Below are positions 1 to 64,000 of a stretch of DNA of 64,000 nt, piece after piece; within the stretch, counting starts at the first letter, position 1; each line of letters begins with the position of its first letter. A model generated the notes under the pieces. That model made no database searches. It had not been told where the DNA came from and saw only the letters and a list, made by a program, of their open reading frames with translations. The translations under genes and the position numbers were made by a program. Origin of the DNA: an uncultured Candidatus Saccharibacteria bacterium. Lineage in GTDB: Bacteria > Patescibacteriota > Minisyncoccia > Phycocordibacterales > UBA5272. Location: positions 5,875-69,874 of the forward strand of contig CAZNZQ010000001.1 in NCBI GenBank assembly GCA_964577675.1. The letters are read 5' to 3'.

Positions 1-773
1 TTCCAAAAGTATTTTCTAATACCGAACTCGCCTACCGTAACGACTTAGCTGCGTGGGCTGAAAAAGCTGGCTATAAAGGCATCATCGCAGAAGGATGGGA
101 CCCAATACTTGGGTGGAGGTCATCGAATTTCGTCTACCAGCCGCACGGCACCTCAAAGATAAAACTTCTTCTTAAGAACTATCGCCTTTCAGATGACATT
201 GCTTTCCGATTCAGTAATAAAGGATGGTCAGAATGGCCACTTACGGCGGATAAGTTCGCCTCATGGGTAAATGCACTTAATGGAAACGCAGAAACTGTCA
301 ACCTCTTTATGGACTATGAGACTTTCGGAGAACATCAATGGGAGGACACCGGCATCTTTGAATTTTTAAAGCATATGCCGAAAGAAATATATAAAAACAA
401 AGATAATGGATTCCTCACACTCTCTGAAACATGTAAGCAATATAAGCCAAAAGATGTTGTCGATATGCCACATATAGTGACTTGGGCAGACACCGAGAGA
501 GACCTCTCGGCCTGGACTGGTAATCACATGCAACAATCATCTCTGGCAGAACTCTACAGAATCGAAGGGCAAATTCTGGCCACTAAAAATAAAAAACTTA
601 TTGATGATTGGCGTAAATTGCAGACATCGGATCACGTTTATTATATGTGCACGAAATGGTTCGCAGACGGCGATGTGCATAAATACTTCTCCCCTTACGA
701 ATCCCCTTATGAGGCGTATATAGCATTCACTAACGCTCTCACCGATCTCAAGCTAAGGGCAAAAATTATATAA
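1..773 (+). CDS. GH57-family glycoside hydrolase (alpha-amylase/4-alpha-glucanotransferase-like), 5'-partial
   Basis: The frame is open from the window edge, so translating from nt 3 gives ...LLLKNYRLSDDIAFRFSNKGWSEWPL...FMDYETFGEHQWE... with no stop until 773. That matches the GH57 C-terminal region pattern. The ORF-track entry 309..773 is only an internal Met. Confidence 0.6.
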   Translation, partial: PKVFSNTELAYRNDLAAWAEKAGYKGIIAEGWDPILGWRSSNFVYQPHGTSKIKLLLKNYRLSDDIAFRFSNKGWSEWPLTADKFASWVNALNGNAETVNLFMDYETFGEHQWEDTGIFEFLKHMPKEIYKNKDNGFLTLSETCKQYKPKDVVDMPHIVTWADTERDLSAWTGNHMQQSSLAELYRIEGQILATKNKKLIDDWRKLQTSDHVYYMCTKWFADGDVHKYFSPYESPYEAYIAFTNALTDLKLRAKII

Positions 774-776
774 ACC

Positions 777-2738
777 ATGTCTCGACCTCTCACCCTATCA
801 AACGGAAACATTTTAGTCGGACTCGATAATCGCGGTTCAGTAACCGACTTCTTTTTCCCGTTTGTTGGTGTAGAGAATCATGTACGAGGTGAACCACATC
901 GCATTGGCGTGTGGCAGCACGGGAAGACATCGTGGCTATCAGATGATGAATGGAATATAGAAATAAACCTTCGTAAAGATACGTACATAGGAGAGGTAAA
1001 ATGCTTCAACAAGAGTACAAACTTAGAAATTCTTTTTACTGACATTGTCTACAACGAAAAAAATATCTTCCTTAGAAAGGCAAAAGTGACTAATCACGGG
1101 GAATCAACTGAGGACATAAAACTATTTTTCCATCAAGTCTTTTCAATCTACGGCACTCCTCAACAAGACACTGCGTACTATGATCCAAACAAAAATGTCT
1201 TGATTCACTACGAAGGGCGCAGAATGTTTCTTATTTATGCCGAAATGAGTGATATTCCTTTTGATGAATACAGTGTTGGTCTCTATGGCATAGAAGGAAG
1301 AGAAGGCACTTATAAAGATGCAGAGGATGGGAGTCTTTCTAAAAACTCTATCGAGCATGGCCACGTTGACTCAGTGTGTGGAGTATCTCTTACCCTTCAC
1401 AAAGGAGAAACTAGGGAGGTTTTCTATTGGATAACTGTTGGGGAGACAAAAGGAGAAGTGTATGAACTTCATGACTACATACACTACAAGAGACCAGACA
1501 GCTTAATAGAAAGTACTGATAAGTTTTGGCATGCTTGGCTCACTCGTCAGGACTACATAACATGCGACGTGAAAGATGAGAGAATGCTCGACCTTTTTAA
1601 GAAGAGTCTCTTTTACATACGCGGTAACATTGATAACCGCGGGGCCATACTCGCCTCCCCTGACTCATCGATGCTACAACACGGACGAGACACCTATAGC
1701 TACATGTGGCCACGTGACGGCGCCATGACCGTAATGGCTTTGCTGGAAGTTGGTGAATACAATATCTCTAAACACTTCTTCAAGTTTTGTAACGACGTTA
1801 TTGAGCCAGATGGATACCTAATGCATAAGTATCTAGCGGACAAATCTCTAGGTAGTTCATGGCACTCTTTTGTTAAAGACGGTGGACCTATTCTTCCTAT
1901 CCAAGAGGATGAGACAGCGCTTGTGCTCGTAGCCCTTTGGCAGTACTACGAAAAAACGAAGGATATCGATTTTATCGAAATGCATTACAATGCAGTAATT
2001 CACAGAATGGCGACATTCTTAAGTGAGTTTATCGACGAGGAGACTGGACTACCTATGCCGAGTTACGATCTGTGGGAGGAGAAGCATGGCGTCTCAACAT
2101 TTACTGCAAGCACTGTATACGCAGGACTTCAAGCTGGGGTTAACTTTGCCAAACTTTTCCAGAAGGAAAGCGACGAGGTACTCTTTACTAAAAAGGCAGA
2201 CGAGGTACGAGAAGCTATCTTAACACATCTCTATGATGAGAAGCGCGGCGCTTTCATAAAACTGCTTAACAAAAAGAATGGCGGGATAATAAAGAATACT
2301 ATTATAGACATGTCGAGTGTATATGGAATTTTTGCTTATGGAGTACTTGATGTTCACGATGAGAGAGTTGTCTCTTCTATAAAGGCAATTGAGGAAAATC
2401 TACGCCTACACACTGGGATTGACGGCGTTCCTCGTTATGAAGGTGATCGCTACTACATGCAAGTAGACGGCACACCAAACCCTTGGTACATCACAACACT
2501 ATGGCTAGCTCAATACTATGCGAAAGCTGCAACCAAGTCAGAAGACCTTGAACAAGTGCGTTATTGGATCAACTGGGTCATAGTACACTCCCCGTTATCA
2601 AAAGTATTATCTGAACAGCTTCACCCTTTCACCGGAGAACAGCTCTCTGCGACACCTCTTACGTGGAGCCATGGAGAGTACGTCCGTACGATTATTGCTT
2701 ATTATGAAGCACTTAAACGTATGGGCCTCTGTGAGTAA
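777..2738 (+). CDS. GH15 glucoamylase / glucodextranase-like (archaeal-type)
   Basis: 653 aa. It has an N-terminal beta-sandwich region plus an (alpha/alpha)6 catalytic region with LASPDSS, YSYMWPRDGAMT and WLAQYY motifs typical of GH15. It starts 4 nt after the GH57 stop, suggesting an operon. Confidence 0.75.
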   Translation: MSRPLTLSNGNILVGLDNRGSVTDFFFPFVGVENHVRGEPHRIGVWQHGKTSWLSDDEWNIEINLRKDTYIGEVKCFNKSTNLEILFTDIVYNEKNIFLRKAKVTNHGESTEDIKLFFHQVFSIYGTPQQDTAYYDPNKNVLIHYEGRRMFLIYAEMSDIPFDEYSVGLYGIEGREGTYKDAEDGSLSKNSIEHGHVDSVCGVSLTLHKGETREVFYWITVGETKGEVYELHDYIHYKRPDSLIESTDKFWHAWLTRQDYITCDVKDERMLDLFKKSLFYIRGNIDNRGAILASPDSSMLQHGRDTYSYMWPRDGAMTVMALLEVGEYNISKHFFKFCNDVIEPDGYLMHKYLADKSLGSSWHSFVKDGGPILPIQEDETALVLVALWQYYEKTKDIDFIEMHYNAVIHRMATFLSEFIDEETGLPMPSYDLWEEKHGVSTFTASTVYAGLQAGVNFAKLFQKESDEVLFTKKADEVREAILTHLYDEKRGAFIKLLNKKNGGIIKNTIIDMSSVYGIFAYGVLDVHDERVVSSIKAIEENLRLHTGIDGVPRYEGDRYYMQVDGTPNPWYITTLWLAQYYAKAATKSEDLEQVRYWINWVIVHSPLSKVLSEQLHPFTGEQLSATPLTWSHGEYVRTIIAYYEALKRMGLCE

Positions 2739-2746
2739 AAATAGCC

Positions 2747-3715
2747 ATGCACAACAACGAACAACTACATCCTCTTCTTCTCTTTAAAGACCAGTTCACA
2801 TTTGAACCGAAGCTTCGTAACGCTGAGGCATTAAAGGCACACCAGAGCTACCTCGTCTGTGGAATGGGTGGTTCTGCTATCTCTGTGCATTTTTTGAAAA
2901 TGCTCTTCCCTATGATCCCACTTTCACTTCATAATTCTTATGGCTTACCAAAAAGTATAAAGCCTGGGACTTTAGTAATAGTGAACTCATATTCTGGAAA
3001 CACAGAAGAAGGGCTCGATAGTTATACAAAAGCCTTAAAGAGTGGATACTCTGTGGTAGCTATCAGCAAAGGAGGTGAGCTTATCCGACTTGCTAAAGAG
3101 GTTGGACACCCTTATATAGAACTCCCAGAATCAGAACTTGAACCACGGTTTGCTATAGGACATCAAATGATAGCAATCCTAACCTGTATCTTAGAAAAAA
3201 GGTATCTCAGGCTGTTGCGAGACGCAGCCACAAAAATAGAACAGCGAAAATGCCTAGATGTCGGGTCAGTCTTAGCATCTCGCTTTTCTGAGAGATACCC
3301 AGTACTCTACTCTTCATCTCTGCTTGGTCCGCTCAGCTATACGATCAAAGCTGCAGTTAATGAAGGCGCCAAGCTCCCCTGCTTTACAAATATCATCCCC
3401 GAAGCGAATCATAACGAGTTACAGGGTTTTGTAGTGGACGACACCAGAAATGAGAGCAAAGTGTTTGGTTTCCTCTTTTTTGTATCTACGTTCGATAACG
3501 AAAGGATAAAAAAGAGAATGAACGCCATGAGAGAGCTTTACTCTTCAAAAGGTTTTACATGTGAAGAAATACTAGTTGACCACTCTTCTCCTTCTTCCCT
3601 GTTAGAGGTTCTGTTCTTGGGGTACGCGTTTGCCACGTCTCTCGCCATTAATAGAAATGTTCATCCGTATACAACCCCTTTTATACAAGAGTTTAAAAAA
3701 ATAATGAACACATAG
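2747..3715 (+). CDS. bifunctional phosphoglucose/phosphomannose isomerase-like SIS-domain protein
   Basis: 322 aa. It has the SIS-domain motif VCGMGGSAIS and NSYSGNTEE, and its size and architecture fit archaeal-type PGI/PMI. It is in an operon with the glucoamylase and glucokinase. Confidence 0.55.
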   Translation: MHNNEQLHPLLLFKDQFTFEPKLRNAEALKAHQSYLVCGMGGSAISVHFLKMLFPMIPLSLHNSYGLPKSIKPGTLVIVNSYSGNTEEGLDSYTKALKSGYSVVAISKGGELIRLAKEVGHPYIELPESELEPRFAIGHQMIAILTCILEKRYLRLLRDAATKIEQRKCLDVGSVLASRFSERYPVLYSSSLLGPLSYTIKAAVNEGAKLPCFTNIIPEANHNELQGFVVDDTRNESKVFGFLFFVSTFDNERIKKRMNAMRELYSSKGFTCEEILVDHSSPSSLLEVLFLGYAFATSLAINRNVHPYTTPFIQEFKKIMNT

Positions 3716-3719
3716 CACT

Positions 3720-4541
3720 ATGTATATACTCATCGATATCGGAGGAACAAAAACACGTGTCGCTTCTACACGGACAGGAGAGAACTTTGGCGAGCCTGAT
3801 GTTTTTAAAACACCTCAAGACTTTAGCGAGTGGCTTGCTCACCTCCATAAAAGCAGTGAGAACCTACGTAATGACAAAAGTCTTGCTGGGATTATTGTAG
3901 GATTACCAGGAACTTTTACGACAGAAGGGGTTATCCTCCGGACCCCCAATCTGCCACACTGGCAAGGAATTCCACTCAAAGAACATTTAGATAAACTCTT
4001 TAGAGCAACTACTGTTATTCATAATGACACCGCTCTTGTCGGACTAGGAGAGGCTGTTTATGGTGCAGGGAAAGGTCACAGCATCAACGCTTATATCACG
4101 ATTAGTACTGGGGTTAATGGCGTGCGTATTATAGACGGCAAGATTGATAGAGGTGTGCATGGTTTTGAGATTGGTCACAGCATCATCGACGTCGAACAAG
4201 GAAGAGACGTGGAGAGTATTATTGGGGGAGGTGCTCTTGAACGACGTTTTGGTAAGCCGTCGCACGAAGTGCAGGATGTTACACTCTGGGAAAAGATAAG
4301 CCGTTACGCAGGGGTATTCTGCGCGAATACGACGATGTACTGGTCCCCGTCCGCGATTATAATTGGCGGACCTGTGATGAACGATCTTCATATAGACATA
4401 ATTGAAAAGGAGGCAAAGAGACATCTCTATATGTACAACGACTACCCCGTATTTGCGCGTGGCACTCTTAAAGATTTCGGTGGACTATACGGCGCTTTAG
4501 TTATCAGTAAAGAGTTGATGACTGTTAACAATTCTGAATAA
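3720..4541 (+). CDS. ROK-family glucokinase
   Basis: 273 aa. The N-terminal LIDIGGTKTRVA is a sugar-kinase phosphate-1 motif, and its length fits ROK/glucokinase. Confidence 0.65.
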   Translation: MYILIDIGGTKTRVASTRTGENFGEPDVFKTPQDFSEWLAHLHKSSENLRNDKSLAGIIVGLPGTFTTEGVILRTPNLPHWQGIPLKEHLDKLFRATTVIHNDTALVGLGEAVYGAGKGHSINAYITISTGVNGVRIIDGKIDRGVHGFEIGHSIIDVEQGRDVESIIGGGALERRFGKPSHEVQDVTLWEKISRYAGVFCANTTMYWSPSAIIIGGPVMNDLHIDIIEKEAKRHLYMYNDYPVFARGTLKDFGGLYGALVISKELMTVNNSE

Positions 4542-4548
4542 GAAAAAC

Positions 4549-4576
4549 AAAAACAGATGCAGGCATCTGTTTTTGT
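4549..4576. terminator. bidirectional rho-independent terminator between convergent genes
   Basis: Perfect inverted repeat AAACAGATG-cagg-CATCTGTTT, flanked by an A-run upstream and TTTTTGTTG downstream. It lies between the + glucokinase and the - FAD oxidase. Confidence 0.7.
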
Positions 4577-4587
4577 TGTAAATATCT

Positions 4588-6279
4588 TTACTTCTTATCT
4601 ACGTGACTCCAAGCAAAATCTCTATCTCCGTGCACCTTCTTCCCTGGGTTGAGGATTCCATCTGGATCAAAAATAGCTTTTGTCTTCTCGAAAAGCTGGA
4701 TGACTTCTGGTGAGAACATTTTAGGTAGATATGATGTTCGTAACAACCCGTCATTGTGCTCTCCAGACATTGAGCCTCTGTACTCAAAAATGAGTGCATA
4801 TACCTCATCCATGAGCTGATGCAAGGCTTCTACTATCCCCTCTTTGTGAATATCAACGAGTGGAATAATATGAAAGTTAGCATCTCCCATGTGACCCGCT
4901 ACTGTATAAATAAGATCTTTGTACTCAGGTTTAGAAAAGATTGCCTCTAATCTTGGAAGAAACTCTGGGAGGTCGCTTGGGTGTACAACAATATCGTCTA
5001 TGGTCGGCGCTGTGCGGAACCCCTGCATGCGTGACCGGAGGAGCGCGAAGCTCTCTCTTCTGAATGTCCAATACTTCTTGGCTTGCTTCTCACTGGTTGT
5101 CTTTTTCATCGGAAGATGAAACTGCTTCATATCTTCATACGCCTTGGTGACTTTTTCATCTACCTCCTCTTCTGTATCTCCGGTGAATTCTGCCATAAGA
5201 ATAATTTTAGGCACCCCACCGGTGAGTACCATTATAAACTCTGGCAAGAACTGAAGTCCGAGGGTGAGCATATTCCCTCCCATGCGAAGAGCGATGTCTT
5301 TGAAGAACTTCATCGCTATCTTAAACGTATGGTCATCGTATGACTCCATTGTCTCTGGTTTATGTTCAAGTAACTTTACTATTATCTCCCCTAAGTGGAC
5401 GGTTGATGGTACGAACATCACCATCATTCTTGAGTGAAGTTTTGGCTTAACCCCCGTAAAGGTAACCGAAGAAACTGCAGCAAGTGTCCCTTGGCTTCCA
5501 GCAATCAGTTTAGAGAGATCGAACACACCAGTTTCTTTATCATAAACATTCCATAGGTAGTACCCGGAGGAATTCTTGGAGACAGTTGGTTTCTCTTTCA
5601 TTATTGTCTCGTAATTAGAGGTAATGAGATCGTACATCTCTTTGTGGATTCTTCCGCCTTCACTCTTTTCTGTCATTTTCTGCGCCAGTTCATCTTCACT
5701 AAAAGCATGAAGTACATCTCTTGCACCACTCGCATAAACAACATCTAGGGCTTGTATGTACTTTTCTGTCTTACCGTAGGTAAGTGTCTTTTCACCCCCA
5801 GAGTTATTGGAAACTATCCCTCCAATGGCTGCGAGCTCACGAGAGGCTGGGTAGCTCGGCATAAGCCAACCTTCTTTTAGTGTCTGCTTTTCAAAGTCGC
5901 GGTAGTAAACACCGGGCTCCGCGGAAGCGTAATCAGGTGTCACCTCAGTGACGTGATTCATATGGCGGGTCGTGTCTACCACGATTGAGGTCGAGAGAGG
6001 TCCTCCCGTCATACATGTTCCAGCAGCACGAAATGCCACACTAACATCTAATCCTTCTTTCTTTTTCTTAGTCACAAAGTCAAGAAGAATACTTATATCT
6101 TGGGCGTCTTTCGGATAAATAACCATCTCTGGTTTAACATAAAAGATGCTTGTGTCTCGTGCAACATGTTCTCTGTCAACATCAAGAAGCGATCCGTCTC
6201 CTTTAATAAGTACTGATAATTCTTTTGCTAATTCTTCGTAGTTGGGAGTTGTCATATAGTACCTTAGAGTGTAGCACAT
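4588..6279 (-). CDS. FAD-linked oxidase (GlcD / D-lactate dehydrogenase-like, FAD_binding_4 + C-terminal oxidase domain)
   Basis: 563 aa with AAIGGIVSNNSGGEKTLTYG typical of FAD_binding_4. The likely true start is MTTPNYEEL at 6255. Confidence 0.65.
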   Translation of the reverse strand: MCYTLRYYMTTPNYEELAKELSVLIKGDGSLLDVDREHVARDTSIFYVKPEMVIYPKDAQDISILLDFVTKKKKEGLDVSVAFRAAGTCMTGGPLSTSIVVDTTRHMNHVTEVTPDYASAEPGVYYRDFEKQTLKEGWLMPSYPASRELAAIGGIVSNNSGGEKTLTYGKTEKYIQALDVVYASGARDVLHAFSEDELAQKMTEKSEGGRIHKEMYDLITSNYETIMKEKPTVSKNSSGYYLWNVYDKETGVFDLSKLIAGSQGTLAAVSSVTFTGVKPKLHSRMMVMFVPSTVHLGEIIVKLLEHKPETMESYDDHTFKIAMKFFKDIALRMGGNMLTLGLQFLPEFIMVLTGGVPKIILMAEFTGDTEEEVDEKVTKAYEDMKQFHLPMKKTTSEKQAKKYWTFRRESFALLRSRMQGFRTAPTIDDIVVHPSDLPEFLPRLEAIFSKPEYKDLIYTVAGHMGDANFHIIPLVDIHKEGIVEALHQLMDEVYALIFEYRGSMSGEHNDGLLRTSYLPKMFSPEVIQLFEKTKAIFDPDGILNPGKKVHGDRDFAWSHVDKK

Positions 6280-6308
6280 ACCTGGAACCAGTTCGGCCGT
6301 GCTGATTA

Positions 6309-8015
6309 CTATGCCGCTGCTTCTAGTTTCTTCTCTATCTCTTGTTCTATTATCTCCAGTCTTTTCTTAAATTTTTTGAGAATAGCCTGTTCTTCTTTTG
6401 TTAACTCTCTTTTACGTTCCGCTTTAACAAGGACATCGTGGAACTCTTCGACATCACGTCTTAGTGCAGCCACGTTAACCTCAAGAGTGTTCTCCACTTC
6501 TTTCAACTTTCTACGGACACCTCTTCTAAAACGATTAAATTGCACGAACGAATACCAGAGCGTCCCTAGTACAGCAAGGACAGCAATAATAATAATCAAG
6601 ATAACTGAGAGCCAGTTCATAACAAAGATACCGAAACGCACGAGCATCATTCTTTCTATTTCTATAACCCTAGTATCTGTATACTCACTTACTGCCCCAC
6701 GACTATCCAGAACCCTTGCTTTCATTTCATAAACACCAGAGGTTAGTTTGTCTCCCCACACCAAACTAAAAACACCTGACTCGTTAGATACTGCTTCTTT
6801 AGTAAACGTCTTACTATTCTTGTCTGTAAGCACCACCTCAACTGTTGACTGCGGGTATGTCGCCCCTACTATTTTAAACGTATTATCAAACTCAACTTTT
6901 CTTGTGTACTCGGTTATAACAGGAGGGGTGATGGCTTGTACTGTATAGTCTAACGAGACACTGCTACTGTTTCCTGCACCATCAATTGCGTTTACTATAA
7001 CTGTATGGTTGCCCGGGGTTTGTTTTGGAAGACGGTATAAGTTCGTAGCATCAATAGGATATTCTATCGCCTGCCCATTATCTATACTTACTGTGATTTT
7101 ACTAATCCCTGACCTAGCATCTTCTGCTTGCACCAAAAGATTTGGGGTTAAGTTGGTGGTGACACTTCCATCAGGGAAAGAAGCTTTTAAGGACTCTGGC
7201 GCTTGTGAGTCTATTTGAAACTTATACGTTGTTACAGAACCCCATCCGCTCCTGGTCTTAAACTGTACATGCATGTAGAAAACACCATCCTCATCTACGG
7301 TAAAAGAACGATTTGAGACTGGAGGGTCGTACACCTTGGTCGGCGTTTCTTTTTCATTCTCTCCATACAAAGTTCTTACCGCGGTGACACCATCAGGTAT
7401 CTTCCATTCAAATGTCGCGTCTCTTCTTGAATACCATTTGGTGCTGTCTTCGTGGGTGGGAGAGGTTATGACCGGCACGAAAGACTCTGTCTTAACTTCT
7501 GGAGCCTCGACTTCGTTAATATAAATAAGCGCAGCCCCTGTTGTCTTTAAAACATCAGTAGCGTTACCATCATTTGCAAGCACCGAACCTTCCTTAATCG
7601 ATAAGGTTACGTTCCCAGCCTGTTTTGCCTTAAACGTTACAGAAAGCACGTTACCCGTTGCTTTATTGAAACCTGGGTTAAGAGCGACCCCCTCTAATGA
7701 AACAGTTCCTTTATCGTTGGAGAAATTAGGCTCTTCTGCCCAGAGGGTTATAAAAGAGCTAGTCTTAGACGTGGAAGTTACCTCTAGTGCATCTTTTGGA
7801 AATGAGAGCAGCGCGGAGACAGCGTTAATAGCGTCGAGATTATTATTAACAATAATATCAACCTTAAATGTCTTCCCTACCGTTGTGGTAACTGAAGAAG
7901 GAGAAAGTACCAGGTTGGCAGCGAAAGCTCCATTTACTAAAAAAGTAAACGCACTAAAAAATATGAGAGTATTACGAATTTTTCTTAAAGTGCTTTTTTG
8001 AAAAAAAGTGAACAT
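6309..8015 (-). CDS. membrane-anchored surface protein with N-terminal cohesin-like domain
   Basis: The signal peptide is MFTFFQKSTLRKIRNTLIFFSAFTFLVNGAFA. A cohesin-like segment follows (TVGKTFKVDIIVNNNLDAINAVSALLSFPKDALEVTS), then Ig-like middle regions. The C-terminus has a TM helix (ILIIIIAVLAVLGTLWY) and a charged coiled-coil tail. The ORF-track start 8066 was replaced by the Met that gives a canonical signal peptide. Confidence 0.5.
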   Translation of the reverse strand: MFTFFQKSTLRKIRNTLIFFSAFTFLVNGAFAANLVLSPSSVTTTVGKTFKVDIIVNNNLDAINAVSALLSFPKDALEVTSTSKTSSFITLWAEEPNFSNDKGTVSLEGVALNPGFNKATGNVLSVTFKAKQAGNVTLSIKEGSVLANDGNATDVLKTTGAALIYINEVEAPEVKTESFVPVITSPTHEDSTKWYSRRDATFEWKIPDGVTAVRTLYGENEKETPTKVYDPPVSNRSFTVDEDGVFYMHVQFKTRSGWGSVTTYKFQIDSQAPESLKASFPDGSVTTNLTPNLLVQAEDARSGISKITVSIDNGQAIEYPIDATNLYRLPKQTPGNHTVIVNAIDGAGNSSSVSLDYTVQAITPPVITEYTRKVEFDNTFKIVGATYPQSTVEVVLTDKNSKTFTKEAVSNESGVFSLVWGDKLTSGVYEMKARVLDSRGAVSEYTDTRVIEIERMMLVRFGIFVMNWLSVILIIIIAVLAVLGTLWYSFVQFNRFRRGVRRKLKEVENTLEVNVAALRRDVEEFHDVLVKAERKRELTKEEQAILKKFKKRLEIIEQEIEKKLEAAA

Positions 8016-8955
8016 GGTTGTGAAGATACACAGAGAAGATATACAACAAACAAAGAAGTAGTACACCCTTAAGTATACGCGAGATTGTGTTGCTTAATTG
8101 TAAGTTTTCAACAGGAGCAATTGTTTTGAAAGCGTATGCGCCATTTGAGTACTCAACCTTCACCTGTGTAAACTTACTTCTATCTTGGTGGAACAAAATA
8201 TACGGTGTCGTTATTTTTTTCCAACGCCTGTCATCCTTATCAGTCACACTTGCTTCAGATGTTTCGATGAGGAAGATATTCTCTATGGCACTCTTAGGTT
8301 CGCCATCATATATTGTGAGGTACCATGCCCCCATATGAATAAGGTCACTCTTTTCAATTGAAGCCTTAAGACTATCTGGCTGTACTTGTTTCACCACCTT
8401 GCCAGGAAGGATAGCGTTCGAAATAAGGCTCGGTACAGATATACTTACATATTGAGGGGTAACAGGGAAAGGGGTAGCTCGCTCATCAAATGAATTAAGA
8501 GAGATATTATCTAAAGAGATGATGCCAATACCTTGTTGGATAGGAAGTAAGATAGCAGTGAAGATGGTTCCCGTGTTTTCTCCAGAATGGTATGCGCTCT
8601 TTACTCCACCGAAACCTCCAGCAAAAATACCCTCAAAGGTAATATGCTCCTTCCCGTCTAGGTATTCTCCTTGCCTCACATTTGGATAAATAAGCCAAGG
8701 AGAAACAACAGACTCATCGACAGAGATTGAGTGCAGTTTAAAAAGCTCTTTCGGGTAAGAGAGTTCTCCTGATATACCGCTCACAATGCCCCCCTCTGGG
8801 TCGAGCATCACTCGGACCATCACCGGGTCACTAGTATTACTAGCCCGCTCAGGCGCGACTATTTCTAGTCTTGCAGCAGAAACAGACATGCATGGCGTCA
8901 ACATGATCCAAATTGCTATGATGCTATTTCTCATATAGTTTCTTTTCATGTTCAT
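7972..8955 (-). CDS. secreted cohesin-like domain protein with C-terminal TM anchor
   Basis: It has a signal peptide and a cohesin-like segment (LEIVAPERASNTSDPVMVRVMLDPEGGIVSGISGELSYPKELFKLHSISV), and ends in a hydrophobic helix plus a basic tail. Confidence 0.4.
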   Translation of the reverse strand: MNMKRNYMRNSIIAIWIMLTPCMSVSAARLEIVAPERASNTSDPVMVRVMLDPEGGIVSGISGELSYPKELFKLHSISVDESVVSPWLIYPNVRQGEYLDGKEHITFEGIFAGGFGGVKSAYHSGENTGTIFTAILLPIQQGIGIISLDNISLNSFDERATPFPVTPQYVSISVPSLISNAILPGKVVKQVQPDSLKASIEKSDLIHMGAWYLTIYDGEPKSAIENIFLIETSEASVTDKDDRRWKKITTPYILFHQDRSKFTQVKVEYSNGAYAFKTIAPVENLQLSNTISRILKGVLLLCLLYIFSVYLHNHVHFFSKKHFKKNS

Positions 8956-8956
8956 T

Positions 8957-9916
8957 TTATCCCGTCCAACAATAAGCGAGAATGCTCAAGTCAGTCAAGT
9001 TTATTTGCCCGTCGACACTAAGATCTACCTTCGCAGGAAATCCGGTGCGCTTATACCAAAAGGCCATAATACTAAAGTCTAGCAGGTTAACCCTGTTGTC
9101 ATTATTTAAATCACACCTCCTGCGGAACCCGCTCAGTTCTGAAAGTTTTGCTCTTAGACGATTAGCATCACCAATCCTAAAATCTATTTCTTGAGAGTAT
9201 GCAGATAGATCATCTACAGTTATAGATCTTGCCTTGGCATAGTGATCTCCAAGCCCTCCTTCCTTTGAGTCAAATACGTACACCCATTTCCCTTCTGCAT
9301 TAGCTCTTACCTGCTTCAGCATCTCCTGTTCAAGCCCGAGCAAAAGACGGACTTCTGCCAAAGGAGCAGAACGTCCAGTAAATGTAACAGGGTCGCCGTA
9401 CTTTACTTCTATCTTATCTGATGTAATCGTAGGCGAAACAAAAATACCATCTATTACAGTCACGACACCATCTGTCACATAAACGCTAAACGTAAGGAGC
9501 TTAGAAGTGAGCCTTTCTACATCCTCTGCCCTAATACCGAAACTATACGTTCCTTGTGTTAAATTGCCAAGACGTATCTCAAATGTCCCGTTCGGAGCAG
9601 CTGGTGATTCTGCGACAATTGAGCCATTTTTTAGAAGAGAGACAACACTACCCGGGTACGCAACACCTCTAAAAATTGCAGCGTCTTTGGTAGTTACTAG
9701 ATTGAGAGGCCCAGGTGCGGGCGGAATCGGGGGGGTGTCTGGGTAGACCAAAGGTGACTGAGGCACAACCGCAGTCACCGTTATGTCTACATACAAAGGA
9801 TTCTGTGTCTGAGCAAAAACCACATCTCTAGCACCTAACAAAAGCACTATTACTGTTAGCGAAGAAAGTGCAGTTCTTATTGCTTTGCTGCAGCGCGAGC
9901 TTGCTCTATGATCCAT
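8957..9916 (-). CDS. secreted protein with C-terminal type-I dockerin domain
   Basis: It has a signal peptide (cleavage VFA-QT). The C-terminus carries two canonical Ca-binding dockerin repeats, DLNNDNRVNLLDFSIMAFWY and DLSVDGQINLTDLSILAYCW. Confidence 0.6.
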   Translation of the reverse strand: MDHRASSRCSKAIRTALSSLTVIVLLLGARDVVFAQTQNPLYVDITVTAVVPQSPLVYPDTPPIPPAPGPLNLVTTKDAAIFRGVAYPGSVVSLLKNGSIVAESPAAPNGTFEIRLGNLTQGTYSFGIRAEDVERLTSKLLTFSVYVTDGVVTVIDGIFVSPTITSDKIEVKYGDPVTFTGRSAPLAEVRLLLGLEQEMLKQVRANAEGKWVYVFDSKEGGLGDHYAKARSITVDDLSAYSQEIDFRIGDANRLRAKLSELSGFRRRCDLNNDNRVNLLDFSIMAFWYKRTGFPAKVDLSVDGQINLTDLSILAYCWTG

Positions 9917-10854
9917 TTGTTGTACTTCTTAACTAAGATGATAAGAAGAAGAATAACTATGAGCAAAATACCAATGACAACTGATAGGAGCTGCCAAGGA
10001 AACATAAAATACGTGACAGAGGCTCCTGCCTTTCCCTCTGCACCAAAAGATAGTTCAAGGTCTGCGGTATACATACCAACGGCTAAGTTACTCATTTGAT
10101 ATTTAACATGATCAAAGAAAGGCGCAGAAACCGCAGGGGCTTCTCCTTCACCATAACGAACATCGAAACGTCTCACACTGCCAGGAAGTACGTTACCTTC
10201 ATTCTGGTTTGCATTAATGCGTGCAGTTTCCATCCCGATACTGTTGCGAATGACAATATCTCCAGCTGGCTTAACACGATCATTACCTGCGTTATTAAAA
10301 CGATAAACGAAATCTACCGGAATACTGCTGAGAACTTTTTTATCTTCTTTGATTGTAAATGAGGAGAGCCCTCCTTCTTCTTTTATGTCACCTGTAACCT
10401 TGAGCAGTATAAGCATTCCAACCTTTGCTCCAACAGAAACCTGACCTCCGTCAGCGCTTGGTGGCACTGTAGAGAGGAAAACTGCAGCAAAGTGTCCACC
10501 AGCGTCAGCGTCTTGAGGGATAGTAACTGTATATGGAATAGTTATTCTCTCCCCTTTCTTAATAGTTACTTTGTCCGTAATAGTTATCCAAGAAGGCAGA
10601 CCGTCTGTTCCTGGTGTAAAGTTAGGTGTACCACTTTCACCTTGTGAGTCGAATGCTTCAACTGAGGTATACAGCACCTGGTCAGTATCTTGTTCATTAA
10701 TAACCAAGAAAGTTTTAGCTATTGACTCCCCCCTATCCCCGGTGAGCTCTTCTCTGGCCGGTGAAATAGTGAGCGCTGTAGCGACACCTAGAGAAAGTGC
10801 TAGCTGTAATGCTACTAGCCCTAGAATTTTTTTCGTGAAGTGATTAGATGACAT
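9877..10854 (-). CDS. cell-surface protein resembling DUF916/DUF3324 (CscA-like) with C-terminal TM anchor and Lys-rich tail
   Basis: 325 aa with a signal peptide, a ~280-aa ectodomain (GGHFAAVF motif), a C-terminal TM helix (VVIGILLIVILLLIILV) and a KKYNK tail. This is the architecture of WxL-cluster DUF916/DUF3324 proteins. The assignment rests on architecture and loose motif resemblance. Confidence 0.35.
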   Translation of the reverse strand: MSSNHFTKKILGLVALQLALSLGVATALTISPAREELTGDRGESIAKTFLVINEQDTDQVLYTSVEAFDSQGESGTPNFTPGTDGLPSWITITDKVTIKKGERITIPYTVTIPQDADAGGHFAAVFLSTVPPSADGGQVSVGAKVGMLILLKVTGDIKEEGGLSSFTIKEDKKVLSSIPVDFVYRFNNAGNDRVKPAGDIVIRNSIGMETARINANQNEGNVLPGSVRRFDVRYGEGEAPAVSAPFFDHVKYQMSNLAVGMYTADLELSFGAEGKAGASVTYFMFPWQLLSVVIGILLIVILLLIILVKKYNKWIIEQARAAAKQ

Positions 10855-10873
10855 TGGAGATTAGTTTAGATTT

Positions 10874-11965
10874 CTAGAAGTTTGCAGTAGCAACGTAAGT
10901 AAGGTTGGCTGCATATGTACCTGCTTCTGTGATAGCAGCGATGTTAGCGAGATAACGTAGAGAAATTGTCGATGTTGGAGTCGACCCTGTTCCTGATGCT
11001 AGTGATGACGGTGTTGAAGACGAAGCATCAAAGCCGTACGACGTAGCCGCTGAGTAAGTCGGATCTAGAGTGACGTTCGTGCCACCAGATTCGGTCGCAC
11101 GTAGTGCAAATTGTTCTGTTCCTGGTGTAGAAGATGCAGCTGTCCCGCCAACCGCTGTAATGGTATTGAGAGAGTTCTGTTGAGAAGTTAATGTATCTCC
11201 GCGCACAGTAACAGCGAAGCCGTATGGCGCATTCGTAGAAACAGCTAACGTATGCGCAATTGTATCTGTAGTATCTCCAGCTGTATTAGTCGATGAAGCG
11301 AATTTAGCAGCGCCAGACCCTAGGTTGCCGAAATAGATAGTAGTAGTAGAGATAGTGAAGGTGAGAGACTGTTGGACGGTGCCAGTCATAGACACTGTAT
11401 CATCTGAGATAATATAGGTGCTTATAGAGCCTGTATCGCCAAAGGTTCCTCCGATTGTTATTTCGTAGAGACCAGGTGTAGCAGGGTTAGTGATCTGCTG
11501 AGCGCCTGTCGCGCCGAAAGTAGCATTTGAGCCAATTTCTATCTGAACACACCTGTTCGCTGGAATAACAGCAGTGCCTGACGTGATAGTGATGGTCTGG
11601 GAAGCCTGAGCGGTTCCCCACGTCTGACCAGATGCTGCACCCGCTTGAAGTGCGGCATCCTGGAAACCAGAACACGTAGCTGAGGTGCTAGTTGCGAAAT
11701 CTAGATTGTTAACACTAAAAGTTCCCATTGCGTATCCGGCTGGGAATGTGATTTGAATGTTCTGTCCCGCACCCACACCAGTAGGAGTTACAAACTGAAT
11801 TGTATGGTTAGAAAGAGTGCTCACCTGAACCGAACTCTGAGTATTGGAAAGGCTAGTAAGAGAAGCAGCAAATGCGAGCTCTATGTGAACCAGAGAAGCT
11901 CCGACACCGATAGCCGCAACAGTAACGGCGCTTACAGCTTTCTTTATAAATGAATTTTTAAGCAT
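10874..11965 (-). CDS. secreted T/S/G/A-rich protein, paralog 1, with WxL-like C-terminal module
   Basis: 363 aa with a signal peptide. Its C-terminal ~170 aa are shared with 12108..13226 and 13275..16553 (QQSLTFTISTTTIYFGNLGSGAAKFASSTNTAGDTT...AGTYAANLTYVATANF). Confidence 0.5.
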   Translation of the reverse strand: MLKNSFIKKAVSAVTVAAIGVGASLVHIELAFAASLTSLSNTQSSVQVSTLSNHTIQFVTPTGVGAGQNIQITFPAGYAMGTFSVNNLDFATSTSATCSGFQDAALQAGAASGQTWGTAQASQTITITSGTAVIPANRCVQIEIGSNATFGATGAQQITNPATPGLYEITIGGTFGDTGSISTYIISDDTVSMTGTVQQSLTFTISTTTIYFGNLGSGAAKFASSTNTAGDTTDTIAHTLAVSTNAPYGFAVTVRGDTLTSQQNSLNTITAVGGTAASSTPGTEQFALRATESGGTNVTLDPTYSAATSYGFDASSSTPSSLASGTGSTPTSTISLRYLANIAAITEAGTYAANLTYVATANF

Positions 11966-12107
11966 ATCAATAATTAATTACTAAACTATCTTTTAAGAAT
12001 TTTTTATTCTTATTTTATCTAAGTGTACCATCTGCGTAGAATTTTCCATCGTTTTATGTGGAAAAGCTTGGAAAGTAATAGAAGTTACACACTCAAACAG
12101 CCCACAA

Positions 12108-13226
12108 TTAGTAGTTAGCAGTCGCCACATAGATAAGACTGGCTACGTAGGTACCAGCTTCAGTGGTACCAGCTATATTGGCCACATATCTGAGCGAATA
12201 GGTAGAAGTGTTCGTTGACCCGCTTCCTGTTGCTAGAGTTGCCGGGGTTGTGGATGAGGCATCAAACCCGTATGATGTTGCAGCAGAAAACGTAGCATCG
12301 ACAGTAGCGCCTGTTCCTCCTGATACGGTAGCCCTGATTCCGAACTGCTCAGTGGCAATAGTAGAGGAAGCAGCTGTTGCCCCCATGGCAGTAATAGTAT
12401 TGAGTGCACTTTGCTGAGAAGTAAGCGTATCTCCTCGTATTGTTATGTTGTACCCAGAAGGCGCGTTAGTTGATATAGCTAAAGTATGCGCAATTGTTTC
12501 TGTTGTATCTCCTGCAGTATTAGTTGATGAGGCAAACTTAGCTGCACCAGACCCTAGGTTACCAAAATAGATAGTAGTAGTAGAGATAGTGAAGGTGAGA
12601 GATTGTTGGACGGTCGCACTGACGATAACAGTATCGTTAGTGATAATATTCTGTGTAATTGTTCCATCGTCTGCTCCGGCTCTAATTGTGAGTGCATAAG
12701 AACCAGGAGATGCTGGGTTAGTTATCTGCGAGACCCCAGTTGCGCCTGACGTTGCATTGGCTCCGATCTGAACTTGTACACAACGGTTGGCTGGAATGGT
12801 GGCTGTACCAGAAGTAAGGTACACAGTTGCAGTTGCTTGTGTTACTCCCCATGTGTTTCCAGAAGCTGCACCAGACTGGATAGCTGCGTCTTGGAAAGTA
12901 ACACATGACGCTGAAGTACTAGTTGCCAGATCAAAGTTAGCTATTGCAAAAGTACCCGTTGCGTAACCAGAAGGAAAGGTGATGCTAATTCCCTGCCCCG
13001 CAGAAAGCCCTGTTGGTGTAACAAATTGAATTGTGTGATCAGACAGCGTACTTACTTTGAGTGAGCTTTGAGTGTCTGAGAGACTTGAGAGGGCTGCAGC
13101 ATGAGCTAGCTCAACATGCACAATAGAGACACCTAAAACGATTGAAATAATTGTGACAAACGAAAGCGTCCTATTTAAAAAGCTGCTACCAATCCGTATT
13201 CTGGAAAAAAGACTGCTGAGTACCAT
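12108..13226 (-). CDS. secreted T/S/G/A-rich protein, paralog 2, with WxL-like C-terminal module
   Basis: 372 aa, about 65-70% identical to paralog 1 over the full length, ending ...AGTYVASLIYVATANY. Confidence 0.5.
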   Translation of the reverse strand: MVLSSLFSRIRIGSSFLNRTLSFVTIISIVLGVSIVHVELAHAAALSSLSDTQSSLKVSTLSDHTIQFVTPTGLSAGQGISITFPSGYATGTFAIANFDLATSTSASCVTFQDAAIQSGAASGNTWGVTQATATVYLTSGTATIPANRCVQVQIGANATSGATGVSQITNPASPGSYALTIRAGADDGTITQNIITNDTVIVSATVQQSLTFTISTTTIYFGNLGSGAAKFASSTNTAGDTTETIAHTLAISTNAPSGYNITIRGDTLTSQQSALNTITAMGATAASSTIATEQFGIRATVSGGTGATVDATFSAATSYGFDASSTTPATLATGSGSTNTSTYSLRYVANIAGTTEAGTYVASLIYVATANY

Positions 13227-13274
13227 AGACCTTTATAGAATATCATAGAAGAAACTGCTTAGTAAGTGGGCTAC

Positions 13275-16200
13275 TTAAAAATTAGCCGTAGCTACATATA
13301 CTAGACTGGTACTGTAATCTGCGGGCGGAGTTGTAGCAGCTACATTAAGAAGATATCTAAGCGAAAAAGTGGTCGTCGCACTGTCGCCAACCGTAGAAGA
13401 AGCCACTTGCACCGCAGTAGATGTAGAAGCACCGAATGCGTAGAGAGCCGATGCGTAAGGAGAATTAACGCCACCAGAACCACCTGATGCTGTAGCTCGT
13501 ATACCGAACTGTTCAGTCCCTGGATTGGAAGTCGAGCTTGTGCCACCTAATCCAGCTATGGTCGTTGTCCCTGCTGAAAGACTTCCACCCTGGAGGGTGA
13601 TAGAATACCCGTTTGTAGCGCTTGTTAAGACAGAGACGGTGTGCGCCACGACTTCTGTGTTACTTCCGCCTGTACTTGTACTCGACGCATATCTCGCCTG
13701 CGCAGGAGAGGCTACACCAAAGTAAACGCTTGATGTTGATATGCTAAACGTAATCGCCTGCGAAGATGACGCACTACTGCGCTCCTCCCACTCTACGAGC
13801 AACCTGTACCGGACCAGGGCATCGCCGCGAGCCTGTTCGTTATAGAGAGCAAAACCTTCTCCTTCTTTGAGAATAAGTTCGTCTCCATAATAGATGTCAC
13901 TTTCATAGTTACCAAAGGGTTGGTTGACCACGCCCGGCACAGTAATACCAAGAAGTCGTGATTCGGCAGCCTGCGCAAGCGTTACCGTGACACCTGTGGT
14001 ACGTATATCTGATGTGGTCGTTGCCGTGCCTGAATGTTTTCTAGGGATACTCGTAGAAGCGACAGAAGTCCCAGCTGAGACTGCGCTTATTTTTCTAACG
14101 GCCGCTGAACCGTAGACTGGCGCAACCGCTGTACCACTACGATTAACCCTGATGCCTAACTTCTTCACCAAAAAGTTTTTACCTGAACCAGACGGGTTAA
14201 AGAATGACGTATAGACATACCCATTTGCAGTAGACTGATTGACTGGACCAGATGTGTACAGATACTCTCCTTGAGAAGATGGAGTTACAGATTCCTCGTC
14301 CCATTCAATAAGAACTTTTACCCTAAAATCAGCATCCCCAGCTGCAGTATCATGATAAAAACCAACACCTTCACCTGCTTGTAAAATTAAAGGTTCCTTA
14401 TTGCTAAATTCTATTTCTTTATACCCAGTATTGCCAGCTGCAGCACTGGCTACTGCCCCTGGTGTCTGTATCGCGAGAAGCTTAGAATCGGTTGTCCCGG
14501 AATATGTAGCCGTAACACCAGTTCGACGTATTTCTACAATACTATTTGCAGTTCCAGAATGTTTTTTAGGTATGTTTGCTGCAGTAATTTGTGTCCCTGC
14601 TGACGCAGCAGAGATACGCCGTAGCTGCATTGGAATATAGACCGCCGCTGCAGCAGTGTCTACTCTTATACTTACCCTCCTAATAATTGCAGTCTTACCA
14701 GAGCCAGCTGGGTTAAAAAATGTCGCATAGTTATATGAGGTCGCAGCACTTCCGTTAATAGGTCCTATATCTATAAGGTACTCTCCTTGGGATGTGGGCG
14801 CAGAAGCTTCTTCATCCCACTCGATCTGAATCTTTACATAATTATCAACATCCCCTGTTGCTAAGTTATAGAGCCCTATTCCTTCCCCTGGTTGTAGTAC
14901 TATCTTCTCATTCTCACCAAGAACAATTTCTCTCTCTCCTATGGTCTGCCCTACAGCACCTGGGGAGTTAACGGTTAGAAAGTTAGAGTCTGTTGTTCCG
15001 AAGTAAGTAGCAGTAATGGCAGAAGCACACGCAAGTCCACACCACCTCATTTCCATTACACTATTTGCTGTCCCGGTATGCTTCTTCGGTAGAGCACCAG
15101 CTGCTACGAGTGTACCCCCCGACGCTACGGTCATCCTCCTAAAAGCGTACCCAACATACACTGCGGTAGTATCTGCATTTATCTTCACCAAGAGCCTCTT
15201 AACAACCGCGGTCTTACCTGAACCAACTGGATTAAAGAACGAGTAGTGGGTTGTGTTAGCTGCGGGTGACGCTTCTACGCGTGATGACGCCCATATATAC
15301 TCGCCCTGCGACGAAGGCGTATTACTTGTATCAACTTCTTGCCACTCTATAATCATACGAACAATTTGATCGATGTCACCAGCCGTCTCTGAAATAAGGG
15401 CTATTCCTTCACCGGCCTGTAATATAAGTTTTTCATCACTCTCATGAAAGTCCATTTGTTGCCAGCCTATTGCCTGTCCTGTTGTGCCACATGGAGTAAC
15501 ATTACCGATACGCGCATCAATACCACCGGCAGTCGTAGTAGAGACAGTAACCCCTGTGCGCCTAAACTCCATTTTAGTATCAGTACCGCTTGTGTTTTTC
15601 TTTGGAATACTAGACGTAGCGATAGACGTCCCACCGGTTGCTGATGATGTTCTCTGCAAAATAATGTTATTGGTATAGATGGCGGCTGCGTCACATGTCT
15701 CTGTCCCGAACCAAACACGCTTCACAACTGCTGTCTTACCGGACGCAGATGGGTTAAAAAAGGAATTGTAAGTGTACCCTGCGGTTGCCGCCACTTCAAC
15801 ACGAGGAAAAGCAAAGAGAAACTCGTTTTGCGGAGAAGGAGCATTCACTGTTTCCTCCCACTCTATAAGTACACGGACGCGAGCTGTAACTGTGCCAGCA
15901 GCTTCTTGATAAACTGCGACACCTTCCCCTGGCTGAACCACAATTCGCTCATCACTTTCCCCAAACGTAATATCACGCCCTGGGTAATACGCTCCAACAG
16001 CACCAGAAAGAGGTCGCCCTAAAATTCTGGAATCTGTTGTTCCTGAAAGAGACACTGTAGGGCCAGCTGTTCGAACCTCGATAACAGAATCAGTTGAACT
16101 AGAGTTTTTATCTACATAATCTGTCGCTATAATTTGCGTACCAGCTGAGGATGTAGAAATCCTGCGCAAGCTTAAGTTAACATAGTTTGAAGCAGTAGAG

Positions 16201-16553
16201 GAGGCGGTGTTTGCTCGTATGGCCACTCTCTTAATAGAAGCAGTACGCCCAGAAGCAGATGGGTTAAAAAAAGCTACATATACATAGTTCGCCCCAGTGG
16301 AACCGTTCACAGGCCCGATATCTAACATATATTCTCTTTCTCCTGGGTTTAGTGCAGCCTGTGCCTTGGGCACTGAAAAGTAATTATCAACAACATTTTT
16401 GTTAAGCGAAGCTAAGTAGAGTTTGTCCACTATTTGAGAATTTTTATGCTCTTTTACTATATATTGAGAAGCGTAAAAAAGAGCCACTGGATCAAAACCA
16501 GAGAAGAACAGGTATACAATAAGAAAGAGTGAGAATATTTTCTTAATCAGCAT
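13275..16553 (-). CDS. giant secreted paralog: 5 tandem ~165-aa repeats plus the shared WxL-like C-terminal module
   Basis: 1092 aa. It has five internal repeats, each containing FFNP[SA][GA]SGKTA[VI][VI]KRV and ES/NDE[KR][LI][IV]LQ[AP]GEG[IV][AG] and ending in IEW[EQD]E. The last ~195 aa are homologous to the two smaller paralogs (...SLVYVATANF). Confidence 0.55.
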   Translation of the reverse strand: MLIKKIFSLFLIVYLFFSGFDPVALFYASQYIVKEHKNSQIVDKLYLASLNKNVVDNYFSVPKAQAALNPGEREYMLDIGPVNGSTGANYVYVAFFNPSASGRTASIKRVAIRANTASSTASNYVNLSLRRISTSSAGTQIIATDYVDKNSSSTDSVIEVRTAGPTVSLSGTTDSRILGRPLSGAVGAYYPGRDITFGESDERIVVQPGEGVAVYQEAAGTVTARVRVLIEWEETVNAPSPQNEFLFAFPRVEVAATAGYTYNSFFNPSASGKTAVVKRVWFGTETCDAAAIYTNNIILQRTSSATGGTSIATSSIPKKNTSGTDTKMEFRRTGVTVSTTTAGGIDARIGNVTPCGTTGQAIGWQQMDFHESDEKLILQAGEGIALISETAGDIDQIVRMIIEWQEVDTSNTPSSQGEYIWASSRVEASPAANTTHYSFFNPVGSGKTAVVKRLLVKINADTTAVYVGYAFRRMTVASGGTLVAAGALPKKHTGTANSVMEMRWCGLACASAITATYFGTTDSNFLTVNSPGAVGQTIGEREIVLGENEKIVLQPGEGIGLYNLATGDVDNYVKIQIEWDEEASAPTSQGEYLIDIGPINGSAATSYNYATFFNPAGSGKTAIIRRVSIRVDTAAAAVYIPMQLRRISAASAGTQITAANIPKKHSGTANSIVEIRRTGVTATYSGTTDSKLLAIQTPGAVASAAAGNTGYKEIEFSNKEPLILQAGEGVGFYHDTAAGDADFRVKVLIEWDEESVTPSSQGEYLYTSGPVNQSTANGYVYTSFFNPSGSGKNFLVKKLGIRVNRSGTAVAPVYGSAAVRKISAVSAGTSVASTSIPRKHSGTATTTSDIRTTGVTVTLAQAAESRLLGITVPGVVNQPFGNYESDIYYGDELILKEGEGFALYNEQARGDALVRYRLLVEWEERSSASSSQAITFSISTSSVYFGVASPAQARYASSTSTGGSNTEVVAHTVSVLTSATNGYSITLQGGSLSAGTTTIAGLGGTSSTSNPGTEQFGIRATASGGSGGVNSPYASALYAFGASTSTAVQVASSTVGDSATTTFSLRYLLNVAATTPPADYSTSLVYVATANF

Positions 16554-17532
16554 AACTTATATAAGAATAGACATCTTCGCTAATTTCTTTGAAAATCTCC
16601 TTAATTGCAAATTGATTAAGTTCTCCTGGCTTATTTTGTGCTATCATCACAGTTAGTATGTACGGCCTCCCCGGCACATAAACAATCCCAGAGTCCGCCA
16701 TGACCTTCTCGTCTATCCTGATACCAGTCTTGTGTACGAAAGCTATGTCACTAGGTAACCCAAGAGAAAGATATTCTTTTGGCGCTCGACTCAAGATATC
16801 CAAAAATAACTTAGAGTTCTCGTGTGTAAAGTATGTTGAGTTATAAAGAGATCTAAAAAAGATAGAGTAACGCTTCGCGGTGATTCTGTTGTCTACATCT
16901 GAGTCTTTTTTATTATCGCGTTTAAGTGTATCTATAACGTCGTCCATTCCAAGGTGAACAAACACCTCTTCGAGCTCTTCCCCTTCTAAGTTGCGAAGAA
17001 GGATGAAGTGGGCGGTGTTGTCAGAGTTAATTAACGACTCTTCCAAAAGTCGCTTAATCGACATAGATGTACCTGTTGGAAGTTTATACATTTCACCAAA
17101 CTCACTATCTTTATCTTGATCCAAGATGACGAGCTCGTTATGTAACTTCCACTTCCCTTCCTCCACCTTTTTTAGTGCTGCCATGGCAACAGGTATCTTG
17201 ATGAGACTGGCTGGCCATATCTTCTCATCTTTATTAACAGCAATGTTAGCCCCTGTAGGTAAATACTCAAAATAAATTGATATCGTATAATCCCCTTTCC
17301 CTTCATACCCCTGCAGCTTCTCTCTCAATTCTTGAAAATCAACTATTAGATTCCTTTTGTCTAGGACAGCAAGCGACGGGTTAAGGTAACTAGAAACATC
17401 ATTTGCAGTAAAGCGGGCGTCGCCTCTAGTTAACAGGAGAATAAAAACTGTGCAAAGCAGTACTCCAATAATTACAACATATGCTTTGTTGGTATAAAAA
17501 TTGTGTAGAGCTTTTGTAATTATTTTTTTCAT
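16543..17532 (-). CDS. class A beta-lactamase-fold serine hydrolase (beta-lactamase/transpeptidase-like) with N-terminal TM
   Basis: 329 aa. All three class-A motifs are present in the right order and spacing: S-x-x-K (ASLIK), SDN (INSDNTA) and KTG (HKTGI). Confidence 0.55.
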   Translation of the reverse strand: MKKIITKALHNFYTNKAYVVIIGVLLCTVFILLLTRGDARFTANDVSSYLNPSLAVLDKRNLIVDFQELREKLQGYEGKGDYTISIYFEYLPTGANIAVNKDEKIWPASLIKIPVAMAALKKVEEGKWKLHNELVILDQDKDSEFGEMYKLPTGTSMSIKRLLEESLINSDNTAHFILLRNLEGEELEEVFVHLGMDDVIDTLKRDNKKDSDVDNRITAKRYSIFFRSLYNSTYFTHENSKLFLDILSRAPKEYLSLGLPSDIAFVHKTGIRIDEKVMADSGIVYVPGRPYILTVMIAQNKPGELNQFAIKEIFKEISEDVYSYISYAD

Positions 17533-17537
17533 ATATA

Positions 17538-20057
17538 TTATTCTTCGGTTGTAGTTGCGGTAACCGGCAAGTTGAGGCTGCTGATAGTATCTTTATCTAG
17601 AATACTATCTAGTTCAAACTTTCGCCTAAGAGCTTCTGATAGGCTGCCGTCATCGTCAGAGAATACCTCTCCTGTTTGTTCACTATAAAATGCAAAGTCC
17701 TGCGCTCCAACTATAACTTCCCATCGAACACCGTCAAAGACAACACGGCCTCTTTCTCCAATTGATGTGTCATGTGCCGGAACCTCTCTCACTTGAATAG
17801 ATTTGTCGGTCAAATTAAAAGCATACACTCTTGACCTATCTTCAGAGAGCCAAAATAAGTGCGTATCCTTAATTCCAATCTGCATATTTTTATCTATTGT
17901 AATAGATGTTGAGGATCCAGCTTCTATCTTATACTCCCCTCCATTCTGGAGATCATACAACCACAACTCTTCCTTGCCATCTTTCTCCACCTGAACAATG
18001 ACAGCATTAAGGAGTGCGCCTCTAATTCTTTTAATCAAGTCTTTTGCAAAATCAGGCAAGCGATCCTCTTTCGTTTCTTCTGTCTTATCTTCCTTCTCTT
18101 CTTTTTTTATTTCTTGGACGATTTCGCGAGGAGAAAGTAAGGACCATGATTCTTTCTTCTCCAGCTTAAACCACTTATTCTTCGGTGTAACTGGAATGAT
18201 CACTGTGCTGCTTGTTGCAGTAGAAGTAGCTGTGATATCTGTACTCGCGGCAACTGAGCTTGTAGCTACTTCTGTCGTTGAAGTTGCGGTTACTAACGAG
18301 GATACCTCTTCTGTGGAGGTAGCCAAACTATTAGTTGTTGTCGCTACAGTTGTACTTGCGATATCTAAGGTACTGGTTGCTTGCGACACCTCTTCCTCAA
18401 GATACATATACCATATCTCTTCTTCATTGGTTTCGTTATTGATAATAGTTACTAGTCGCACACCATCAATCATCTCATCGTTAAGTATCGTATCTCTCGT
18501 AAAGTCTGGATGAGTATACTCTAGAGTAGAATCGTAAAGCACTTCTACCTTAACTGCATCGAGATATGTCACAGGCGTCTCACGTTCTAGGCTTTTAACA
18601 GTTACTTTTACTTGTAGCTGAGTCATATCTGCCCAGGTAGACGAGGCAGAAAGCGGGATTTCGAATGTTCTATATTTCATAGAGATCTCGTTGAGTTCAC
18701 CAAGAGAAGTCCAAGTAACTCCATCGAATGTGTACAGTATTTCTAAGAAGTTATTCTGTGACTCTTCTGGCGCTTGAGACAATAGCTCAGATGATGTTGA
18801 AACCATTTCTGTGGTTGATGCTAGACTTGAACTAGCTATAGAGAAGAGGTCGTCTGTGGAGGAAGCCGTTGTTGTGGCTGACAAAGAAACAATACTAGAG
18901 GTAGAGTTCTCCGGTGAAGCTTGTGACGAAGTGGATACAACCAAGGAGAGACCTTCGTCTGCCGTTTGAGTTACAGGCGTAGCTGTTTGTTCCTCTGTTC
19001 CTGGCTCGTCTATCTCTTGCGTCTCACTAGAGATTGAAGTAGTAAAAGATTCTTCGGGTGTAATGGCTACGAGCGGAGCCTCTTCCTCCATAGCCTGAAC
19101 AGGAGTGGCTACCTCCTCACTGCTCTCCTGCGCGAAAACAGTGGTAATAAAAAGTGAACCGATTCCCTGAAGAAGGTCCCGCATAAAAGATGTAGGGGCT
19201 TCAGGTGGTACTGAACTATCTCCTGCGGGCGTGACCTCTGCAGGGATTGACACTTCTTGGGATGCTGGCATGGTTTCTATCACAGGCGGTGGCACTACTA
19301 CCGTGTCTGTAACACTCTCAGACGGTGAGTTGTTAAAAATATTCCCCAGCGTTTCAGTTACCGCTCCTACAATAATCTCCGCGAATGATTGATTATCGTT
19401 TACTGATTGTGTGGTCGAAGCCTCAAGTGCCTCATTGGCAGTTTGAACAGGCGGAGATGAGGAGGCGGATGTTGAAGTTGACACAGTCTCTGTAGAGGAA
19501 GCTGAGAGTAATTCTTCAGAAGTTGAGGATGTTATCAGGGTTGTACTTGCGACAGCATTTATTACCTCAGTTGTTGTAGCTAGTTCACCAATAGTAATTT
19601 CTTCTTTATTAGTTATCGCAAGAGAAACAATTATCTTCTTAGGGACAGTTGCGTCATTAAATGTACCGTCGAAATTACCGCAATAGATATCAGCTGCTGT
19701 ATTCTTGTCTAGAATGGCTGAGTTCTTGTCGTTAAATTGTGAAGGGTCTGCATTAGATGTTGTCTCTCCTTCTTTCTCTGCATTACGAGGGTTGCTCCAA
19801 CCACCTAAACACGTCTCTGGATAAAAAGTTACAATATCAGCCTTACCACGTGGTGAGATAAAGCTGCCAACCACAAGAACAAGGACAAGCGAAGACAGTG
19901 CCATCATCATGTGCTTCTTCTGAAGAGCTCTATCGACTTGCTCTGAATACGAGAAGACCAAGTCATTCAGCGACTTGCTAACATTGTCGATATGAGACCC
20001 GACTTCGGGAAAATTCTTAGAAATGATTCTTGGTTTTCTTAGTTGGAATTTGCCCAT
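17538..20057 (-). CDS. single-pass membrane protein with very long S/T/A/E-rich low-complexity ectodomain
   Basis: 839 aa with an N-terminal TM (MMMALSSLVLVLVVGSF) and several hundred residues of S/T-rich low complexity. It has no recognisable catalytic motifs. Confidence 0.5.
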   Translation of the reverse strand: MGKFQLRKPRIISKNFPEVGSHIDNVSKSLNDLVFSYSEQVDRALQKKHMMMALSSLVLVLVVGSFISPRGKADIVTFYPETCLGGWSNPRNAEKEGETTSNADPSQFNDKNSAILDKNTAADIYCGNFDGTFNDATVPKKIIVSLAITNKEEITIGELATTTEVINAVASTTLITSSTSEELLSASSTETVSTSTSASSSPPVQTANEALEASTTQSVNDNQSFAEIIVGAVTETLGNIFNNSPSESVTDTVVVPPPVIETMPASQEVSIPAEVTPAGDSSVPPEAPTSFMRDLLQGIGSLFITTVFAQESSEEVATPVQAMEEEAPLVAITPEESFTTSISSETQEIDEPGTEEQTATPVTQTADEGLSLVVSTSSQASPENSTSSIVSLSATTTASSTDDLFSIASSSLASTTEMVSTSSELLSQAPEESQNNFLEILYTFDGVTWTSLGELNEISMKYRTFEIPLSASSTWADMTQLQVKVTVKSLERETPVTYLDAVKVEVLYDSTLEYTHPDFTRDTILNDEMIDGVRLVTIINNETNEEEIWYMYLEEEVSQATSTLDIASTTVATTTNSLATSTEEVSSLVTATSTTEVATSSVAASTDITATSTATSSTVIIPVTPKNKWFKLEKKESWSLLSPREIVQEIKKEEKEDKTEETKEDRLPDFAKDLIKRIRGALLNAVIVQVEKDGKEELWLYDLQNGGEYKIEAGSSTSITIDKNMQIGIKDTHLFWLSEDRSRVYAFNLTDKSIQVREVPAHDTSIGERGRVVFDGVRWEVIVGAQDFAFYSEQTGEVFSDDDGSLSEALRRKFELDSILDKDTISSLNLPVTATTTEE

Positions 20058-20130
20058 AGTACTTCTTTAGTATAGCAACGAAAAGTACTTAAAAATGAAG
20101 GGCAATCCACACAAAAGACTTTTACTACTT

Positions 20131-20232
20131 CTAAACTTCAAGAATCTCGCCAGACTGGTGTGCCCATAACTTAGCGTATAGCCCTTCCTGTTTGATGAGG
20201 TCTTCATGTGTACCATCTTGCACAATCTTTCC
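20131..20232 (-). pseudogene. 3'-terminal remnant of an ABC exporter ATP-binding protein gene
   Basis: The last ~33 codons of ORF 20131..20331 read GKIVQDGTHEDLIKQEGLYAKLWAHQ, the conserved C-terminus of MsbA-type ABC ATPases. The upstream part of the ORF has no ABC similarity and there are no Walker motifs anywhere nearby. Confidence 0.5.
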
Positions 20233-20262
20233 CTTGGTTTCCTTTCTCGAAAGATTTGACTT

Positions 20263-20292
20263 ATCGGCGCGCAATGCGCCGATTTTTATTTT
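20263..20292 (+). terminator. rho-independent terminator-like hairpin at the left edge of the island
   Basis: ATCGGCGC-gcaat-GCGCCGAT followed by TTTTTATTTT. Confidence 0.5.
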
Positions 20293-20528
20293 CAAAAACG
20301 GGGTCAGGCATCGTTTTAGAACCTGACTCAACTTGGCTGCGATGTAAGGTCTAGTACGTACTGTGTACGTGTGTGTAAGGGGATTTGGGCTAGTTCGAAT
20401 CTCAAACCCTAAGGGGTTTAGGTCGTTATTTACAGTTTATGAAATACCGTATTTGCTGTGATTTTACTGTGATTTCCGTTAATGAATCTGATATTAAAAA
20501 AGCCACAAGTTTTGTATACTTGTGGCAT

Positions 20529-20936
20529 ATGGCAAACCCAGGATCTCTTAAACCTTTCAAGAAAGGTCATGACCCAAGACGTAATGTTAAAGGGAGAATT
20601 TCTAAACCTCTATCTGAGTCTGGAGCTTTGAAAAAGTATCTTCTAAAGCACCTACATAAGAAAGTTACTGTTAATGGTGTACAAATGAGGATGATGGATC
20701 TCGTAGCGGAAAGACTCGTTGATGATGCTGTCAGAGGTAGTATTTCAGCATTAAAAATATTACTTGATAGAACAGAGGGTAAAGTAATGACACAAGCCCA
20801 GATGGCAAAAGTACGAGATAAAGAAGAACGAAAGTTGTCAGCAGCAGAAGACAAAGAGATGCTTCGAGTTATGAGACTTTTTGCAACCGAAGAAGAATTA
20901 AAGAAACTGGACGCTCAGGACTCGACCAAATCCTAA
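20529..20936 (+). CDS. phage-associated protein with DUF5681-like N-terminus
   Basis: MANPGSLKPFKKGHDPRRNVKGRISKP resembles the FKKGQSGNPxGRPKG motif of DUF5681 phage proteins. The start was chosen at the internal Met of ORF 20439..20936. Confidence 0.35.
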   Translation: MANPGSLKPFKKGHDPRRNVKGRISKPLSESGALKKYLLKHLHKKVTVNGVQMRMMDLVAERLVDDAVRGSISALKILLDRTEGKVMTQAQMAKVRDKEERKLSAAEDKEMLRVMRLFATEEELKKLDAQDSTKS

Positions 20937-21005
20937 GGTGTCTGTACTGTAGCTTACATAAAGGCATTTGTGTAGCCGAAGTTATCCACTCAAGTTACTC
21001 TAGGT

Positions 21006-21419
21006 CTATCTCGTTCCAAAGTGGGTATGTTGAACATAGTTGAACTCACCCTTATCTCCACCAACAATTCTTCCATCAATATTTTCCATATAGTACCCTA
21101 AAGTTTTATTTGTAAATAAATCTACAATACTTTTTTGAGTTATTCCCTGACCAACTGATATAGAGCGATACAAACAATCATTCGTATTTTTATCAAAAAT
21201 ATAGTCAGACGATGAGACAATGTCATTAGATGTATTTTGCTTGTTATATGTCTGATCTTCTTTTTCTCTTTTAGATCCTAATTCCAAGCACTGTTTCTGT
21301 AATGATATTTTGAGAGTCCGTTCATTTTGTTCAGGAATATATTTGAGAAGATAATATACAACTGAGACAGCGATAACCAAACATGACAAAGCAACTATAT
21401 GTTGAGTATTTTTATTCAT
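21006..21419 (-). CDS. hypothetical membrane-anchored protein (island)
   Basis: 137 aa with an N-terminal TM helix (IVALSCLVIAVSVVYYLL) and no recognisable domain. Confidence 0.35.
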   Translation of the reverse strand: MNKNTQHIVALSCLVIAVSVVYYLLKYIPEQNERTLKISLQKQCLELGSKREKEDQTYNKQNTSNDIVSSSDYIFDKNTNDCLYRSISVGQGITQKSIVDLFTNKTLGYYMENIDGRIVGGDKGEFNYVQHTHFGTR

Positions 21420-21422
21420 AAG

Positions 21423-21564
21423 TGTGTGATAGGCCTTATAAAGTGTGGTAGCAAAAATCCCACCACGTGGTGAGGTCTTGCGACCTCCATACCCGTTTCC
21501 AGGTACGGCCTATCACAGCAAAATCCACATGATGGGGTTTTTACTGTGATAGGACATTGTTCGC
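21423..21564. promoter_or_regulatory. palindrome-rich divergent control region (operator-like TGTGATAGG repeats)
   Basis: GTGTGATAGGCC at 21423, the inverse GGCCTATCACAG at 21509 and CTGTGATAGG at 21553; the last two form a 10-bp-stem inverted repeat around a 25-nt spacer. A perfect 12-bp palindrome CACCACGTGGTG sits at 21458, with GAGGTCttgcGACCTC next to it. Confidence 0.45.
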
Positions 21565-21710
21565 CATGCCGCTGATTACTCAAATGGTTTAGGCTACTTG
21601 TATTGATTTGTAAGAACATTATACCTCGTTTTTGAGGTCTTTGGTACTATAGCTTACTAATAAAATTTTGTGTAGAGAAATTATTTTATAATTAGTTTGT
21701 ATTTTTTACA

Positions 21711-21719
21711 TGCTATAAT
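21711..21719 (+). promoter_or_regulatory. extended -10 promoter (TGcTATAAT) giving a leaderless transcript
   Basis: TGCTATAAT ends 6 nt before the ATG at 21726, so the predicted TSS coincides with the start codon and there is no SD sequence. Confidence 0.4.
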
Positions 21720-21725
21720 CAAATT

Positions 21726-21905
21726 ATGTCAAAAACTATTCGCCAAAAAAGAGGAGACACTCTTGTCGGAACAATAGAGAAACAATACAATGTAGATCTT
21801 GGACATCGTTCTGATAAGAAATTAGCAACTGTTTTAAAAGAAACAGGTGCTCCTTCTTTGTCGAAACTACTTAAGATGGCAGACTCTTCGAAAAAGAAGA
21901 AATAA
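21726..21905 (+). CDS. small basic protein (59 aa), first gene of recombinase operon; candidate regulator/RDF
   Basis: MSKTIRQKRGDTLVGTIEKQYNVDLGHRSDKKLATVLKETGAPSLSKLLKMADSSKKKK. It is below the 60-aa cutoff of the ORF track. It ends 6 nt before the next ORF. Confidence 0.35.
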   Translation: MSKTIRQKRGDTLVGTIEKQYNVDLGHRSDKKLATVLKETGAPSLSKLLKMADSSKKKK

Positions 21906-21911
21906 GATGGT

Positions 21912-22436
21912 ATGAGCGAAGATAGTTTTGATTTTATTGATTATCAAAATTTGAGGAACAATATAATTGACTCTATTAATTATATTGCAACACTTTGGAT
22001 ACAAGCTGAAAGTATTGAAAAAGCACATCACCAAGAACTATACAGGACAATTATTTTTTATAACGCATCTATAGTAGAAGCATTATTACTGTTCTTTTGT
22101 ACTAAAAAGTCAATTTTAATTACTCAAGATAAATATACGGAGCCGTATAAATTACCTGACGGTTTTCAAAAAACAGGCGGAGAAACTTACATAGCTATAA
22201 AAAAGAAAGTTAAAAAAACATATGCCGAAATTTCATTTGCAGATCTACTTGGTGCTACTGAAGATTTCTTGGGGAAGGCTTTATTTAAAAAGATTACAGA
22301 TTTGAAAGATCTCCGTAATACTGTACATCTAGCAAAGAGTAGGACACTAATTAAGCAGGAAGTCGTTAAAGGTTCGAGTGATACTGTTTTTAAATTAGTA
22401 AAAAAAATTCAAAAAGAAGTTAGGGTTATCAACTAG
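21912..22436 (+). CDS. hypothetical protein (island)
   Basis: 174 aa, AT-rich codon usage, in an operon between the small ORF and the recombinase. No motif could be assigned; the RNTVH stretch is not a canonical HEPN Rx4-6H. Confidence 0.4.
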   Translation: MSEDSFDFIDYQNLRNNIIDSINYIATLWIQAESIEKAHHQELYRTIIFYNASIVEALLLFFCTKKSILITQDKYTEPYKLPDGFQKTGGETYIAIKKKVKKTYAEISFADLLGATEDFLGKALFKKITDLKDLRNTVHLAKSRTLIKQEVVKGSSDTVFKLVKKIQKEVRVIN

Positions 22437-22461
22437 CTATATTGCGTGTTTCGGGTATGTT

Positions 22462-23751
22462 GTGTGTTGTATGGAAAACATAACAGAACCAATAAGATAT
22501 TGCCTCTACGCCCGTAAGTCAAGCGAAGCTGAGGAAAGACAAGCACTTTCAATAGATTCTCAGATAAAAGAGATGCTTTCACTGGCAAGTAGAGACGGGC
22601 TTGAAATTGTAGATATTTACCGAGAATCCCACTCAGCAAAGGATTGTGGACAAAGACCGGTCTATAACCAGCTTTTAACCGATATACGAGCCGGTAAGTT
22701 CAATGGAGTAGTTGTTTGGCATCCAGACAGACTTGCACGTAATGCAGGCGACCTTGGGGTAATTGTAGACCTTTTAGACCAAAAGAAGCTGGTGGAGATA
22801 CGAACACATAGTCAGAGATTTACCAATAATCCAAATGAGAAGTTCTTGCTGATGATTCTAGGGTCACAAGCAAAGCTAGAGAATGATAATAAGAGTATCA
22901 ATGTGAAGCGTGGACTTAAGATGAGGTGTGAGATGGGGTTTTGGCCAAGCGGAGCACCCACTGGATACATCAACTCACCGAATCGAGATGAGAAGGGTGT
23001 GGTCTATATAGATCCTGCGCGCGCGCATGTAATGAAAGATATGTTTGTGAAAGTTGGTCATGGAGGGTGGAGTGGAAGGAAGCTCTATAAATGGCTAAAA
23101 GATATAAAGTTCACCACCAGGTATGGCAAACCTCTTAGCTTAAGTAATATTTATAAAATACTTTCCAATCACTTCTACTATGGAATGTTTGAATACCCAA
23201 AAGGTAGCGGTAAGTGGTATCAAGGTAACTACGAGCCAATCATTTCCAAAGATTTATTTACTGATGTTCAGAACCAGCTACATCAAGAAGTAAGAGTGAA
23301 AGGAAAGAATAAAGAGTTTACATTCACAAAGATGTTTACTTGTGGAGCATGTGGCTCGGGTGTCACTGCGCAAGAGAAGTATAAAAACCTAAAAGACGGA
23401 ACGATTAATAAGTACATCTATTATGGATGTACACGAGCAAAAGATATAAACTGCAAGGAGGGTTATATAGAGGAAAGAGTACTATTAAGTGAGTTGCTGA
23501 AAGTGTTAGATCAAATAGACTTAGATAAATCAGGACTAAAGAAAAAGCTTGAAAAGGAAATTGAGAGGCATAAAGTTTTTCACTCTAAAATCATGGGTAA
23601 AGAAGAAGAAAACTATGAAGTAAAAGACGTAGACATACGCAATTATGCTAAGTATGTCCTAGAGAAAGGATCGGTGTTTGAGAAGAGAGATTTGTTGGGA
23701 ACTTTTAAGAGTGGAGTGAGTCTAAAAGATAAATATATTACGTTAACCTAA
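22462..23751 (+). CDS. large serine recombinase (resolvase/integrase family)
   Basis: The N-terminal resolvase catalytic region contains YARKSS (the Ser nucleophile) and VVWHPDRLAR. A recombinase domain and a C-terminal Cys-rich zinc ribbon (CGACGSG...YYGCTRAKDINC) plus a coiled coil follow. Confidence 0.8.
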   Translation: MCCMENITEPIRYCLYARKSSEAEERQALSIDSQIKEMLSLASRDGLEIVDIYRESHSAKDCGQRPVYNQLLTDIRAGKFNGVVVWHPDRLARNAGDLGVIVDLLDQKKLVEIRTHSQRFTNNPNEKFLLMILGSQAKLENDNKSINVKRGLKMRCEMGFWPSGAPTGYINSPNRDEKGVVYIDPARAHVMKDMFVKVGHGGWSGRKLYKWLKDIKFTTRYGKPLSLSNIYKILSNHFYYGMFEYPKGSGKWYQGNYEPIISKDLFTDVQNQLHQEVRVKGKNKEFTFTKMFTCGACGSGVTAQEKYKNLKDGTINKYIYYGCTRAKDINCKEGYIEERVLLSELLKVLDQIDLDKSGLKKKLEKEIERHKVFHSKIMGKEEENYEVKDVDIRNYAKYVLEKGSVFEKRDLLGTFKSGVSLKDKYITLT

Positions 23752-23757
23752 TTTATT

Positions 23758-24492
23758 TTAAACTATTTCTACCCACGAAGAGTCATAGCCAATGGTTTCT
23801 AGCAATGTGTCAGTATTAAGGGATGGCGGTTTCTTTATGAAAAACTTTAATCGATTTTCAGGGATATTTTCTTTTATTGTAAATTGAGAACCATGTCTTT
23901 GCCAGGTAAACTTATGTTCTTGAGTTTCCTTATCGAAACCTTCTAGGTTTCCATTTTTATTCTTTTTCCAAAAAAATCTATCTTCTGGATACCTAACTGT
24001 TTCGTACTCAAATACACTAAATGGGATTTTCTCATCTTCAAAATCCGTTGGCTTAAGAAGCACAACGGTTCTTATCTCTTTAAATTTATCCCTAAGTCCT
24101 TCTACTCTTCCATTCCAAATTTGAAGGACCTGGGCTCCAATACCATCATCTGTATCAGCAATTGTATCAAAAGAATACTCAGGATTATTTCTACCAGATA
24201 TAAGTCGTACTGAGGTCACAGTATGAGGGCTGCCTGCTTTTACAGTTTTTGCCCCCCAAGCGAAACTCCCTTTAATTACATCATCTAATCCAACATTAGA
24301 AGGTTTCCATTCCGCGTCTATTGCTTTTGCAAAAATTCTTTCCCACTCTGAACCTTCCAGTGCAGGATGTCTACTGGTGGCAAGCATGAAAACTAATTCC
24401 ATACCAAGAATACTCGTAAATGATTTTGGGAAATCATTTAATTGGTATGGTGGCACAGCCTTTTGCACTGTTTTTAGTTTTGGTTCTGACAT
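23758..24492 (-). CDS. putative type II restriction endonuclease (partner of the m5C methyltransferase)
   Basis: 244 aa, sitting 7 nt downstream of and co-directional with the MTase. It has no similarity I can name. The assignment is by genomic context only. Confidence 0.35.
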   Translation of the reverse strand: MSEPKLKTVQKAVPPYQLNDFPKSFTSILGMELVFMLATSRHPALEGSEWERIFAKAIDAEWKPSNVGLDDVIKGSFAWGAKTVKAGSPHTVTSVRLISGRNNPEYSFDTIADTDDGIGAQVLQIWNGRVEGLRDKFKEIRTVVLLKPTDFEDEKIPFSVFEYETVRYPEDRFFWKKNKNGNLEGFDKETQEHKFTWQRHGSQFTIKENIPENRLKFFIKKPPSLNTDTLLETIGYDSSWVEIV

Positions 24493-24498
24493 AATATC

Positions 24499-25491
24499 TT
24501 ATTTTACTCCAATTTTAGATTTTACGCTTCTTTTTTGCGCGGGAATGGGCTTTTTTGACAATGCTTCTATTATTGCACTTGCCACGGCTTCCATTTGAGG
24601 AACTACCACTGCGTTTCCGGCTTGTTTTCGTGCTTGTGAATCAGGCACTATTATTCTGTAATCATCCGGGAACCCTTGTAGTCTAAACATCTCTCTCGGA
24701 GTAAGTCTTCTTTCTCCATTCACAACAAGATAATTATAAGATCCGCTTGCTCTCAGTGCGCAAGAGTAGGACTTCATACTAATGTTACCTGACATATTCT
24801 CATGCCACACAGAAGGATAGGCAGGGGCTGTCTTATTCTGTTCCTTCAGTTTTCTTTGTAACTTTAATTTAAAATAATTACTTAAGAAATGCTTAGAATC
24901 TATTTCTTTATTATCTTCTAAAATGTCTTCAAGCTTCTTAGCTCTTCTCTTTCCTTTGGTGGGAAATTCGAAAGGATGATTATCTCTGAAACCTACTATC
25001 ATTATTCGCTCTCTTTTCTGAGGCACACCAAAATCTAAACCGTTCAAAACCTTGTAGTGAACAAAATAACCTAACTTTTCAAGACTTGAAATTATTGTAT
25101 TAAAGGTTCTACCATGATCATGGGTTGTAAGGTTCTTAACATTCTCAAGGAACACTACTTTAGGTTTTTTATCTTTTATGATTCTTTCCACTTCAAAAAA
25201 CAAAGTTCCCCGTGTATCTGCAAAACCTTTCCTGTTTCCTGCAATACTAAAAGCTTGGCAAGGGAACCCTCCAGTTAAAATGTCATGGTCGGGGATTTCT
25301 TTTGTGGTTATTTTGGTTATATCTCCGTGAGGTTTATCACCAAAGTAGTTTTCATACATTATTTGAGCTGATTCGTCCCATTCAGAACCAAATACGCAAG
25401 TTGCCCCAGCTTTTTCAAAGCCGATTCTAATTCCGCCAATTCCAGCAAATAAATCTATAAAAGTTAATTTCTTCTCTGTATTTTTTTTCAT
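24499..25491 (-). CDS. DNA (cytosine-5)-methyltransferase, M.HhaI-like
   Basis: Motif I FIDLFAGIGG, motif IV GGFPCQAFSIAG, motif VI VVFLENVKN and motif VIII QKRERI. The N-terminal ~190 aa align closely by eye with my recollection of M.HhaI. The start was taken at MKKNTEKK. Confidence 0.85.
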   Translation of the reverse strand: MKKNTEKKLTFIDLFAGIGGIRIGFEKAGATCVFGSEWDESAQIMYENYFGDKPHGDITKITTKEIPDHDILTGGFPCQAFSIAGNRKGFADTRGTLFFEVERIIKDKKPKVVFLENVKNLTTHDHGRTFNTIISSLEKLGYFVHYKVLNGLDFGVPQKRERIMIVGFRDNHPFEFPTKGKRRAKKLEDILEDNKEIDSKHFLSNYFKLKLQRKLKEQNKTAPAYPSVWHENMSGNISMKSYSCALRASGSYNYLVVNGERRLTPREMFRLQGFPDDYRIIVPDSQARKQAGNAVVVPQMEAVASAIIEALSKKPIPAQKRSVKSKIGVK

Positions 25492-25585
25492 TACTCTAAT
25501 AAGTATACACCAAAACGGGTGCCTAAATTTTAGGCTCTCCACAGGTGGAGATTTTGAACAAATTAGAATAGTATTGTTTCAAAAG

Positions 25586-26878
25586 CTATTGAGTCTCCGT
25601 CTTATCTTCTAGCGATTTTAACTCAGAAAACTTAGCTGCCATTGTAGGGTTACCTTTAACAAGCTTCTTAACAGTTAACTCTTCTGCTTTGTCATTAGCT
25701 AGACGCAAGTTGTTCTCTGAAGAGATAAGATCTTTTTTTGTTTTTTCGAGCTGTTTGATGGATTCATCAATGTGATCTATGGCAGTTTTAAACTTTTCAG
25801 ATGCGAGGCGATAATTGCGATTAAAACCATCTCGGAATTCAGTCAAATCATTTTCAAAATTAGTAACATCAATGTTTTGATTTTTAACAATTGCAAGCTC
25901 AGCTTTATACTCAAGTGATTTGAGGGAAGCGTTACGAAGCAAAGTTATTATTGGAATAAAGAATTGTGGGCGAATAACATACATCTTTGAATGACGATAA
26001 GACACGTCAACTATACCTCCATTGTAAAGATCACTCTCCGGCTCAAGTAGTGAAACTAAAACTGCATACTCACATTTCTTTTCATCTCGATCTTTATCAA
26101 GTTCTTTAAGAAAATCCTCATTCTTTTTCTTTGTGGCAGTTTCGTCTCCTTCGTTTTTCATTTCAAACATAATAGAAATGATCTCATTGCCATTCTGATC
26201 AGTTTCTCGATATATATAATCTCCTTTACTGCCAGTTTTAGAATCATTATCTTTTTCAAAATATGCATTTTGAAAAGCTGTAGCACGAAGCTTGTTGAAT
26301 TCGTTTTCACAGTGTTGCTCTAGTGTCTCACCAATCATTTTTGTTGAGAGTTTAAGCTTCATATCTTTACGAAGAGCAATCTCCTCATCTTTCATTTTTA
26401 TGATGTCGTCTTTGGTTTTTAGTTCGCTAGAAAACTTCTCTTTTAGAGATGTCTCGAGTAACTGTTTTTCAACATCTTTACTCTTAAGTTCACCAGCAAG
26501 CTCGTCACGTTCTTTCTCGATTTTATTTACAGCTTCATTAATAGCCAGTTTCTTCTCGGTTTCAGTGGATGCAATTTTTGCTTTTAGTTCAGATATCTCA
26601 AGTTCGCTCTTTGATTGATGTAGAGCTACTTCACGCTCCTTTTCTGCTTTAAGCTTTGCTATTTCTGTATCTTTTTGAGAAAGATCATCTTTTATCTTAT
26701 TTTTAATCTGTTCTTCGGCAAGCTTCACAGCATTCTCTTTATCAGCCTTAAAAAGCCTTTCTCTCTGGAGCAGCTCTTCTTCAAACTGATGATCTCTTAC
26801 TTGCTTGAGAATGTCAGCAAAACCAGCTTCATCAATTTTAAAAGCTTTATGACAGTTAGGGCAGATAATCTCGTTCAT
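25586..26878 (-). CDS. DUF2130-like protein: N-terminal C4 zinc ribbon, long coiled coil, C-terminal RmuC/PD-(D/E)xK-like region
   Basis: CPNCHKAF...; roughly 200 aa of heptad-rich E/K sequence; then GDYIY...[13 protein letters not shown] (a candidate D...ExK nuclease motif). Confidence 0.45.
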
Positions 26879-26951
26879 TGTTATATTCTAACATTTATCA
26901 AGATGTAATCTAAATCACTAAGTAAAATCAAAATATATAGATAGTAATTGT

Positions 26952-27266
26952 TTACGTCCTTTGATATTTTAGTCGTCCATATAAAGCTTCACTGTAATAG
27001 TTAGCAAAATAAAACCATTGACCGACAAAAGCTCCGCAATCAGAACATGTATTGGCTAAATAGGTTTCATTTGCTGTTTTGCTAGTTACTTTTTTAATGA
27101 GAACTCCGTTTTTCTCAGCAAGCTCTATTTCTTTTTGGTTAAATTTCTCAGGCCCATAATCCATATTTCCGTTGTCGTCCCCAATAAGAGCAATGAGCAT
27201 TTCTTTACCACACTGCCAACAAGGTGCTGATATGATCATCATTTTTTCTTGTTGTTTATTATTCAT
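26952..27266 (-). CDS. small zinc-finger protein (two CxxC pairs)
   Basis: 104 aa containing CWQCGKEM...CSDCGAF. Confidence 0.4.
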   Translation of the reverse strand: MNNKQQEKMMIISAPCWQCGKEMLIALIGDDNGNMDYGPEKFNQKEIELAEKNGVLIKKVTSKTANETYLANTCSDCGAFVGQWFYFANYYSEALYGRLKYQRT

Positions 27267-27299
27267 GCAATAATATTACACTAAACAAACTACATGCAC

Positions 27300-27643
27300 C
27301 ATGTCATTTAGATCTACTAAGTATTGACCCGTTTAGGTCCTTCGATACTTATTTACAAAGCTGGGGCGTTGAGACTGTCACTGTGTATAGGTCTAGTACG
27401 AGTCCTAACAGGGTGATGGGTTTTGGTCTAGAAAATTCTAAAACCACCTATTGAAAAATATAGGTCTTTAGGTCCTTCGATACTTATTGCTTCTGCTGGG
27501 GCGTTGAGAATGTCACCGGCTTTAGGTCTGGTACTAAGTGACCCCATTGAGACTAGCTTTTTTATTTTTGTGTCAATAGTTGATCTTAAAAAACTATTGA
27601 AAAATATACGAAGTGTTTAGGTCCTTCGATACTTATTGATTCT
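27300..27643. repeat. three tandem degenerate ~140-bp repeats containing the tRNA-Gln 3' flank sequence
   Basis: TTTAGGTCCTTCGATACTTATT..CTGCTGGGG recurs at 27332, 27467 and 27615. Copies 2 and 3 also share CTATTGAAAAATATA upstream. The third copy runs directly into the real tRNA-Gln 3' end. Confidence 0.7.
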
Positions 27644-27714
27644 GCTGGGGTATAAGGACTCGAACCTCAATTAACGGTGCCAGAAACCGTTGTCCTACCA
27701 TTAGACGATACCCC
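27644..27714 (-). tRNA. tRNA-Gln (anticodon CUG)
   Basis: Reverse complement TGGGGTATCGTCTAATGGTAGGACAACGGTTTCTGGCACCGTTAATTGAGGTTCGAGTCCTTATACCCCAG folds as a cloverleaf. It has a U1-A72 acceptor, anticodon stem ACGGT/ACCGT, loop TTCTGGC and a TTCGAGT T-loop, and closely resembles E. coli tRNA-Gln. CCA is not encoded. Confidence 0.75.
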
Positions 27715-27756
27715 AATTAATATTTTGTGGCTCACTACCTCGTTCCTGCCCTTAAT

Positions 27757-27952
27757 CTCTTATTGATACTTGAGATTATTTTGCTCGAAATCTTGCTAGA
27801 TTTACGAGCCCTCGAAGCCGAGCTTCTCGGCCCAATTGTTATTCCTACTTCTCAAACTTTTATTTGCCTCGACTCGGTTATTGATTCTCGAGATTACTTT
27901 GTTCAAAACTTTGCTAAGCTTTGAACCCTTCGAGGCCGAGCCTCGGCGGCCC
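27757..27952 (+). repeat. two tandem ~100-bp imperfect repeats each ending in a GC-rich palindrome
   Basis: Unit 1 (27757-27845) and unit 2 (27860-27952) are about 75% identical. Each carries GCCGAGCTTCTCGGC or GCCGAGCCTCGGC followed by a T-rich tract. Confidence 0.55.
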
Positions 27953-28238
27953 ATTTTATATTTCTCACTATCTTCCGCTCTTCGGGCCGTTGCGACTATG
28001 CTTCCGGCACTGCGATTTCAAAAGATTGATTACTATCTAAGAAATCGGGAGCCCATTTCCTGCTGACAACATTTTGTCGCTGAACAGCTGTGCAAATTTC
28101 TAAATTTTTGAACTTTGCCACAGAAACGTATCCGAAATTCTACCACAATGTTGGACTTTTTTCTAGGCTGACCTGATGAGGCACTCGATAAGTGAGTCTA
28201 GCTTAAAAAGCAATTATGTAGTATTATGCAGTACTCAA

Positions 28239-28769
28239 ATGCGATGGGTAATTTTTACAGGGACATGGCGTCTCACAAATAAAGAAGTAGAGAACGACGT
28301 ACGAAAGCGGGCTCGTTCTGTTTTCGAGATGGGTGACGGACTTGTAACAGGTGGGGCTACTGGTGTCGACTACTTCGCAATGGATGAATGGCTAAAACTC
28401 GACCCAGAATGCAAGCGTTTGCGTATCTTTATTCCTGCGCGACTTACTCACTTTATTGAAGACTACCGCAAAAACTGGAAACATTCGCCGATAACTGATG
28501 CAGATATTGATAACCTAGAATATATCCTAAAGATAATCCACGAGAGAAACCCTGCCTGCATGTTTGAAGTACGAAAAGAGTCAGGCGATATTACCCAAGG
28601 TGAGTATGACTTACGTCACAATGAAGAAGTAACGTTCTCTGACGAGGTATACGCATTTCAGGTTAACAACAGTACTGGAACTGGAGATACTATTACGAAA
28701 GCTACGGCAGCTGGCCTCCCTATTACTGTTCACGAGAAATATATAATTGAAGAGTCTAAGAAAAATTAG
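28239..28769 (+). CDS. SLOG-superfamily (DprA/LOG/YpsA-like) Rossmann-fold protein
   Basis: VIFTGTWR...LVTGGATGVDYFAMDEW matches the strand-loop GGxxGxD nucleotide-binding signature of SLOG domains. The start was taken at MRWV. Confidence 0.35.
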   Translation: MRWVIFTGTWRLTNKEVENDVRKRARSVFEMGDGLVTGGATGVDYFAMDEWLKLDPECKRLRIFIPARLTHFIEDYRKNWKHSPITDADIDNLEYILKIIHERNPACMFEVRKESGDITQGEYDLRHNEEVTFSDEVYAFQVNNSTGTGDTITKATAAGLPITVHEKYIIEESKKN

Positions 28770-29458
28770 AGAGGAATTTCTATCAAGAGAAGTTTTGTAT
28801 TTGATGAAAGATGAAGAGGAAGTTCTGTGGTCTCGGCGATACAGAGCGCGTCTCGCCTCTGTGCGGCAACATCTCCCAACTTCACTTCACCTTCAATAAC
28901 AAAAAGGTATACCCCTCTTTCTCTAGCATTAAAAGAATACATTTCGTCTTTTCCTTCAATGCTGCTGATATATGTAATCGAGGCATCCTGATTAATTGTG
29001 AGAGCCTCCTCCCCAACAAGAATGGCGCAGACATCCTCGTCCTTTAAAAAGTCTATTTTCCTCTCTTCATACCTCGGCGCAATCCCTTTTTCCTTAGACT
29101 CAATCCATAACTGGAAGAGCTCAAGCGGAACATCTTCGTTATTATGTTCGGAGTGCATCACGCCGGTGCCTGCTGACATTACCTGTATCATCCCCTGTTC
29201 CACCTTTCGTTCATTACCCATACTGTCCTTATGTGAGACTGCACCTCGCATGACGACGGTGATGATTTCCATGTCTCTGTGGCCGTGGGTATCGAAGCCT
29301 GTATGAGGTGCGATAATGTCCTCATTTAAAACACGCAGCTTACCGAACCCCATGCGTGCCGGGTTATACCAGTTAGAAAATGAGAAGCTATATCTCGTAG
29401 AAAGCCATCCGTATTCCGCTCCGCCCCTATCTTCATTTTTATGTATTTCTATTTTCAT
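28766..29458 (-). CDS. pirin-family cupin protein
   Basis: GWLSTRYSFSFSNWYNPARMGFGKLRVLNEDIIAPHTGFDTHGHRDMEIITVVMRG...MHSEHN matches the pirin N-terminal cupin with its metal-binding His residues. Confidence 0.75.
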   Translation of the reverse strand: MKIEIHKNEDRGGAEYGWLSTRYSFSFSNWYNPARMGFGKLRVLNEDIIAPHTGFDTHGHRDMEIITVVMRGAVSHKDSMGNERKVEQGMIQVMSAGTGVMHSEHNNEDVPLELFQLWIESKEKGIAPRYEERKIDFLKDEDVCAILVGEEALTINQDASITYISSIEGKDEMYSFNARERGVYLFVIEGEVKLGDVAAQRRDALCIAETTELPLHLSSNTKLLLIEIPL

Positions 29459-29460
29459 AG

Positions 29461-31125
29461 TTATTTCTTTTTGTTCTGTGCTCTGTATGCCCTCACTAGC
29501 TTAATATCATTATACGAAACCTTGCCACCTAACTCGTCAAAAATGGGAGTGAGTTTGGTAGTATCGAGCTCGTCGAATGCCTTAGATATCTTTTGCAGCA
29601 AAGCTTTCTTAGGAAGAATCTTGTCGAACATAACTGACTCACCACTATCAACTAACTTTTCGATGTGGGCAATGAGTGTGTCGACACCGATGTCTCTGAA
29701 CGTAGCGATTTCTTCTAAAGTCATACCCTTATCTAGCATCTCCTTAGTCACGATGTGTGACAAGGTCTTCACTTCTTCTGATATCTCATCAATCTCCTCA
29801 ATTGACCCGCCAACTTCCATCAGTCGTTTATTATGCATCCCTTCAAGCTCTTCTTTTGTATATTTCTTCAGAGCGTCAGAGGCTTGAGAGCTTTTCTTGT
29901 GAAAGAGCTCGTCCGCTTCTCTTACCTCTTCACTCACCATGAGAGCTTCATTATTGAAGCCGGCGAGATACAACCCGTCGAGTGTAGTGAGGCGAGAGAG
30001 TGCTACATATCCCTGTCCACGCACGAACGTTCGAGATAGATCCATCTCAGCCTCATCGAGTGTCATACCTTGGCTCTTATGCACAGTTATAGCCCATGCA
30101 TAGCGAAGCGGTAACTGACTGATCTCGGCTTTTACCTTTCCGTCTTCTTCTATCTTCCAACTATCCCCTCGCACAGTTATCTTCCTTCCATTATTAAGCG
30201 AGACCACCGGGAAGCCGTCGTCTGCTATCGCACTCACGATACCAAGGGAGCCGTTCACATATGACTTGTCTTGAGCATTTTTGATACACATCACCTTAGC
30301 CCCTATCTTAAGCCGTAAACTCTCGGGTGCGAGACAGTTACTCTTAAGAGAGTCCACAAGATGCTTCTTACCCTTGGTGACCATTTCAAAGTAATACTCG
30401 TCCCCATCTAACTCGTCAAAAAACTTCTCATTTATCTTGTCTACGTTTTCATTGTGAGTGTACAACTTGAGCGTGCTTTTCTTTGGTTTCTTTTCCGATG
30501 CTTCGCGGAGCGTATCATAGTGCCCCTCTTCTATTTCACCACCACGAATTGCTTTAAGAAGAGATAGTAGCTGATCATCGTCTTGTCTATGCTGCTCAGT
30601 GAGATAGCAGATGACTGGCTTTGCCTCTATCCATGCATTAGAAAGAAAAGCGTACACCTTGGCCCCTGGTATATGATTCTCAGTTCTTACAACAGGAGGA
30701 AGCTGAAAAAAATCCCCAGAGAATATAAGCTGTATGCCACCGAACGGCCTCGCGTCTCTTCGTATATGCTTAGCGACGCTGTTTAACATGTCCAAGAAGT
30801 TCGCGTGGAGCATCGAGACTTCGTCGATGATGAGTACCTGTGTCTCAGTCCAACGTTTATAGAGATTCTGCTTTTCCTCGAGCACGTCCAGGTCGAACTT
30901 CGTTAACTTATCTTTTATGCCGATGCCGCTCCATGAATGGATGGTAGAGCCTCCAATATGGGTCGACGCGATACCGGTAGACGCGGTTACTGCGTACTTC
31001 ACCCCGTGTTTCTTGAGGTAATCTACGTACTCTCTTAAAACGTAACTTTTACCAGAACCAGCCTGCCCTGTAAGGAATGTCGTATGTCCGAGTTTTAGAA
31101 TATTGAGAGCTGTCTTTTGAGTCAT
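29461..31125 (-). CDS. PIF1/RecD-family ATP-dependent DNA helicase
   Basis: Walker A TGQAGSGKSY, motif II IIDEVSM and Pif1 signature GDFFQLPPVV, with a C-terminal extension. Confidence 0.75.
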   Translation of the reverse strand: MTQKTALNILKLGHTTFLTGQAGSGKSYVLREYVDYLKKHGVKYAVTASTGIASTHIGGSTIHSWSGIGIKDKLTKFDLDVLEEKQNLYKRWTETQVLIIDEVSMLHANFLDMLNSVAKHIRRDARPFGGIQLIFSGDFFQLPPVVRTENHIPGAKVYAFLSNAWIEAKPVICYLTEQHRQDDDQLLSLLKAIRGGEIEEGHYDTLREASEKKPKKSTLKLYTHNENVDKINEKFFDELDGDEYYFEMVTKGKKHLVDSLKSNCLAPESLRLKIGAKVMCIKNAQDKSYVNGSLGIVSAIADDGFPVVSLNNGRKITVRGDSWKIEEDGKVKAEISQLPLRYAWAITVHKSQGMTLDEAEMDLSRTFVRGQGYVALSRLTTLDGLYLAGFNNEALMVSEEVREADELFHKKSSQASDALKKYTKEELEGMHNKRLMEVGGSIEEIDEISEEVKTLSHIVTKEMLDKGMTLEEIATFRDIGVDTLIAHIEKLVDSGESVMFDKILPKKALLQKISKAFDELDTTKLTPIFDELGGKVSYNDIKLVRAYRAQNKKK

Positions 31126-31288
31126 TTTGAAAATCGACAATCACTTTCAGAGTTAACGAGAGAGGAAAGCTCGGGAATTATGTTTGATAAGAGATGTGGC
31201 TATCATACACATCAGTGTAAGCGGAAAGTAGAAAACGGAGAAGACTTGACTATTTAATTATATATTTTAAGATAGATTTATCCAAACG

Positions 31289-31603
31289 ATGGAGAAAAGA
31301 TTGAAAACTACGCTCTTTAAAATTTTGAGAGACTCGGCATCTCAAACGTTTCCTGGCACAACATCAACCTACGGGGAAAATGCTGGACAGGCCGTACTAA
31401 TCTGTCTCTTGGGTCTGGCGATAAACATCGCCTCGCAGGACCTTATCGGCACTGTGAGCATCAACAGCCTTCCATGGCTCATGATGTGGTCGATTCATGC
31501 CACATCTACGATGGTTGCCATCGTTTCGATGCTATATTTTTTATTTTTTTTGGTTGTCGTGACACTATCTAGCATAGAAAGGATCATTCAACCAAAAAAA
31601 TAG
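31289..31603 (+). CDS. small hypothetical membrane protein
   Basis: 104 aa with two predicted TM helices, followed by a strong terminator. Confidence 0.35.
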   Translation: MEKRLKTTLFKILRDSASQTFPGTTSTYGENAGQAVLICLLGLAINIASQDLIGTVSINSLPWLMMWSIHATSTMVAIVSMLYFLFFLVVVTLSSIERIIQPKK

Positions 31604-31614
31604 CCTGGTCAATC

Positions 31615-31652
31615 ACCCACCGAAACCCACCTCGGTGGGTTCTTTTATTTTA
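31615..31652 (+). terminator. rho-independent terminator
   Basis: ACCCACCGA-aacccacc-TCGGTGGGT (9-bp stem) followed by TCTTTTATTTT. Confidence 0.8.
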
Positions 31653-31727
31653 TACAAACAGAGTGACTGCTTTAAATATCGAAACACCTGAATTCCTTCA
31701 GAAAGAGGGTGGGTAATTTTAAATATT

Positions 31728-32654
31728 CTATACTTTCAAATATTTTCGTACCGCGAGAAGCGAAGACACTGTTGTCAAAACTGCACCAAAAGCAAGGAGC
31801 GAGAGAACAAGCGCCCCAAGATGAGCTGTATAGAACGAGTGGATATTCATACCTTCGAAAAAGAACACTGTCTTCTTGGTTACCCAGATAGTTGCTGGGA
31901 AGAAAATAATAACGGTTATTAGTGTCGCTGCTACAGAGTATAGAATAGACTCTACTACAAAAGGCCCCCTAATAAACATATTAGATGCCCCCACAAGCTT
32001 CATCACCGCTATCTCATCACGATATACGAAAATGGCTAAACGAATTGTATTGTATACAATCATACAGCTCATCAAGATGAATATAACAGAAAGCCAGAAG
32101 CCTACTGTATTGGTCCATCCGATAATGTTGTTGAGCTTGTCGATACTGTCTTTTATTTGATAATAGTTTATCTTATCGATCGCAGTCTTGTTGTCTCCCA
32201 AGAGTCCAGATGTATCCTCGAGTTGCTTAGCAATAGCCTCATAACGAGAAGTATCGTTAGCCACCACTGAGAGCGACGCCCCGAACGGGTTGATACCCAG
32301 TTCTTCAAGGGCTTGAAGTGTCAGCTGATCCCCTTCGTGTTTCTTTCTAAAGTCTTCGAGTGCTTGTTCCTTTGTTGTTTAGGTAACCATCTTCACATCT
32401 GTTAGACCCATGAGCTTAGCCTTCACCTCGCTTGTCTGTTGTTCTGTTGCGTCAGTCTTGAAATAAATACGAATATCTACCTTCTCTCTTACTTCATTGA
32501 GCGTATAGTCGAAGACCGCTCTAAAAAGATAAAATGATGTAATAATCGAAAGCGTAATCGTCAGAATAAAAATCGAAGACAGTGAAACCGTGCGGTTACG
32601 ATAGAATCCTCTTAGTCCAGCAAGTGCAACCCTTTTCCAAAGTACAGTTCGCAT
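31728..32654 (-). pseudogene. ftsX: cell-division permease FtsX interrupted by an in-frame TAA
   Basis: ORFs 32379..32654 (N-terminal TM1 region) and 31728..32267 (C-terminal TM2-4) are in the same frame. The 37 codons between them (TTKEQALEDFRKKHEGDQLTLQALEELGINPFGASLS) read as the FtsX extracellular loop. The only interruption is TAA at 32379-32381. Confidence 0.6.
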
Positions 32655-32666
32655 AATAATTATTGT

Positions 32667-33347
32667 TTAAATACTAAATCTTCCAGACTTCTGATCTCTC
32701 ACGATTCTTCCGTTCTCCATCGTTAGTACGCGACGTCCGAGATTATCCACTATACCTTTGTTGTGAGTGGTTAGGATGACGGTAGTACCGAGGTCATTAA
32801 TCTTCTTGAGAATCTGAACAATATCGTAAGTATTAAGCGGATCAAGGTTCCCTGTTGGTTCATCCGCAATAATAATCTCCGGACGGTTGATAATTGCACG
32901 AGCAATAGCAACACGCTGCTGCTCACCACCAGAAAGCTGATGTGGGAAGTGGTGCATCTTACTCTTTAGGTCTACAAGATCTAATACATGTGGAACATCC
33001 TCTTCTATTTCATCGTCGTGCTTGCCAGCTGCTTCCATGGCAAAAGCCACGTTCTCATACGCGGTCTTATTAGGAATGAGCCTAAAGTCTTGGAAAACCA
33101 CTCCGATTTTTCTACGGAAGTGCATCATCTCCTTTCCTTTCAGTGTATGAATATCGTCTGAGTTAAACGACACACTTCCTTCTGTCGGAGACTCTTCTGC
33201 CATCATGAGCTTAATGAGAGTAGTCTTGCCAGCGCCTGAGTGACCTACTATTGAGACCAGTTCGCCTTTGTTTATAGTAAGAGATATGTCGTCGAGTACG
33301 CGGTTACCGTTTTCGTACTCTTTAGAAACTTTGTCGAAGTAAAGCAT
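32667..33347 (-). CDS. ftsE: cell-division ABC ATPase FtsE
   Basis: Walker [10 protein letters not shown], signature [14 protein letters not shown] and Walker B IIIADEPT. It lies immediately upstream of ftsX. Confidence 0.85.
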
Positions 33348-33452
33348 GTAGGGAGTATACCATGCTGACTACACTCCAAAAGGGTGTGGAAAGATGAGAC
33401 TTGCTATTCGTTAGAAAAATTATGACGTTAGAAAGATCCGGCGAAGAGCTTC

Positions 33453-34340
33453 CTAACTTCCTAACAGTACCACCTTTTCTGCTTCAATAAACCCTTCTAT
33501 CTCACCTTTTTCTAAAACAGCTTCTACATTACTGGTCTCATAGTCAGTTCTGTGATCCTTTACCATCTTGTACGGGTGAAGTACGTATGAACGTATCTGA
33601 TTCCCCCACTCTATCTCAGTGGTCTTACTAATCTGCCTCCCCTCTACTTCGGCCTGGCGCTTCTCTTCTTCTAATTTAAAAAGTTTGGATTGCAAAATTT
33701 CTAATGCCTTCTGCTTGTTCTGCTCCTGCTGACGTTCAGTCGCCACATGCACTGCGATATTAGTCGGTATATGAATAACGCGCACAGCAGTCTCTCTCTT
33801 GTTAACGTTTTGACCACCGGGACCGCTCGACTTAGACATCTCTATACGTATCTCGTCCGGCGACAATGTCTTCCTCTCTACTTCTGGGATGATTGGGAGC
33901 ACTTCGACTAGAGCAAAAGAAGTGTGCCGCTTTGCCTGTGCATTAAACGGTGAAATTCTAACAAGGCGATGCACACCGGACTCATGTTTGAGATTACCGT
34001 AGACCATCTTACCCTCTATTTCGAGCGTGATATTGCGATACCCGCCATGGTCGTTCTTATTATCATGAAGCGTGTTATAACGATAACTATTTCTATCGAA
34101 GTACTTCTGATACATCATTAGGAGTATACGAGCGAAATCTTCACTATCATCCCCTCCTGCACCAGCCAAGATGGAGAAAATTGCTCCACCTTTATCGAGT
34201 GCTCCCACACCCTCCTTTTTATCCTTTAATTCTTTAATTTTTTTGATGACAGACTGCGCTTTCTCTTTATCAGTCCAAAAATCAACCTCATTCATCGAGG
34301 CTTCAAGCTCTGCTATTTCGAGATCCAGGTTTTCTCCCAT
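33453..34340 (-). CDS. prfB: peptide chain release factor 2
   Basis: GGQ motif (SGPGGQNVNK) and the RF2-specific SPF motif (RISPFNAQAKRHTSF). The start was taken at MGENLDLEI. No CUU-UGA-C frameshift site is present. Confidence 0.75.
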   Translation of the reverse strand: MGENLDLEIAELEASMNEVDFWTDKEKAQSVIKKIKELKDKKEGVGALDKGGAIFSILAGAGGDDSEDFARILLMMYQKYFDRNSYRYNTLHDNKNDHGGYRNITLEIEGKMVYGNLKHESGVHRLVRISPFNAQAKRHTSFALVEVLPIIPEVERKTLSPDEIRIEMSKSSGPGGQNVNKRETAVRVIHIPTNIAVHVATERQQEQNKQKALEILQSKLFKLEEEKRQAEVEGRQISKTTEIEWGNQIRSYVLHPYKMVKDHRTDYETSNVEAVLEKGEIEGFIEAEKVVLLGS

Positions 34341-34393
34341 TAGTGGACAGTATACCAAATCTCCACCACCTCGTGGTATGCTATAAAGCAATT

Positions 34394-34816
34394 ATGAAAA
34401 TCGGATTCACAGCAGGTGCGTTTGACCTCTGTCATGCAGGGCACATGCTCATGTTTAAAGAATGTAAAGAATACTGCGATTACCTTATTGTGGGCTTACA
34501 CACTGATCCGACAATTGACCGACCAGAAAAAAATAAGCCAGTGCAAGACATAGAAGAAAGAAAAGCTCAACTGGAGGCCGTGAGGTACATCGATAAGATA
34601 GTGCTTTACGACACAGAAAAAGATTTATACGATATTTTACAAAAAAACGAACTAGGGATTAATATTAGAATCATAGGCGCAGACTGGAAAGGTAAACCTT
34701 TTACTGGCCATGATCTTCCCCTTGATACAGTTTTCAATACCAGAGACCACGGGTACTCATCATCTAACCTAAGAAAGAGAATCTACGAGGCAGAGAAAAA
34801 GAAATATGAGCCATAG
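34394..34816 (+). CDS. cytidylyltransferase (TagD / glycerol-3-phosphate cytidylyltransferase-like)
   Basis: GAFDLCHAGH (HxGH), VRYIDKIV and GADWKGK, at ~140 aa like TagD. The start was taken at MKIGF. Confidence 0.6.
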   Translation: MKIGFTAGAFDLCHAGHMLMFKECKEYCDYLIVGLHTDPTIDRPEKNKPVQDIEERKAQLEAVRYIDKIVLYDTEKDLYDILQKNELGINIRIIGADWKGKPFTGHDLPLDTVFNTRDHGYSSSNLRKRIYEAEKKKYEP

Positions 34817-34857
34817 CTATAGAAAAATTCTGTTAGGAAAGCGTCTCATTTTGATAT

Positions 34858-35988
34858 TTATTTAAAGTAATTTTTATTTTTTATCTCTTCTGGTAAAAAG
34901 CTTTCGTCGTCGTACATCTCATACCCTTTTCCGTATCCATTTGCTTTCATAAGCTTCGTAGGAGCATTCCGTAGCTTCATTGGTATAGGCAAATTGCCTA
35001 ATTTTTTAGCATCCTGGAGAGCTTCCTGGTAAGCATCATATGCGCTTCTGTCTTTCTTTGCTGCTGAAAGATATGCCACCCCGTGAGCTAAGTTGATACC
35101 ACACTCAGGTAACCCAACAGTTTCTACAGCTTTAAATACTTCATTGGCTATAATGAGGGCCCCCTTATCAGCGAGACCTATGTCTTCTGATGCGAATATT
35201 ACCATTCGGCGAGCTATAAACTTCGGGTCTTCGCCAGCATCAATCATGCGCGCTAGGTAGTACATAGCAGCGTCTGCCTGAGATGCGCGCATACTTTTTA
35301 TAAACGCACTGATTGTGTTGTAGTGCTCCTCTCCTTTCTTATCATAACGGAGATGCTTGGATTGAATAGTATCTTTTATGGTCTCAGTGGTGATGTCACC
35401 ATAAAGGTCTCGTGTTGAGGAAATAACGCCAAGTATCTGCCTAGCGTCACCGCCACCAAGTGCACACAACATCTCTCTAGCTTCTTGGTCTATAGAGATA
35501 TTAGTACGATCAATGATGGTATTGATTTCGTCTTTTGTTAATTCGTTAAGAACAAAGACTCGACATCTGGAAAGGAGTGCAGAGATAACCTCAAAGCTTG
35601 GGTTCTCTGTCGTTGCCCCAATGAGAATAAGCTTTCCGTTTTCAACATACGGAAGGAGAAAGTCCTGCTGCGCTTTATTAAAACGATGTATCTCGTCTAG
35701 GAAGAGAACCCGTGGACCAAAGAGGTCTCCTCCTGAGTCTACGATATGGCGAATATCATCTTTGCCAGCTGAGACAGCAGAAAGCTCATGATAATCAGCA
35801 TTGACTGCCTTAGCATAAATACGTGCAAGACTTGTCTTCCCTGAGCCTGGAGGTCCCCAGAGAATAAATGAGAAGATATGTTTCTTTTCTATAGCAACAC
35901 GAAGAGGTTTACCTGGACCGACCAGGTGAGTCTGACCAATATAGTCATCAAGAGATGTTGGACGAAGAATGGAGGCGAGAGGTTCCAT
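34858..35988 (-). CDS. rarA: replication-associated recombination protein A (AAA+ ATPase RarA/MgsA)
   Basis: LWGPPGSGKTSLARI, LFLDEIHRFNKAQQD and a conserved C-terminal MgsA domain. Confidence 0.85.
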   Translation of the reverse strand: MEPLASILRPTSLDDYIGQTHLVGPGKPLRVAIEKKHIFSFILWGPPGSGKTSLARIYAKAVNADYHELSAVSAGKDDIRHIVDSGGDLFGPRVLFLDEIHRFNKAQQDFLLPYVENGKLILIGATTENPSFEVISALLSRCRVFVLNELTKDEINTIIDRTNISIDQEAREMLCALGGGDARQILGVISSTRDLYGDITTETIKDTIQSKHLRYDKKGEEHYNTISAFIKSMRASQADAAMYYLARMIDAGEDPKFIARRMVIFASEDIGLADKGALIIANEVFKAVETVGLPECGINLAHGVAYLSAAKKDRSAYDAYQEALQDAKKLGNLPIPMKLRNAPTKLMKANGYGKGYEMYDDESFLPEEIKNKNYFK

Positions 35989-35993
35989 GGGGA

Positions 35994-36054
35994 GTAGCGT
36001 GTAGCGTGTAGCGTGTAGCGTGTAGCGTGTAGCGTGTAGCGTGTAGCGTGTAGG
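35994..36054. repeat. heptanucleotide microsatellite (GTAGCGT)x8.7
   Basis: Eight perfect copies from 35994 to 36049 plus a partial copy. It begins 6 nt upstream of the rarA start codon on the transcribed strand and replaces any SD sequence. Confidence 0.9.
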
Positions 36055-36234
36055 AGATAGTTTACGCTTTTGGCTGGAAGACGTAAATAGAACGGAAATG
36101 CTAAGAATCGGTCACAAGAGCACTCGCTTCGCTCAAGAAGCTATTGCTTGTTCCTAGAACCGAACTTGCTAACTCGCCTATTCGACTCTCGACATAAAGT
36201 CACTCAAGTGACTTTTTCTTTGGATCACTGCGTG

Positions 36235-36490
36235 AGCCAAGAGCGGGAATCGAACCCGCGACCTCTTCCTTCGTTTACACCCCATCTTCATTCTTATACA
36301 TAGGGACTAGACTGTATCTTTATCCACTAAGGATACCCTTGTCAGTCGTTCGGGCGAATACTCGCCACGGTCTTAGCTTATTGTCAGCCGTTAACCGTTA
36401 TTCGGGATTCACAATACAGTTACCTGTATTGTGGGCAGGAATCTTTTACGACCCACCATGGAAGTGCTCTACCAACTGAGCTATCTTGGC
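36235..36490 (-). tRNA. tRNA-Thr (anticodon GGU) interrupted by a 183-nt intron between positions 36 and 37
   Basis: Exon 1 is GCCAAGATAGCTCAGTTGGTAGAGCACTTCCATGGT and exon 2 is AAGGAAGAGGTCGCGGGTTCGATTCCCGCTCTTGGCT. Joined, they give a perfect 73-nt cloverleaf with a 7-bp acceptor stem, D-arm GCTC/GAGC, anticodon stem CTTCC/GGAAG, loop AUGGUAA and T-arm GCGGG-TTCGATT-CCCGC. Confidence 0.7.
36272..36454 (-). ncRNA. putative group I self-splicing intron in the tRNA-Thr anticodon loop
   Basis: The 5' exon ends in U and the intron ends in G. The intron contains AAGAUACAGUCUAGUCC, resembling the group I J8/7-P7 (S) element, and GACUG upstream as a P7 partner. It has a P8-like hairpin UAUCC-uuagu-GGAUA and a 10-bp hairpin capped by a GUAA tetraloop. 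Confidence 0.5.
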
Positions 36491-36978
36491 TTTTTAGAAA
36501 CAATCTAATAAGCTTACCTTATTTTCTGCAGTTTTTCAATTTCATTAATGAGCACATCCCTCATTTTTTTATTATTATAATAAACTGTCAAAACTCCATG
36601 TTCAATCTTCCTTTTATACGAACCAGATCCTCGAGAAGGCGTGACAACGGTCTTCATGAACTGACTACTGGAAACTTTTAGTTACCGTTTCCAAAAACTC
36701 AATACATCCTCGACCTCGGTGGTATTAAAAACTTGAATACCGAATCTCATGTCTTTTTTATCCACTTCAAAAAAAGTTTCCAAAAACAAGACGAAAGTGG
36801 TGACTAACTTTGGTTCCGTATTGCCTAGCCGAACTTAATACTTATTGGCTTTTGTGCCTTCTCCCCAATACAGGCCAAGGCCAAGGCCAAAAAGAATAGC
36901 TTCTTCATTAGAACTTGGCCCCCCTAAACAGAAATGGGTCTCCGCCAGGGTTATTTTTTAAGTAAACCCTGTAACGAG

Positions 36979-37191
36979 CTAGTTGATAGAAATAATTTTT
37001 GATGGTGAATGGTGACCATTTATAATACGCACTGAAACACCAGGAAACTTTTCATGTAAAAGATCTATGACTCTTCTGTTAGCTGCATTATTTTCGGCAG
37101 GGACCTTTACCCAGATACGATACTCATCGTTTTTTATTTGCTCAACCTTTTCTTCTTTAGCGTCTGGAACGACTTTTATTTTTAAGTACAT
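36979..37191 (-). CDS. DUF167 (YggU/UPF0235) family protein
   Basis: 70 aa reading KIKVVPDAKEEKVEQ...WVKVPAENNAANRRVIDLLHEKF, the family pattern. Confidence 0.6.
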   Translation of the reverse strand: MYLKIKVVPDAKEEKVEQIKNDEYRIWVKVPAENNAANRRVIDLLHEKFPGVSVRIINGHHSPSKIISIN

Positions 37192-37285
37192 GTACGAGAT
37201 AGTAATTCGTAATTAGTAACTAGTTTACTTGTATGTTCTTCAAAACCTTGAATAATTTGCATTTCCACTAATTACCAATTACTAA

Positions 37286-37978
37286 TTACCGAGCCTTCTT
37301 CCCTATCGTATTTTCCTTCTTCATTCTGTATTCGTCGATTAGTTTATGATTACCAGAGAGAAGCACTTTTGGTACGCGATACTTCTTACCTCCGGTTTCA
37401 TATATCTCAGGCCGTGCATATATCTCATGTGACGCTACTCGCTTCTCTTCAAGAGAAAGTTCATCATGCAGCACCCCTTTTACTTGTCTAGAGATTGCGT
37501 CGATACACACCATAGCAGGAAGCTCACCTCCGGTTAAAACATATTCGCCAATACTCCATTCTTTTGCCCTCAAAATTTTTTTTACCCTTGAGTCAACTCC
37601 TTCATACCGACCACAGACAAAAATAACATCGGTGTAACTCTTCGAAGTCTTCTGCGCAAGAGTATTCGTGAATTTCTCCCCTCCTGCGTTAAAAATAACA
37701 ACAAGCGCCTTAGACACCTTTCTCTTGGCGATAGTTTTTTGTATTTTTGTAACACAGCTAACGATTGGGTCTACCCACATTACCATTCCAGGACCGCCAC
37801 CGTAGGGCTTGCCATCAACCCTCCTATGCTTATCGGTTGTATACTCGCGAAGTGCGTACGTCTTTACCTCTATCAACTTGTTCTCTATGGCCCGAGAAAT
37901 AATAGACTCAGCGAAGTAGCTGACGAACATATCTGGGAAAATGGTAACTATGTGAAACCTAAGAGGTTGCTGTTTCAT
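37286..37978 (-). CDS. trmD: tRNA (guanine37-N1)-methyltransferase
   Basis: RFHIVTIFPDMF...YGGGPGMVM and the SPOUT knot region. Confidence 0.85.
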   Translation of the reverse strand: MKQQPLRFHIVTIFPDMFVSYFAESIISRAIENKLIEVKTYALREYTTDKHRRVDGKPYGGGPGMVMWVDPIVSCVTKIQKTIAKRKVSKALVVIFNAGGEKFTNTLAQKTSKSYTDVIFVCGRYEGVDSRVKKILRAKEWSIGEYVLTGGELPAMVCIDAISRQVKGVLHDELSLEEKRVASHEIYARPEIYETGGKKYRVPKVLLSGNHKLIDEYRMKKENTIGKKAR

Positions 37979-38085
37979 AGCAAAATACTAACACAGCTTT
38001 TCACTCTTAGCCATGAGCCCGTGGCTTTTTACTACAACAAAAGCGCCCCCTGGCGCTTTTGTTACTATTACCTAGTGACGATTAA

Positions 38086-38427
38086 CTATAAACTTTTCAG
38101 ATCATTCATCACTGCATCCACATCCGTCGTATCATAGCGAGAAACTATAGGAGTCGACTCTTCTTGATCACTATATGAAGCACGACCCTCTGGTTCATTA
38201 ATCTTGAGGTTAACGCGGGCGTTATTCTTCATACCAACCACGCGGAGGAGGGTGCGCAAAGCTTTAGCTGTTGCGCCGTCACGTCCTATAACCTTACCCA
38301 TATCAGCTGCGTCTACATCGAGCGTAATAAGTACCCCCATCTCATCAACACGTCTATCTACTTTTACTTTCTCTCCATTATCTACTAAAGCCTTAACTAC
38401 ATATTCAACAAATTCTTGATCTTTCAT
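38086..38427 (-). CDS. KH-domain RNA-binding protein (YlqC/UPF0109-like)
   Basis: GKVIGRDGATAKALRTLL is a KH GXXG loop. It sits between rpsP and trmD, as in the standard operon. Confidence 0.7.
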   Translation of the reverse strand: MKDQEFVEYVVKALVDNGEKVKVDRRVDEMGVLITLDVDAADMGKVIGRDGATAKALRTLLRVVGMKNNARVNLKINEPEGRASYSDQEESTPIVSRYDTTDVDAVMNDLKSL

Positions 38428-38547
38428 ATTCTATTGTATTTATATCTTTAATCGTATCAGTAATTCTCTCATAGTCCCAACCAGTTATTCACAAAAGAAC
38501 AATGATGACTCATTGTTCTTTTGTTTTCGTATCAATAAGGGTTAAGA

Positions 38548-38847
38548 CTATTTAGCCTTGACGTCCTTTGCTACAGGCTTCTTCTTAGGAAGAACATTTC
38601 TCTTCTTTCCTTCAATAACACCTTTGGAAACGAGAAGATTATGAACGGTGTCACTCGTCTGAGCTCCTACAGAAATCCAGTGCTTGATGCGGTCAGCTTT
38701 TGGTGTAAAAACACCAGCCTTTACATTGAAAGTCCCCAAGATTTCAGCGAACTGAGTAGTCTTTGGTTTGAGGGTGCTTTCTGTAACAATCAAGCGAAAA
38801 TGAGGGTCATTCTTGCGTCCCGTGCGTTGTAATCTGATTTTTAGCAT
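38548..38847 (-). CDS. rpsP: 30S ribosomal protein S16
   Basis: MLKIRLQRTGRKNDPHFRLIVTES... matches the S16 N-terminus. Confidence 0.85.
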   Translation of the reverse strand: MLKIRLQRTGRKNDPHFRLIVTESTLKPKTTQFAEILGTFNVKAGVFTPKADRIKHWISVGAQTSDTVHNLLVSKGVIEGKKRNVLPKKKPVAKDVKAK

Positions 38848-38929
38848 GGACTAGATTCTACCACAAACACAGGAAAAAGGAAAGTGCCAACTAACACCAA
38901 AGAGTCCAGGAACCTTCTCCGCATATATC

Positions 38930-39316
38930 TTATGGCCTCTTGCTAGCAGTGAACTCTTCAACGAGATAATTAACCTTATCGACAAGCTGCCTGCCGACGT
39001 AGTCTACTTTTAGTAAGACCGCGGCAGCTCCTTCTTTTATAGCCTTATTAATCATCTCTATGTCAGAAATATTAGAGCAAACGATGACCGGAATACTAAC
39101 ACTCTCTATTTCTTTTATCTTTTGTAAAAACTCAAAACCATTCACCCCAGGCATCATAAGATCAAGGAGGATAACAGTAGGCAACTCTTCTGCGATAGCG
39201 TCAAATCCGTCTTGACCGTTGTCTTTAGTGACGACCACATAACCATCTTTTTCAAAACTGTGCCTATAAATATCTTGGAGGTCCTTGTTGTCTTCAATGA
39301 TTAAAATTTTTTTCAT
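38930..39316 (-). CDS. single-domain response regulator (receiver only)
   Basis: ILIIEDNKDL...VILLDLMMPGVNGFEFL...PVIVCSN. There is no output domain. Confidence 0.75.
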   Translation of the reverse strand: MKKILIIEDNKDLQDIYRHSFEKDGYVVVTKDNGQDGFDAIAEELPTVILLDLMMPGVNGFEFLQKIKEIESVSIPVIVCSNISDIEMINKAIKEGAAAVLLKVDYVGRQLVDKVNYLVEEFTASKRP

Positions 39317-39321
39317 AAGCA

Positions 39322-40902
39322 CTACTTAATGTTAGCTTCTGGTAACTGTATAAAAAACTGAGTCCCTCTTCCTTCTCCTTCAGACTCAGCCCATATCTTT
39401 CCTTTGTGAGCTTCAATAAATTTTTTAGCAAGGTAAAGACCAATACCGGAACCAAGGATATTAACTCTTTTTAGGTCTGCTCGCGAGAACTCTTTGAATA
39501 GATGAGGAATGATATCTTGCTTTATTCCGACACCTGTATCTGAAACTTTTACTATTACTAAGCCTTTTTCATTTCTTACAGAAACGTTAATTGAGCTCTG
39601 AGGGGTGTACTTGAGCGCGTTATCAATAACGTTGGTGAGCACCTCTTTAATCTTTGATTGGTCAGCAAAGACAGCGTGCCTTTCTTTAGTCTCTACCGCT
39701 TTAGTTAAAGTAACACCCTTCTGTTCTGCGTTAATTTGAAACGTACTTAGCACATCATTAACTGTTCTAGCCAAATCAAAGTTGGCTTTAACATATTCTA
39801 TCTGCCCGAGCTCGATCTTGGACTTGTCTAGATACTGAGACAAAAGATTTATAACGTCATTTCCTGAGATAAGAATTTTTTGGAGCAGATCTCTTACCCT
39901 AGGACTAATCTCACCCTTATCTCCATCTAGGAGCATCGTAGCGTACCCACGCATAACAGTAAGAGGGGTTCGTATCTCGTGTGTAGCAAAAGACATAATC
40001 TCTGACTTTTGCTCATTAGCCAGCTCTATCTCAAATGTATTTTTAACAAGCTGAATACCGATGATAAGGGTCAAGAAAAAGACAGCAACGCGGAGTAATA
40101 CCTGTTCAATACTCTCTGCAACAATAAGTTCAATGAGAGAAACGATGCAGAGAAAGAAAGTGAAGAGACCGGCGAAAATATTCTTAACATGGAAGAGCTC
40201 TACGAGATAGATGGCGTAAGCAGTAAATACAATAATCGGGAATATGAAGAGTGCTCCGTACGGAACGAAATCAAAATTTTTGAATCCGATCGGAAGAATG
40301 AAACTAAACAAGAGAAGCAGCCCGGCTGTTAGAGACATACCTGTAAACATGAGCATCACTTGTCTGCGTTCATCTCCTTTGGTCTCATAGACTCTATGGA
40401 GAAGCACCAAAAGTCCAGAAATAAAGAAGCTAAATGTTACTACTGCAGCTAATATAATCCCCTGACTTTGCTCTGGATTAATAACTTCATCTACCGAAAT
40501 GAGACCGCTTACCTGTTTGAAAACAAATGGAATGAGAAGTAGGGACGATGTAAAAAAAGCAAGAGGAAGGAGCACATACCTGTGCCATGCAGGCAAAACC
40601 TTATTCTCATACGGGAATACGAATGCCAACTGGAAGAAAGAGTACGCATGCCAAATGGTGAGGAAGATGTGTAAGCGGAGGGCCAGAAGCGCCAGATCTG
40701 GGTCGGTAAACTTATACAAAAAATAATTAGAAAGTCCCCAAAAGATGGTAACAATAGCAAAGAAAAAGAAACTTCTGCTTGTAATACTGTTAGTGCTACG
40801 AACAAAAACAATGCCGGCCAAAACGAGAATCCCAATGACAGCCACCACCACACCTATTAAGTCAAACTGAATATCAAAAAAAATAGTAGGTAGAAAGTCC
40901 AT
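39322..40902 (-). CDS. sensor histidine kinase with polytopic N-terminal membrane domain
   Basis: About 8 TM helices, then a HisKA H-box (SFATHEIRTPLTVMRGY) and HATPase_c with N, G1 and G2 boxes. Confidence 0.8.
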   Translation of the reverse strand: MDFLPTIFFDIQFDLIGVVVAVIGILVLAGIVFVRSTNSITSRSFFFFAIVTIFWGLSNYFLYKFTDPDLALLALRLHIFLTIWHAYSFFQLAFVFPYENKVLPAWHRYVLLPLAFFTSSLLLIPFVFKQVSGLISVDEVINPEQSQGIILAAVVTFSFFISGLLVLLHRVYETKGDERRQVMLMFTGMSLTAGLLLLFSFILPIGFKNFDFVPYGALFIFPIIVFTAYAIYLVELFHVKNIFAGLFTFFLCIVSLIELIVAESIEQVLLRVAVFFLTLIIGIQLVKNTFEIELANEQKSEIMSFATHEIRTPLTVMRGYATMLLDGDKGEISPRVRDLLQKILISGNDVINLLSQYLDKSKIELGQIEYVKANFDLARTVNDVLSTFQINAEQKGVTLTKAVETKERHAVFADQSKIKEVLTNVIDNALKYTPQSSINVSVRNEKGLVIVKVSDTGVGIKQDIIPHLFKEFSRADLKRVNILGSGIGLYLAKKFIEAHKGKIWAESEGEGRGTQFFIQLPEANIK

Positions 40903-40976
40903 ACATGATAATAACTTATATGTGTACTACCTCAAAGTATATCTGCTTTTCTCCATTTCTTGCTGTGTGTAACCGG

Positions 40977-41360
40977 TTATTTGTGGACGCTGTTTTTTTG
41001 CATCAGGATACCTTCTATTTTCTGGACAAGCTCTTTACCAGAATAATCTACCTTAAGGAGCACCGCGGAAGCTCCTGCGGCAAAAGCTTTATCATATGTT
41101 TCCTTATCTGAAAGATTAGAACACACAACGATTGGAACACTAATGCTCGTATTCTCTTTTACTGCGCGCAAGAAAGCAAAGCCATCCATATTAGGCATCA
41201 TAATATCAAGAAGGATGATATCTGGCTTCTTTTCTACTACCGCAGAGATCCCAGAGAGGCCATCTGCTTCTATCACGACATCAAAGCCAGCAACTTCAAA
41301 ATTGATCTTATAGATCTCTTGAAGGCTTTTGTCATCCTCTATAATCATTATTTTTCTCAT
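40977..41360 (-). CDS. single-domain response regulator (receiver only), paralog
   Basis: IMIIEDDKSL...IILLDIMMPNMDGFAFL...PIVVCSN. Confidence 0.75.
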   Translation of the reverse strand: MRKIMIIEDDKSLQEIYKINFEVAGFDVVIEADGLSGISAVVEKKPDIILLDIMMPNMDGFAFLRAVKENTSISVPIVVCSNLSDKETYDKAFAAGASAVLLKVDYSGKELVQKIEGILMQKNSVHK

Positions 41361-41408
41361 ATTCTTTGCATTATACCACTTCTACCTGGAGTAAAGGAGC
41401 CCGCTCAC

Positions 41409-43052
41409 CTACCTTTTACCGTCTTGGTGAAGTGGTAGGTACACAGAAAAAGTAGAGCCCTTACCCTCTCCCGGTGAGGAAACCTCTATTCTACCCTTAT
41501 GCGCCTCGACTATTGATTGGGCAAGATAGAGTCCAAGACCAGAGCCTCCACCGTTAAGCGCACTTCCGGCTCCACGCCCAAATTTTGTAAACAACTTCTC
41601 TATTGTTTCCTTGCTTATACCTATTCCAGAGTCCGAGACCGAAAACTTCATACTCTCGTCGAGCGCATTCTGAGAAAGTGTCACTCTCACGAATCCTTCT
41701 TTCGTATACTTGATACTATTATCTACTAGGTTAAGAAATACCTGCTTTAGCTTAGTGCTATCTCCTTCTATTGTATAGTCGCGAGTACTATCAATAACAC
41801 TTTCGAACGTAAGCCCTCTATCTTCTGCCGCTATCCTCATATCACTCGAAAGATCTTCGGCTATTTTTTTAATATCCACCAAACCGAACTCATACTTCAT
41901 GCCTCCTTGTTCAATCTTAGTCACATTAAGAAAATCCTCTACCACGTTAGCAAGTCCTTGTGCTGCAGTGTAGATATGTCTCACTATCTCTTTTTGTTTA
42001 GGTTCAAGCTCACCGACAACACCATCAGTCAGGGTAGATGCATATCCTTTTATGACTGTAAGCGGGCTACGGAGTTGGTGAGAGGCAAGTGAGATGAACT
42101 CACTCTTTAACGTATCGAGAGATTGAAGTTTTTTATTAGCAACTTCTAATTCTTGGTTAATGTTTTTAATTCTTTTGTTAAGACTAAGCGTATGCTCTAA
42201 AGAAAGCCTTTCATTCTTACTCATCTTTACAAGATAATATCCTGTTACTAATGCTATCAAAAAAACGATAGCACTTACCAAAAGATTTTTTGTCGAGTCT
42301 GCAAAAAGTATCTGAGAAAAGGTAATAATACAGAGAAGTACCACTCCAGTATTAATAGCAACAAGTTTAATGTTCATCGAGTTAAACTTAATGATAGAGT
42401 ACGTTGTAAAAGAAACGAGAATAATAGTAAAGTATTGCCCAACCCAATTATAATCAAAGATACCTACCCAAGGTAAAAATAAATTAGTCACAAAAGCAAT
42501 ATTGGCTGACATAAGATATCCGATAAATAAATACCAGAGCTTATGATGATGTTTAACAATAAGATAAAAATATCGAGAAAAAGCAAGGATAAACGGCACA
42601 AGAATTATCCCCATATAGAGTAAGTATCCGGGGCCAAACACTATGGAAGGCTCTCCTCCTATAACCTTAGTTGCGGACACAACTATTAAATTACTAAACA
42701 TAGTAAGTAGGGATGTTGCTACAGCAAGTAGAGTAACAAGGCCTACATATAGCTCAGCGCGCTTTATTTTTACAGGATAGTAAAAAGTAAACTGCATATA
42801 CGTAACTCCTATGAAAATTGCAGAAGTATAGAGGGCTCGCAACCAAAACGAAATGTCATCGTTTTGTGATCTAAAAAATATCATTGTCACGATCCACAAA
42901 AGAAGCATAATGATATTAATTGCGTGCACACGAGTTTCTATATTAGCTCCTACGCTCCTTATCATAGGTATAAGAAGTGCTAGATTAAACAGCGTAATAA
43001 TAACTAGGAGCGTATTAATAGTGTCAAAAACAATTGAATTCATCGTTACCAA
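41409..43052 (-). CDS. sensor histidine kinase with polytopic N-terminal membrane domain, paralog
   Basis: Multi-TM N-terminus, a coiled coil, H-box SLASHQLRSPLTVIKGY and HATPase_c. Confidence 0.8.
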   Translation of the reverse strand: MVTMNSIVFDTINTLLVIITLFNLALLIPMIRSVGANIETRVHAINIIMLLLWIVTMIFFRSQNDDISFWLRALYTSAIFIGVTYMQFTFYYPVKIKRAELYVGLVTLLAVATSLLTMFSNLIVVSATKVIGGEPSIVFGPGYLLYMGIILVPFILAFSRYFYLIVKHHHKLWYLFIGYLMSANIAFVTNLFLPWVGIFDYNWVGQYFTIILVSFTTYSIIKFNSMNIKLVAINTGVVLLCIITFSQILFADSTKNLLVSAIVFLIALVTGYYLVKMSKNERLSLEHTLSLNKRIKNINQELEVANKKLQSLDTLKSEFISLASHQLRSPLTVIKGYASTLTDGVVGELEPKQKEIVRHIYTAAQGLANVVEDFLNVTKIEQGGMKYEFGLVDIKKIAEDLSSDMRIAAEDRGLTFESVIDSTRDYTIEGDSTKLKQVFLNLVDNSIKYTKEGFVRVTLSQNALDESMKFSVSDSGIGISKETIEKLFTKFGRGAGSALNGGGSGLGLYLAQSIVEAHKGRIEVSSPGEGKGSTFSVYLPLHQDGKR

Positions 43053-43062
43053 AAAGTATATA

Positions 43063-43090
43063 ACAAAAAGCGCCGGATTTTATCCGGCGC
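43063..43090 (-). terminator. rho-independent terminator for the 43117..44001 gene
   Basis: GCGCCGGAT-aaa-ATCCGGCGC followed by TTTTTGTT on the minus strand, with a second CCCCC-aaaga-GGGGG hairpin adjacent. Confidence 0.7.
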
Positions 43091-43116
43091 CCCCCAAAGA
43101 GGGGGACAAAGAACTT

Positions 43117-44001
43117 TCATGACAATCTTTCAATGACAATCTCGTAAGGCAGACCTGGAATAGCCGCACAGCAAGGTGCTGCATTTCCGTATCCGAATGG
43201 AAAAGCGGGGAATGATTCCCCATTTACTCCAGCTAGGTGATATACTCTCACCACTTTTTCTTTTAGTTCTTCGAGAACTTTTCCGCTTGGTGGCGGATAG
43301 ACCTCGTTTAGAACCACGGTCCTTGCTGTGAATCCTTTCATATGCTTTTTGATCGCGTCAGGAGTTGATATGTCAACCACTATGTGATTTAAAGAGTGGG
43401 CAACAAAAAAATCATGTTTATCTACCCCATACACAGTGACACCATTTTTCCCAAGAAGGCGAACTACCTCCCTCCCCACAAAACCAAGAGAGCCAAGAAT
43501 GGTAACTATATTTTGGGGTCCATGATGCAAGTTTTTTCGTAGTGCAGTAATTGCCCTTACCACATTTTCTGCTGTGGCTTGTTGCTCAACGTTATCTCTA
43601 CGCACCTTAAGACGCGCAAAAACTCCAGGCAAAATACCGGCAAAATGAGTAGTTCCACCCTCTTTACATATCCTCCTTGCTAAACCAAGAACCTCTTCAT
43701 GTAGCTGTTTCAATACCTCCTCGTGTATGCCAGAAAGAAACATCTTGTCATTTGCTGTGATTGCGAGCGAAAGAGTCCGTCTACCGTCTGGGTGTGTTAT
43801 GAATCCAGCAAAACGTGGTTTGAATCGCATGTTTTCTTGCCTGAAACGGAAGAAGTAGTGATCAGCATAACCCTGTTCTCCAGGGTACATGACAAACACT
43901 GCAGAGAATATCTTTCTCTTTTCCAAAAAAGCACGCCCACCCTTACTAAAAAGGATCAGATGCATAGCTTCGAGGAATAATTTTCGAATGAATGCTTTCA
44001 A
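43117..44001 (-). CDS. NAD(P)-binding Rossmann-fold protein of unknown function
   Basis: ILGSLGFVGREVVRLLGKNGVTVYGVD is a GxGxxG dinucleotide-binding motif. The family is not recognised. Confidence 0.35.
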   Translation of the reverse strand: MKAFIRKLFLEAMHLILFSKGGRAFLEKRKIFSAVFVMYPGEQGYADHYFFRFRQENMRFKPRFAGFITHPDGRRTLSLAITANDKMFLSGIHEEVLKQLHEEVLGLARRICKEGGTTHFAGILPGVFARLKVRRDNVEQQATAENVVRAITALRKNLHHGPQNIVTILGSLGFVGREVVRLLGKNGVTVYGVDKHDFFVAHSLNHIVVDISTPDAIKKHMKGFTARTVVLNEVYPPPSGKVLEELKEKVVRVYHLAGVNGESFPAFPFGYGNAAPCCAAIPGLPYEIVIERLS

Positions 44002-44126
44002 AGGAGCCCTCCAAAAAAATTAAAAAGTAATGATGTGCGAACACTAACAATAACCTAAAGGCATACTGTAAGGTTGCTCTAATAAGTATTATACAATAAA
44101 AATATATTTTTGTATAGGCACCCTTT

Positions 44127-46067
44127 CTATCCAACCAAGCTATAGTCAATAATTTTGAGATCAAGGTTCGCTCCTTTTACTTTTATCTTAACAGGTGTTC
44201 CGATTTTCCACTCGATACCGCTACGCTCACCGAACACTCTGTTATTTTTCGCATCGTGAACATAGAAGTCATTTCCGAGATCGCGCAGCTTAATCATTCC
44301 TTCGCACTTACTCTTCTTTTCTTCTACATAGAGTCCCCACTCAGAAATACCAGAGACCATGCCATCAAACTCTTGTCCCACACGATATGACATGTATTCT
44401 ACCTGCTTGTACTTGATACTACCGCGCTCAGCGTCTGACGCTTCCTTTTCCCGACGTGATGCCTGCAGACACAGCTTATCGAACAGACCCCTCTCCTCTT
44501 CTCTCGGATAATCCTTTTCGAGAACTCTCATAAGCAACCTGTGTGTGAGCACGTCTGGGTAACGTCTAATCGGTGACGTGAAGTGAGAGTAGTAATCAAA
44601 AGCAAGACCATAATGTCCGATATTTTTGGTACTATAAATCGCTTTCGCCATTGAGCGAGTGATATGCATCTGCAGGAGCGGCTTTTCTGGTCTATCTCCC
44701 ATCTTTGCAAGGAGAGCATTCAGCTCTGTAGAAGCAATGAGCCCGTCCATAAATCGAACGTTATACCCGAGACTTCTAATATAAAGATCGAGGTCATGCA
44801 TGCGATCAGCATCCGGCTTATCGTGGATACGGTAGACACAGATTGCTTTTCCTTCTCCTACTTTTTCTTCCTGCTTCTTGGTAATAAAATTGCTCACATA
44901 CTTATTAGCTAAGAGCATGTACTCTTCTATAAGCTTATGCGTGTCGCCGCGTTCTTTAGTATAAACATCAATTGGCACACCTTTCTCATCAAGCTTAAAT
45001 TTTACTTCTTCGGTCTCAAGTGAAAGCGCCCCTCCCTCAAACCGTTTCTTTGTGAGTGTCTTTGCAATCTTGTTAAGAATAGTTAACTCTTCGTAAAAGT
45101 CCCCTTTCCCGGTATCGAGCGTAATCTGCGCATCTTCATAGGTGTATCTCCTATGAGAATTAATAACAGACCTTCCATACCATTCACCATATACTTCCCC
45201 TTCGTCATCTAGCTCAAGCACACATGACATCACCAACCGGTCTTGTCCTTGCACGAGAGAACAGAGGTCGTTAGAGAGTACTTCTGGAAGCATTGGGATA
45301 CATCTATCCACAAGATAGACGGATGTCTCGCGCGCGATTGCGTCTTCATCGAGCGCCATCCCTGGGCGGACGTAATATGAGACGTCAGCAATATGAACCC
45401 CAACTTCATAGCGACCATTTTCTAATTTTTTAAAGGAAATAGCATCATCAAAATCTTTCGCATCAATTGGGTCGACGGTAAACGTAGGCACCTGACGGAA
45501 GTCTCTTCGCCCTGCTTTATCTTCTTCCGTGATGCCGCGTGACTTAATGGCATTAGCCTCATCTACTACAGCGTGATTATGTTCGTCAGAAAACCCTCGC
45601 TCAAGAGCATAAGCGAGCATCTCGGCGTTATTATCTCCAGGCATTCCGAGCACCGCTGATATTACGCCGATCGGAGACTTCTTCGGATCTGACCATTCGA
45701 TAAGGGAAGCTATTACCTTCATCCCAGGCTCTGCATCATGAAGATGATTAGCGTCTATCAAGATGTCGGTATACATCTTCTTATCATCCGGCACCAAGAA
45801 ATACATACCGTGATCTTGCTCCAAGACACCTGCGTACCCTTTCTTGCTTCGTTCAATAACTTGAGTTACCTTGCCGTATAATTCTTGCTCTCCTTTCTGA
45901 TTAGTGTGCTTACCAAGAAGTTCTACCTCCACTGTGTCATAGTGAAGCGCAGTATTAAGATGAGAGTGGTCAACAAAAATAGAACCCTCAGCCTCTAGCT
46001 CAGAAACACGTACATAGCCATCTTTTTTAGAGGTAATGGCAATAGAACCTGTATAGAGTCGTTGCAT
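44127..46067 (-). CDS. rnr: ribonuclease R / RNase II-family 3'-5' exoribonuclease
   Basis: N-terminal cold-shock domain, RNB catalytic motifs (DFDDAISF, CIPMLPEVLSNDLCSL) and a C-terminal S1 domain. Confidence 0.8.
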   Translation of the reverse strand: MQRLYTGSIAITSKKDGYVRVSELEAEGSIFVDHSHLNTALHYDTVEVELLGKHTNQKGEQELYGKVTQVIERSKKGYAGVLEQDHGMYFLVPDDKKMYTDILIDANHLHDAEPGMKVIASLIEWSDPKKSPIGVISAVLGMPGDNNAEMLAYALERGFSDEHNHAVVDEANAIKSRGITEEDKAGRRDFRQVPTFTVDPIDAKDFDDAISFKKLENGRYEVGVHIADVSYYVRPGMALDEDAIARETSVYLVDRCIPMLPEVLSNDLCSLVQGQDRLVMSCVLELDDEGEVYGEWYGRSVINSHRRYTYEDAQITLDTGKGDFYEELTILNKIAKTLTKKRFEGGALSLETEEVKFKLDEKGVPIDVYTKERGDTHKLIEEYMLLANKYVSNFITKKQEEKVGEGKAICVYRIHDKPDADRMHDLDLYIRSLGYNVRFMDGLIASTELNALLAKMGDRPEKPLLQMHITRSMAKAIYSTKNIGHYGLAFDYYSHFTSPIRRYPDVLTHRLLMRVLEKDYPREEERGLFDKLCLQASRREKEASDAERGSIKYKQVEYMSYRVGQEFDGMVSGISEWGLYVEEKKSKCEGMIKLRDLGNDFYVHDAKNNRVFGERSGIEWKIGTPVKIKVKGANLDLKIIDYSLVG

Positions 46068-46275
46068 ATAGAGGCTATTCTAGCACAAGACACAGACAGT
46101 AGACAGTAAGTCTACTGGGGTGCAGAGTAGTCAGCCAAGCTTTTAGTGATTTGCCTTTATCTTCCTGCACTTTCCTCATTCTCCCCAAAAGCTCCCAACC
46201 ATTTCCATGCGACAAAAGTCCAGAATAACTAGAAATATACACTCTACAAGCGAAGCGGTCTAGATTCTTCCCCAT

Positions 46276-48516
46276 CTACCCTCTCGCGTACCCACCTGCG
46301 TCTTTTAGGTTAATGGAGAGGAGCTTAGACCCGCCTTCTACGCCAAGCGTCACTCCGTAGAGCATGTCACAGTGATTCATTGTCTCACGGTTGTGGGTAA
46401 TCACGAGAAGCTTACTCTTCTCTGCTAATCTCCTCATCATAGCGCCGTACTTTCGTGCGTTACTCTCATCAAGCGGTGCGTCTGTTTCGTCGAGCACCAT
46501 AAACGGAGGAGGTGTCACCTGAGACATAGCGAAGAGAAGTGCGATAGAGACGAGAGCTCTCTCGCCACCTGAAAACATGGCGAGCTCTTTTACTTTCTTA
46601 TTCGGAAGACTTACGTCTAAATCAATTCCCTCTTCCACCTCTTCATTACCATCTTCATCTGTTTTCTTCAAAGTAACACGTGACAACTTAGCCTTCCCTC
46701 CTGGATATACCTCGTGGAAAAATGTTGTGAATATCTTAGAAACCTCCTCAACACCATGAGCGAAGCGTTCGCTTAGCGTAGTCGTTAATTCTTCTATTAA
46801 TTGAAGCAGTTTACCTTCTGTCTCACGAATATCGAGAAGCTCCTTAGAGAGATACTCCTCGCGCTCCTTGGTGGTCGCATATTCTGTAAGAATCTCTTCA
46901 CGATTAGGAACACTCGCCTCTTCGATACGAAGCTTGGACCGCTCTATCGCACGTGTCAGGTCAGTATCTGACATAGCGACAACATTAGGATCGTCATTTG
47001 ATTCCCTATACTCAAGAATCACTCTTCCAACAATAAGAACACCCTCTTCGAGGAGCGCTTTCCATCTTGCTGTCCTGTCGCCAAGCTCCCTCTCTTCTTG
47101 CTCACGAAGGCGTATCTCACTTCCGAGTTCGCGGAGCTTGCTCTCTAAAAGCACCTTTTTCTTTTCTTCCTCATGACGAGAGATGATTCCTTCGTTTACA
47201 GAACTACTCAACCTTTCTATCTGTTCACTTACAATTCTTACCGAACCAGTAAGGGCAAGCGCTGTCTTTTCATGTTCACTGATTCTTTCACTTACTTCAC
47301 TAATGTCTTTTTCTAGGTCCTCTTTTCTCGTCTTGTCGTCATACAGATACTTTTGGAAGAAAGAGCTGGCCTCTTCTTTTAAAACGTCTACTGCCTCAAT
47401 AGCTTTCTCCTCTTCTCCAGTAACAATGGCACGAGCAATGGAGGAGAGCCCATTTTCAATAAGTGTCGCACCTGCTCGCAAATCCTTTTCTTCTATTGTG
47501 ACACTAGTCACTTCTACCTCCCTCTTTAGTTCACGCTCTAGATATGACTTCTCAGCCTCAAGTCGTCCTAGGGTTTTCGTTACTTCACGAAGCTTCTCTT
47601 CATTAAGCGACTTTTCTGCATAGAGTCTTTCTTTTTCTAGATTAATAGATATGGCCACATCTTCTCGCTTAACGCTTTTTAAGAGCTCGAGCTCCTTCTC
47701 TATTGTGTCTCTGACAAGATGAAGCGACGTCGCGGTGCCTCTTTCGTACATTTCCCCTTTCCTTCTTTCAAGCTCACGTTCTTCTCTTTTTAAATACACG
47801 ACTAAAAGTCTATGGAGTTTCTGACGCTCTTCTTCTTGTGACTCTATTTTTTTTACCTGTCGTTCCAGGTGTGCAAGGTGTGGCCTTATCTCATTACGAA
47901 GGAGTTCTATCTCTCGCACGTGAGATTTTACTTTTTCTAACTTACGACTGCTTTCGTTCAACCGAAGATGAAACACACGGAGCCCAAGAGCGTCTTCTAG
48001 TGCTTCTTTTCTTTCACGGGGGTTCGCTAACAGTATCTTATCGGCTTCACCTTGATTAATAATGGTATGAGCGCTACCACCAATACCTGCGAAGGACAAT
48101 AATTCCTGCACGTCCTTGAGGCGAACTTTTGCATCGTTTAACGTATACTCACTTCCTCCATCTGCATAAATAGTACGCGAGAGCGTAAGTTCATCATATA
48201 CAAGGTATGAAGCAAGGTCTTCGCTAATATGAGAAGTGCTGATGCGCGATTTATCCTTGTTATCTATGACCATCGTGACAGTTGCTCGCGACATGGGAGA
48301 AAGATGTTCAGAGCCCTTAAAAATAACATCACTTCCTGACTTGGAACGCATACTCTTCATTGACTGCTCACCCAAGACGAAGCGGATTGCTTCTGCGATG
48401 TTACTCTTACCACTTCCGTTTGGGCCAACAACACCTGTCACCTGATGTGTGACATCGAGAGTAGTTTTCTTGGCAAAAGACTTGAAGCCGTGGACAGTAA
48501 TGTGAGATAGATGCAT
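46276..48516 (-). CDS. smc: SMC-family chromosome-partition ATPase (short, 746 aa)
   Basis: Walker A GPNGSGKSN, long coiled coils, signature FSGGERALVSIALLFA and Walker B MVLDETDAPLD. It is much shorter than the canonical ~1150 aa and the hinge is only vestigial. Confidence 0.65.
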   Translation of the reverse strand: MHLSHITVHGFKSFAKKTTLDVTHQVTGVVGPNGSGKSNIAEAIRFVLGEQSMKSMRSKSGSDVIFKGSEHLSPMSRATVTMVIDNKDKSRISTSHISEDLASYLVYDELTLSRTIYADGGSEYTLNDAKVRLKDVQELLSFAGIGGSAHTIINQGEADKILLANPRERKEALEDALGLRVFHLRLNESSRKLEKVKSHVREIELLRNEIRPHLAHLERQVKKIESQEEERQKLHRLLVVYLKREERELERRKGEMYERGTATSLHLVRDTIEKELELLKSVKREDVAISINLEKERLYAEKSLNEEKLREVTKTLGRLEAEKSYLERELKREVEVTSVTIEEKDLRAGATLIENGLSSIARAIVTGEEEKAIEAVDVLKEEASSFFQKYLYDDKTRKEDLEKDISEVSERISEHEKTALALTGSVRIVSEQIERLSSSVNEGIISRHEEEKKKVLLESKLRELGSEIRLREQEERELGDRTARWKALLEEGVLIVGRVILEYRESNDDPNVVAMSDTDLTRAIERSKLRIEEASVPNREEILTEYATTKEREEYLSKELLDIRETEGKLLQLIEELTTTLSERFAHGVEEVSKIFTTFFHEVYPGGKAKLSRVTLKKTDEDGNEEVEEGIDLDVSLPNKKVKELAMFSGGERALVSIALLFAMSQVTPPPFMVLDETDAPLDESNARKYGAMMRRLAEKSKLLVITHNRETMNHCDMLYGVTLGVEGGSKLLSINLKDAGGYARG

Positions 48517-48615
48517 AAGGGTGGCGTATAGTTGCTAGGGTGTAGCGCATAGAAAAACCAAAACCAGCACCCCAAGATGAACAAAGTGTAGCACGAAGAT
48601 TATCCCACTAATTGT

Positions 48616-49053
48616 TTATAGAGTAAAAAGAAAGATGAGCCCAAAGATGAGCAACATGGTCACAATACCCCCGACTAAAATTCCCCCTACTATGTCTTTG
48701 TAGTCGTGCACCTTACCCTTAACCCTAGCTAAAAGAATTATGCCTGACGATACAGCAATAAATATAGAGACAGGATCGCCGAGAGTGGAAACAATAAGTG
48801 AAGAGAGTCCAGCTGCATGACTAGAAGGAAACGCATACATATTACCTGTTGTAAACATCTGCTCTTTTACATTTCTTTTCTTGGCAATAATCCGCTTCAA
48901 GAGCTTGGTCATAAGGACTGAGATACAAGAGAACATCCCCGACAGAATAAGAGCAACGGGGAACCCTAGGATAAACAGAAAGTAAGCACTCACCATGACG
49001 ACAACAATATAGATATAGTATTGTGCGAAAAATCGGATTAGGGGTGTTTTCAT
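48616..49053 (-). CDS. PAP2-superfamily membrane phosphatase
   Basis: PSSHAAG (the PSGH motif) and RVKGKVHDYKDIVGG (SRx5Hx3D) in a small 4-TM protein. The start was taken at MKTPLI. Confidence 0.5.
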   Translation of the reverse strand: MKTPLIRFFAQYYIYIVVVMVSAYFLFILGFPVALILSGMFSCISVLMTKLLKRIIAKKRNVKEQMFTTGNMYAFPSSHAAGLSSLIVSTLGDPVSIFIAVSSGIILLARVKGKVHDYKDIVGGILVGGIVTMLLIFGLIFLFTL

Positions 49054-49115
49054 GAATGTAAGTATAGCATTCTGTCTTTGCCTTAGGTGGCGCACCAATA
49101 TGCTACACTTCTCTA

Positions 49116-49892
49116 ATGACTATTATACAATCTATACTTTTTGGAGTAGTGGAGGGTCTCACTGAGTTCCTCCCTGTATCATCCACTGCCCACCTCATCA
49201 TCACTTCGCATCTCCTTGGTATCGCTCAATCTGACGAACACATACTCTTTGAAATTGCTATCCAGCTAGGAGCAATTAGTGCCGTCCTTGTGATGTTCTT
49301 TAAAAAGTTTCTGTCATTCGCCAGGATCAAAAAACTCGCCTTTGCATTTATCCCAACCGGGATAGCAGGGCTCTTTATCTACCCCTACCTTAAACTTATT
49401 TTTAATACACCGATTATAATTGGATTCACACTTTTAGTCGGAGGGATCATCATCCTCTTCGCTGAGCATTTCTATACTAAAGCTGAAGCAAAAGGAGAGG
49501 TAGAAGCAAGTCACGAGATAACACTCGCTCAAGCGCTCTTCTTGGGATGCTACCAAGCTCTCGCCATCATACCTGGAGTATCTAGATCAGGCGCCATGAT
49601 TGTTGGAGGGCTTTTCCACAAAATGGAAAGAAAAATACTCACTGAATTTACTTTCTTACTTGCAGTTCCGACAATGGTAACAGCTACTGCGTACTCGCTC
49701 TACAAAAACAAAGAAGCTCTCTTAGGCGGCACTCATGACTTGCTACCTTTTGGCGTTGGTTTTATTTCGTCATTTCTGGTAGCTTCTTTTGTCATAAAAT
49801 TCTTCCTTGATTACATCAAGAGGCACTCTTTCGCCCCTTTCGGTTTCTACAGAATCATCTTGGGTGTCGTCGTGATTGTTATGTTTTTGTAA
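49116..49892 (+). CDS. uppP: undecaprenyl-diphosphatase (BacA/UppP)
   Basis: FGVVEGLTEFLPVSSTAHL and the second conserved GVSRSGA motif. Confidence 0.85.
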   Translation: MTIIQSILFGVVEGLTEFLPVSSTAHLIITSHLLGIAQSDEHILFEIAIQLGAISAVLVMFFKKFLSFARIKKLAFAFIPTGIAGLFIYPYLKLIFNTPIIIGFTLLVGGIIILFAEHFYTKAEAKGEVEASHEITLAQALFLGCYQALAIIPGVSRSGAMIVGGLFHKMERKILTEFTFLLAVPTMVTATAYSLYKNKEALLGGTHDLLPFGVGFISSFLVASFVIKFFLDYIKRHSFAPFGFYRIILGVVVIVMFL

Positions 49893-49924
49893 AGAAAAAG
49901 TTAATGGCGGTAAGTTAGGGCAAC

Positions 49925-49943
49925 GCGCAGCCTTCGGCTGCGC
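49925..49943. terminator. UUCG-capped hairpin between convergent uppP and atpC
   Basis: GCGCAGCC-ttcg-GCTGCGC. The U-tract is weak on both strands. Confidence 0.4.
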
Positions 49944-49967
49944 TTTGACCTTCCTCGCTTCTAGAAA

Positions 49968-50384
49968 CTATCTTCTATACTTCCTTGCAATCTTAACCCT
50001 GTTTAATTCTCGTTCGATTGTACTCTCAATTCTTCCTACATCTAAGTCTTCTTCTTTTTCGTCCTTTATTTCTTCTGCGCGCTTAAGAGCCTGCTCTATT
50101 TTCTCGGTATCAAGCTCGTCTACCTTATCTGCACTTTCTAGCATTACAACAACTTCGGTAATGCCTTTGCGATGAGGGCGCACGTTAACGAGACCTTTAT
50201 AAACAGCAAAACCAAAACCTGCTCCTTCCTTTCTAACAGTCATCTCCCCTGACTTAATAATCGAGACGATAGGCACATGCTTATTAAGGACGGTAATCAT
50301 ACCGCTCACCGTAGGAAGTGACACACTTGTCACTATCTCATCTACCAATATTTTATCTGGGGTAACAAGTTTGAGTTTTAACAT
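49968..50384 (-). CDS. atpC: F1 ATP synthase epsilon subunit
   Basis: LKLVTPDKILVDEIVTSVSLPTVSGMITVL matches the epsilon N-terminal beta-sandwich. It is the last gene of the atp operon. Confidence 0.8.
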   Translation of the reverse strand: MLKLKLVTPDKILVDEIVTSVSLPTVSGMITVLNKHVPIVSIIKSGEMTVRKEGAGFGFAVYKGLVNVRPHRKGITEVVVMLESADKVDELDTEKIEQALKRAEEIKDEKEEDLDVGRIESTIERELNRVKIARKYRR

Positions 50385-50434
50385 ACTAGTTATTCATTAT
50401 TAGTTATTCGTTCTACTACACTAATTACGAATTA

Positions 50435-51829
<1,395 letters not shown>

Positions 51830-51885
51830 TTATTAGTAATTAGTTGGTGGTTAATAGTTAATGGTTGATAGTTTTGCTCGGTGGT

Positions 51886-52449
51886 TTAAGTTGTTATGCC
51901 GAGTAAGTCTTTTAGTTTTTGTTTTTCCTTTTCGTCTTCACTGGCTTTTTGAAATATGGCTATTAAATCTTTGTTTCTAAAACTTGGATTATCTTTTAAT
52001 TCAAGTAACTGTTCAAAGGAAATTAATTGTACTTCTATTTTTTCACCCGGATCATTGGTCGGATCTTTTTGTTGTACAGCGTCTTTTGCAATATAATAAT
52101 GGTTATTCCAAACCATCTTACTATAACCAAGCACGTCTACAGAAAACCATTCCTTCCATTCCTTGCTTACATATCCCGTCTCTTCGAGTAATTCACGTTT
52201 TGCGTCTTCAATAAAAAATTCAGATCCCGTGTCGCCAGCAGGAAGAGAGATAAATTTGCCCACGCTTGGTTGTTCTTCGTGATTAATAAGAATCTTATCA
52301 CCAGCAACAGCAAGGACCGTAACCGCATCACGCCTCCTCAACATTTCAAATGTAGAAAAAGAACCGTCGAACATTTCCTGTTGCCACTGATAAACATCAT
52401 GAAGAACCCCTTCAAATACCTTCTTTGCATTGTCTGGAATTTTTTTCAT
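51886..52449 (-). CDS. NUDIX hydrolase inserted in the atp operon
   Basis: Nudix box GDTGSEFFIEDAKRELLEETGY (Gx5Ex7REUxEExGU). Confidence 0.7.
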   Translation of the reverse strand: MKKIPDNAKKVFEGVLHDVYQWQQEMFDGSFSTFEMLRRRDAVTVLAVAGDKILINHEEQPSVGKFISLPAGDTGSEFFIEDAKRELLEETGYVSKEWKEWFSVDVLGYSKMVWNNHYYIAKDAVQQKDPTNDPGEKIEVQLISFEQLLELKDNPSFRNKDLIAIFQKASEDEKEKQKLKDLLGITT

Positions 52450-52454
52450 AATAG

Positions 52455-53303
52455 TTATTGAGCGAGCGCCGCGGCCCCACCTACGATTTCGGAGATCTCT
52501 TGTGTTACAGCGCTTTGACGGGCTCGGTTATAGTAGAGCTTAAGATCCTTTTGGAGTTCATTTGCATTGTCAGTCGCACTCTTCATTGCTAACATTCGAG
52601 CTGAATGCTCAGAAGCATAGCTCTCAAGAATTGCACCATAAATAAGATTATGTACCATCATTGGAACAATAGTTGATAATACTGAATCTCGATCGGGTTC
52701 ATAGCTATACCGAGGCTCTCCCGTTGAGTCAGGAGAAGACTCCCCAACAAAAGGGAGCAGCTGGAGCACGACCGGCTCAAAAGAAGAAGCGCTCACGTAG
52801 TCGGTATAAATAATACGCACTGTCCCCACCTTCTTTTCTTTATACCACTCGACAACTTTATTTGCTGTAACACGCGCATGATCTCCGGTGAGTACTGGAT
52901 GGTTAAATGAAGCGAGTGTTTCTATATGAAGCTTCTTGGCAACTTTTTCTGCATACTTACCAAAGGTAACCATCTTCAGTTTCTTCCTTTCTTCCTCAGA
53001 ATAAGCTTCGAGCAGCTTACGATATATGTTCACATTAAAACCTCCGCAGAGGCCTTTGTTAGATGTAACTAGGATGACGAGTTCAGTATCCACACCATTA
53101 TGCATAAGTAACTCATGTCGCATGAGCGGATCAAGAGACATGTCTTCTAAAATATGCGCTGCCTCTTTATGAAATGGTCTAAGGGTGAGCGCTTGGTCAA
53201 TCGCCTTTTTCATCTTTGCAGCAGAAATCATCTCCATTGTCTTGGTGATTTTCTTGATACTGCCGACACTTTTTATTTTTTGGCGAATTGCTTTTGTTTG
53301 CAT
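52455..53303 (-). CDS. atpG: F1 ATP synthase gamma subunit
   Basis: N- and C-terminal gamma coiled-coil helices (IKSVGSIKKITKTMEMISAAKM ... ITQEISEIVGGAAAL). Confidence 0.9.
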   Translation of the reverse strand: MQTKAIRQKIKSVGSIKKITKTMEMISAAKMKKAIDQALTLRPFHKEAAHILEDMSLDPLMRHELLMHNGVDTELVILVTSNKGLCGGFNVNIYRKLLEAYSEEERKKLKMVTFGKYAEKVAKKLHIETLASFNHPVLTGDHARVTANKVVEWYKEKKVGTVRIIYTDYVSASSFEPVVLQLLPFVGESSPDSTGEPRYSYEPDRDSVLSTIVPMMVHNLIYGAILESYASEHSARMLAMKSATDNANELQKDLKLYYNRARQSAVTQEISEIVGGAAALAQ

Positions 53304-53327
53304 CTTTTAATGAATACGCATAATTCT

Positions 53328-54824
53328 CTAAACACTACGCGTCTCAGAGTAAGAAGTGAGAGCATCCTTAAGGGCATTCTCTGTCGCATCATCCCAACCT
53401 TTATCAATAAGCTCAAGCGTTCCTTTATGAGAAATATCTAGATACTCATGCATTCCTTTCTCCCACTTAGTCACGTCAGTAACTGGTACTGCGTCTAAAA
53501 AACCATTATTCACTGCGTAAACAGATGCAATTTGAAGTGAGGTCTTAATTGGGTTACCGTTTGACTGCTTGAGCATCTCGGCTGTTCTCTTGCCTCGTTC
53601 TATTGTCTTCTTGGTTTCATGATCGAGGTCAGAGTCGAACTGCGCAAATGATTCAAGCTCTCGATATTGTGCCATAGCGAGCTTCATCTTCCCTGCGTTT
53701 TTCTTCATAGCTTTTGTCTGTGCTGATCCTCCTACACGCGACACAGAAAGACCTACGTCAATCGCTGGACGCATACCCTTATAGAAAAGGTTAGAGTCAA
53801 GGAATATCTGACCATCGGTAATTGAAATAACGTTTGTTGGGATATACGCTGACACATCTCCTGCCTGTGTCTCAATAATTGGGAGCGCTGTGATTGAACC
53901 ACCTCCTGCATTTTCGTTACGACGACATGCACGCTCCAGAAGGCGTGAGTGAAGATAAAAAACATCTCCTGGGTACGCCTCACGTCCTGGCGGACGACGA
54001 AGGAGAAGTGACATCTCACGATACGCGACTGCGTGTTTAGAAAGATCATCATAGACAACGAGCACATCTTTCTTTTTGTTCATAAAATATTCTGCAACCG
54101 CAGTCCCTGAGTATGGCGCAAGGAACGACAATGCGGCCGAGTGTGACGCACCTGCAAGCACGACAACGGTATACTCCATCGCCCCTGCTTCACGGAGCTT
54201 TTCTACGATCTGAGCAATCTTGGATTCTTTTTGCCCAACCGCAACATAAACACAAATAACACCATTACCTTTTTGGTTAATGATTGTATCAATAGCAATA
54301 GTGGTCTTCCCTGTTTGTCTGTCACCGATGATAAGCTCGCGCTGTCCACGCCCAACTGGAATCATGGCATCGACCGCCTTCACACCTGTCTGAAGTGGAA
54401 CATTCACAGGCTCGCGTTCCATTACACCAGGTGCGATCTTCTCTACGAGCTCACGCCCGTCTATATCTGTTAACTTAGATCCATCGAGAGCATTTATAAG
54501 GGGGTCAACCACGTGACCAAGAAGCCCCTCACCCACTGGAATAGAAAGTACCTGTTTTGTTCTTTTCACCTCTTCACCTTCTTTTACTTTTTCTCCACCA
54601 CTTACAATCACCACACCAACCAAATCACTCTCTAGGTTAAGTGCGAGTCCGCGCGCACCAGAAGCAAAAATAACTTCTTCCATGCTCGCTACTTCGCGAA
54701 GCCCGGATACACGAGCAATACCGTCACTTACAGAAATAACATTCCCGATATCACTCACCTCAAATGAGGTTTCGAGGTTCGCAACTTTCTTTTCAAGTTC
54801 TTTGATTATTGTATCTACTGACAT
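53328..54824 (-). CDS. atpA: F1 ATP synthase alpha subunit
   Basis: Walker A GDRQTGKT and the characteristic alpha C-terminal domain. Confidence 0.95.
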
Positions 54825-54866
54825 AACTTTTGGTACTAGTTTGTAAATTAGAATTGGTAGGGATTA

Positions 54867-55220
54867 TTAATAATTTTTTGTGAACTGCTTAATGATTCTC
54901 TCAGCACTTCCGTCGTACATCACATCTTTATATTTAGCTTTGAATCCAGCCAAGAGGTTCTCATTAATTGTCACTGAGTGCCTGGCTTCGCTTGCTTTAA
55001 CTAGTTGTTTAATAAACAGGAGCGATTCTTCGTTTAAGAGGAAAGGAGATTCGATCTCCACCATTTCTTTTTGTTCTCTCATCTTTTGTTTACGAGAGAG
55101 AATTCTTAGTATTTCTGGGAGCAGTGACTGAAGGTTGTACTTACCGAGAACCTCTTCTAGGTCTTTGAGAGTAGTGTTACTAGTTTCTAGATATAGAGCT
55201 ATGGAGCGAGAGAGAGACAT
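54867..55220 (-). CDS. atpH: F1 ATP synthase delta (OSCP) subunit, truncated form
   Basis: 117 aa matching only the C-terminal half of delta. It sits between atpF and atpA. Confidence 0.55.
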   Translation of the reverse strand: MSLSRSIALYLETSNTTLKDLEEVLGKYNLQSLLPEILRILSRKQKMREQKEMVEIESPFLLNEESLLFIKQLVKASEARHSVTINENLLAGFKAKYKDVMYDGSAERIIKQFTKNY

Positions 55221-55225
55221 ATCAA

Positions 55226-55720
55226 CTACTTAATACGGGAGATAAAAGCGTTATTCTCTGACTCATTCATCTCCCTTTTGAGGGTTGCAGCGTACAGCGC
55301 AGCAACAAGTGCTGGAGCTCTCTCGAGAAATTCTTTTTCCACCTTCTCTACTATTGTTGCCTCTTTAGCACTTAACTGCTCTTCTTTTACGTCTATTTCT
55401 TTCTGAGCAATAGTCTTCATCTTGGCCACAAGTTCCTGACCTTCTGTTCTAGCTTTTTCCAAAAGGGCGTGACTTTCTTTTTTAGCCTCGCTTAAGATAG
55501 CGCTTTTCTCCTCTTCAGCTCTCGCTAAAAGCTTCTCGCCATCACTAGCTTTAGTGAGACCTCTTTCAATTATCTCACCTCGTTCTCGTATGGTTCTCCC
55601 AAGCTTCTTAAAGAAGAAGGTATTGAGAAGAAAAAGAATAATAAGAAAGTTAACAAAGTTAGCAAGTGCAACATGCCAATTGAAACCTACTGATGAGAGA
55701 ATTTCTAGAATGCTTTGCAT
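55226..55720 (-). CDS. atpF: Fo ATP synthase b subunit
   Basis: A single N-terminal TM followed by a long charged coiled coil. Confidence 0.75.
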   Translation of the reverse strand: MQSILEILSSVGFNWHVALANFVNFLIILFLLNTFFFKKLGRTIRERGEIIERGLTKASDGEKLLARAEEEKSAILSEAKKESHALLEKARTEGQELVAKMKTIAQKEIDVKEEQLSAKEATIVEKVEKEFLERAPALVAALYAATLKREMNESENNAFISRIK

Positions 55721-55787
55721 AGTAATTAGTAGCTAGCAACCAGCAACCAGGGCAACCCCTGATTGCTATTTACTAATTGCTTTCTAC

Positions 55788-56006
55788 TTATTTAATGAGG
55801 AAGAACGCTACGAGCGCAAAGATCGCAGTAGTTTCTGTCATCGCGATTGCAATAATCATCTTAGAAAAGATGGAACCTTCTACGTCTGGGTTGCGTCCAA
55901 TGGCTTCCATAGTTTTACCTACGAGGTAGCCTTGTCCGATGGCTGTTCCTAGCATTGCTAAGATACACATTCCTTTTGCGATATAAATTGCTGCTTCTGG
56001 GGTCAT
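55788..56006 (-). CDS. atpE: Fo ATP synthase c subunit
   Basis: 72-aa two-helix hairpin with the conserved carboxylate in AIAMTETTAIFALV. Confidence 0.9.
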   Translation of the reverse strand: MTPEAAIYIAKGMCILAMLGTAIGQGYLVGKTMEAIGRNPDVEGSIFSKMIIAIAMTETTAIFALVAFFLIK

Positions 56007-56156
56007 AAAATTAGTTGTTAGTTATTAGTTGTTAGTTATTAGTTGAATGCAAAACACATTCAAAATTCTAACTGCAACATTTCAATAAAAATCTGCCCTA
56101 CCTAGGCTTTAGCTTGTAGTATAACAGAAATTATCCTCTCAAGCCAGTTAGTTCTG

Positions 56157-56996
56157 CTAATGCCCATTACCTTCTTTCTTTAAAACAAGAGAGTAGTATA
56201 CAGTAACGAGCGCGACGAATACTACCGATTGTACAACCCCAACGAGTACACCCATCCCCATCCAAATCGCAGGCACACCGTATGCAAAAGCCCCTAGTAA
56301 AATAACAGTTAACACTTCGTGTGCGAACAAGTTACCAAAAAGACGTAGCGAAAGTGAAAGCATCTTGGCAAACTCAGAAATAATTTCGATAAGACCAACT
56401 AAGAAACCAACAATGGAAACCAACCCCTCTCCGAAACTTTTTCTAAAACCATGGTACACCTGCTTCACCTGAATAAAATGTGAGAGGTACCCAAAAACCC
56501 CCTGCTCTTTCATCCCAATCAGCTGCATCATAAGAATAACCGCGAGCGCGAGACCGAATGTAGTATTAAAATCTGTGGTCGCGCCTCTAAAAAGAGTGAC
56601 ATGTTCTCCATTCGCACCGGTGACATAAAAAGCGGCCACCCCAGGCATCATAGGGAGAAGGTTCGCTATGATGAGGTACACCATGAGCGCACCCACAAAT
56701 GGCACCGCCTTTTCACTTTTTTCTTTACTTCCAAGAATTGATGAGAGGAAAGAGACGACAGCCTCATAAAACATTTCCATAACATGCTGAACCTTACCAG
56801 GAATAAGCTTAGACCGGAGAGCAAGTACACAAAGTGCCGTAACAATAAAGGTAATCAAACCAACTGTGACTGTTGAGGTTGCGATAGAAAAAGGCCCAAT
56901 ACTTCCGAGAATTGGTGCATCTATAGTCGGTAGCGGTTCATGAACCTGGAAAAAAGAGCCCGCTGTCTCTCCGTGTTCTGTAACTGGTGTAGCCAT
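56157..56996 (-). CDS. atpB: Fo ATP synthase a subunit
   Basis: LSLSLRLFGNLFAHEVL carries the essential Arg of subunit a. Confidence 0.85.
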   Translation of the reverse strand: MATPVTEHGETAGSFFQVHEPLPTIDAPILGSIGPFSIATSTVTVGLITFIVTALCVLALRSKLIPGKVQHVMEMFYEAVVSFLSSILGSKEKSEKAVPFVGALMVYLIIANLLPMMPGVAAFYVTGANGEHVTLFRGATTDFNTTFGLALAVILMMQLIGMKEQGVFGYLSHFIQVKQVYHGFRKSFGEGLVSIVGFLVGLIEIISEFAKMLSLSLRLFGNLFAHEVLTVILLGAFAYGVPAIWMGMGVLVGVVQSVVFVALVTVYYSLVLKKEGNGH

Positions 56997-57023
56997 AATA
57001 GTCGCTATTCTAACACAAGAGAG

Positions 57024-57626
57024 CTACTTCTTAAAAATGGGGTTCGGGTGAATATCGTCTTTAAGCTCAAAACTTAAGTATAGCGCCACAAGGCCGAACA
57101 GACTTGTAAGAATAATAACTATTCCCTTAAATAATAGCCAATCTGAAAAACTGTAAAAATTGCGGACCAGTTCATTAGTTATGGCAGTTATCAAAAAGTA
57201 ACCAATCCATAGATGTGTGAGTCTATTCCATGCTCGGCTGGTAAGCGGGAACACTTCCTCAAATGCATACTTTAGGAACGGCTTCTGAAAAATCATCCCA
57301 ATGACCAGAGTGAGTGCGCACGTCATGTCATATAACGTATCTCTCATCTGTATGAATTTAATATCATGCGAGGAAATAGTAAGGTACCCAAACGTAGTAG
57401 TAATAAGTGCTATATAGAGAGCAAGAAAAGGCACCCTTCTCTGGAGACGATACGTTACGAACGTAGATATAATAGTAGTAACCATGAGAAGCACGGTCGA
57501 CTCATATATATTCATATATTCAGTCGATGCTAGAAAAGCAAGGACAGGACCAAACTCAAGGAATGCAGAAAAGATAACATGACGCAAGACGCGAGCAGAG
57601 AAGAAAGAATGTTTTTGTTCTGTCAT
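57024..57626 (-). CDS. YciB/IspZ-family inner-membrane septation protein-like
   Basis: EFGPVLAFLA...HDIKFIQMRDT...LTHLWIGYFLITAI aligns block-by-block with my recollection of E. coli YciB. The start was taken at MTEQKH. Confidence 0.5.
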   Translation of the reverse strand: MTEQKHSFFSARVLRHVIFSAFLEFGPVLAFLASTEYMNIYESTVLLMVTTIISTFVTYRLQRRVPFLALYIALITTTFGYLTISSHDIKFIQMRDTLYDMTCALTLVIGMIFQKPFLKYAFEEVFPLTSRAWNRLTHLWIGYFLITAITNELVRNFYSFSDWLLFKGIVIILTSLFGLVALYLSFELKDDIHPNPIFKK

Positions 57627-57664
57627 GGTATGATTGTTTATATAGTAAATAGAGTATAAATCAT

Positions 57665-58423
57665 ATGGACACAATTACAGAACCAGAACATAAACATACA
57701 GCTGAGATGGGAATAAAATCTCATGCCACTCATAAGAAAAAGTTTGAACTTACCACACCTGTTGCGATCATACTTGGGTCAATTATCATCGCGGTTTCAC
57801 ACATAGCATACGGAGTACTTGTAGGACCTACTAACTCTCAACCAGTAACACTCTTCGCTGGGGCGCCGATCACAGAAAAAGATTTCCCGACTGGCGATGT
57901 TAAGAGTGATGTTGTTGTTGTCGAATACTCTGACACAGAGTGCCCTTTCTGTGCTCGACTCCATCCTACGATGACCCAGATACAATCAGAGTACAAGGAT
58001 AGAGTAGCTTTTGCTTACCGCTACTTCCCGCTGACTCAGATACACCCTAACGCGTTCGCTGAGGCTCAAGCTATTGAATGTGTTGGCAAGCAGTTAGGTG
58101 CAGCAAAACGTAGAGAATATATCGACCAGATGTTCCAGTACAAAATCACCAAGAATTCCATGACACTTCCAAAAAACGGCAAGGAAGACCTGGCTAAAAA
58201 CTTCGGGGTCAATATGGCTACATTTAACTCTTGTGTCTCTGGTGAAGAATCATCTGCAACAGTAACTGCGGGAATACAGGATGGTGTGGCAGCTGGTGTT
58301 ACAGGCACCCCAGCAACTATTATTCTCAAGCGAGATGGTGACGACTACGAAGTCTTTGCTCTCATAGAAGGTGCGAGGGAGTACGAGTACTTTAAGGCAG
58401 CCCTAGATGCTGCGTTAGAGTAG
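57665..58423 (+). CDS. DsbA-like thiol:disulfide oxidoreductase (thioredoxin fold, membrane-anchored)
   Basis: N-terminal TM helix and CPFC active site in VVVEYSDTECPFCARLHP. Confidence 0.75.
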   Translation: MDTITEPEHKHTAEMGIKSHATHKKKFELTTPVAIILGSIIIAVSHIAYGVLVGPTNSQPVTLFAGAPITEKDFPTGDVKSDVVVVEYSDTECPFCARLHPTMTQIQSEYKDRVAFAYRYFPLTQIHPNAFAEAQAIECVGKQLGAAKRREYIDQMFQYKITKNSMTLPKNGKEDLAKNFGVNMATFNSCVSGEESSATVTAGIQDGVAAGVTGTPATIILKRDGDDYEVFALIEGAREYEYFKAALDAALE

Positions 58424-58444
58424 TAAAGATTAAAGCAGGAATAC

Positions 58445-58476
58445 AAAAGGGCGCCCTTCGGGCGCCCTTTTGTATT
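58445..58476. terminator. bidirectional rho-independent terminator
   Basis: AAGGGCGCCC-ttcg-GGGCGCCCTT flanked by A-rich upstream and TTTTGTATTC downstream. It lies between the convergent dsbA-like and SIMPL genes. Confidence 0.8.
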
Positions 58477-58492
58477 CTAAACAAACAGCCTC

Positions 58493-59266
58493 TTACTTAA
58501 CTTCAAATGACGCTCTCACTATCGCTGTCACTTTCTTTTCTATAGTAGAGGTGTCATAGGAACCATAATCACTCACCTCGATACTATTCCTTTGGGTGAC
58601 CTGAAATACTCCCTGGGACGCACTACGAACTCCGCCAATTCTATCCCCAGTTGCCTTCGCGATTGCTTCTGCTCTATCTTTAGCGTTCTTACCAGCTTCC
58701 TCTAACAGTTCAACACGAAGGTCTGCTAGCTTGTTATAGAAAAACTCAACCTGATTACTTTGGATAAGTATTCCTTTCTGACTAAGCGCCTGTTGCGCTG
58801 TGAGTGATAGATCTCTTATAAGCTCTACATCTTCTGACTCTACAATAGTCGTCGCCGTAATAGAGTAGGTGTATGGACCGGAACATTGCTGGCGCCCAAG
58901 ACTGTCATACATTACTTGGTTTTGAGACTGACAAACTACATTCGATGTAATCGGCTGAACAGTAATCTGCTTTTCAGTAATTCCCTTTTCTACCAAGTAT
59001 TTAGACGTAGCGACTTGTTGAGCACGTATTTCGTTAGAAACATATGAAAGCTGACTAGGTTCTGCCTGTTTAGTGATAGAAAAGGTCCACTTACCTCCAT
59101 CGCTCTCGACCATCCTTTCTGCTGTCCCGGTTACAGAGATGCTGTTATTCTGGCCAACTGCCTTTACTCCACCTGCGAGGACTAAAGACGCAGCGATGAG
59201 CATCACCCCTCCTAGCACACACGCCGTTACTACATTATTTTTAAAAAGTTCTTTAAATGAGTTCAT
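58493..59266 (-). CDS. SIMPL-domain (DUF541/BP26/YggE-like) periplasmic protein
   Basis: N-terminal TM/signal followed by the SIMPL pattern ...VSVTGTAERMVESD...GGVRSASQGVFQV.... The start was taken at MNSFKE. Confidence 0.55.
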   Translation of the reverse strand: MNSFKELFKNNVVTACVLGGVMLIAASLVLAGGVKAVGQNNSISVTGTAERMVESDGGKWTFSITKQAEPSQLSYVSNEIRAQQVATSKYLVEKGITEKQITVQPITSNVVCQSQNQVMYDSLGRQQCSGPYTYSITATTIVESEDVELIRDLSLTAQQALSQKGILIQSNQVEFFYNKLADLRVELLEEAGKNAKDRAEAIAKATGDRIGGVRSASQGVFQVTQRNSIEVSDYGSYDTSTIEKKVTAIVRASFEVK

Positions 59267-59350
59267 GTAAGCAAAAATTATTTTTATATTTTTAAGTATA
59301 CACCCGAGCTTTGACAGCATAGAGAAAGTCTTTACATTTAGAAGAAATAT

Positions 59351-59360
59351 TGTATAATAT
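59351..59360 (+). promoter_or_regulatory. extended -10 promoter (TGtATAATa) for the 59399 gene
   Basis: TGTATAATAT lies about 40 nt upstream of the ATG, with an AGAGG SD 7 nt before the ATG. Confidence 0.4.
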
Positions 59361-59398
59361 ATTTGCGGAATATACCGTGCATTCTACAAGAGGTTCCT

Positions 59399-59734
59399 AT
59401 GGCAAAAAAGCCAGCAAGAAATATCGACAAGCTTTCAAGGACTCTCACCCTTGCAACAACGAGAAAAGGGGGGTTGTCCCTGCTTGTGACACGACAAGGT
59501 GGTGTCGAAATCACCCCCTTTCGTTTCATTGTCACGAACGAACTTGTCCTTGTGAAAACAGGGCAAGGCGGACGGATACGTGTACTTTTCGGAGTACATG
59601 AAGTAAGGCTCGTCGGAGGAAGGTCAGCCAAGAAAGCGCTCATTGCCTGGGCTAAACAAGCCAACTACTCCCAACAGGAAGCGAAGGGTAAGCTCCTTTA
59701 CGGTCAACCAAAGCCGCATTTTGGTCTGTATTAG
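59399..59734 (+). CDS. small basic hypothetical protein (111 aa)
   Basis: MAKKPARNIDKLSRTLTLATTRKGG.... It has its own promoter, an SD sequence and an immediate downstream terminator. It is preferred over the antisense ORF 59338..59664. Confidence 0.45.
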   Translation: MAKKPARNIDKLSRTLTLATTRKGGLSLLVTRQGGVEITPFRFIVTNELVLVKTGQGGRIRVLFGVHEVRLVGGRSAKKALIAWAKQANYSQQEAKGKLLYGQPKPHFGLY

Positions 59735-59780
59735 GTAGATCTCTCCACTAAACAATCAACCAAAAATGGAGAGGCAAAGA

Positions 59781-59807
59781 GGGTGTCGCCATGCGACACC
59801 CTTTTTT
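59781..59807 (+). terminator. rho-independent terminator
   Basis: GGGTGTCGC-cat-GCGACACCC followed by TTTTTT. Confidence 0.85.
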
Positions 59808-59831
59808 ATATACGCACAAGTACACCTTGCA

Positions 59832-59862
59832 ACAAAAAGGAGGGCGCTTAGCAACGCCCTCC
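59832..59862 (-). terminator. rho-independent terminator for 59890..60276
   Basis: GGAGGGCG-cttagcaa-CGCCCTCC, with TTTTTGTTG following on the minus strand. Confidence 0.75.
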
Positions 59863-59889
59863 AATCTCAAGAAGCAACACCCTCACGAT

Positions 59890-60276
59890 TCATTTTTTTA
59901 TCGTGTAAGGACCGAAATATTTATTTCTTCCATCTTTTGCTTCATCGGGTGACGAGTAGACCCGGCACAGGATAGCGTCATAAATTGAATCACATGATCC
60001 GCCGAAAGAAGCCGAGAGTACGTAGTACTGCCGTTTGCCGCGAGTGTCGGCCACATACCCATTCACTTCCCTTATCGTACAATATTCGGGAAGAATGATG
60101 AGTTTTGATGGGTCTCCGTGCAAAGGTTTAAAATATCTCGTGGCATGCCAAGAGACAACCATGTTGTGATCTTTCGGAGTAACAACATAGCGCTTATCTT
60201 CGTAAGGCACCGCTTTTGCCAAGATACCCCGTATTTCAATTAAGTGTTCATCTTGATTTCGTCGCTTTGCAACCAT
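59890..60276 (-). CDS. hypothetical protein
   Basis: 128 aa with a terminator 30 nt downstream. No recognisable motif. Confidence 0.4.
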   Translation of the reverse strand: MVAKRRNQDEHLIEIRGILAKAVPYEDKRYVVTPKDHNMVVSWHATRYFKPLHGDPSKLIILPEYCTIREVNGYVADTRGKRQYYVLSASFGGSCDSIYDAILCRVYSSPDEAKDGRNKYFGPYTIKK

Positions 60277-60348
60277 TAGAATACCCCAAAGGGAAGGAAC
60301 TAGAGGGGTTCATCATAGCAAACATTAGTGTTAAGTCAAATACGTATT

Positions 60349-60801
60349 TTAAATATCTCCTTTCACCTCCCCTACGTGCTCCTTCGGCTTCACCTCTTCA
60401 TACACCTTTGCTATCTTCCCCTCTTCATCAATCAAAAAACTCATTCTCTCTATACCCATGTATTCACGCCCCATAAACCTTTTCTTTCTCCAGACGCCGT
60501 ACGCTTCGCAGACCTCCCCTGTAGTATCTGATAAAAGCGGGAACGGGAGCTCGTACTTCTCTGCGAATTTCTTGTGACTCTTTACACAATCTTTACTAAC
60601 ACCGAGCACGACAAGTCCAGATTTCTGTAACTCTTCATAGTTATCTCTAAAGTTACATGCTTCTGTAGTACACCCGGGTGTATCGTCTTTTGGATAAAAG
60701 TAGAGGAGAATTTTCTTCCCCTTATATTGCTTTATTGTATGCGTTTCTCCATTCTGATCTTGTAATGAAAAGTCTGGCGCTTTGGTTCCTGTAGTTATCA
60801 T
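60349..60801 (-). CDS. bcp: peroxiredoxin Bcp (thiol peroxidase, AhpC/TSA family)
   Basis: KAPDFSL...ILLYFYPKDDTPGCTTEACNF is the peroxidatic Cys context. The start was taken at MITTGT. Confidence 0.85.
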   Translation of the reverse strand: MITTGTKAPDFSLQDQNGETHTIKQYKGKKILLYFYPKDDTPGCTTEACNFRDNYEELQKSGLVVLGVSKDCVKSHKKFAEKYELPFPLLSDTTGEVCEAYGVWRKKRFMGREYMGIERMSFLIDEEGKIAKVYEEVKPKEHVGEVKGDI

Positions 60802-60819
60802 ATACAGGAAGTGTACCAC

Positions 60820-61953
60820 TTAGTGGTGGTGATGAGTATGCGAAGCGTGAGTAACACTGTCGTCTTTCTTCATCAAAAAAACTGCGATGAGTGTGGTGAG
60901 TGGCACGGCAGCTAATAGCCCGAGAGACCCAACGACCGTCCTCACAATCTCTGTTGTAATAACCTCGCTATTAATAAGCTGAATAGTGGGTGTCTCGCTC
61001 ACATAGAGTAAAAGTACCAGCGGGAGAGAAGCTCCAGTGTACGCGAGTATTAGCGTGTTCACGACAGCACCCATATGATCCTTGCCAACTTTCATTGCTC
61101 TAAAATATAACTCCCCTCTTGAGAGGTGCTCGCCTGCGCTCTTTAACTCCATTACAACAGAAGCTTGGGTGATGGTAATATCGTCTATTACACCTATAAC
61201 ACCTATGATAATTCCACCGATTAAAAGCGCGACAAAGTCTAGTCCACCTTTTGTTGCAAGGTTAAGGAACACAGACTCTTCTGATGCAAACCCCGTAAGA
61301 GCTGTAGCCTTAACGGCAAATGTAGCTGCCACAAGCGTTACAAGCACCGAGCCTACACACCCTAGATACGCAGAGACAGTTAGCCTAGAAATACCGTGCG
61401 TAAGGAACATCACAACAAAGAGAGATAGGAGAGCCCCAAGTGTTGAGATAACGACAATATTCGCACCCGTCAGTATCCCTGGGAACAAAATTTTAAATAT
61501 AAAACCGAAAGAAACAAAGAGTGCAACAAGAGAAAGGAACCCTTGCCTCCCCCCAATCACTACTACCGCCACAACAAATATTCCAAAGAGTAACAAAATT
61601 GTAGGGAACCTGTAGATATCAAAGACACTAAAGTATTCTGTCCCGTCACTGGAGAGTACGTACCTAACATATACCCTGTCTCCGGCTTTTATATCAAAAG
61701 TAGAGTCTGTTATCTCGCTTTCCTTGCCTTTCAAGTCACCTTCTAAAAAACGAACCTTAATTGTCGAATAGGAAGCACTTGTCTCAGTATTAGGAACAAC
61801 TTTTTCCGAAGAAGAAACAACTGATATAACCAGAGCCTTCTCTACAGTCTCTTTACCTTCCACAAACTGTGTTGGTTCGTTAACAGCAAATGTAGACGAA
61901 GTGAAGCTCGCTGTAAGCAATAAGGAGATGAGGACTATGCGCAGCTTTTGCAT
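60820..61953 (-). CDS. YibE/F-family polytopic membrane protein with C-terminal His-rich tail
   Basis: A signal or TM segment, an extracytoplasmic ~110-aa segment, then 7-8 TM helices. It ends ...HASHTHHHH. Confidence 0.5.
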   Translation of the reverse strand: MQKLRIVLISLLLTASFTSSTFAVNEPTQFVEGKETVEKALVISVVSSSEKVVPNTETSASYSTIKVRFLEGDLKGKESEITDSTFDIKAGDRVYVRYVLSSDGTEYFSVFDIYRFPTILLLFGIFVVAVVVIGGRQGFLSLVALFVSFGFIFKILFPGILTGANIVVISTLGALLSLFVVMFLTHGISRLTVSAYLGCVGSVLVTLVAATFAVKATALTGFASEESVFLNLATKGGLDFVALLIGGIIIGVIGVIDDITITQASVVMELKSAGEHLSRGELYFRAMKVGKDHMGAVVNTLILAYTGASLPLVLLLYVSETPTIQLINSEVITTEIVRTVVGSLGLLAAVPLTTLIAVFLMKKDDSVTHASHTHHHH

Positions 61954-62357
61954 AGGCCGTATATCTCTATTGAATGTGTAGTGGTGTTCTTGAACTTCTT
62001 ACTTTTCTTGAGCATCTTCTTAATTGCGTCTTCGACGGAGATGCCTTCTATTTTTTCTATCGTCTCACATTTACCACACACTATTTGGTGAGACGCCCTT
62101 CCAGTTTCTAGTTCGTAATGAGCGTGGCCATGGTTAAAATCAAGCCTGCGAAGAAGCCCAGACTCATGAAGTGAGTTTAAATTACGATAAACAGTTGCCT
62201 GGTCGATGTTTTCCTTCTTACGGAGAAGCTCAACTAGCTCATACACTGTGATCGGCTGCTTTTGACGAGCGACAATATCTAATACGAGCAACCTGTGATC
62301 AGTCACACGAAGCCCGGCCTCTTGAACCATCGTCTTAAGTTCATCTTTTGCGTATGT
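61935..62357 (-). CDS. Fur-family metalloregulator (Zur/Fur-like)
   Basis: Winged helix (RVTDHRLLVLDIV...ITVYEL...TVYRNL) and a metal-site HGH plus C-x2-C...C-x2-C (CGKCETIE...CKSC). The start was taken at MATYAKDEL. Confidence 0.75.
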   Translation of the reverse strand, partial: TYAKDELKTMVQEAGLRVTDHRLLVLDIVARQKQPITVYELVELLRKKENIDQATVYRNLNSLHESGLLRRLDFNHGHAHYELETGRASHQIVCGKCETIEKIEGISVEDAIKKMLKKSKKFKNTTTHSIEIYGLCKSCA

Positions 62358-62450
62358 CGCCATATACCAACATACTATCATGTCTTGTCTATGTTTGCTA
62401 ATGCGAATCTTTTGCAAAAAATAGCCTAAGCGAGTATACTTGGGTACACA

Positions 62451-63113
62451 ATGACTACAATACTTATTACCTTCTTTAGCGCCTTAGCACTCCCAGTTCT
62501 TGCGGTAATTGCTATTCTCCTTCGTAAAGAGCTCATATCGGGGAAGGCGAAACTTCTCATGCTTGGGGTCGGCATTCTACTCCTCTCATACGCAGTGGTA
62601 TCTGACATCTTGCATCACGGCGAAGAGTTTGGACCGAGAGAATTAATAGCTTCTTTTATAGTTGGAGGAATAACTCTTTTTATTCTGGCGTCGTTTAACA
62701 GATATCATAAGCACTCTCCTGCCGAAGGAGGGGTAAAAGGTATTGTAGTGAGCGAAGCATTCCACTCCCTTATCGACGGCGCTGTAATTGGTGCGACTTA
62801 CCTAGTTAACCCAGTCTTGGGGGGCGCTGCAACTTTAGGAATAATCGTTCACGAATTTCCTAAGATACTTGGGACACTCGCCCTATTCCGAGGACTCAAT
62901 CTTTCTATTAAAAGGACGATTATATATGGCGCACTCGCTCAAGGGGGAGCACCAGTTGCGGCGCTCTTCATCTACCTTCTCGGAAAAGAAGTTGACCCTG
63001 AGCAATTCCATACGCTTGAGATTGCTAGTCTCGCATCACTTGCAACAATTATTCTTTGGATAATCTACCTAGAAATAAAGCACCATAGGAAGCATCCTAG
63101 ACACTCTCACTAA
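62451..63113 (+). CDS. ZIP-family divalent metal (zinc) transporter, ZupT-like
   Basis: HEFPKILGT and HSLIDGAVIG motifs in 7-8 TM helices. It is divergent from the Fur-family gene. Confidence 0.65.
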   Translation: MTTILITFFSALALPVLAVIAILLRKELISGKAKLLMLGVGILLLSYAVVSDILHHGEEFGPRELIASFIVGGITLFILASFNRYHKHSPAEGGVKGIVVSEAFHSLIDGAVIGATYLVNPVLGGAATLGIIVHEFPKILGTLALFRGLNLSIKRTIIYGALAQGGAPVAALFIYLLGKEVDPEQFHTLEIASLASLATIILWIIYLEIKHHRKHPRHSH

Positions 63114-63166
63114 AACACATTTGCGAACTACTTGCGTTTATAGAGTCTCTATAGTACGATTGGTCC

Positions 63167-64000
63167 TATGATACTTGGCTTTTTAGGAAAAGGAGGTAGC
63201 GGGAAAAGCACTCTCTCCTACAGATACATACAACTACTCAACAAAAAAGAGGAGGTCGTTTTAGCGGTAGACGCAGACCATAACATGGACCTAACCTATA
63301 ACCTTGGAGTAAACGAGGAGTTTAATTATATGGGCGGAGCACAAACTGATATCCGGGTAATGCATGGCGCACAAGAAGACGATGCCCCTTCTGCTTTGGC
63401 ACTACTGGAAAAAACACCCACTTTCACTATTTCCCCAAAGGATGCCTTTACTCAGAAATATTCCTACTCTATTTCCCCTAACCTGTCCTTGATGACCGCA
63501 GGTCCTCATACTGACGATCAGCTCTATGGACAAGCCTGTAGTCACTGGCTCACTACAGCCATAAAAGTATACTTGCCTCACGTATCCCTCAAAGAAAGGG
63601 AGCACGTTGTTGTTGATGAACGAGCGGGAGTAGATGGGGTTGGAACTGGGATGACTCTAGGGTGGCATGCGGCAATAATAGTCGCAGAAGCCACAGAACA
63701 TGGTATAAAAGCTGCTAATCAGATCGCAAAAATGGTTTCCTTTTTTGGAACACCATATGAGTTCGCTCTCAATAAGGTACGAGAGACTGACGATGTTAGC
63801 GAACTACACAAGAAACTAATTAAGCCTGCCATATTTGTATTTATGCTAGAGCCTGCAATGACAAGAAAAGAGGACGCAGTCACTGAATCATTTGAACAAG
63901 AGTTAGAAAAAATATACACATGGGAGCAGAAGCTAAAAGAGTTACAAGACGACCGACTTGAAAGAACTAAAGAAAAGGTTCTTGCCAACAAAAACTATGA
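63167..64000 (+). CDS. P-loop NTPase of the MinD/ParA/CooC (SIMIBI) type, 3'-partial
   Basis: MILGFLGKGGSGKSTLS is a deviant Walker A with the signature Lys. The frame is open to the window end. Confidence 0.55.

Follow-up and report, generated by a model that had tools for sequence, protein, structure and literature searches.

The gene cluster described here, from a Parcubacteria-like CPR bacterium, is probably a Pam-type pilus cassette, whose products would form a fibre by donor-strand exchange without an usher. It lies in a 64,000-nt stretch of DNA (hereafter the window), where three secreted paralogs sharing a C-terminal module (p1092, p372 and p363, of 1092, 372 and 363 aa), as already recognized in the preliminary description, are accompanied by a membrane-anchored chaperone-like protein (p325). 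The module belongs to the domain family of the Pam pilins, the pilins have a two-domain fold, and p325 resembles the WxL-interacting proteins (WxLIP) of Firmicutes in fold and by remote homology. Moreover, the gene order is uniform in related loci, and a short strand motif recurs in different components of the cassette.

Organization of the gene cluster

Open reading frames for the four proteins were found on the minus strand throughout (Table 1). The protein adjoining the paralogs was indeed a signal-peptide protein of 325 aa with a C-terminal membrane helix. Its gene, however, had been placed immediately upstream of the paralogs; since all genes are on the minus strand, it is downstream and the last of the four. 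The cluster runs on beyond these genes, with three more conserved genes in 6309..9916 (p319, p327 and p585); p325 and p319 share 40 nt where the one ends and the other starts. The true start of p585 is probably the Met at 8015, giving 568 aa; its orthologue in L069, a 70%-identical relative, has 569 aa.

Two genes upstream encode an acidic, S/T-rich protein without family assignment (p839) and a class-A beta-lactamase-like protein (PF13354, 2.5e-40). They are probably co-transcribed with the cluster here, and their order is the same in L069. They were kept in merely 7/26 and 6/26 related loci, respectively, and are outside the conserved core of the cassette. Promoter and terminator scans gave sites no more frequent than in shuffled sequence.

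The related loci were picked via the p325 family, so that the co-occurrence figures given here are conditional on a p325-like gene; in 43/43 of them, two to four module-bearing genes are directly upstream of the chaperone-like gene. The order was uniform in all 43, i.e., a linker-less tip-like gene, one to three linker-bearing pilins and the chaperone-like gene. Further downstream are the genes of a dockerin protein and of cohesin-like membrane proteins. The linker was present in the gene adjoining the chaperone-like gene in 40/43 loci and in the first gene in 0/43, and the tip-like first genes varied from about 330 aa to 1935 aa. The source names on close relatives were CPR only, except for one contig labelled Polynucleobacter sp.

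Table 1. Genes of the cassette and their parts (window coordinates; residue numbers in brackets)
Feature	Position	Strand	Parts or basis
p585, second membrane-anchored protein	6309..8066	-	Cohesin-like N-terminal domain, Big_13 Ig domains, membrane helix, charged cytoplasmic tail; Big_13, locus conservation
p327, membrane-anchored, candidate receptor for p319 dockerin	7972..8955	-	Cohesin-like N-terminal domain, C-terminal membrane helix
p319, candidate terminator/adaptor	8957..9916	-	Signal peptide, N-terminal strand, Pro-rich linker, Ig-like domains, dockerin; Pfam Big_6 and Dockerin_1, locus conservation
p319 C-terminal dockerin (269-313)	8978..9112	-	
p319 N-terminal strand ITVTAVV (45-51)	9764..9790	-	
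p325, membrane-anchored chaperone-like protein, 325 aa	9877..10854	-	Signal peptide, beta-sandwich domain 1 (~27-172), beta-sandwich domain 2 (~173-285); WxLIP-like and PapD-like
p325 membrane helix (287-309)	9928..9996	-	Followed by Lys-rich tail
p325 conserved disordered hairpin loop (129-145)	10420..10470	-	VSVGAKV at 139-145
p363, two-domain shaft pilin	10874..11965	-	Signal peptide, N-terminal beta-sandwich (37-186); NF058581, AlphaFold model
p363 C-terminal domain (201-363)	10877..11365	-	
p363 linker (187-200)	11366..11413	-	
p372, two-domain shaft pilin	12108..13226	-	N-terminal beta-sandwich; NF058581, 70% identity to p363
p372 C-terminal domain	12111..12602	-	
p372 linker (~194-208)	12603..12647	-	
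p1092, candidate tip adhesin	13275..16553	-	Signal peptide; first cassette gene; NF058581
p1092 Pam-type C-terminal domain (~930-1092)	13278..13766	-	
p1092 five tandem ~172-aa repeats (68-928)	13770..16352	-	
p839 and beta-lactamase-like genes, upstream	16543..20057	-	Same orientation as cluster

The pilin module and the paralogs

The 70% identity of p363 and p372 extends over their full length, and p1092 matches the C-terminus of p363 over its last ~167 aa, with 46% identity and 66 invariant columns. The module common to the three is about 165 aa long and, as had been noted, free of Trp, because the sole Trp of p363 (W116) and the sole Trp of p372 are both in the N-terminal domain. All three proteins had been thought to end in a G-T-Y motif, which is true of two of them and not of the third (p363 ...AGTYAANLTYVATANF; p372 ...AGTYVASLIYVATANY; p1092 ...PADYSTSLVYVATANF). 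An earlier block reads QQSLTFTISTTTIYFGNLG in p363 and p372 and QAITFSISTSSVYFGVAS in p1092. The T+S+G+A contents of the three paralogs are 53%, 54% and 42%.

The profile of the three modules reached 711 clusters (50% identity) at E<=1e-3 among 1.84 billion representative proteins, and the similarity of the modules, as judged from sequence comparison, is far beyond chance. The preliminary description had considered a previously unrecognised system possible; the module, however, corresponds to the curated NCBIfam family NF058581 ("Pam pilus system pilin subunit"), i.e., the C-terminal domain of the Pam pilus pilin, with 67.2 bits for p363, 69.5 for p372 and 56.9 for p1092 at a curated cutoff of 55. 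The same model was matched by 82/82 diverse relatives (best 2e-26). In representative proteins of 92 to 3243 aa, the module was at the extreme C-terminus in 150/150, and its last residue was Phe or Tyr in 148/149 cases.

The AlphaFold model of p363 has a mean pLDDT of 90.5, with a dip to about 68 in the linker between two confident domains. This linker contains VSMTGTV at residues 191-197, and its counterpart in the similar p372 contains VIVSATV at residues 200-206. Conservation in the linker columns of the pilins was 83% for V/I, 68% for V/I/L, 78% for A/G and 77% for V/A/I, and C98/C139 of the N-terminal domain of p363 were invariant. The plan of two domains plus linker is not that of p1092, which has no linker strand ahead of its C-terminal domain; its five repeats are 37-46% identical to one another and matched no Pfam or PDB family. 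A Foldseek search of the PDB with the full two-domain pilin model gave only generic double-Ig matches (TM about 0.2). PDB searches by sequence and by profile, for which the pilins, p325, p327, p585 and the p1092 repeats were used, gave nothing significant either, and M. amalyticus PamA-E, PamR and PamT were not found among the PDB entries searched.

A relation of the module to the WxL domain, of which it might be a Trp-less form, is unproven. The HH probability of the module profile against WxL was 5%, PF13731 (WxL) was matched by 0/82 module relatives, the two Trp-x-Leu motifs are lacking, and WxL proteins had no match to the Pam models of NCBIfam. The three motif blocks singled out in the preliminary description align collinearly with the WxL blocks, and the two WxL families were the top two non-self matches of the module profile among the 25 other families, both of which speak for a relation. 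End-to-end alignments in the -glob mode of hhalign were meaningless. When the WxL HMM was scored against real and reversed Pam modules, the medians were 4.0 and 0.8 bits, a result discounted because the module HMM scored against WxLIP, meant as a negative control, was likewise positive and because the reciprocal test did not reach significance. In addition, the registers of the middle blocks differed between HMMER and hhalign.

The chaperone-like membrane protein

The protein p325 carries a signal-like helix at the N-terminus and another helix at the C-terminus (residues 287-324, ending ...LVKKYNKWIIEQARAAAKQ), and its hairpin loop is both the most conserved and the least confidently modelled stretch of the protein. 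It has the features of a PapD/FimC-like chaperone with a C-terminal membrane helix, as PamC/PamD, and at the same time those of a remote homologue of WxLIP with a common fold (two Ig-like domains and a membrane helix). The suggestion that p325 is DUF916/DUF3324-like was borne out by profile-profile probabilities of 85-96% and by weak matches of its relatives to PF06030. The diversified family profile matched a verified WxLIP profile at 96.4% probability; with the signal peptide and membrane helix removed, the value was 84.9% overall and 90.1% for domain 1 against DUF916, while cross-domain controls were below 1%. Early profiles of low diversity (Neff about 2) understated the match, and the signal grew with diversity. 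Among 26 locally built family profiles, WxLIP was the sole non-self match, with a score of 62 (others <=18.6).

PF06030 was matched weakly (E<=10) by 30/56 p325 relatives, with a best value of 3e-5, and PF11797 was not reported for these 56 relatives among the matches listed. The protein p325 itself had no Pfam match at E<=1 and is below the PF06030 and PF11797 thresholds; in comparison, true WxLIPs score 1e-40 to 1e-55 on Pfam. The PapD family was absent from the 25 of 69 matched families listed for the 56 relatives. By these profile comparisons, p325 is a distant relative of the Firmicutes WxL-interacting proteins. The preliminary description had opposed a WxL/DUF916 affinity to a chaperone-usher-like one; the evidence says that the two are not alternatives.

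Dockerin and cohesin-like proteins and the shared strand motif

A p319-like gene was directly downstream of the chaperone-like gene in 35/36 related loci. Pfam assigned Big_6 and Dockerin_1 to p319 (the latter at 23.6 bits, cutoff 22.9), and dockerins in the PDB were matched weakly (E~0.03). The columns of its N-terminal strand are conserved to 98% (V/I), 100% (I/V), 100% (A) and 97% (V). The genes of p327 and p585 were kept in 30/36 and 34/36 related loci, and the N-terminal ~140 aa of p327 are common with p585 (E 4e-5), which also matched Big_13 (4.2e-9). The cohesin assignment comes from weak-to-moderate Pfam matches of ten p327 relatives to PF00963 (best 1.3e-6), none being from the window proteins themselves. 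No NCBIfam Pam match was obtained for p319, p327 or p585.

The pilin linker, the chaperone loop and the mature N-terminus of the dockerin protein have a V-x-V-x-A-x-V strand motif in common. The pattern [VI].[VIL][STG]A.[VI], which is short and built from common beta-strand residues, was found in 32/39 p319-like N-termini, 56/142 pilin linkers and 16/56 p325 loops against a background of 3.9e-4 per residue; thus only 29-39% of chaperone loops and pilin linkers have the strict motif. Within the window it is present in p372, p325 and p319 only, p363 having the variant VSMTGTV. Because the motif recurs in linker, loop and dockerin protein, it suggests a donor-strand assembly capped by a dockerin/cohesin anchor.

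Proposed assembly and alternative explanations

In the Pam pili of Candidatus Mycosynbacter amalyticus, cryo-EM showed the pilins to be donor-strand-exchange polymers; each pilin has an N-terminal beta-sandwich and gives a single linker strand to the truncated Ig-like C-terminal domain of its neighbour, and the PapD/FimC-like chaperones have a C-terminal membrane helix and work without an usher (Troman et al., bioRxiv 10.64898/2026.03.03.709456). For the cassette studied here, we infer the binding steps, the assembly order and the roles of tip, terminator and anchor as follows. All proteins would be exported by Sec. Held in the membrane by its C-terminal helix, p325 may insert its loop strand VSVGAKV into the groove left open in the incomplete Ig-like C-terminal domain of every newly arriving subunit, as a PapD/FimC chaperone or a Firmicutes WxLIP would; in WxLIP, a disordered hairpin, to which the p325 loop is equivalent, is predicted to turn into a strand completing the WxL sandwich. 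The protein p1092, with an acceptor domain and no donor linker, would initiate the fibre and end at the tip, its five repeat modules displayed as an adhesin. Subsequently, p372 and p363 would be added in succession, the linker strand (V-x-V-x-A/G-x-V) of the incoming pilin displacing the chaperone strand in the preceding subunit; the linker pattern and the shared strand motif are indirect evidence for such a polymerisation. Finally, p319, with the strand motif at its mature N-terminus and no acceptor domain, could cap the cell-proximal end, and its dockerin could tie the fibre to the cohesin-like p327 and p585.

The simple non-covalent display originally envisaged is less likely than such a fibre because the M. 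amalyticus relatives in NF058581 polymerise by donor-strand exchange. In its WxL-type form, p325 would hold each module-bearing protein singly by strand complementation, without a fibre, a mode of binding that has been proposed for WxL and WxLIP in Firmicutes. The closeness of p325 in structure and sequence to WxLIP rather than to any chaperone-usher chaperone would agree with this, as would the single chaperone-like gene and the combination of one WxLIP-like gene with short and long module-bearing proteins, which mirrors the WxL clusters. However, the module belongs to a pilin family whose members polymerise in cryo-EM structures, and single display leaves unexplained the conserved linker strand, which is found near the chaperone-like gene and always absent from the first gene, as well as the strand motif at the p319 N-terminus. 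We therefore consider it unlikely.

Still less probable is that the module serves as a generic C-terminal domain for anchoring or sorting in the envelope (e.g., S-layer or cell wall) and that the neighbours are unrelated surface proteins. Its invariable C-terminal position, the nearly constant Phe/Tyr end and the very different N-terminal regions attached to it, in proteins of up to 3243 aa, would agree with this, but the strict synteny with a chaperone-like gene (43/43 loci), the curated Pam pilin assignment and the Ig-like two-domain model with a linker argue against it, and no sortase, peptidase or other sorting enzyme was present among the nine cassette proteins in Pfam and NCBIfam scans. 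A classical chaperone-usher pilus acquired from a diderm bacterium is hardly credible: no usher, PapD_N or fimbrial Pfam match was seen in the cassette and its relatives (among the matches listed), p325 is membrane-anchored, the putative donor strand is internal instead of an N-terminal extension, and the names of close relatives point to CPR, the Polynucleobacter sp. contig excepted. The Pam-type fibre is thus the explanation preferred here.

Comparison with known systems

The nearest described system is the Pam pilus of Candidatus Mycosynbacter amalyticus (Saccharimonadia; Troman et al.; NCBIfam NF058581, NF058579). Both have the same pilin C-terminal domain family (here above the curated cutoff), pilins with two domains, a linker strand and paired cysteines in the N-terminal domain, a chaperone-like protein of two beta-sandwich domains plus C-terminal membrane helix, no usher, signal peptides on all components and a CPR host. 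On the other hand, the relatives found here are labelled Parcubacteria or Pacebacteria, a lineage absent from the preprint text; a single chaperone-like gene takes the place of PamC and PamD; and ATP synthase genes were not seen among the neighbours examined here. The first gene encodes a 1092-aa protein with five repeats instead of a PamT-type single-domain tip: the best window score for PamT (NF058579, cutoff 240 bits) was 31.9 bits, and no window protein is made of the Pam domain alone. No RbmA-like PamR was identified in the NCBIfam scan; conserved instead are two cohesin-like membrane proteins and the dockerin protein p319, whose N-terminal strand is likewise conserved but which ends in a dockerin, whereas PamR has a C-terminal membrane helix. 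Since the scores against the PamT equivalog model fall well short of the cutoff and nothing resembling PamR turned up, the accessory set, compared through the NCBIfam models and the preprint description, differs from that of the described Pam operon.

The chaperone-usher systems (Pap, Fim, CFA/I, Csu) share with the cassette the incomplete Ig-like subunits, the two-domain chaperone fold, the logic of donor-strand complementation and exchange, and a tip subunit without a donor strand. The strand motif of the cassette alternates hydrophobic residues with a small residue at the fourth position, which may be comparable to the Gly of the chaperone-usher N-terminal extensions. Unlike them, the cassette has no usher and no outer membrane is involved, the chaperone-like protein is membrane-anchored, the donor strand would be an internal linker, and similarity in sequence to the PapD or fimbrial families could not be detected.

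The WxL/WxLIP clusters (DUF916-DUF3324; csc) of Firmicutes (Siezen 2006; Hassan, Chaudhuri & Williamson 2023, PMC10599100; PDB 9i1y, 9i25) contain the remote homologue of p325, built like it from two Ig-like domains, with a membrane helix at the C-terminus and a hairpin loop that is disordered. They likewise combine one such protein with at least two that share a C-terminal module, one having a large N-terminal extension, and binding is predicted through a strand completing an incomplete sandwich. They differ in that p325 is under the PF06030/PF11797 thresholds, the module is Trp-free and does not match PF13731, the pilins here have a further domain at the N-terminus as well as a linker strand, the host belongs to the CPR and not to Firmicutes, and the descriptions of WxL proteins are of monomers bound to peptidoglycan rather than of fibres.

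A link between Pam and WxLIP was made neither in the Pam preprint nor elsewhere in the literature searched, where they are treated as separate systems. Tentatively, and with less confidence than the pilus itself, it could be proposed that the Pam pili of CPR and the WxL/WxLIP (csc) systems of Firmicutes are two branches of one ancient usher-less, monoderm-type system, in which a membrane-anchored PapD-like protein completes incomplete Ig-like subunits and, in CPR, polymerises them. The WxL domain might then be the Trp-bearing counterpart of the Pam domain, and in the Parcubacteria branch a protein carrying a donor strand at its N-terminus would cap the fibre, which a dockerin-cohesin pair would tie to the membrane. 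If this is true, short assemblies joined by donor strands might be formed by WxL proteins as well.

Most CPR/Patescibacteria are thought to be host-attached, by means that are largely obscure. With the present cassette, the Pam pilus would be extended to a Parcubacteria-like lineage, in which the accessory set differs and the tip-like first genes vary widely. The cassette also offers a concrete, testable model of assembly and anchoring (chaperone strand, pilin linker, capping strand and dockerin/cohesin anchor). Moreover, the homology between p325 and WxLIP ties a long-puzzling surface system of Firmicutes, the mechanism of which is still debated, to donor-strand biology.

The gene cluster and its C-terminal module

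All of the ORFs given in the preliminary description were present and all lie on the minus strand, so that p325, a signal-peptide protein with a membrane helix that had been placed upstream of the secreted paralogs p1092, p372 and p363, is the last of the four genes in the direction of transcription. The common C-terminal module claimed for the three paralogs (T/S/G/A-rich, without Trp and ending in ...Y-V-A-T-A-N-[FY]) was borne out by identities of 70% between p363 and p372 and of 46%, with 66 invariant columns, between the last ~167 aa of p1092 and the C-terminus of p363. Five tandem repeats of ~172 aa (residues 68-928; 37-46% identical), anchored by FFNP[SVA]xSGK ... GEG ... EW[EQD]E, are also found in p1092; they matched no family in Pfam or PDB and form a so far undescribed module of this candidate adhesin.

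Pfam searches with p1092, p372, p363 and p325 found nothing. The NCBIfam model NF058581 "Pam pilus system pilin subunit" (curated cutoff 55) was matched by p363 (67.2 bits), p372 (69.5 bits) and p1092 (56.9 bits), and by 82/82 smaller module-bearing representatives. In a set of 1.84 billion representatives, a profile built from the three modules of the window matched 711 clusters (50% identity, E<=1e-3), and in the best 150 of these the module was always at the extreme C-terminus, in proteins of 92 to 3243 aa. Its last residue was Phe or Tyr in 148/149 proteins (P0241-P0389, loci L069-L150; Phe 127, Tyr 21, other 1), which points to a role of the module's free C-terminal strand end in assembly or recognition. 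Close relatives (63-70% identity) carry the source names Candidatus Parcubacteria and Candidatus Pacebacteria; one 56%-identical relative comes from a contig with the label Polynucleobacter sp., taken to be misbinned.

Gene order in related loci

The same order of nine genes was found in a 70%-identical relative (L069). Eighty metagenome loci were collected by way of the p325 family, and the counts are conditional on that gene. Where at least 3 kb of upstream sequence was available (43 loci), module-bearing genes always stood directly upstream of the chaperone-like gene, on the same strand (two in 31, three in 10 and four in 2). The gene adjoining the chaperone-like gene encodes a ~358-aa pilin that carries a pre-domain linker in 40/43 loci, and the first gene, of about 330 aa or 494-1935 aa, carries it in 0/43.

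Directly downstream, homologues of the Ig and dockerin protein p319 and of the membrane-anchored proteins p327 and p585 occurred in 35/36, 30/36 and 34/36 loci, respectively; they are as well conserved as the pilus genes. Relatives of p319 match Dockerin_1 (26 members, best 2.2e-8) and Big_6, and those of p327 and p585, which have a cohesin-like N-terminal domain in common, match Cohesin (10 members, best 1.3e-6) and Big_13. Many p319 homologues (L104, L133, L101, L100, L126, L130, L112, L139, L143, L103, L129) have a Cys-rich insert, GCGDGxIGxGEQCDGSNLGGxSC...SACTFNTSxC, after the N-terminal strand and ahead of a poly-Gly linker; the linker of the window p319 is Pro-rich. As listed, the 585-aa ORF begins with a GTG and overlaps the preceding gene by 95 nt; starting it at the Met at 8015 (interval 8015..8066) would give 568 aa, in agreement with the 569-aa orthologue in L069.

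Upstream, p839 and the beta-lactamase-like gene were present in only 7/26 and 6/26 related loci, being conserved in close relatives only; a wall-remodelling role for fibre passage would be a guess. The sugar-metabolism block adjoins the surface cluster, and its order is kept in the 70%-identical relative. The low-GC stretch (0.36 vs ~0.43) looks like an integrated mobile element.

Features of the window
Feature	Position	Strand	Remark
Sugar-metabolism block	309..4541	+	GH57 fragment, GH15 glucoamylase-like, bacterial-type phosphoglucose isomerase, ROK kinase
FAD-linked oxidase	4588..6279	-	after sugar-metabolism block
p319, p327 and p585 genes	6309..9916	-	
p325	9877..10854	-	ORF
p363	10874..11965	-	ORF
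p372	12108..13226	-	ORF
p1092	13275..16553	-	ORF
p1092 repeats	13770..16352		
Class-A beta-lactamase-like gene	16543..17532	-	PF13354, 2.5e-40; overlaps p1092 start by 11 nt
p839	17538..20057	-	839 aa, acidic, Ser/Thr-rich; no family
Low-GC stretch	~20000..27715		
DUF5681 gene	20439..20936		in low-GC stretch
LOOT RNA	21472..21595		83.5 bits; in low-GC stretch
Large serine recombinase	22462..23751		in low-GC stretch
C-5 cytosine DNA methyltransferase	24499..25542		in low-GC stretch
tRNA-Gln	27644..27715		end of low-GC stretch

Structure models and the strand motif

The predicted model of p363 (pLDDT 90.5) has two confident beta-rich domains, at 37-186 and 201-363, with a linker of lower confidence (187-200) between them; C98 and C139 are invariant. 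In that of p325 (pLDDT 83.6) a pair of beta-sandwich domains is followed by a long helix at the C-terminus (287-324). The p325 loop 129-144, modelled with no secondary structure (pLDDT <50 at 135-141), includes VSVGAKVGML, where conservation within the family is highest.

The pilin linker follows an alternating pattern (V/I 83%, x, V/I/L 68%, S/T, A/G 78%, x, V/A/I 77%), and the same pattern recurs at the mature N-terminus of p319-like proteins (V/I 98%, x, I/V 100%, T/S, A 100%, x, V 97%), ahead of a linker rich in Gly or Pro; the conserved strand of the p325 loop is VSVGAKV. The expression [VI].[VIL][STG]A.[VI] matched 32/39 p319-like N-termini, 56/142 pilin linkers and 16/56 p325 loops, with a background of 3.9e-4 per residue. 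Within the window it was found only in p372, p325 and p319, p363 having the variant VSMTGTV, and was absent from p1092, p327, p585, p839 and the beta-lactamase-like protein.

Relation to WxL and WxLIP

Reference alignments of WxL and WxLIP (DUF916-DUF3324) proteins were made from 68 Firmicutes loci fetched through the DUF916 motif NQIDKxxxYFDLK, and Pfam confirmed 57/57 WxLIP and 71/72 WxL sequences. Twenty-six family profiles were built from all fetched loci. After the p325 profile was diversified with 55 relatives from the metagenome scan, profile-profile comparison of its trimmed ectodomain with WxLIP gave 84.9% (206 columns, E 6.4e-6), and that of the untrimmed family 96.4% (E 1.2e-9). Domain 1 against DUF916 rose from 72% with low-diversity profiles to 90.1%; the value for domain 2 against DUF3324 was only 14%, and cross-domain controls stayed <1%. 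WxLIP was the only non-self match of p325 among the 26 profiles (score 62 vs <=18.6 for others), PF06030 was matched individually by 30/56 family members (best 3e-5), and the fn3_5 side-match of true WxLIPs is also present in the family. At the level of sequence profiles p325 is a remote homologue of WxLIP, which bears out the DUF916/DUF3324 likeness proposed in the preliminary description.

For the reading of the module there as a Trp-less WxL-like domain, the evidence pointed both ways. The maximum-accuracy alignment of a 190-sequence module profile with WxL was collinear over 140 columns, through the three blocks singled out there, and the two WxL families were the two best non-self matches among 25 other profiles; but the score was only 22 (P 0.0076, probability 5%), 0/82 family members matched PF13731 at E<=10, and WxL proteins did not match the Pam models. 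HMMER and hhalign differ in the register of the middle blocks. A real-versus-reversed test was rejected as support, its negative control having failed.

Comparison with known systems

A 2026 preprint described the Pam pilus in Candidatus Mycosynbacter amalyticus. Each pilin has a beta-sandwich at the N-terminus and one linker strand, donated to the neighbouring pilin's truncated Ig-like C-terminal domain; the PapD/FimC-like chaperones retain a C-terminal membrane helix, the tip is the single-domain PamT, the membrane anchor is the RbmA-like PamR, and an usher is absent. A Pam-type donor-strand-exchange fibre is the best-supported reading of the window cluster. In such a fibre p1092 would act as tip adhesin and as acceptor only, p372 and p363 would be the shaft pilins and p325 the membrane-anchored chaperone; p319 may cap the fibre as an adaptor, with its dockerin bound to the cohesin-like membrane proteins p327 and p585, the three together being a possible split functional analogue of PamR. 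The data establish the family assignment, the folds, the homology of p325 to WxLIP, the conserved gene order and the recurring motif, and each of the binding steps is an inference from them. The main rival, WxL-like display without polymerisation, fits the WxLIP homology of p325 but leaves the linker pattern unexplained. In the WxLIP paper a disordered WxLIP hairpin is predicted to turn into a strand completing the incomplete WxL sandwich, which is chaperone-type strand complementation.

No mention of WxL, DUF916 or Parcubacteria is made in the Pam preprint, and no link of WxL with donor strands was found in the literature searched. The kind of system is already known from that preprint and the curated models. 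The WxLIP link and the dockerin/cohesin module are not described in the literature searched, and compared with the Pam pilus of M. amalyticus the window cluster differs in its accessory set and its lineage.

Follow-up and report, generated by a model that had tools for sequence, protein, structure and literature searches.

A five-jelly-roll protein with a Pam-type pilin domain as a candidate pilus tip subunit of Patescibacteria

The gene at 13275..16553 on the minus strand of the analysed DNA (a stretch of 64,000 nucleotides from a Candidatus Saccharibacteria contig, referred to below as the window) encodes a 1092-aa protein, which we read, with a probability of about 0.55, as a PamT-like pilus tip subunit bearing a large rigid jelly-roll head. 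Pam pili are donor-strand-exchange pili of CPR/Patescibacteria, described in 2026 in one cultured Saccharimonadia parasite, Ca. Mycosynbacter amalyticus, with PamA, PamB, PamE and PamT, and recognition of the host was left there as an explicitly open question (bioRxiv 10.64898/2026.03.03.709456). From its N-terminus, the protein consists of a hydrophobic segment, five jelly-roll repeats, a spacer and a Pam-type pilin domain. This last domain and the pilus operon surrounding the gene determine the identity of the protein, and both had been missed in the first-pass annotation of the window. The reading frame reported there was confirmed by the ORF listing and translation, with minus as the coding strand, and by more than 120 full-length homologs of 50-100% identity.

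The presence of five tandem repeats, recognised at the outset, was corroborated by the motif positions and by pairwise identities of 35-47%. The repeat block covers aa 65-924 and is divided into repeat 1 (R1, aa 65-234; 15852..16361, minus strand, as for all genes and protein segments below), repeat 2 (aa 235-406; 15336..15851), repeat 3 (aa 407-581; 14811..15335), repeat 4 (aa 582-753; 14295..14810) and repeat 5 (aa 754-924; 13782..14294). FFNP occurs at aa 95, 265, 439, 612 and 784, GEG at aa 209, 381, 556, 727 and 898, and EW[EQD]E at aa 231, 403, 578, 750 and 921, which gives a period of 170-175 aa rather than the ~165 aa estimated previously. Even the least alike pair, R1 and R5, matched with a BLASTP E of 1e-35, far beyond chance. 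The repeat motifs proposed earlier hold as consensus descriptions, but as strict patterns they are matched exactly in none of the repeats, and the closing IEW[EQD]E ascribed to every repeat is found in four, the fifth having VEWEE. Similarly, the DNA motif GGGTTAAAAAA does recur on the plus strand, exactly three times (14710, 15751 and 16261) and nowhere else in the window, being the reverse complement of the FFNP codons TTT TTT AAC CC; in R3 and R5, however, FFNP is written with other codons. Repeat 2 contains a near-invariant Cys287/Cys355 pair, and repeat 3 an invariant Cys505/Cys509 (WCGxxC). The description of the protein as built from repeats was too broad, as aa 1-64 (hydrophobic N-terminus and a conserved segment) and aa 925-1092 fall outside them, and the latter region of ~168 aa is a different domain, common to two downstream genes.

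The number of repeats is fixed. Exactly five were found in 119 of 120 homologs and in every complete representative, the latter ranging from 863 to 3782 aa; the whole of this length variation lies C-terminal to the five-repeat block. The repeats are orthologous by position across homologs, and the linkers between them are invariant in length or occur in two states, so that the term 'expandable' used for this protein before does not apply. The same evidence bears on the possibility that collapse or expansion during assembly had produced a wrong repeat number, a caveat raised together with the original description and now of practically negligible probability. At the DNA level the repeats are only 55-63% identical, with 17 nt as the longest shared exact word, Tandem Repeats Finder detected no tandem repeat in the DNA, and over 100 independently assembled homologs agree in length and in having these five repeats.

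Each repeat is confidently predicted to be an eight-stranded jelly roll. Repeat 4, modelled alone as a single unit, reached a pLDDT of 91, and the full-length AlphaFold model a pLDDT of 85 with a pTM of 0.77. The latter value would indicate a rigid multi-domain body, not beads on a string, which makes the 'fibril stalk' suggested in the first-pass annotation unlikely; the view of the repeat as a domain of no known family, on the other hand, was upheld, since no match to aa 65-924 was found in Pfam, NCBIfam or PHROGs, and a search of the repeat profile against PDB sequences was equally empty. Ig-like adhesin repeats (Big_x, Cadherin-like), a match to which would have spoken against that view, were rejected, with no hit in Pfam or NCBIfam and a jelly-roll fold. 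Structural matches in Foldseek were generic (7-16% identity), among them weak ones to PNGase F and PHM, and the top match of the full-length model was single-chain C1q. A genuine Walker A loop connects a beta-strand to an alpha-helix within an alpha/beta fold. In the all-beta repeat domain, NP[SA]GSGKT lies instead in the loop of a beta-hairpin (in the single-repeat model, strands 27-33 and 41-52 with loop 34-40 between them), and NTPase matches were sub-threshold and confined to this short loop; a P-loop NTPase was thus rejected. Some members of the family carry misleading database names, 'nicotinamide riboside kinase' and 'RecA/RadA recombinase', due to this Walker-A look-alike, and the P-loop-like names are corrected by the fold.

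The C-terminal domain (aa 932-1092; 13278..13760) starts with QAITFSISTSSVYFG, common to pilins, and ends in ...YVATANF. It matched NF058581 (CPR_Pam_pilin_C) over aa 964-1092 with a marginal 56.9 bits against a cutoff of 55, while homologs P0074 and P0080 scored 72.4 and 65.4 bits. From the QxxTFxIS segment to the C-terminus it is 42% identical to both downstream pilins, and it shares TEQFGIRAT and the terminal YVATANF with them. In the protein of the window and its closest relatives this domain is as conserved as in genuine pilins; in several distant homologs no Pam C-terminal domain was detectable. We propose that the last ~160 aa form an incomplete Ig-like fold, the groove of which would accept a strand of the next subunit. 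The protein is not a PamT equivalog: NF058579 (PamT) gave 31.9 bits, far below its cutoff of 240, over model positions 102-241 only, and 1092 aa compare with ~240 aa. These partial matches, weak as they are, were nevertheless higher in the five-repeat family (31.9, 34.6 and 39.2 bits) than in pilins (21.7-30.5). An N-terminal domain of the PamA/PamB/PamE type was not found, its place being taken by the five jelly-roll domains, and hhalign of the repeat profile against that of the pilin family gave a probability of 0.2%, indicating that the repeats are not related to the N-terminal domain of pilins.

A cluster of nine genes that is conserved across Patescibacteria has the five-repeat gene as a core member, and its order recurs in 56 loci of this group: a Ser/Thr-rich protein, a beta-lactamase-like enzyme, the five-repeat protein, one to four pilins, a TM-anchored chaperone-like protein, a dockerin protein and two TM proteins. 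In the window, the cluster begins with an 839-aa Ser/Thr-rich membrane-anchored protein (17538..20057), followed by a putative 329-aa membrane-anchored class-A beta-lactamase/PBP-like serine enzyme (16543..17532; Beta-lactamase2, E = 2.5e-40) with intact SxxK, SDN and KTG motifs in its translation. The stop of the latter gene overlaps the start of the five-repeat gene by 11 nt, and it is the immediate upstream neighbour in 33 of 48 loci. Downstream lie two pilin paralogues, of 372 aa (12108..13226; NF058581, 69.5 bits, and family conservation) and 363 aa (10874..11965; 67.2 bits), the former with a signal peptide, an N-terminal domain, a donor-like strand and a Pam C-terminal domain. The next gene encodes a 325-aa protein (9877..10854) in which a signal peptide precedes a beta-rich body and a TM helix lies at the C-terminus; this architecture makes it a candidate PamC/PamD-like membrane-anchored chaperone, although no Pfam family matched it even at E = 10. 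It is conserved downstream of the five-repeat gene in 22 of 32 loci, and the following 319-aa dockerin protein (8957..9916; Big_6 and Dockerin_1 matches) in 25 of 32. The dockerin protein, composed of a signal peptide, a donor-like strand, a Pro-rich spacer, an Ig-like domain and a dockerin, with no TM helix, is by analogy with PamR a candidate terminator or anchor subunit. Two proteins with C-terminal TM helices, of 327 aa (7972..8955) and 585 aa (6309..8066), match each other and close the cluster as candidate membrane anchors. No standalone PamT-like gene was present among the nine cluster genes scanned in the window. The chaperone-like and dockerin genes are kept at distant loci as well; for some distant homologs no downstream pilin was detectable (14 of 32 loci).

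The distribution of a short strand motif among these proteins suggests the position of each in a filament. The mature N-terminus of the dockerin protein has, across 26 loci, a conserved strand [DE]x[VI]x[VI][ST]AxV (LYVDITVTAVV in the window, 9764-9796) and, after it, a Pro/Gly spacer. A position matrix derived from this strand picked NDTVIVSATV (aa 197-206; 12609-12638) at the domain junction of the 372-aa pilin with a score of 18.7, above 99% of shuffles, and the same offset was the top match in 49 pilin homologs. The equivalent 10-mer scored on average 13.1 in 120 pilins versus -6.3 in 89 five-repeat proteins. The second pilin (DDTVSMTGTV) scored poorly. In the five-repeat protein the DTVxVSATV motif is absent, while the TFxIS...YFG segment that follows it is kept; the Ser-rich spacer RSSASSS (aa 925-931; 13761..13781) stands where the pilins have their donor-like strand. 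The segment containing this spacer varies from 11 to 16 aa in homologs, and the large insertions of relatives fall here. We infer indirectly from these sequences that DTVxVSATV is probably the donor strand of the pilins, its motif being shared with the dockerin protein as the putative terminator, and that the five-repeat protein probably accepts a strand but does not donate one.

If so, the five-repeat protein would be exported through Sec, its pilin domain would be held by the membrane-anchored chaperone-like protein, and it would take a donor strand (DTVxVSATV) from the first shaft pilin. Having no donor strand of its own, it could not be added behind another subunit and would thus come to lie at the distal tip, like PamT, FimH and PapG. 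One to four pilin paralogues would build the shaft beneath it, and the dockerin protein, with an N-terminal strand of the same motif, would end shaft growth; the shared strand motif suggests that assembly proceeds from tip to shaft to terminator. Contact with the host cell surface would be made by the five-jelly-roll head, joined in relatives by the lectin, propeller or beta-helix modules inserted beside it. The modules that relatives carry between R5 and the pilin domain include a Laminin_G_3 lectin, RCC1 and DUF5122 propellers, a beta-helix, CARDB and Ig-like domains. These modules, as well as the virion-module phage relatives of the repeat, support an adhesive role, and of the secreted adhesin or stalk envisaged at the first pass an exported protein acting in surface adhesion is still the best reading. 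One feature speaks against the tip: ligand-binding modules of a classical adhesin are found at its far N-terminal end, whereas here the variable modules of ligand-binding type follow the conserved block and precede the pilin domain.

A placement of the protein at the other end of the filament was considered as well. The hydrophobic segment, aa 1-33 (16455..16553), may, judging from its sequence, be a signal peptide or else a signal anchor; AlphaFold modelled low-confidence helices at aa 2-17 and 22-38, and by a simple heuristic such a segment was found in about half of the complete representatives. The hydrophobic stretch of aa 6-33 is long and lacks a canonical signal-peptidase site nearby, as expected if an uncleaved helix remained in the membrane and the five jelly rolls spanned the cell envelope as a basal stalk or anchor. 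In the family conservation profile, aa 41-67 (16353..16433) comprise a conserved segment VDKxYLAxxNKNVVDNF and, after it, a near-invariant A-x-A|A at aa 64-67, which may be a distal signal-peptidase site; an uncleaved protein would remain attached to the membrane, a poor fit with a role at the tip. The conservation of the N-terminal part, with all variable modules C-terminal, is the pattern of a cell-proximal N-terminus, and translational coupling to the membrane-anchored PBP/beta-lactamase-like enzyme, which could remodel the surrounding wall, points in the same direction. A basal subunit of a donor-strand pilus must, however, donate to the last pilin, and the motif is missing; a full acceptor pilin domain would be needless for an anchor, PamR having none; and a membrane-tethered acceptor would leave neither end of the filament free of the membrane. 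Moreover, the cluster holds a better candidate in the dockerin protein with its donor-like strand, followed by the two TM proteins. We therefore find a basal location unlikely, and it is just as unlikely that the C-terminal part joins the pilus base or presents the inserted modules at the cell surface.

A different reading of the retained QxITFSISTSTIYFG segment would place the protein within the shaft. This segment is ~70% identical between the five-repeat protein and the pilins and lies just outside the NF058581 model, on its N-terminal side, at the position of the linker between the N- and C-terminal domains in the Pam paper, and filaments of mixed PamA and PamB, in which the N-terminal domain packs onto the shaft, were reported (bioRxiv 10.64898/2026.03.03.709456), so that heterologous insertion is conceivable. 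Should it be the true Pam 'linker' strand, the five-repeat protein could donate as well as accept, and would decorate the shaft at intervals with five-jelly-roll side arms as a minor subunit. We regard this as quite unlikely: in pilins and P0080, the alignment to the model of PamT, a subunit said to be without a linker, extends over this segment (model positions 76-85 onward), suggesting that it belongs to the fold, and it is confidently structured in the monomer model. The PamA/B N-terminal domain, furthermore, stabilises the shaft by packing onto it, which an 860-aa block could not do. That the protein has no part in a pilus at all and is a free-standing surface protein or enzyme, its pilin-like domain being self-complemented or serving chaperone-assisted export only, is even less likely, as is the corresponding role of the jelly-roll block as, for example, a glycan-binding or glycan-processing surface array. 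Distant homologs without a detectable Pam C-terminal domain, loci without a downstream pilin and the occurrence of tandem jelly rolls in some enzymes (PNGase F and PHM, for example) are in its favour. Yet the fold matches to these enzymes are generic, no conserved catalytic constellation was identified, the pilin domain is, in the window and the closest relatives, as well conserved as in genuine pilins, among which the gene is embedded, and the chaperone-like and dockerin genes persist at distant loci.

The named homologs and the 56 genome loci belong almost entirely to Patescibacteria, including Paceibacteria/Parcubacteria, Kerfeld-, Kaiser- and Gracilibacteria, and others. The few remaining carriers are MAGs labelled as DPANN archaea, Gammaproteobacteria or Bacteroidia, and mis-binning is likely, because some have the same CPR-type operon. 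In many other CPR lineages, the five-repeat family is a conserved candidate for the end of Pam-type pili that meets the host, and its lectin, propeller or beta-helix variants offer starting points for testing host specificity in organisms of which nearly all are uncultured. The jelly-roll domain family itself was uncatalogued (595 clusters at 50% identity) and is shared with phages.

The nearest relatives of the repeat are small uncharacterised phage proteins located in virion structural modules. They include one protein of Streptomyces phage Coruscant (A0A7G4AW45; Foldseek E = 4e-12, TM 0.80, 27% identity), RosePharie gp42 and many 'uncultured Caudovirales' proteins, all with the same jelly-roll fold, and standalone metagenomic relatives have the same signature of NPxxSG[KR], GEG/GQG and EWEE. 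Gp16 of Helicobacter phage KHP40, a trimeric cement protein of solved structure (PDB 7dou), is also a jelly roll, but only 10% identical. In contrast to the five-repeat protein, the phage relatives are single-domain proteins of 150-270 aa without signal peptides, none being a five-fold tandem or joined to a pilin. It is possible, but rather unlikely, that the five jelly rolls form a closed or tightly packed single-chain pseudo-oligomer, possibly a pseudo-pentameric head, derived from a small phage virion or tail protein and captured as the host-recognition tip of a CPR-specific donor-strand pilus. The fixed copy number would in that case be dictated by geometry, and the conserved head would be a general host-contact device of Patescibacteria episymbionts. 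Jelly-roll binding heads at fibre ends are known from C1q, adiponectin, BclA and the F-BclA tip fibrillum of Bacillus Ena; these heads, 7-12% identical to our protein, are trimers of separate chains, whereas here five non-identical copies are covalently linked and a collagen-like stalk is lacking. The five-repeat protein was not placed in the C1q/TNF superfamily, which is defined by trimeric assembly of the jelly roll and a family sequence signature. The Ena subunits (DUF3992) polymerise into the fibre itself.

Closest to the system of the window are the Pam pili. The C-terminal domain passes NF058581 and its terminal strand is that of the adjacent pilins, the operon also encodes pilin paralogues and a candidate chaperone with a TM helix at its C-terminus, the family is restricted to CPR in almost all loci, and the five-repeat protein, like PamT, appears to have no donor strand. 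The order of the cluster appears to match the published logic, in which PamC and PamD are PapD/FimC-like chaperones with a C-terminal TM helix, PamR is a terminator with an N-terminal strand and no acceptor pilin domain, and PamT is a single-domain protein of 25.6 kDa (bioRxiv 10.64898/2026.03.03.709456). The differences are a nine-strand beta-sandwich N-terminal domain in Pam pilins against five jelly rolls (~860 aa), the single-domain nature of PamT, to which the five-repeat protein scores 32 bits against a cutoff of 240, and a TM helix in the Pam terminator in place of the dockerin of our candidate. The text and one supplement file of that paper make no mention of a five-repeat subunit (bioRxiv 10.64898/2026.03.03.709456), though a 'tail fibre-like protein', left unnamed and lying close to pam operons, might belong to the same family.

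A chaperone-usher two-domain adhesin was rejected, as no usher or chaperone-usher-family match was found in the cluster. In FimH and PapG, a receptor-binding module lies N-terminal to an incomplete Ig-like pilin domain, and the subunit, which accepts a strand and does not donate one, is incorporated first and so forms the tip. No sequence relationship of the five-repeat protein to FimH or PapG was detected, and its system differs in the lack of an outer membrane and an usher, in five jelly rolls instead of one lectin domain, and in a candidate chaperone that is membrane-anchored. The logic is nevertheless the same, a likeness of mechanism rather than of family membership.

The reverse-strand gene at 13275..16553 (1092 aa in the ORF listing) encodes a hydrophobic N-terminus with a conserved segment (aa 1-64, outside the repeats), five units delimited by recurring motifs (R1-R5; aa 65-234, 235-406, 407-581, 582-753 and 754-924), and a separate, non-repeat domain at aa 925-1092. 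The first-pass annotation had described five tandem repeats of about 165 aa, and their presence was confirmed by motif positions, pairwise identity and BLASTP. FFNP, GEG and EW[EQD]E occur five times each, the units are 35-47% identical to one another, and even the most divergent pair is matched with E = 1e-35; the period, on the other hand, is 170-175 aa. Repeat words had also been reported at the DNA level on the + strand, which holds only in part: GGGTTAAAAAA occurs three times in the window, always within this gene, and is the reverse complement of the codons for FFNP in R1, R2 and R4, the only units covered. Assembly collapse of the repeats can be dismissed, because Tandem Repeats Finder reported no DNA tandem repeat in the gene, nucleotide identity between the repeats is 55-63% (longest identical run, 17 bases), and the homologs have the same number of repeats.

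More than 120 full-length homologs (50-100% identity, almost all of about 1090 aa) were found in Parcubacteria, Pacebacteria, Kerfeldbacteria, Gracilibacteria and Moranbacteria, and exactly five repeats were counted in 119 of 120. An exhaustive profile search with the repeat through 1.84 billion representative proteins matched 595 clusters, whose complete multi-repeat members carry five repeats without exception; the block starts at about residue 20-80, and a simple heuristic finds a hydrophobic N-terminal segment in about half of them. Thus, the expandable repeat number proposed earlier is not borne out. Total length in the family ranges from 863 to 3782 aa, the variation being wholly C-terminal to the five-repeat block. 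Compared with three distant homologs, repeats at the same position are 49-70% identical and those at different positions 34-51%; judged by sequence, each repeat is orthologous by position across homologs. Among 52 homologs, the length of each linker between repeats is invariant or takes one of two values, and the segment from R5 to the C-terminal domain varies from 11 to 16 aa. The cysteines of two pairs (Cys287/Cys355 and Cys505/Cys509) are practically invariant, in keeping with an extracytoplasmic location.

No match to Pfam, NCBIfam or PHROGs was obtained for aa 65-924, in agreement with the initial failure to assign the repeat to a known family, and the repeat profile gave only noise against PDB sequences (best E = 0.06). 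The full-length AlphaFold2 model, built from a 52-sequence alignment, is confidently predicted and all-beta (mean pLDDT 85.2), and its pTM of 0.77 over a chain of six domains suggests that the modelled domains are held rigidly in a defined arrangement; repeat 4 alone, with a 45-row repeat alignment, reached pLDDT 91 and pTM 0.86. When the full model was compared with the PDB by Foldseek, exclusively tandem-jelly-roll proteins were returned (single-chain C1q head, PNGase F, PHM and double-jelly-roll capsid proteins). A viral structure library gave a closer best match, to a Streptomyces phage Coruscant protein that is uncharacterised (E = 4e-12, TM 0.80, 27% identity), followed by numerous small uncharacterised Caudovirales proteins. 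Homologs were detected by tblastn in three Streptomyces phages, and in RosePharie the gene (gp42, 169 aa) lies between capsid/minor-tail genes and the holin. The jelly-roll family formed by the repeat is uncatalogued; it otherwise comprises small proteins of phages and standalone ones from metagenomes, which lack signal peptides.

The standalone single-domain relatives (160-250 aa, no signal peptide) share the N-terminal motif IQ[VL]PP[DN]STG[KL]K. Standalone or fused relatives are encoded at two loci, L006 (6001-6633, protein P0168) and L008 (714-3110, P0194); one standalone relative lies on a contig dense in small ORFs, near a phage integrase, and in a 798-aa relative the repeat domain is fused to PHROG 1645 'virion structural protein'. 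Every repeat, as well as the phage relatives, contains a loop resembling a Walker A motif, NPxxSGK[TS] (e.g. NPSASGRT at aa 97-104 and NPAGSGKT at aa 614-621). An NTPase reading of NPSGSGKT / NP[SA]GSGKT was rejected, as in the repeat 4 model this loop is placed within a beta-hairpin and not in a P-loop fold. It is probably this loop that lies behind misleading source names of homologs, such as 'nicotinamide riboside kinase' and 'RecA/RadA recombinase', and behind sub-threshold ABC/MobB matches.

In the C-terminal domain, residues 964-1092 match NF058581 (CPR_Pam_pilin_C, 'Pam pilus system pilin subunit') in NCBIfam with 56.9 bits at a cutoff of 55, and the same model recognises the directly downstream pilin (12108..13226, -, 372 aa, 69.5 bits; pilin 372) and a second pilin (10874..11965, -, 363 aa, 67.2 bits). 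The final 160 residues are 42% identical to these two pilins, the common span extending from QxxTFxIS, via TEQFGIRAT, to the terminal YVATANF. Neither pilin 372 nor the pilin family profile matched any PDB sequence, the PamA/PamB entries 25PZ and 25QA not being recovered. Amplification of the pilin N-terminal domain as the source of the five-repeat block was also considered and rejected, since profile-profile comparison (hhalign) of the two gave a probability of 0.2%. The Pam system is known from a 2026 preprint that reports cryo-EM of filaments of a CPR parasite. There, PamT, encoded in the Pam operon, is the tip subunit and comprises the C-terminal domain alone, without a linker; the chaperones PamC and PamD are PapD-like and end in a TM helix; the terminator PamR combines an N-terminal strand with an anchor in the membrane; and an unnamed 'tail fibre-like protein' co-localises with pam operons (bioRxiv 10.64898/2026.03.03.709456). 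Its text and supplement mention no five-repeat subunit, jelly rolls or adhesin, and the unnamed protein might be the five-repeat family. A literature search for a CPR jelly-roll pilus subunit found this preprint alone.

The pilus gene cluster occupies 6309..20057, entirely on the reverse strand, between sugar-metabolism and FAD-oxidase genes on one side and, on the other, an island of low GC that encodes a serine recombinase and a C5 methylase. In a survey of 56 loci from species-representative genomes the same order recurs: the S/T-rich 839-aa protein, a beta-lactamase-like enzyme, the five-repeat protein, one to four pilins, the chaperone-like 325-aa protein with a C-terminal TM segment (9877..10854, -), the 319-aa Big_6 and dockerin protein, and two TM-anchored proteins. 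The gene directly upstream of the five-repeat gene encodes the beta-lactamase-like enzyme in 33 of 48 loci and the S/T-rich protein in 10 further ones; downstream, a detectable pilin, the chaperone-like gene and the dockerin gene are found in 18, 22 and 25 of 32 loci, respectively. The membrane-anchored class-A beta-lactamase/PBP-like enzyme (16543-17532, -) has intact SxxK (SLIK), SDN and KTG motifs and could remodel peptidoglycan for passage of the pilus. Its stop codon lies in an 11-nt overlap with the start of the five-repeat gene, and at locus L017 a second copy follows the five-repeat gene and precedes the pilins. In the Big_6 and Dockerin_1 protein (8957-9916, -) a donor-like strand (9764-9796) and a Pro-rich spacer come right after the signal peptide, and the two TM-anchored proteins that follow (7972-8955 and 6309-8066) match each other; the arrangement suggests that a pilus terminator is docked, via dockerin, to anchors in the membrane. 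No cohesin family match was found, and Pfam at E = 10 gave nothing for the chaperone-like, 327-aa TM and S/T-rich proteins or for the C-terminal domain, so cohesin or PapD-like folds are not claimed. Just upstream of the cluster, a LOOT RNA (21472-21595, -; Rfam RF03000, 83.5 bits) lies in the low-GC stretch (about 0.36 at 20-28 kb vs 0.43 elsewhere in the window), which also holds a tRNA (27645-27715), the serine recombinase (22462-23751), a DUF5681 protein and the C5 DNA methylase, and is probably an integrated mobile element.

The place of the five-repeat protein in the pilus may be approached through its domain junction. In the pilin family two conserved beta-like segments succeed each other there, DDTVxVSATV and QQSLTFTISTTTIYFG; the five-repeat family has only the second, the first being replaced by a short, poorly conserved Ser/Pro spacer right after repeat 5. 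Two peptides, NDTVIVSATVQQ and QQSLTFTISTTTIYFG, are candidate strands for the groove of the pilin domain at aa 925-1092. At 26 loci, the dockerin protein has, just past the signal-peptide cleavage site, a conserved strand [DE]x[VI]x[VI][ST]AxV (e.g. ESISVSATV, DTVTIRASV, VDITVTAVV) and then a Pro/Gly spacer, which is the architecture ascribed to the terminator PamR (bioRxiv 10.64898/2026.03.03.709456). A position matrix built from these N-terminal strands picked out exactly NDTVIVSATV in pilin 372 (aa 197; score 18.7, above 99% of shuffles), and the same offset was the top match in 49 pilin homologs; the second pilin scored poorly. The mean 10-mer score at the junction offset was 13.1 in 120 pilins vs -6.3 in 89 five-repeat proteins, none of which exceeded 12. 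From the conservation of the junction strand and these scores we infer, indirectly, that the strand donated is DTVxVSATV and that the five-repeat protein has none. It would then be an acceptor-only subunit, possible in a donor-strand pilus solely at the distal tip. A segment of the S/T-rich protein (17538-20057, -), SESVTDTVVV followed by PPP (aa 246-255), scored 18.9, on a par with the pilin junction, and may be a chance match in a Ser/Thr/Val-rich sequence or an internal donor-like strand.

The gene order is consistent with a succession of tip, shaft, chaperone, terminator and anchors. A scan of the nine cluster genes turned up no separate PamT-like gene, and partial PamT-model scores were somewhat higher for the five-repeat family than for the pilins, both in line with the tip reading. 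Alternatively, the Pam linker could be the TFxIS...YFG segment, which the five-repeat protein retains and which lies just beyond the NF058581 model. A position as basal anchor would gain weight if the N-terminal stretch were retained: the hydrophobic part (aa 6-33) is followed by the conserved segment, and a near-invariant AxA|A does not appear before residues 64-67. The longer relatives place their extra modules between repeat 5 and the C-terminus, so that these variable parts adjoin the pilin domain and not the far N-terminal end. The modules include an RCC1 propeller (P0080, whose operon matches that of the window and which keeps the Pam C-terminal domain at aa 1514-1647), Laminin_G_3 (ConA-like lectin), a DUF5122 propeller, a NosD/right-handed beta-helix, CARDB, Big_13, Big_7, fn3 and DUF2341, and many of the longer relatives close with a Pam-like terminal strand (...TANY, ...VTGRF).

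A separate matter is the homologs in genomes with unexpected labels, namely Hadarchaeales, Pacearchaeota, Nanoarchaeota and Aenigmatarchaeota (L049, L051, L054, L056, L062, L063), Gammaproteobacteria/Pseudomonadales (L024, L043, L052) and Bacteroidia (L064). Mis-binning is the likely cause, because some of these MAGs carry other CPR-type cluster genes; L056 also has the chaperone-like and dockerin genes, and L051 the S/T-rich gene only. L049 contains an ORF of roughly 4000 aa, and the L064 gene, split into many short ORFs, is a pseudogene or a result of sequencing errors. At a distant locus of Moranbacteria GW2011_GWC2_37_73 (L001, 13536-17093), no Pam C-terminal domain was detectable in the five-repeat protein; its gene is followed by those of two small secreted proteins of 224 and 246 aa and of a 655-aa protein with a faint WxLIP_PGBD match, LysM and LytR_C, a hint that Pam-type clusters may be linked to the clusters for WxL surface proteins in Firmicutes.

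By its parts, the five-repeat protein has the Pam pilin C-terminal domain, lacks a PamA/B-type N-terminal domain and is not a PamT equivalog. By function it is closest to PamT and to FimH and PapG, the two-domain adhesins at the tips of chaperone-usher pili. In many CPR lineages it is a conserved candidate, open to testing, for the end of these newly discovered Pam pili that contacts the host.

Follow-up and report, generated by a model that had tools for sequence, protein, structure and literature searches.

The window, a stretch of 64,000 nucleotides from a Saccharibacteria genome, carries a variable segment of 7.5 kb at the 3′ end of a tRNA-Gln(CTG) gene (Table 1). Its gene content agrees with the original prediction and with Pfam: a DUF5681 protein, a serine recombinase, a C5-methylase with a putative endonuclease partner, and a DUF2130 protein. 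The predicted low-GC block at tRNA-Gln is also borne out, its GC and tetranucleotide profile being clearly distinct from that of the flanks. The GC content is 36.1% (20116-27643) against 42.9% in the remaining window, the minimum among all 7.5-kb windows and more than 5 SD away from the non-overlapping ones (0.428 ± 0.0125, minimum 0.398); the tetranucleotide distance between the segment and the rest, 0.271, is the largest, with a maximum of 0.203 elsewhere. The low GC is uniform over all genes of the segment.

Table 1. Coordinates of the features in and around the variable segment.
Feature	Position	Strand	Evidence
Variable segment, island in the broad sense	20116..27642	.	BLASTN against L001; GC and tetranucleotide outlier
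ABC exporter ATPase, C-terminal scrap, ~35 codons	20131..20240	-	Translation; PHROG match
Two hairpins upstream of the ABC scrap	20263-20283 and ~20305-20330		Terminator-like hairpin
Left junction, putative degraded fourth repeat unit	20341..20440	.	Collinear alignment with unit A-to-B
DUF5681 protein	20439..20936	+	Pfam PF18932, 31.7 bits, E 2.3e-7
137-aa protein	21006..21419	-	ORF list; gene after LOOT
LOOT RNA including flanks	21446..21620	-	Rfam RF03000 match 21472-21595
174-aa protein, unknown function	21912..22436	+	ORF list; 25 nt upstream of recombinase
Large serine recombinase, apparently intact	22462..23751	+	PF00239, PF07508, PF13408
Type II restriction-endonuclease candidate, 244 aa, PD-(D/E)XK fold	23758..24492	-
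C5 cytosine DNA methyltransferase	24499..25542	-	PF00145 1.2e-100, TIGR00675, PADLOC MTase_II 2e-124
DUF2130 protein, 430 aa	25586..26878	-	PF09903 3.9e-85
104-aa protein, two CxxC pairs (by eye)	26952..27266	-	ORF list
Unit A, candidate attP-like site, 50 nt	27332..27381	-	Repeat anatomy
Unit B, candidate attP-like site, 50 nt	27467..27516	-	Repeat anatomy
Unit C, candidate attL-like junction	27616..27665	-	Repeat anatomy; L001 homology stops at 27643
tRNA-Gln(CTG)	27644..27715	-	ARAGORN; Rfam tRNA 59.1 bits

The closest relative found, L001, whose helicase is 93% identical at the amino acid level, lacks the whole block while conserving its flanks, with genes on both sides 85-98% identical in amino acid sequence. 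BLASTN synteny covers window segments 31125-28767, 27783-27643 and 20115-17005 and breaks at the tRNA-Gln 3′ end, one base beyond the end called by ARAGORN, and at 20115/20116; an unrelated 1.17 kb (5286-6450 of L001) stands in place of 20116-27642. The tRNA-Gln sequence is, by eye, the same in both genomes. The segment thus directly follows a tRNA gene that is itself intact, is absent from a relative, deviates in composition and carries its own integrase gene, four attributes expected of a tRNA-linked integrative island. No second copy of the island, excised circle or empty site from the same population was found, and exact-protein look-ups and a metagenome 20-mer scan yielded nothing informative.

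Near the left edge, the ABC remnant ends ...GKIVQDGTHEDLIKQEGLYAKLWAHQSGEILEV* in minus-strand translation (20131-20240) and matches only positions 690-718 of 726 in a PHROG ABC transporter profile (E 4.9e-6); the 64-kb window contains no further pieces of the gene. It had been described as a 3′ remnant with nothing else of the gene nearby, which stands, and as a truncated gene flanking the island, which does not: the insertion delimited by synteny is 20116-27642, so the scrap lies inside variable DNA and is not a disrupted target. In the synteny comparison L001 has no intact ABC gene at the island position; neither such a gene in a syntenic relative nor a GC content like that of the flanks, the two findings named as arguing against an insertion, was encountered. 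The fragment is debris rather than a disrupted host gene, and the island is a real insertion.

Among the cargo, the endonuclease candidate adjoins the methylase, has a nuclease fold and is linked to it conservedly, and the two form a discrete module that is 71% identical in nucleotide sequence to one in an unrelated context; together they are a predicted, portable type II restriction-modification (R-M) pair. The DUF2130 protein has no PADLOC or PHROG match, and the 104-aa protein has a weak homolog at L057 291-473. The true start of the DUF5681 gene is probably near 20526, with a hairpin (20526-20502) within the 5′ extension of the ORF. In L083 and L087 its viral homologs immediately precede terminase large-subunit genes, where a small terminase would be expected; the protein has no profile similarity to the HTH protein of the recombinase family described below. 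No virion structural gene (capsid, portal, tail) is found among the island proteins with Pfam and PHROGs.

The large serine recombinase and its relatives

The recombinase has 429 aa, or 426 aa from an alternative ATG at 22471, and matches PF00239 (1.4e-24, residues 15-159), PF07508 (7e-13) and PF13408 (2e-6), the latter two, Recombinase and zinc beta-ribbon, both exceeding their cut-offs; YARKSS at residues 16-21 is taken, by eye, as the catalytic-serine motif. It matches the PHROG 95 integrase at 3e-68, and its best solved-structure matches in the PDB are SPbeta YokA and the TP901-1 integrase. The search against serine-integrase families thus bears out a three-domain large serine recombinase (LSR), with CcrB and YokA as the best matches. 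The best NCBIfam match is CcrB (NF047343, 6.6e-41), at 140.6 bits against a cut-off of 900, which rules out a Ccr orthologue. As this LSR is the sole recombinase in the island, the integrase is of the serine and not the tyrosine type. LSRs catalyse integration, and excision needs a directionality factor; none was identified.

The proposal that the recombinase gene is part of an operon is not supported, because the 174-aa gene upstream does not consistently accompany it: that gene is absent beside the L093 recombinase, which is 89% identical in amino acid and 85% in nucleotide sequence to that of the window and has different neighbouring genes on both sides. The 174-aa protein has no matches in Pfam, PHROG, PADLOC and NCBIfam searches.

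At least 8000 homologs of the recombinase exist, the best 120 of these being 71-89% identical to the query; it belongs to a very large, highly conserved Patescibacteria-wide family, in which similarity groupings follow tRNA type. All of its five nearest independent relatives, at 74-77% amino acid identity (L090, L091/92, L095/96, L097 and L098/99), have tRNA-Gln, or its flank motif at a contig end, further downstream on the other strand, separated from the recombinase by cargo. In all 20 loci where the sequence past a family recombinase contains a tRNA, the nearest such tRNA is encoded on the other strand; in a further tally, about 15 loci with at least 3.8 kb of downstream sequence have no tRNA within reach. 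The cargo of relatives includes, by Pfam domain, SduA_C (Shedu-like), CD-NTase with Cap15 (CBASS), and type I and II R-M genes. Most relatives on viral contigs carry ParB-methylase, small HTH and terminase-large-subunit-like genes, a backbone absent from the window. No description of this recombinase family was found. That the island belongs to a Patescibacteria-wide family which also carries LOOT RNA was not foreseen in the original prediction.

LOOT RNA and the repeat units

The 67-aa ORF listed at 21416-21619 in fact corresponds to a LOOT RNA (RF03000) that was overlooked in the original prediction. The match is full length (model positions 1-121) and scores 83.5 bits, the gathering score being 46.4; a conserved TATAAT (21620-21615) lies beside it, and on its 3′ side follows an additional hairpin whose loop is U-rich (about 21468-21446). 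These flanks are conserved in 15 loci. Recombinase loci contain 17 copies of LOOT, and 589 kb of control sequence contain none. The 137-aa gene begins 53 nt past LOOT on the same strand; its product has no family match and, read by eye, a hydrophobic N-terminal stretch. Two papers (PMC7779021, PMC7657543) treat LOOT simply as an RNA found in metagenomes whose role is unknown, and neither mentions a recombinase link, a conserved promoter, an extra 3′ hairpin or a position before a gene. This orphan RNA now gains a genomic home and a testable position, with its own promoter, an extra hairpin and then a gene.

Three repeat units with periods of 135 and 149 nt abut the tRNA, each with an exact 22-mer, AATAAGTATCGAAGGACCTAAA, on the minus strand (27332, 27467 and 27616) placed 6 nt past a CCCCAGC copy of the tRNA end. 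Unit A comprises a pseudo-tRNA 3′ end (27360-27381), the spacer TTTGTA and the 22-mer arm (27332-27353); unit B repeats this arrangement (27495-27516, AGAAGC, 27467-27488); in unit C the true tRNA-Gln 3′ end is followed by the spacer AGAATC (27638-27643) and the arm (27616-27637). Two of the three units share GTGACAKTCTCAACGCCCCAGC. Both this motif and AATAAGTATCGAAGGACCTAAA are confined to these units within the window, and chance alone would produce no copies.

The left junction is built of GGTCTAGTACG, a hairpin, and GTTTAGGTCG-TTATTTACA, and AGGTCTAGTAC occurs only at 20347, 27389 and 27524. The kinship that had been noticed between 20341-20440 and the repeats at the tRNA holds: the two align collinearly, and the score of 40 against unit A-to-B exceeds the maximum of 36 in 500 shuffles and 2170 genomic control segments. 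The right end has three clean copies of the attachment core and the left end a degraded candidate copy that scores above all controls. As the far left end is degraded (an 8-9-nt arm gap and no clear CCCCAGC), the left boundary is approximate.

The core of the 22-mer arm is seen again beside tRNA-Gln in unrelated genomes, those whose recombinases are most similar to that of the window. The window and L090 share AAGTATCGAAGGACC in register, L095, L097 and L098 have an identical 34-nt tRNA flank with a GAAsGACC core, and L001 has no arm motif. Of 18 family tRNA flanks on the recombinase side, 15 have GACC between +18 and +24, compared with 1 of 14 control tRNAs. Further copies of the tRNA 3′ end lie at the far end of L057 (at the contig start, 36/47 identity), in L097 (15 nt, exact, 1.9 kb upstream of the recombinase) and in L090 (a 38-nt tandem copy). 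The earlier reading of the repeats as att-site duplications fits this composition of tRNA 3′ end plus arm, which supports viewing them as probable attachment-site copies. LSR att sites are about 40-50 bp long and imperfectly palindromic about a central dinucleotide; in a simple ungapped test, the dyad symmetry of the 50-nt composite sites is no better than in shuffles at any of the 18 loci.

Origin of the island

The variable segment is probably an integrative island, which was most likely inserted at the tRNA-Gln(CTG) 3′ end by its own serine recombinase. In the family layout, the recombinase gene points to the tRNA 3′ end, with cargo between on the strand of the tRNA. The attachment site would span about 50 bp, made up of the 3′ part of the tRNA (T-arm and acceptor end), about six variable terminal bases and an element-borne arm, here AATAAGTATCGAAGGACCTAAA, in which the GACC common to the family lies some 21 nt away from the tRNA. 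Unit C at the tRNA would be attL, and units A and B could be attP-like junctions left by tandem integration of related elements and subsequent interior loss. The left junction would be a decayed further unit, with the ABC fragment beyond it as older scrap, and LOOT, with its own promoter, would lead the leftward gene. The island may still be mobile. Counting against this reading are the degraded left end, the family loci with no tRNA in reach, the long repeats compared with the short shared core of well-studied LSR sites, the negative symmetry test, the absence from the window of the ParB-methylase, HTH and terminase-like backbone, and the failure to find a circle, an empty site or a second copy.

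The 7.5 kb may nevertheless be a mosaic rather than one unit, as the different neighbours of the L093 recombinase suggest. It is improbable, although such a history would overlap with integration by the recombinase rather than exclude it, that several independent events, bringing in the R-M module, DUF2130, the DUF5681/LOOT part and the ABC scrap, built a hotspot in which the recombinase moved a small part or merely resides in a defence island. The discreteness of the R-M pair, the ABC scrap outside the left unit, and the different genes with a tRNA-end scar at the equivalent place in L001 are all compatible with it; against it, GC is low throughout all genes, and many genomes show the succession of LOOT, recombinase, minus-strand cargo and tRNA with varying cargo, which fits one element type with replaceable cargo. 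Decay of tandem copies of tRNA-Gln and its spacer is a very unlikely source of the 135-149-nt units. Their period does approximate a tRNA plus a spacer of about 70 nt, and unit B retains TGGGGT...CCCCAGCA, for which acceptor-stem-like pairing is possible by eye; the exact 22-mer, however, lies outside the tRNA, the core accompanies tRNA-Gln only in recombinase-carrying genomes and not in L001, a further unit lies 7 kb off at the left junction, partial 3′-end copies mark the far ends of L057 and L097, and neither ARAGORN nor Rfam calls a pseudo-tRNA at the units.

A decayed prophage, the remainder of a temperate phage with a serine integrase, is highly improbable, even though recombinase relatives came from IMG/VR viral contigs, most of them with the ParB-methylase, HTH and terminase-like genes, and in phage contigs DUF5681 takes the place of a small terminase. 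Clustering and a few Pfam scans show no capsid, portal or tail family within up to 10 kb on either side of 54 family loci, the elements delimited by tRNA ends measure only 8.7 kb (L097) and 12.2 kb (L057) with no structural genes among those scanned, and in MAG contexts the recombinase adjoins host-like genes. An assembly chimera joining a foreign low-GC piece at the tRNA is scarcely credible: a GC drop and junction repeats mark places prone to assembler misjoins, but synteny with L001 holds on either side, tRNA and arm are joined at the junction in the manner typical of the family, and a like architecture occurs in several independent assemblies.

A broader reading, in which the recombinase clade is an undescribed tRNA-gene-specific LSR branch and a major vehicle of defence genes across the Candidate Phyla Radiation, with LOOT as its leader or regulator, is possible and is offered tentatively. 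The tRNA T-arm and acceptor end would form one half-site and the conserved arm (GACC at about +21) the other, and orphan LOOT might be a conserved promoter-proximal leader or regulator of the elements. The genomes in this radiation are tiny, and few of their mobile elements have been described; a tRNA-adjoining family carrying R-M, Shedu-like and CBASS genes would be a main route of defence-gene exchange among these bacteria. Serine integrases with defined 50-bp sites are sought-after genome-engineering tools, and a clade with a tRNA-dependent target would supply a natural series of specificities.

Relation to known elements

In kind the element looks ordinary, a genomic island linked to a tRNA gene; what is unusual is its probable engine, a serine integrase that targets tRNA genes. 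Like classical islands and prophages of tyrosine integrases, it sits at a tRNA 3′ end and keeps the tRNA intact, partial copies of the tRNA 3′ end appear to mark its far end and inter-element boundaries, and it deviates in composition and varies in presence among close relatives; unlike them, it has no tyrosine integrase, its sole recombinase being serine. Common cores of tyrosine integrases at tRNA attB sites measure 25-76 bp (PMC8092301).

The island also resembles SCC elements, as these are generally known, in being serine-recombinase-driven and non-phage, in its insertion where a conserved housekeeping gene ends, in apparent bounding direct repeats that contain integration-site sequence, in arrays of repeat copies with element remnants between, and in variable cargo that may include R-M genes. 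SCCmec-type elements are moved by the LSRs CcrA, CcrB and CcrC at the 3′ end of rlmH. By contrast, the island targets a tRNA gene, has one recombinase gene in place of a ccrAB pair, resides in a Patescibacterium, and has LOOT RNA and repeats of about 50 nt.

With phage satellites of the SaPI/PICI type the island shares small size, integration, and an integrase accompanied by a gene of the small-terminase position (DUF5681), and its relatives share an HTH and a terminase-large-like gene with no capsid gene among the genes scanned; no replication module, repressor, regulatory module or helper link is identified in the island. The many family members with terminase-like genes and no capsid genes seen would suggest satellite-like spread, and such mobilisation of the island itself is pure conjecture.

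The phage large serine integrases (SPbeta SprA/YokA, TP901-1, phiC31, Bxb1) have the same three-domain layout as the recombinase, which at 426-429 aa is short for the class; their attB sites generally fall within protein-coding genes and have only a few central bases in common with attP, whereas the sites of the island are at tRNA ends with long shared arms, and no virion genes occur in the elements examined. Well-studied LSR att sites have only a few bases in common, a short shared core with which the repeats of about 50 nt contrast.

A low-GC segment beside tRNA-Gln

The GC content of 20116-27643 is 0.361 against 0.429 in the remaining window, the lowest value for any segment of 7.5 kb (non-overlapping windows, 0.428 ± 0.0125, with a minimum of 0.398), and the tetranucleotide distance to the rest of the window is greatest for this segment. 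Every gene within the island is low in GC (0.30-0.39; flanking genes, 0.42-0.45). Both profiles bear out the original prediction of a low-GC block at tRNA-Gln, and Pfam confirms its proposed content of DUF5681, serine recombinase, C5 methylase and DUF2130 genes. The ABC piece said to lack a 5' part nearby is indeed alone: no further ABC sequence, be it a 5' part or a resident source gene, was found in the 64-kb window or the fetched loci, and in L002 an ABC-sized ORF is absent downstream of the tRNA-Gln. The observation is confirmed, and the reading placed on it is supported with corrections.

Features of the island, its flanks and related loci
Feature	Locus	Position	Strand	Basis
Ser/Thr-rich repetitive protein genes	Window	13275-20057	-	
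ABC C-terminal fragment, ~35 codons	Window	20131-20240	-	Matches end only of ABC-transporter profile
Left junction	Window	20341-20440		
Tandem repeat and hairpin	Window	20439-20530		
DUF5681 protein	Window	20439-20936		Pfam
LOOT RNA (RF03000)	Window	21472-21595	-	Rfam; 83.5 bits, gathering score 46.4
Large serine recombinase, three domains	Window	22462-23751	+	Pfam
C5 DNA methylase	Window	24499-25542		Pfam
DUF2130 protein	Window	25586-26878		Pfam
Repeat units A, B and C	Window	27332-27381, 27467-27516, 27616-27665	-	
tRNA-Gln(CTG)	Window	27644-27715	-	
Two ~119-nt copies upstream of tRNA-Gln	Window	27745-27960		
197-aa protein gene	Window	28176-28769	+	
Motif ACCTGCTGAGMGCAGTATTC	L038	7365-7384		
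Motif ACCTGCTGAGMGCAGTATTC	L090	10612-10631		
Motif ACCTGCTGAGMGCAGTATTC	L097	16685-16704		
Motif ACCTGCTGAGMGCAGTATTC	L098	14893-14912		
Cargo: SduA_C (Shedu-like) protein	L090			Pfam
Cargo: CD-NTase + Cap15 (CBASS)	L091			Pfam
Cargo: Dam-type methylase + partner	L095			Pfam
Cargo: Eco57I-like methylase + HATPase_c_3 protein	L097			Pfam

A one-genome-per-species scan with the neighbouring 559-aa helicase-like protein assigned the window to a Saccharibacterium and retrieved one close relative, the island-free locus L001, in which this protein is 93% identical. DNA and gene order are kept on both island flanks: window 31125-28767 and 27783-27643 align with L001 as far as its tRNA-Gln end, and window 20115-17005 aligns from L001 position 6451 on. 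In place of the island, L001 holds an unrelated 1.17 kb with two genes (93 and 178 aa) and an inverted tRNA 3'-end copy. The tRNA-Gln sequences, compared by eye, are identical, and the tRNA-side break falls one base past the tRNA end called by ARAGORN. Since the ABC scrap sits in window-specific DNA, it is debris in a variable locus and not part of a host gene that the insertion disrupted. The comparison with L001 revealed no conserved synteny with an intact ABC gene, and GC distinguishes the segment from its flanks; on both counts, the island reading stands.

Several other features surround this locus. At 5285-5385 of L001, a long, nearly perfect hairpin comes after the tRNA-Gln and precedes the inverted tRNA 3'-end copy (GTTGCTGGGAGTATAAGGACTCGAACC); this may be a scar left at the hotspot by a different event. 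On the tRNA's other side, the 197-aa gene, which separates a pirin-like gene from the region upstream of tRNA-Gln, is missing in L001 and is a second, separate indel; its product has no family match in Pfam, NCBIfam or PADLOC, and its TGGATGVDY motif is reminiscent of SLOG/DprA-like folds. The tRNA-Gln upstream region contains two loosely similar copies (e.g., CGGCCCAATTGTTATTCCT and CGGCCCATTTTATATTTCT) and aligns with L001 in part only. Very large repetitive proteins rich in Ser and Thr are encoded left of the island (one of 1092 aa, with about five internal repeats, and one of 839 aa); they are 85-93% conserved at the amino acid level in L001 and are probably surface proteins. Exact-sequence database matches were found neither for the recombinase, with either start codon, nor for the pirin-like flank gene.

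A serine recombinase family at tRNA genes

The only recombinase in the island is a 429-aa serine recombinase composed of resolvase, recombinase and zinc-ribbon domains, with YARKSS, read by eye, as the catalytic-serine motif. It matches a PHROG integrase family (3e-68); among solved structures, SPbeta YokA and the TP901-1 integrase match it best. At least 8000 homologs are found at E < 1e-30; the best 120 of these are 71-89% identical, and the named ones among them are labelled Patescibacteria, Paceibacterota or Minisyncoccia.

The relatives examined comprise 51 from IMG/VR contigs (45-60% amino acid identity) and further ones from MAG contigs (74-77%). In 20/20 loci where a downstream tRNA was found, the first such tRNA is opposite in strand to the recombinase, across a gap of ~120 nt to 5.4 kb; by tally, there is none in about 15 loci whose downstream sequence extends for at least 3.8 kb. 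All five independent nearest relatives face tRNA-Gln or its flank motif at a contig end: tRNA-Gln(CTG) lies downstream of the recombinase in L090 and L095/96, tRNA-Gln(TTG) in L097 and L098/99, and the flank motif ends the contig in L091/92. Recombinase similarity sorts by tRNA type, with 75-83% identity in the Gln group and 68-83% in the Ser-TGA group. The L060 and L062 recombinases, 69% identical, have a near-identical flank arm (GAGTCAAGCGACCCGT) and adjoin tRNAs of different identity (Trp-CCA and Gln-TTG) that match at 19/22 positions of their 3' ends; this pair could be a natural case of shifting target choice. Some viral contigs carry two recombinase copies (L044 and the contigs behind L035/L047, L056/L063 and L061/L064), arranged tail to tail within 1.3 kb in L044.

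An island with a tRNA link, an integrase and restriction-modification cargo is of a familiar, ordinary kind; the engine is the unusual part. Well-studied serine integrases use sites elsewhere, with only a few shared bases. Location at tRNA genes and long shared cores characterise tyrosine integrases (PMC8092301). The SCC elements with their Ccr serine recombinases offer the closest working parallel: they too insert at a conserved gene's 3' end, have direct repeats, occur in arrays with remnants and vary in cargo. By contrast, their target is different, and the island's recombinase, although it has CcrB as its best NCBIfam match, scores 140 bits against a cut-off of 900 and is therefore not a Ccr orthologue. 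Neither serine-recombinase islands at tRNA genes in Patescibacteria nor this recombinase family were found described in the literature searched, a silence that is weak evidence of the family's novelty.

Repeat units, attachment arm and a proposed history

The stretch between 27314 and the tRNA contains three units (periods, 135 and 149 nt). In the tRNA direction, each consists of a tRNA 3' end or look-alike, a six-base spacer that varies among units (AGAATC, AGAAGC or TTTGTA) and a 22-mer (AATAAGTATCGAAGGACCTAAA) that is exact in all three. Unit C carries the true T-arm/acceptor, and units A and B carry GTGACAKTCTCAACGCCCCAGC. Neither conserved block has a further copy in the window, none being expected by chance, and the 22-mer was not found in the viral contigs. 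The left junction is collinear with the unit A tail leading into the unit B head (GGTCTAGTAC, a hairpin, GTTTAGGTC) and runs on into TTATTTACA, a unit A-specific sequence; its arm is interrupted by an 8-9-nt gap. The similarity claimed between this junction and the tRNA-side repeats holds: the alignment scores 40, above all 500 shuffles and 2170 control segments of the window (≤36). The left junction can be read, from its sequence, as a degraded fourth unit.

The arm, i.e., the element-borne sequence beyond the tRNA end, travels with the element. In L095, L097 and L098, the tRNA-Gln 3' flank is identical over 34 nt (AGTCTAGTTTAGTTCTGAACGACCAAGAGGGGTC) despite differing tRNAs. In L090, the order is tRNA, 50 nt, 38 nt that exactly repeat the tRNA 3' end, and TCTGCAAAGAAGTATCGAAGGACCAGGAGGGGTC; this flank and the window 22-mer have AAGTATCGAAGGACC in common, at the same distance from CAGC. 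A GACC starts 18-24 nt past the tRNA end in 15/18 recombinase-side flanks, representing several tRNA types, and at that spacing in 1/14 of the other tRNAs in the fetched loci; the 18 flank loci are related, so the binomial value of 1e-15 overstates their independence. L001, which is without the recombinase, has no trace of arm sequences at its tRNA-Gln. The view of the repeats as att-site or junction duplications from integration events is supported by this recurrence of the arm with the recombinase and its absence from L001. Far-end copies of the tRNA 3' end bound elements of 12.2 kb in L057 (36/47 positions, right where the 12.3-kb contig begins) and 8.7 kb in L097 (an exact 15 nt, 1.9 kb upstream of the recombinase); 3'-end copies were found only in these two loci and L090, and in none of 13 other loci, many with incomplete contigs.

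If related elements integrated at the tRNA in turn, the core where two of them meet would be flanked by an element arm on either side. Units A and B would be attP-like junctions such as successive integration would leave, and unit C the tRNA-side junction. Because the inter-unit intervals are only ~70-90 nt, any earlier elements must have lost their interiors. The surviving element would span the 6.9 kb that separates unit A from the left unit, and the 325 nt left of the latter (hairpins and the ABC scrap) would represent either older debris or host DNA lost from L001. We infer such successive integration for the window's array from the arrangement of its units.

A second conserved motif is present ~55-155 nt past the tRNA 3' end in four family members and not in the window. 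Dyad symmetry of the att site about the tRNA end (TTCGA/TCGAA, seen by eye) was no better than in shuffles, with 0/18 loci, and a metagenome scan with a repeat-arm 20-mer gave a sole match inside an unrelated coding gene, taken as chance.

Cargo, backbone and LOOT RNA

Recombinase neighbours and cargo turn over right up to the gene ends. In L093, which encodes an 89%-identical recombinase, other genes lie on either side, and homology is confined to window 22432-23697. L094 carries, in an unrelated context, an 87%-identical copy of the 244-aa gene found beside the island's methylase, placed after a C5 methylase and before a Vsr gene; DNA identity with the window spans the two genes alone (71% over 25461-23768). 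The 244-aa protein has more than 3000 homologs, nearly all without an informative name (mostly "hypothetical protein") and none with a Pfam domain on record. Family and profile searches gave no explanation for the DUF2130, 104-aa and 174-aa proteins. In relatives, the genes that separate the recombinase from the tRNA share the tRNA's strand and are defence-type by Pfam domain.

In most viral-contig relatives (L030-L080), and in L090 and L091, the recombinase comes last in a common backbone that begins with a ParB_N-N6/N4 methylase and continues with a small HTH protein (PF13022), one or two terminase-large-like genes and optional, often inserted cargo (type I restriction-modification, a TnsA-like protein). 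No capsid, portal or tail family was found in the relatives' clusters and scanned proteins, a hint of satellite-like elements that encode a terminase of their own. Apart from the recombinase, none of these genes is present in the window. In phage contigs, a DUF5681 gene lies directly upstream of the terminase large subunit; DUF5681 as a divergent copy of the family's small-terminase-like HTH protein was rejected (hhalign probability 0.3%). Two features fall within the first ~29 codons of the island's DUF5681 ORF, namely a tandem repeat of 11 nt (TTTACTGTGAT x2.2) and, read on the opposite strand, a hairpin with a T-run after it; translation probably starts at a Met near 20526.

The recombinase family and its link to LOOT, rather than the island itself, are the noteworthy part. 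LOOT has been described as a metagenome-derived RNA, with nothing on function (PMC7779021, PMC7657543), and no paper tying it to a recombinase was found in the literature searched. In the window, LOOT supersedes a spurious 67-aa ORF. It has 17 matches in ~0.8 Mb of recombinase-selected loci (window 21446-21620, minus strand; L030, L031, L033, L035, L038, L039, L041, L043, L045, L055, L057, L076, L090, L091, L092 and L097) and 0 in 589 kb of loci picked by other criteria. RNA-guided targeting was considered and rejected at the level of exact matches: the longest ones between each LOOT and its own tRNA region are 7-8 nt, no longer than those with the tRNAs of other loci (6-10 nt). Beyond the limits of the Rfam model, 15 LOOT loci have an upstream GAGGTATAAT followed by TTACAAnTnAATA, with a conserved TATAAT promoter element, and an extra 3' hairpin with loop GGGCUUUUUG; in these 15, a same-strand gene begins within a few tens of bases after LOOT. 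The sequence context of LOOT resembles that of a 5' leader or of a small promoter-proximal RNA. The family of the gene that follows differs among loci: a tRNA_anti-like OB-fold protein, a methylase, unknowns and, in the window, a 137-aa protein.
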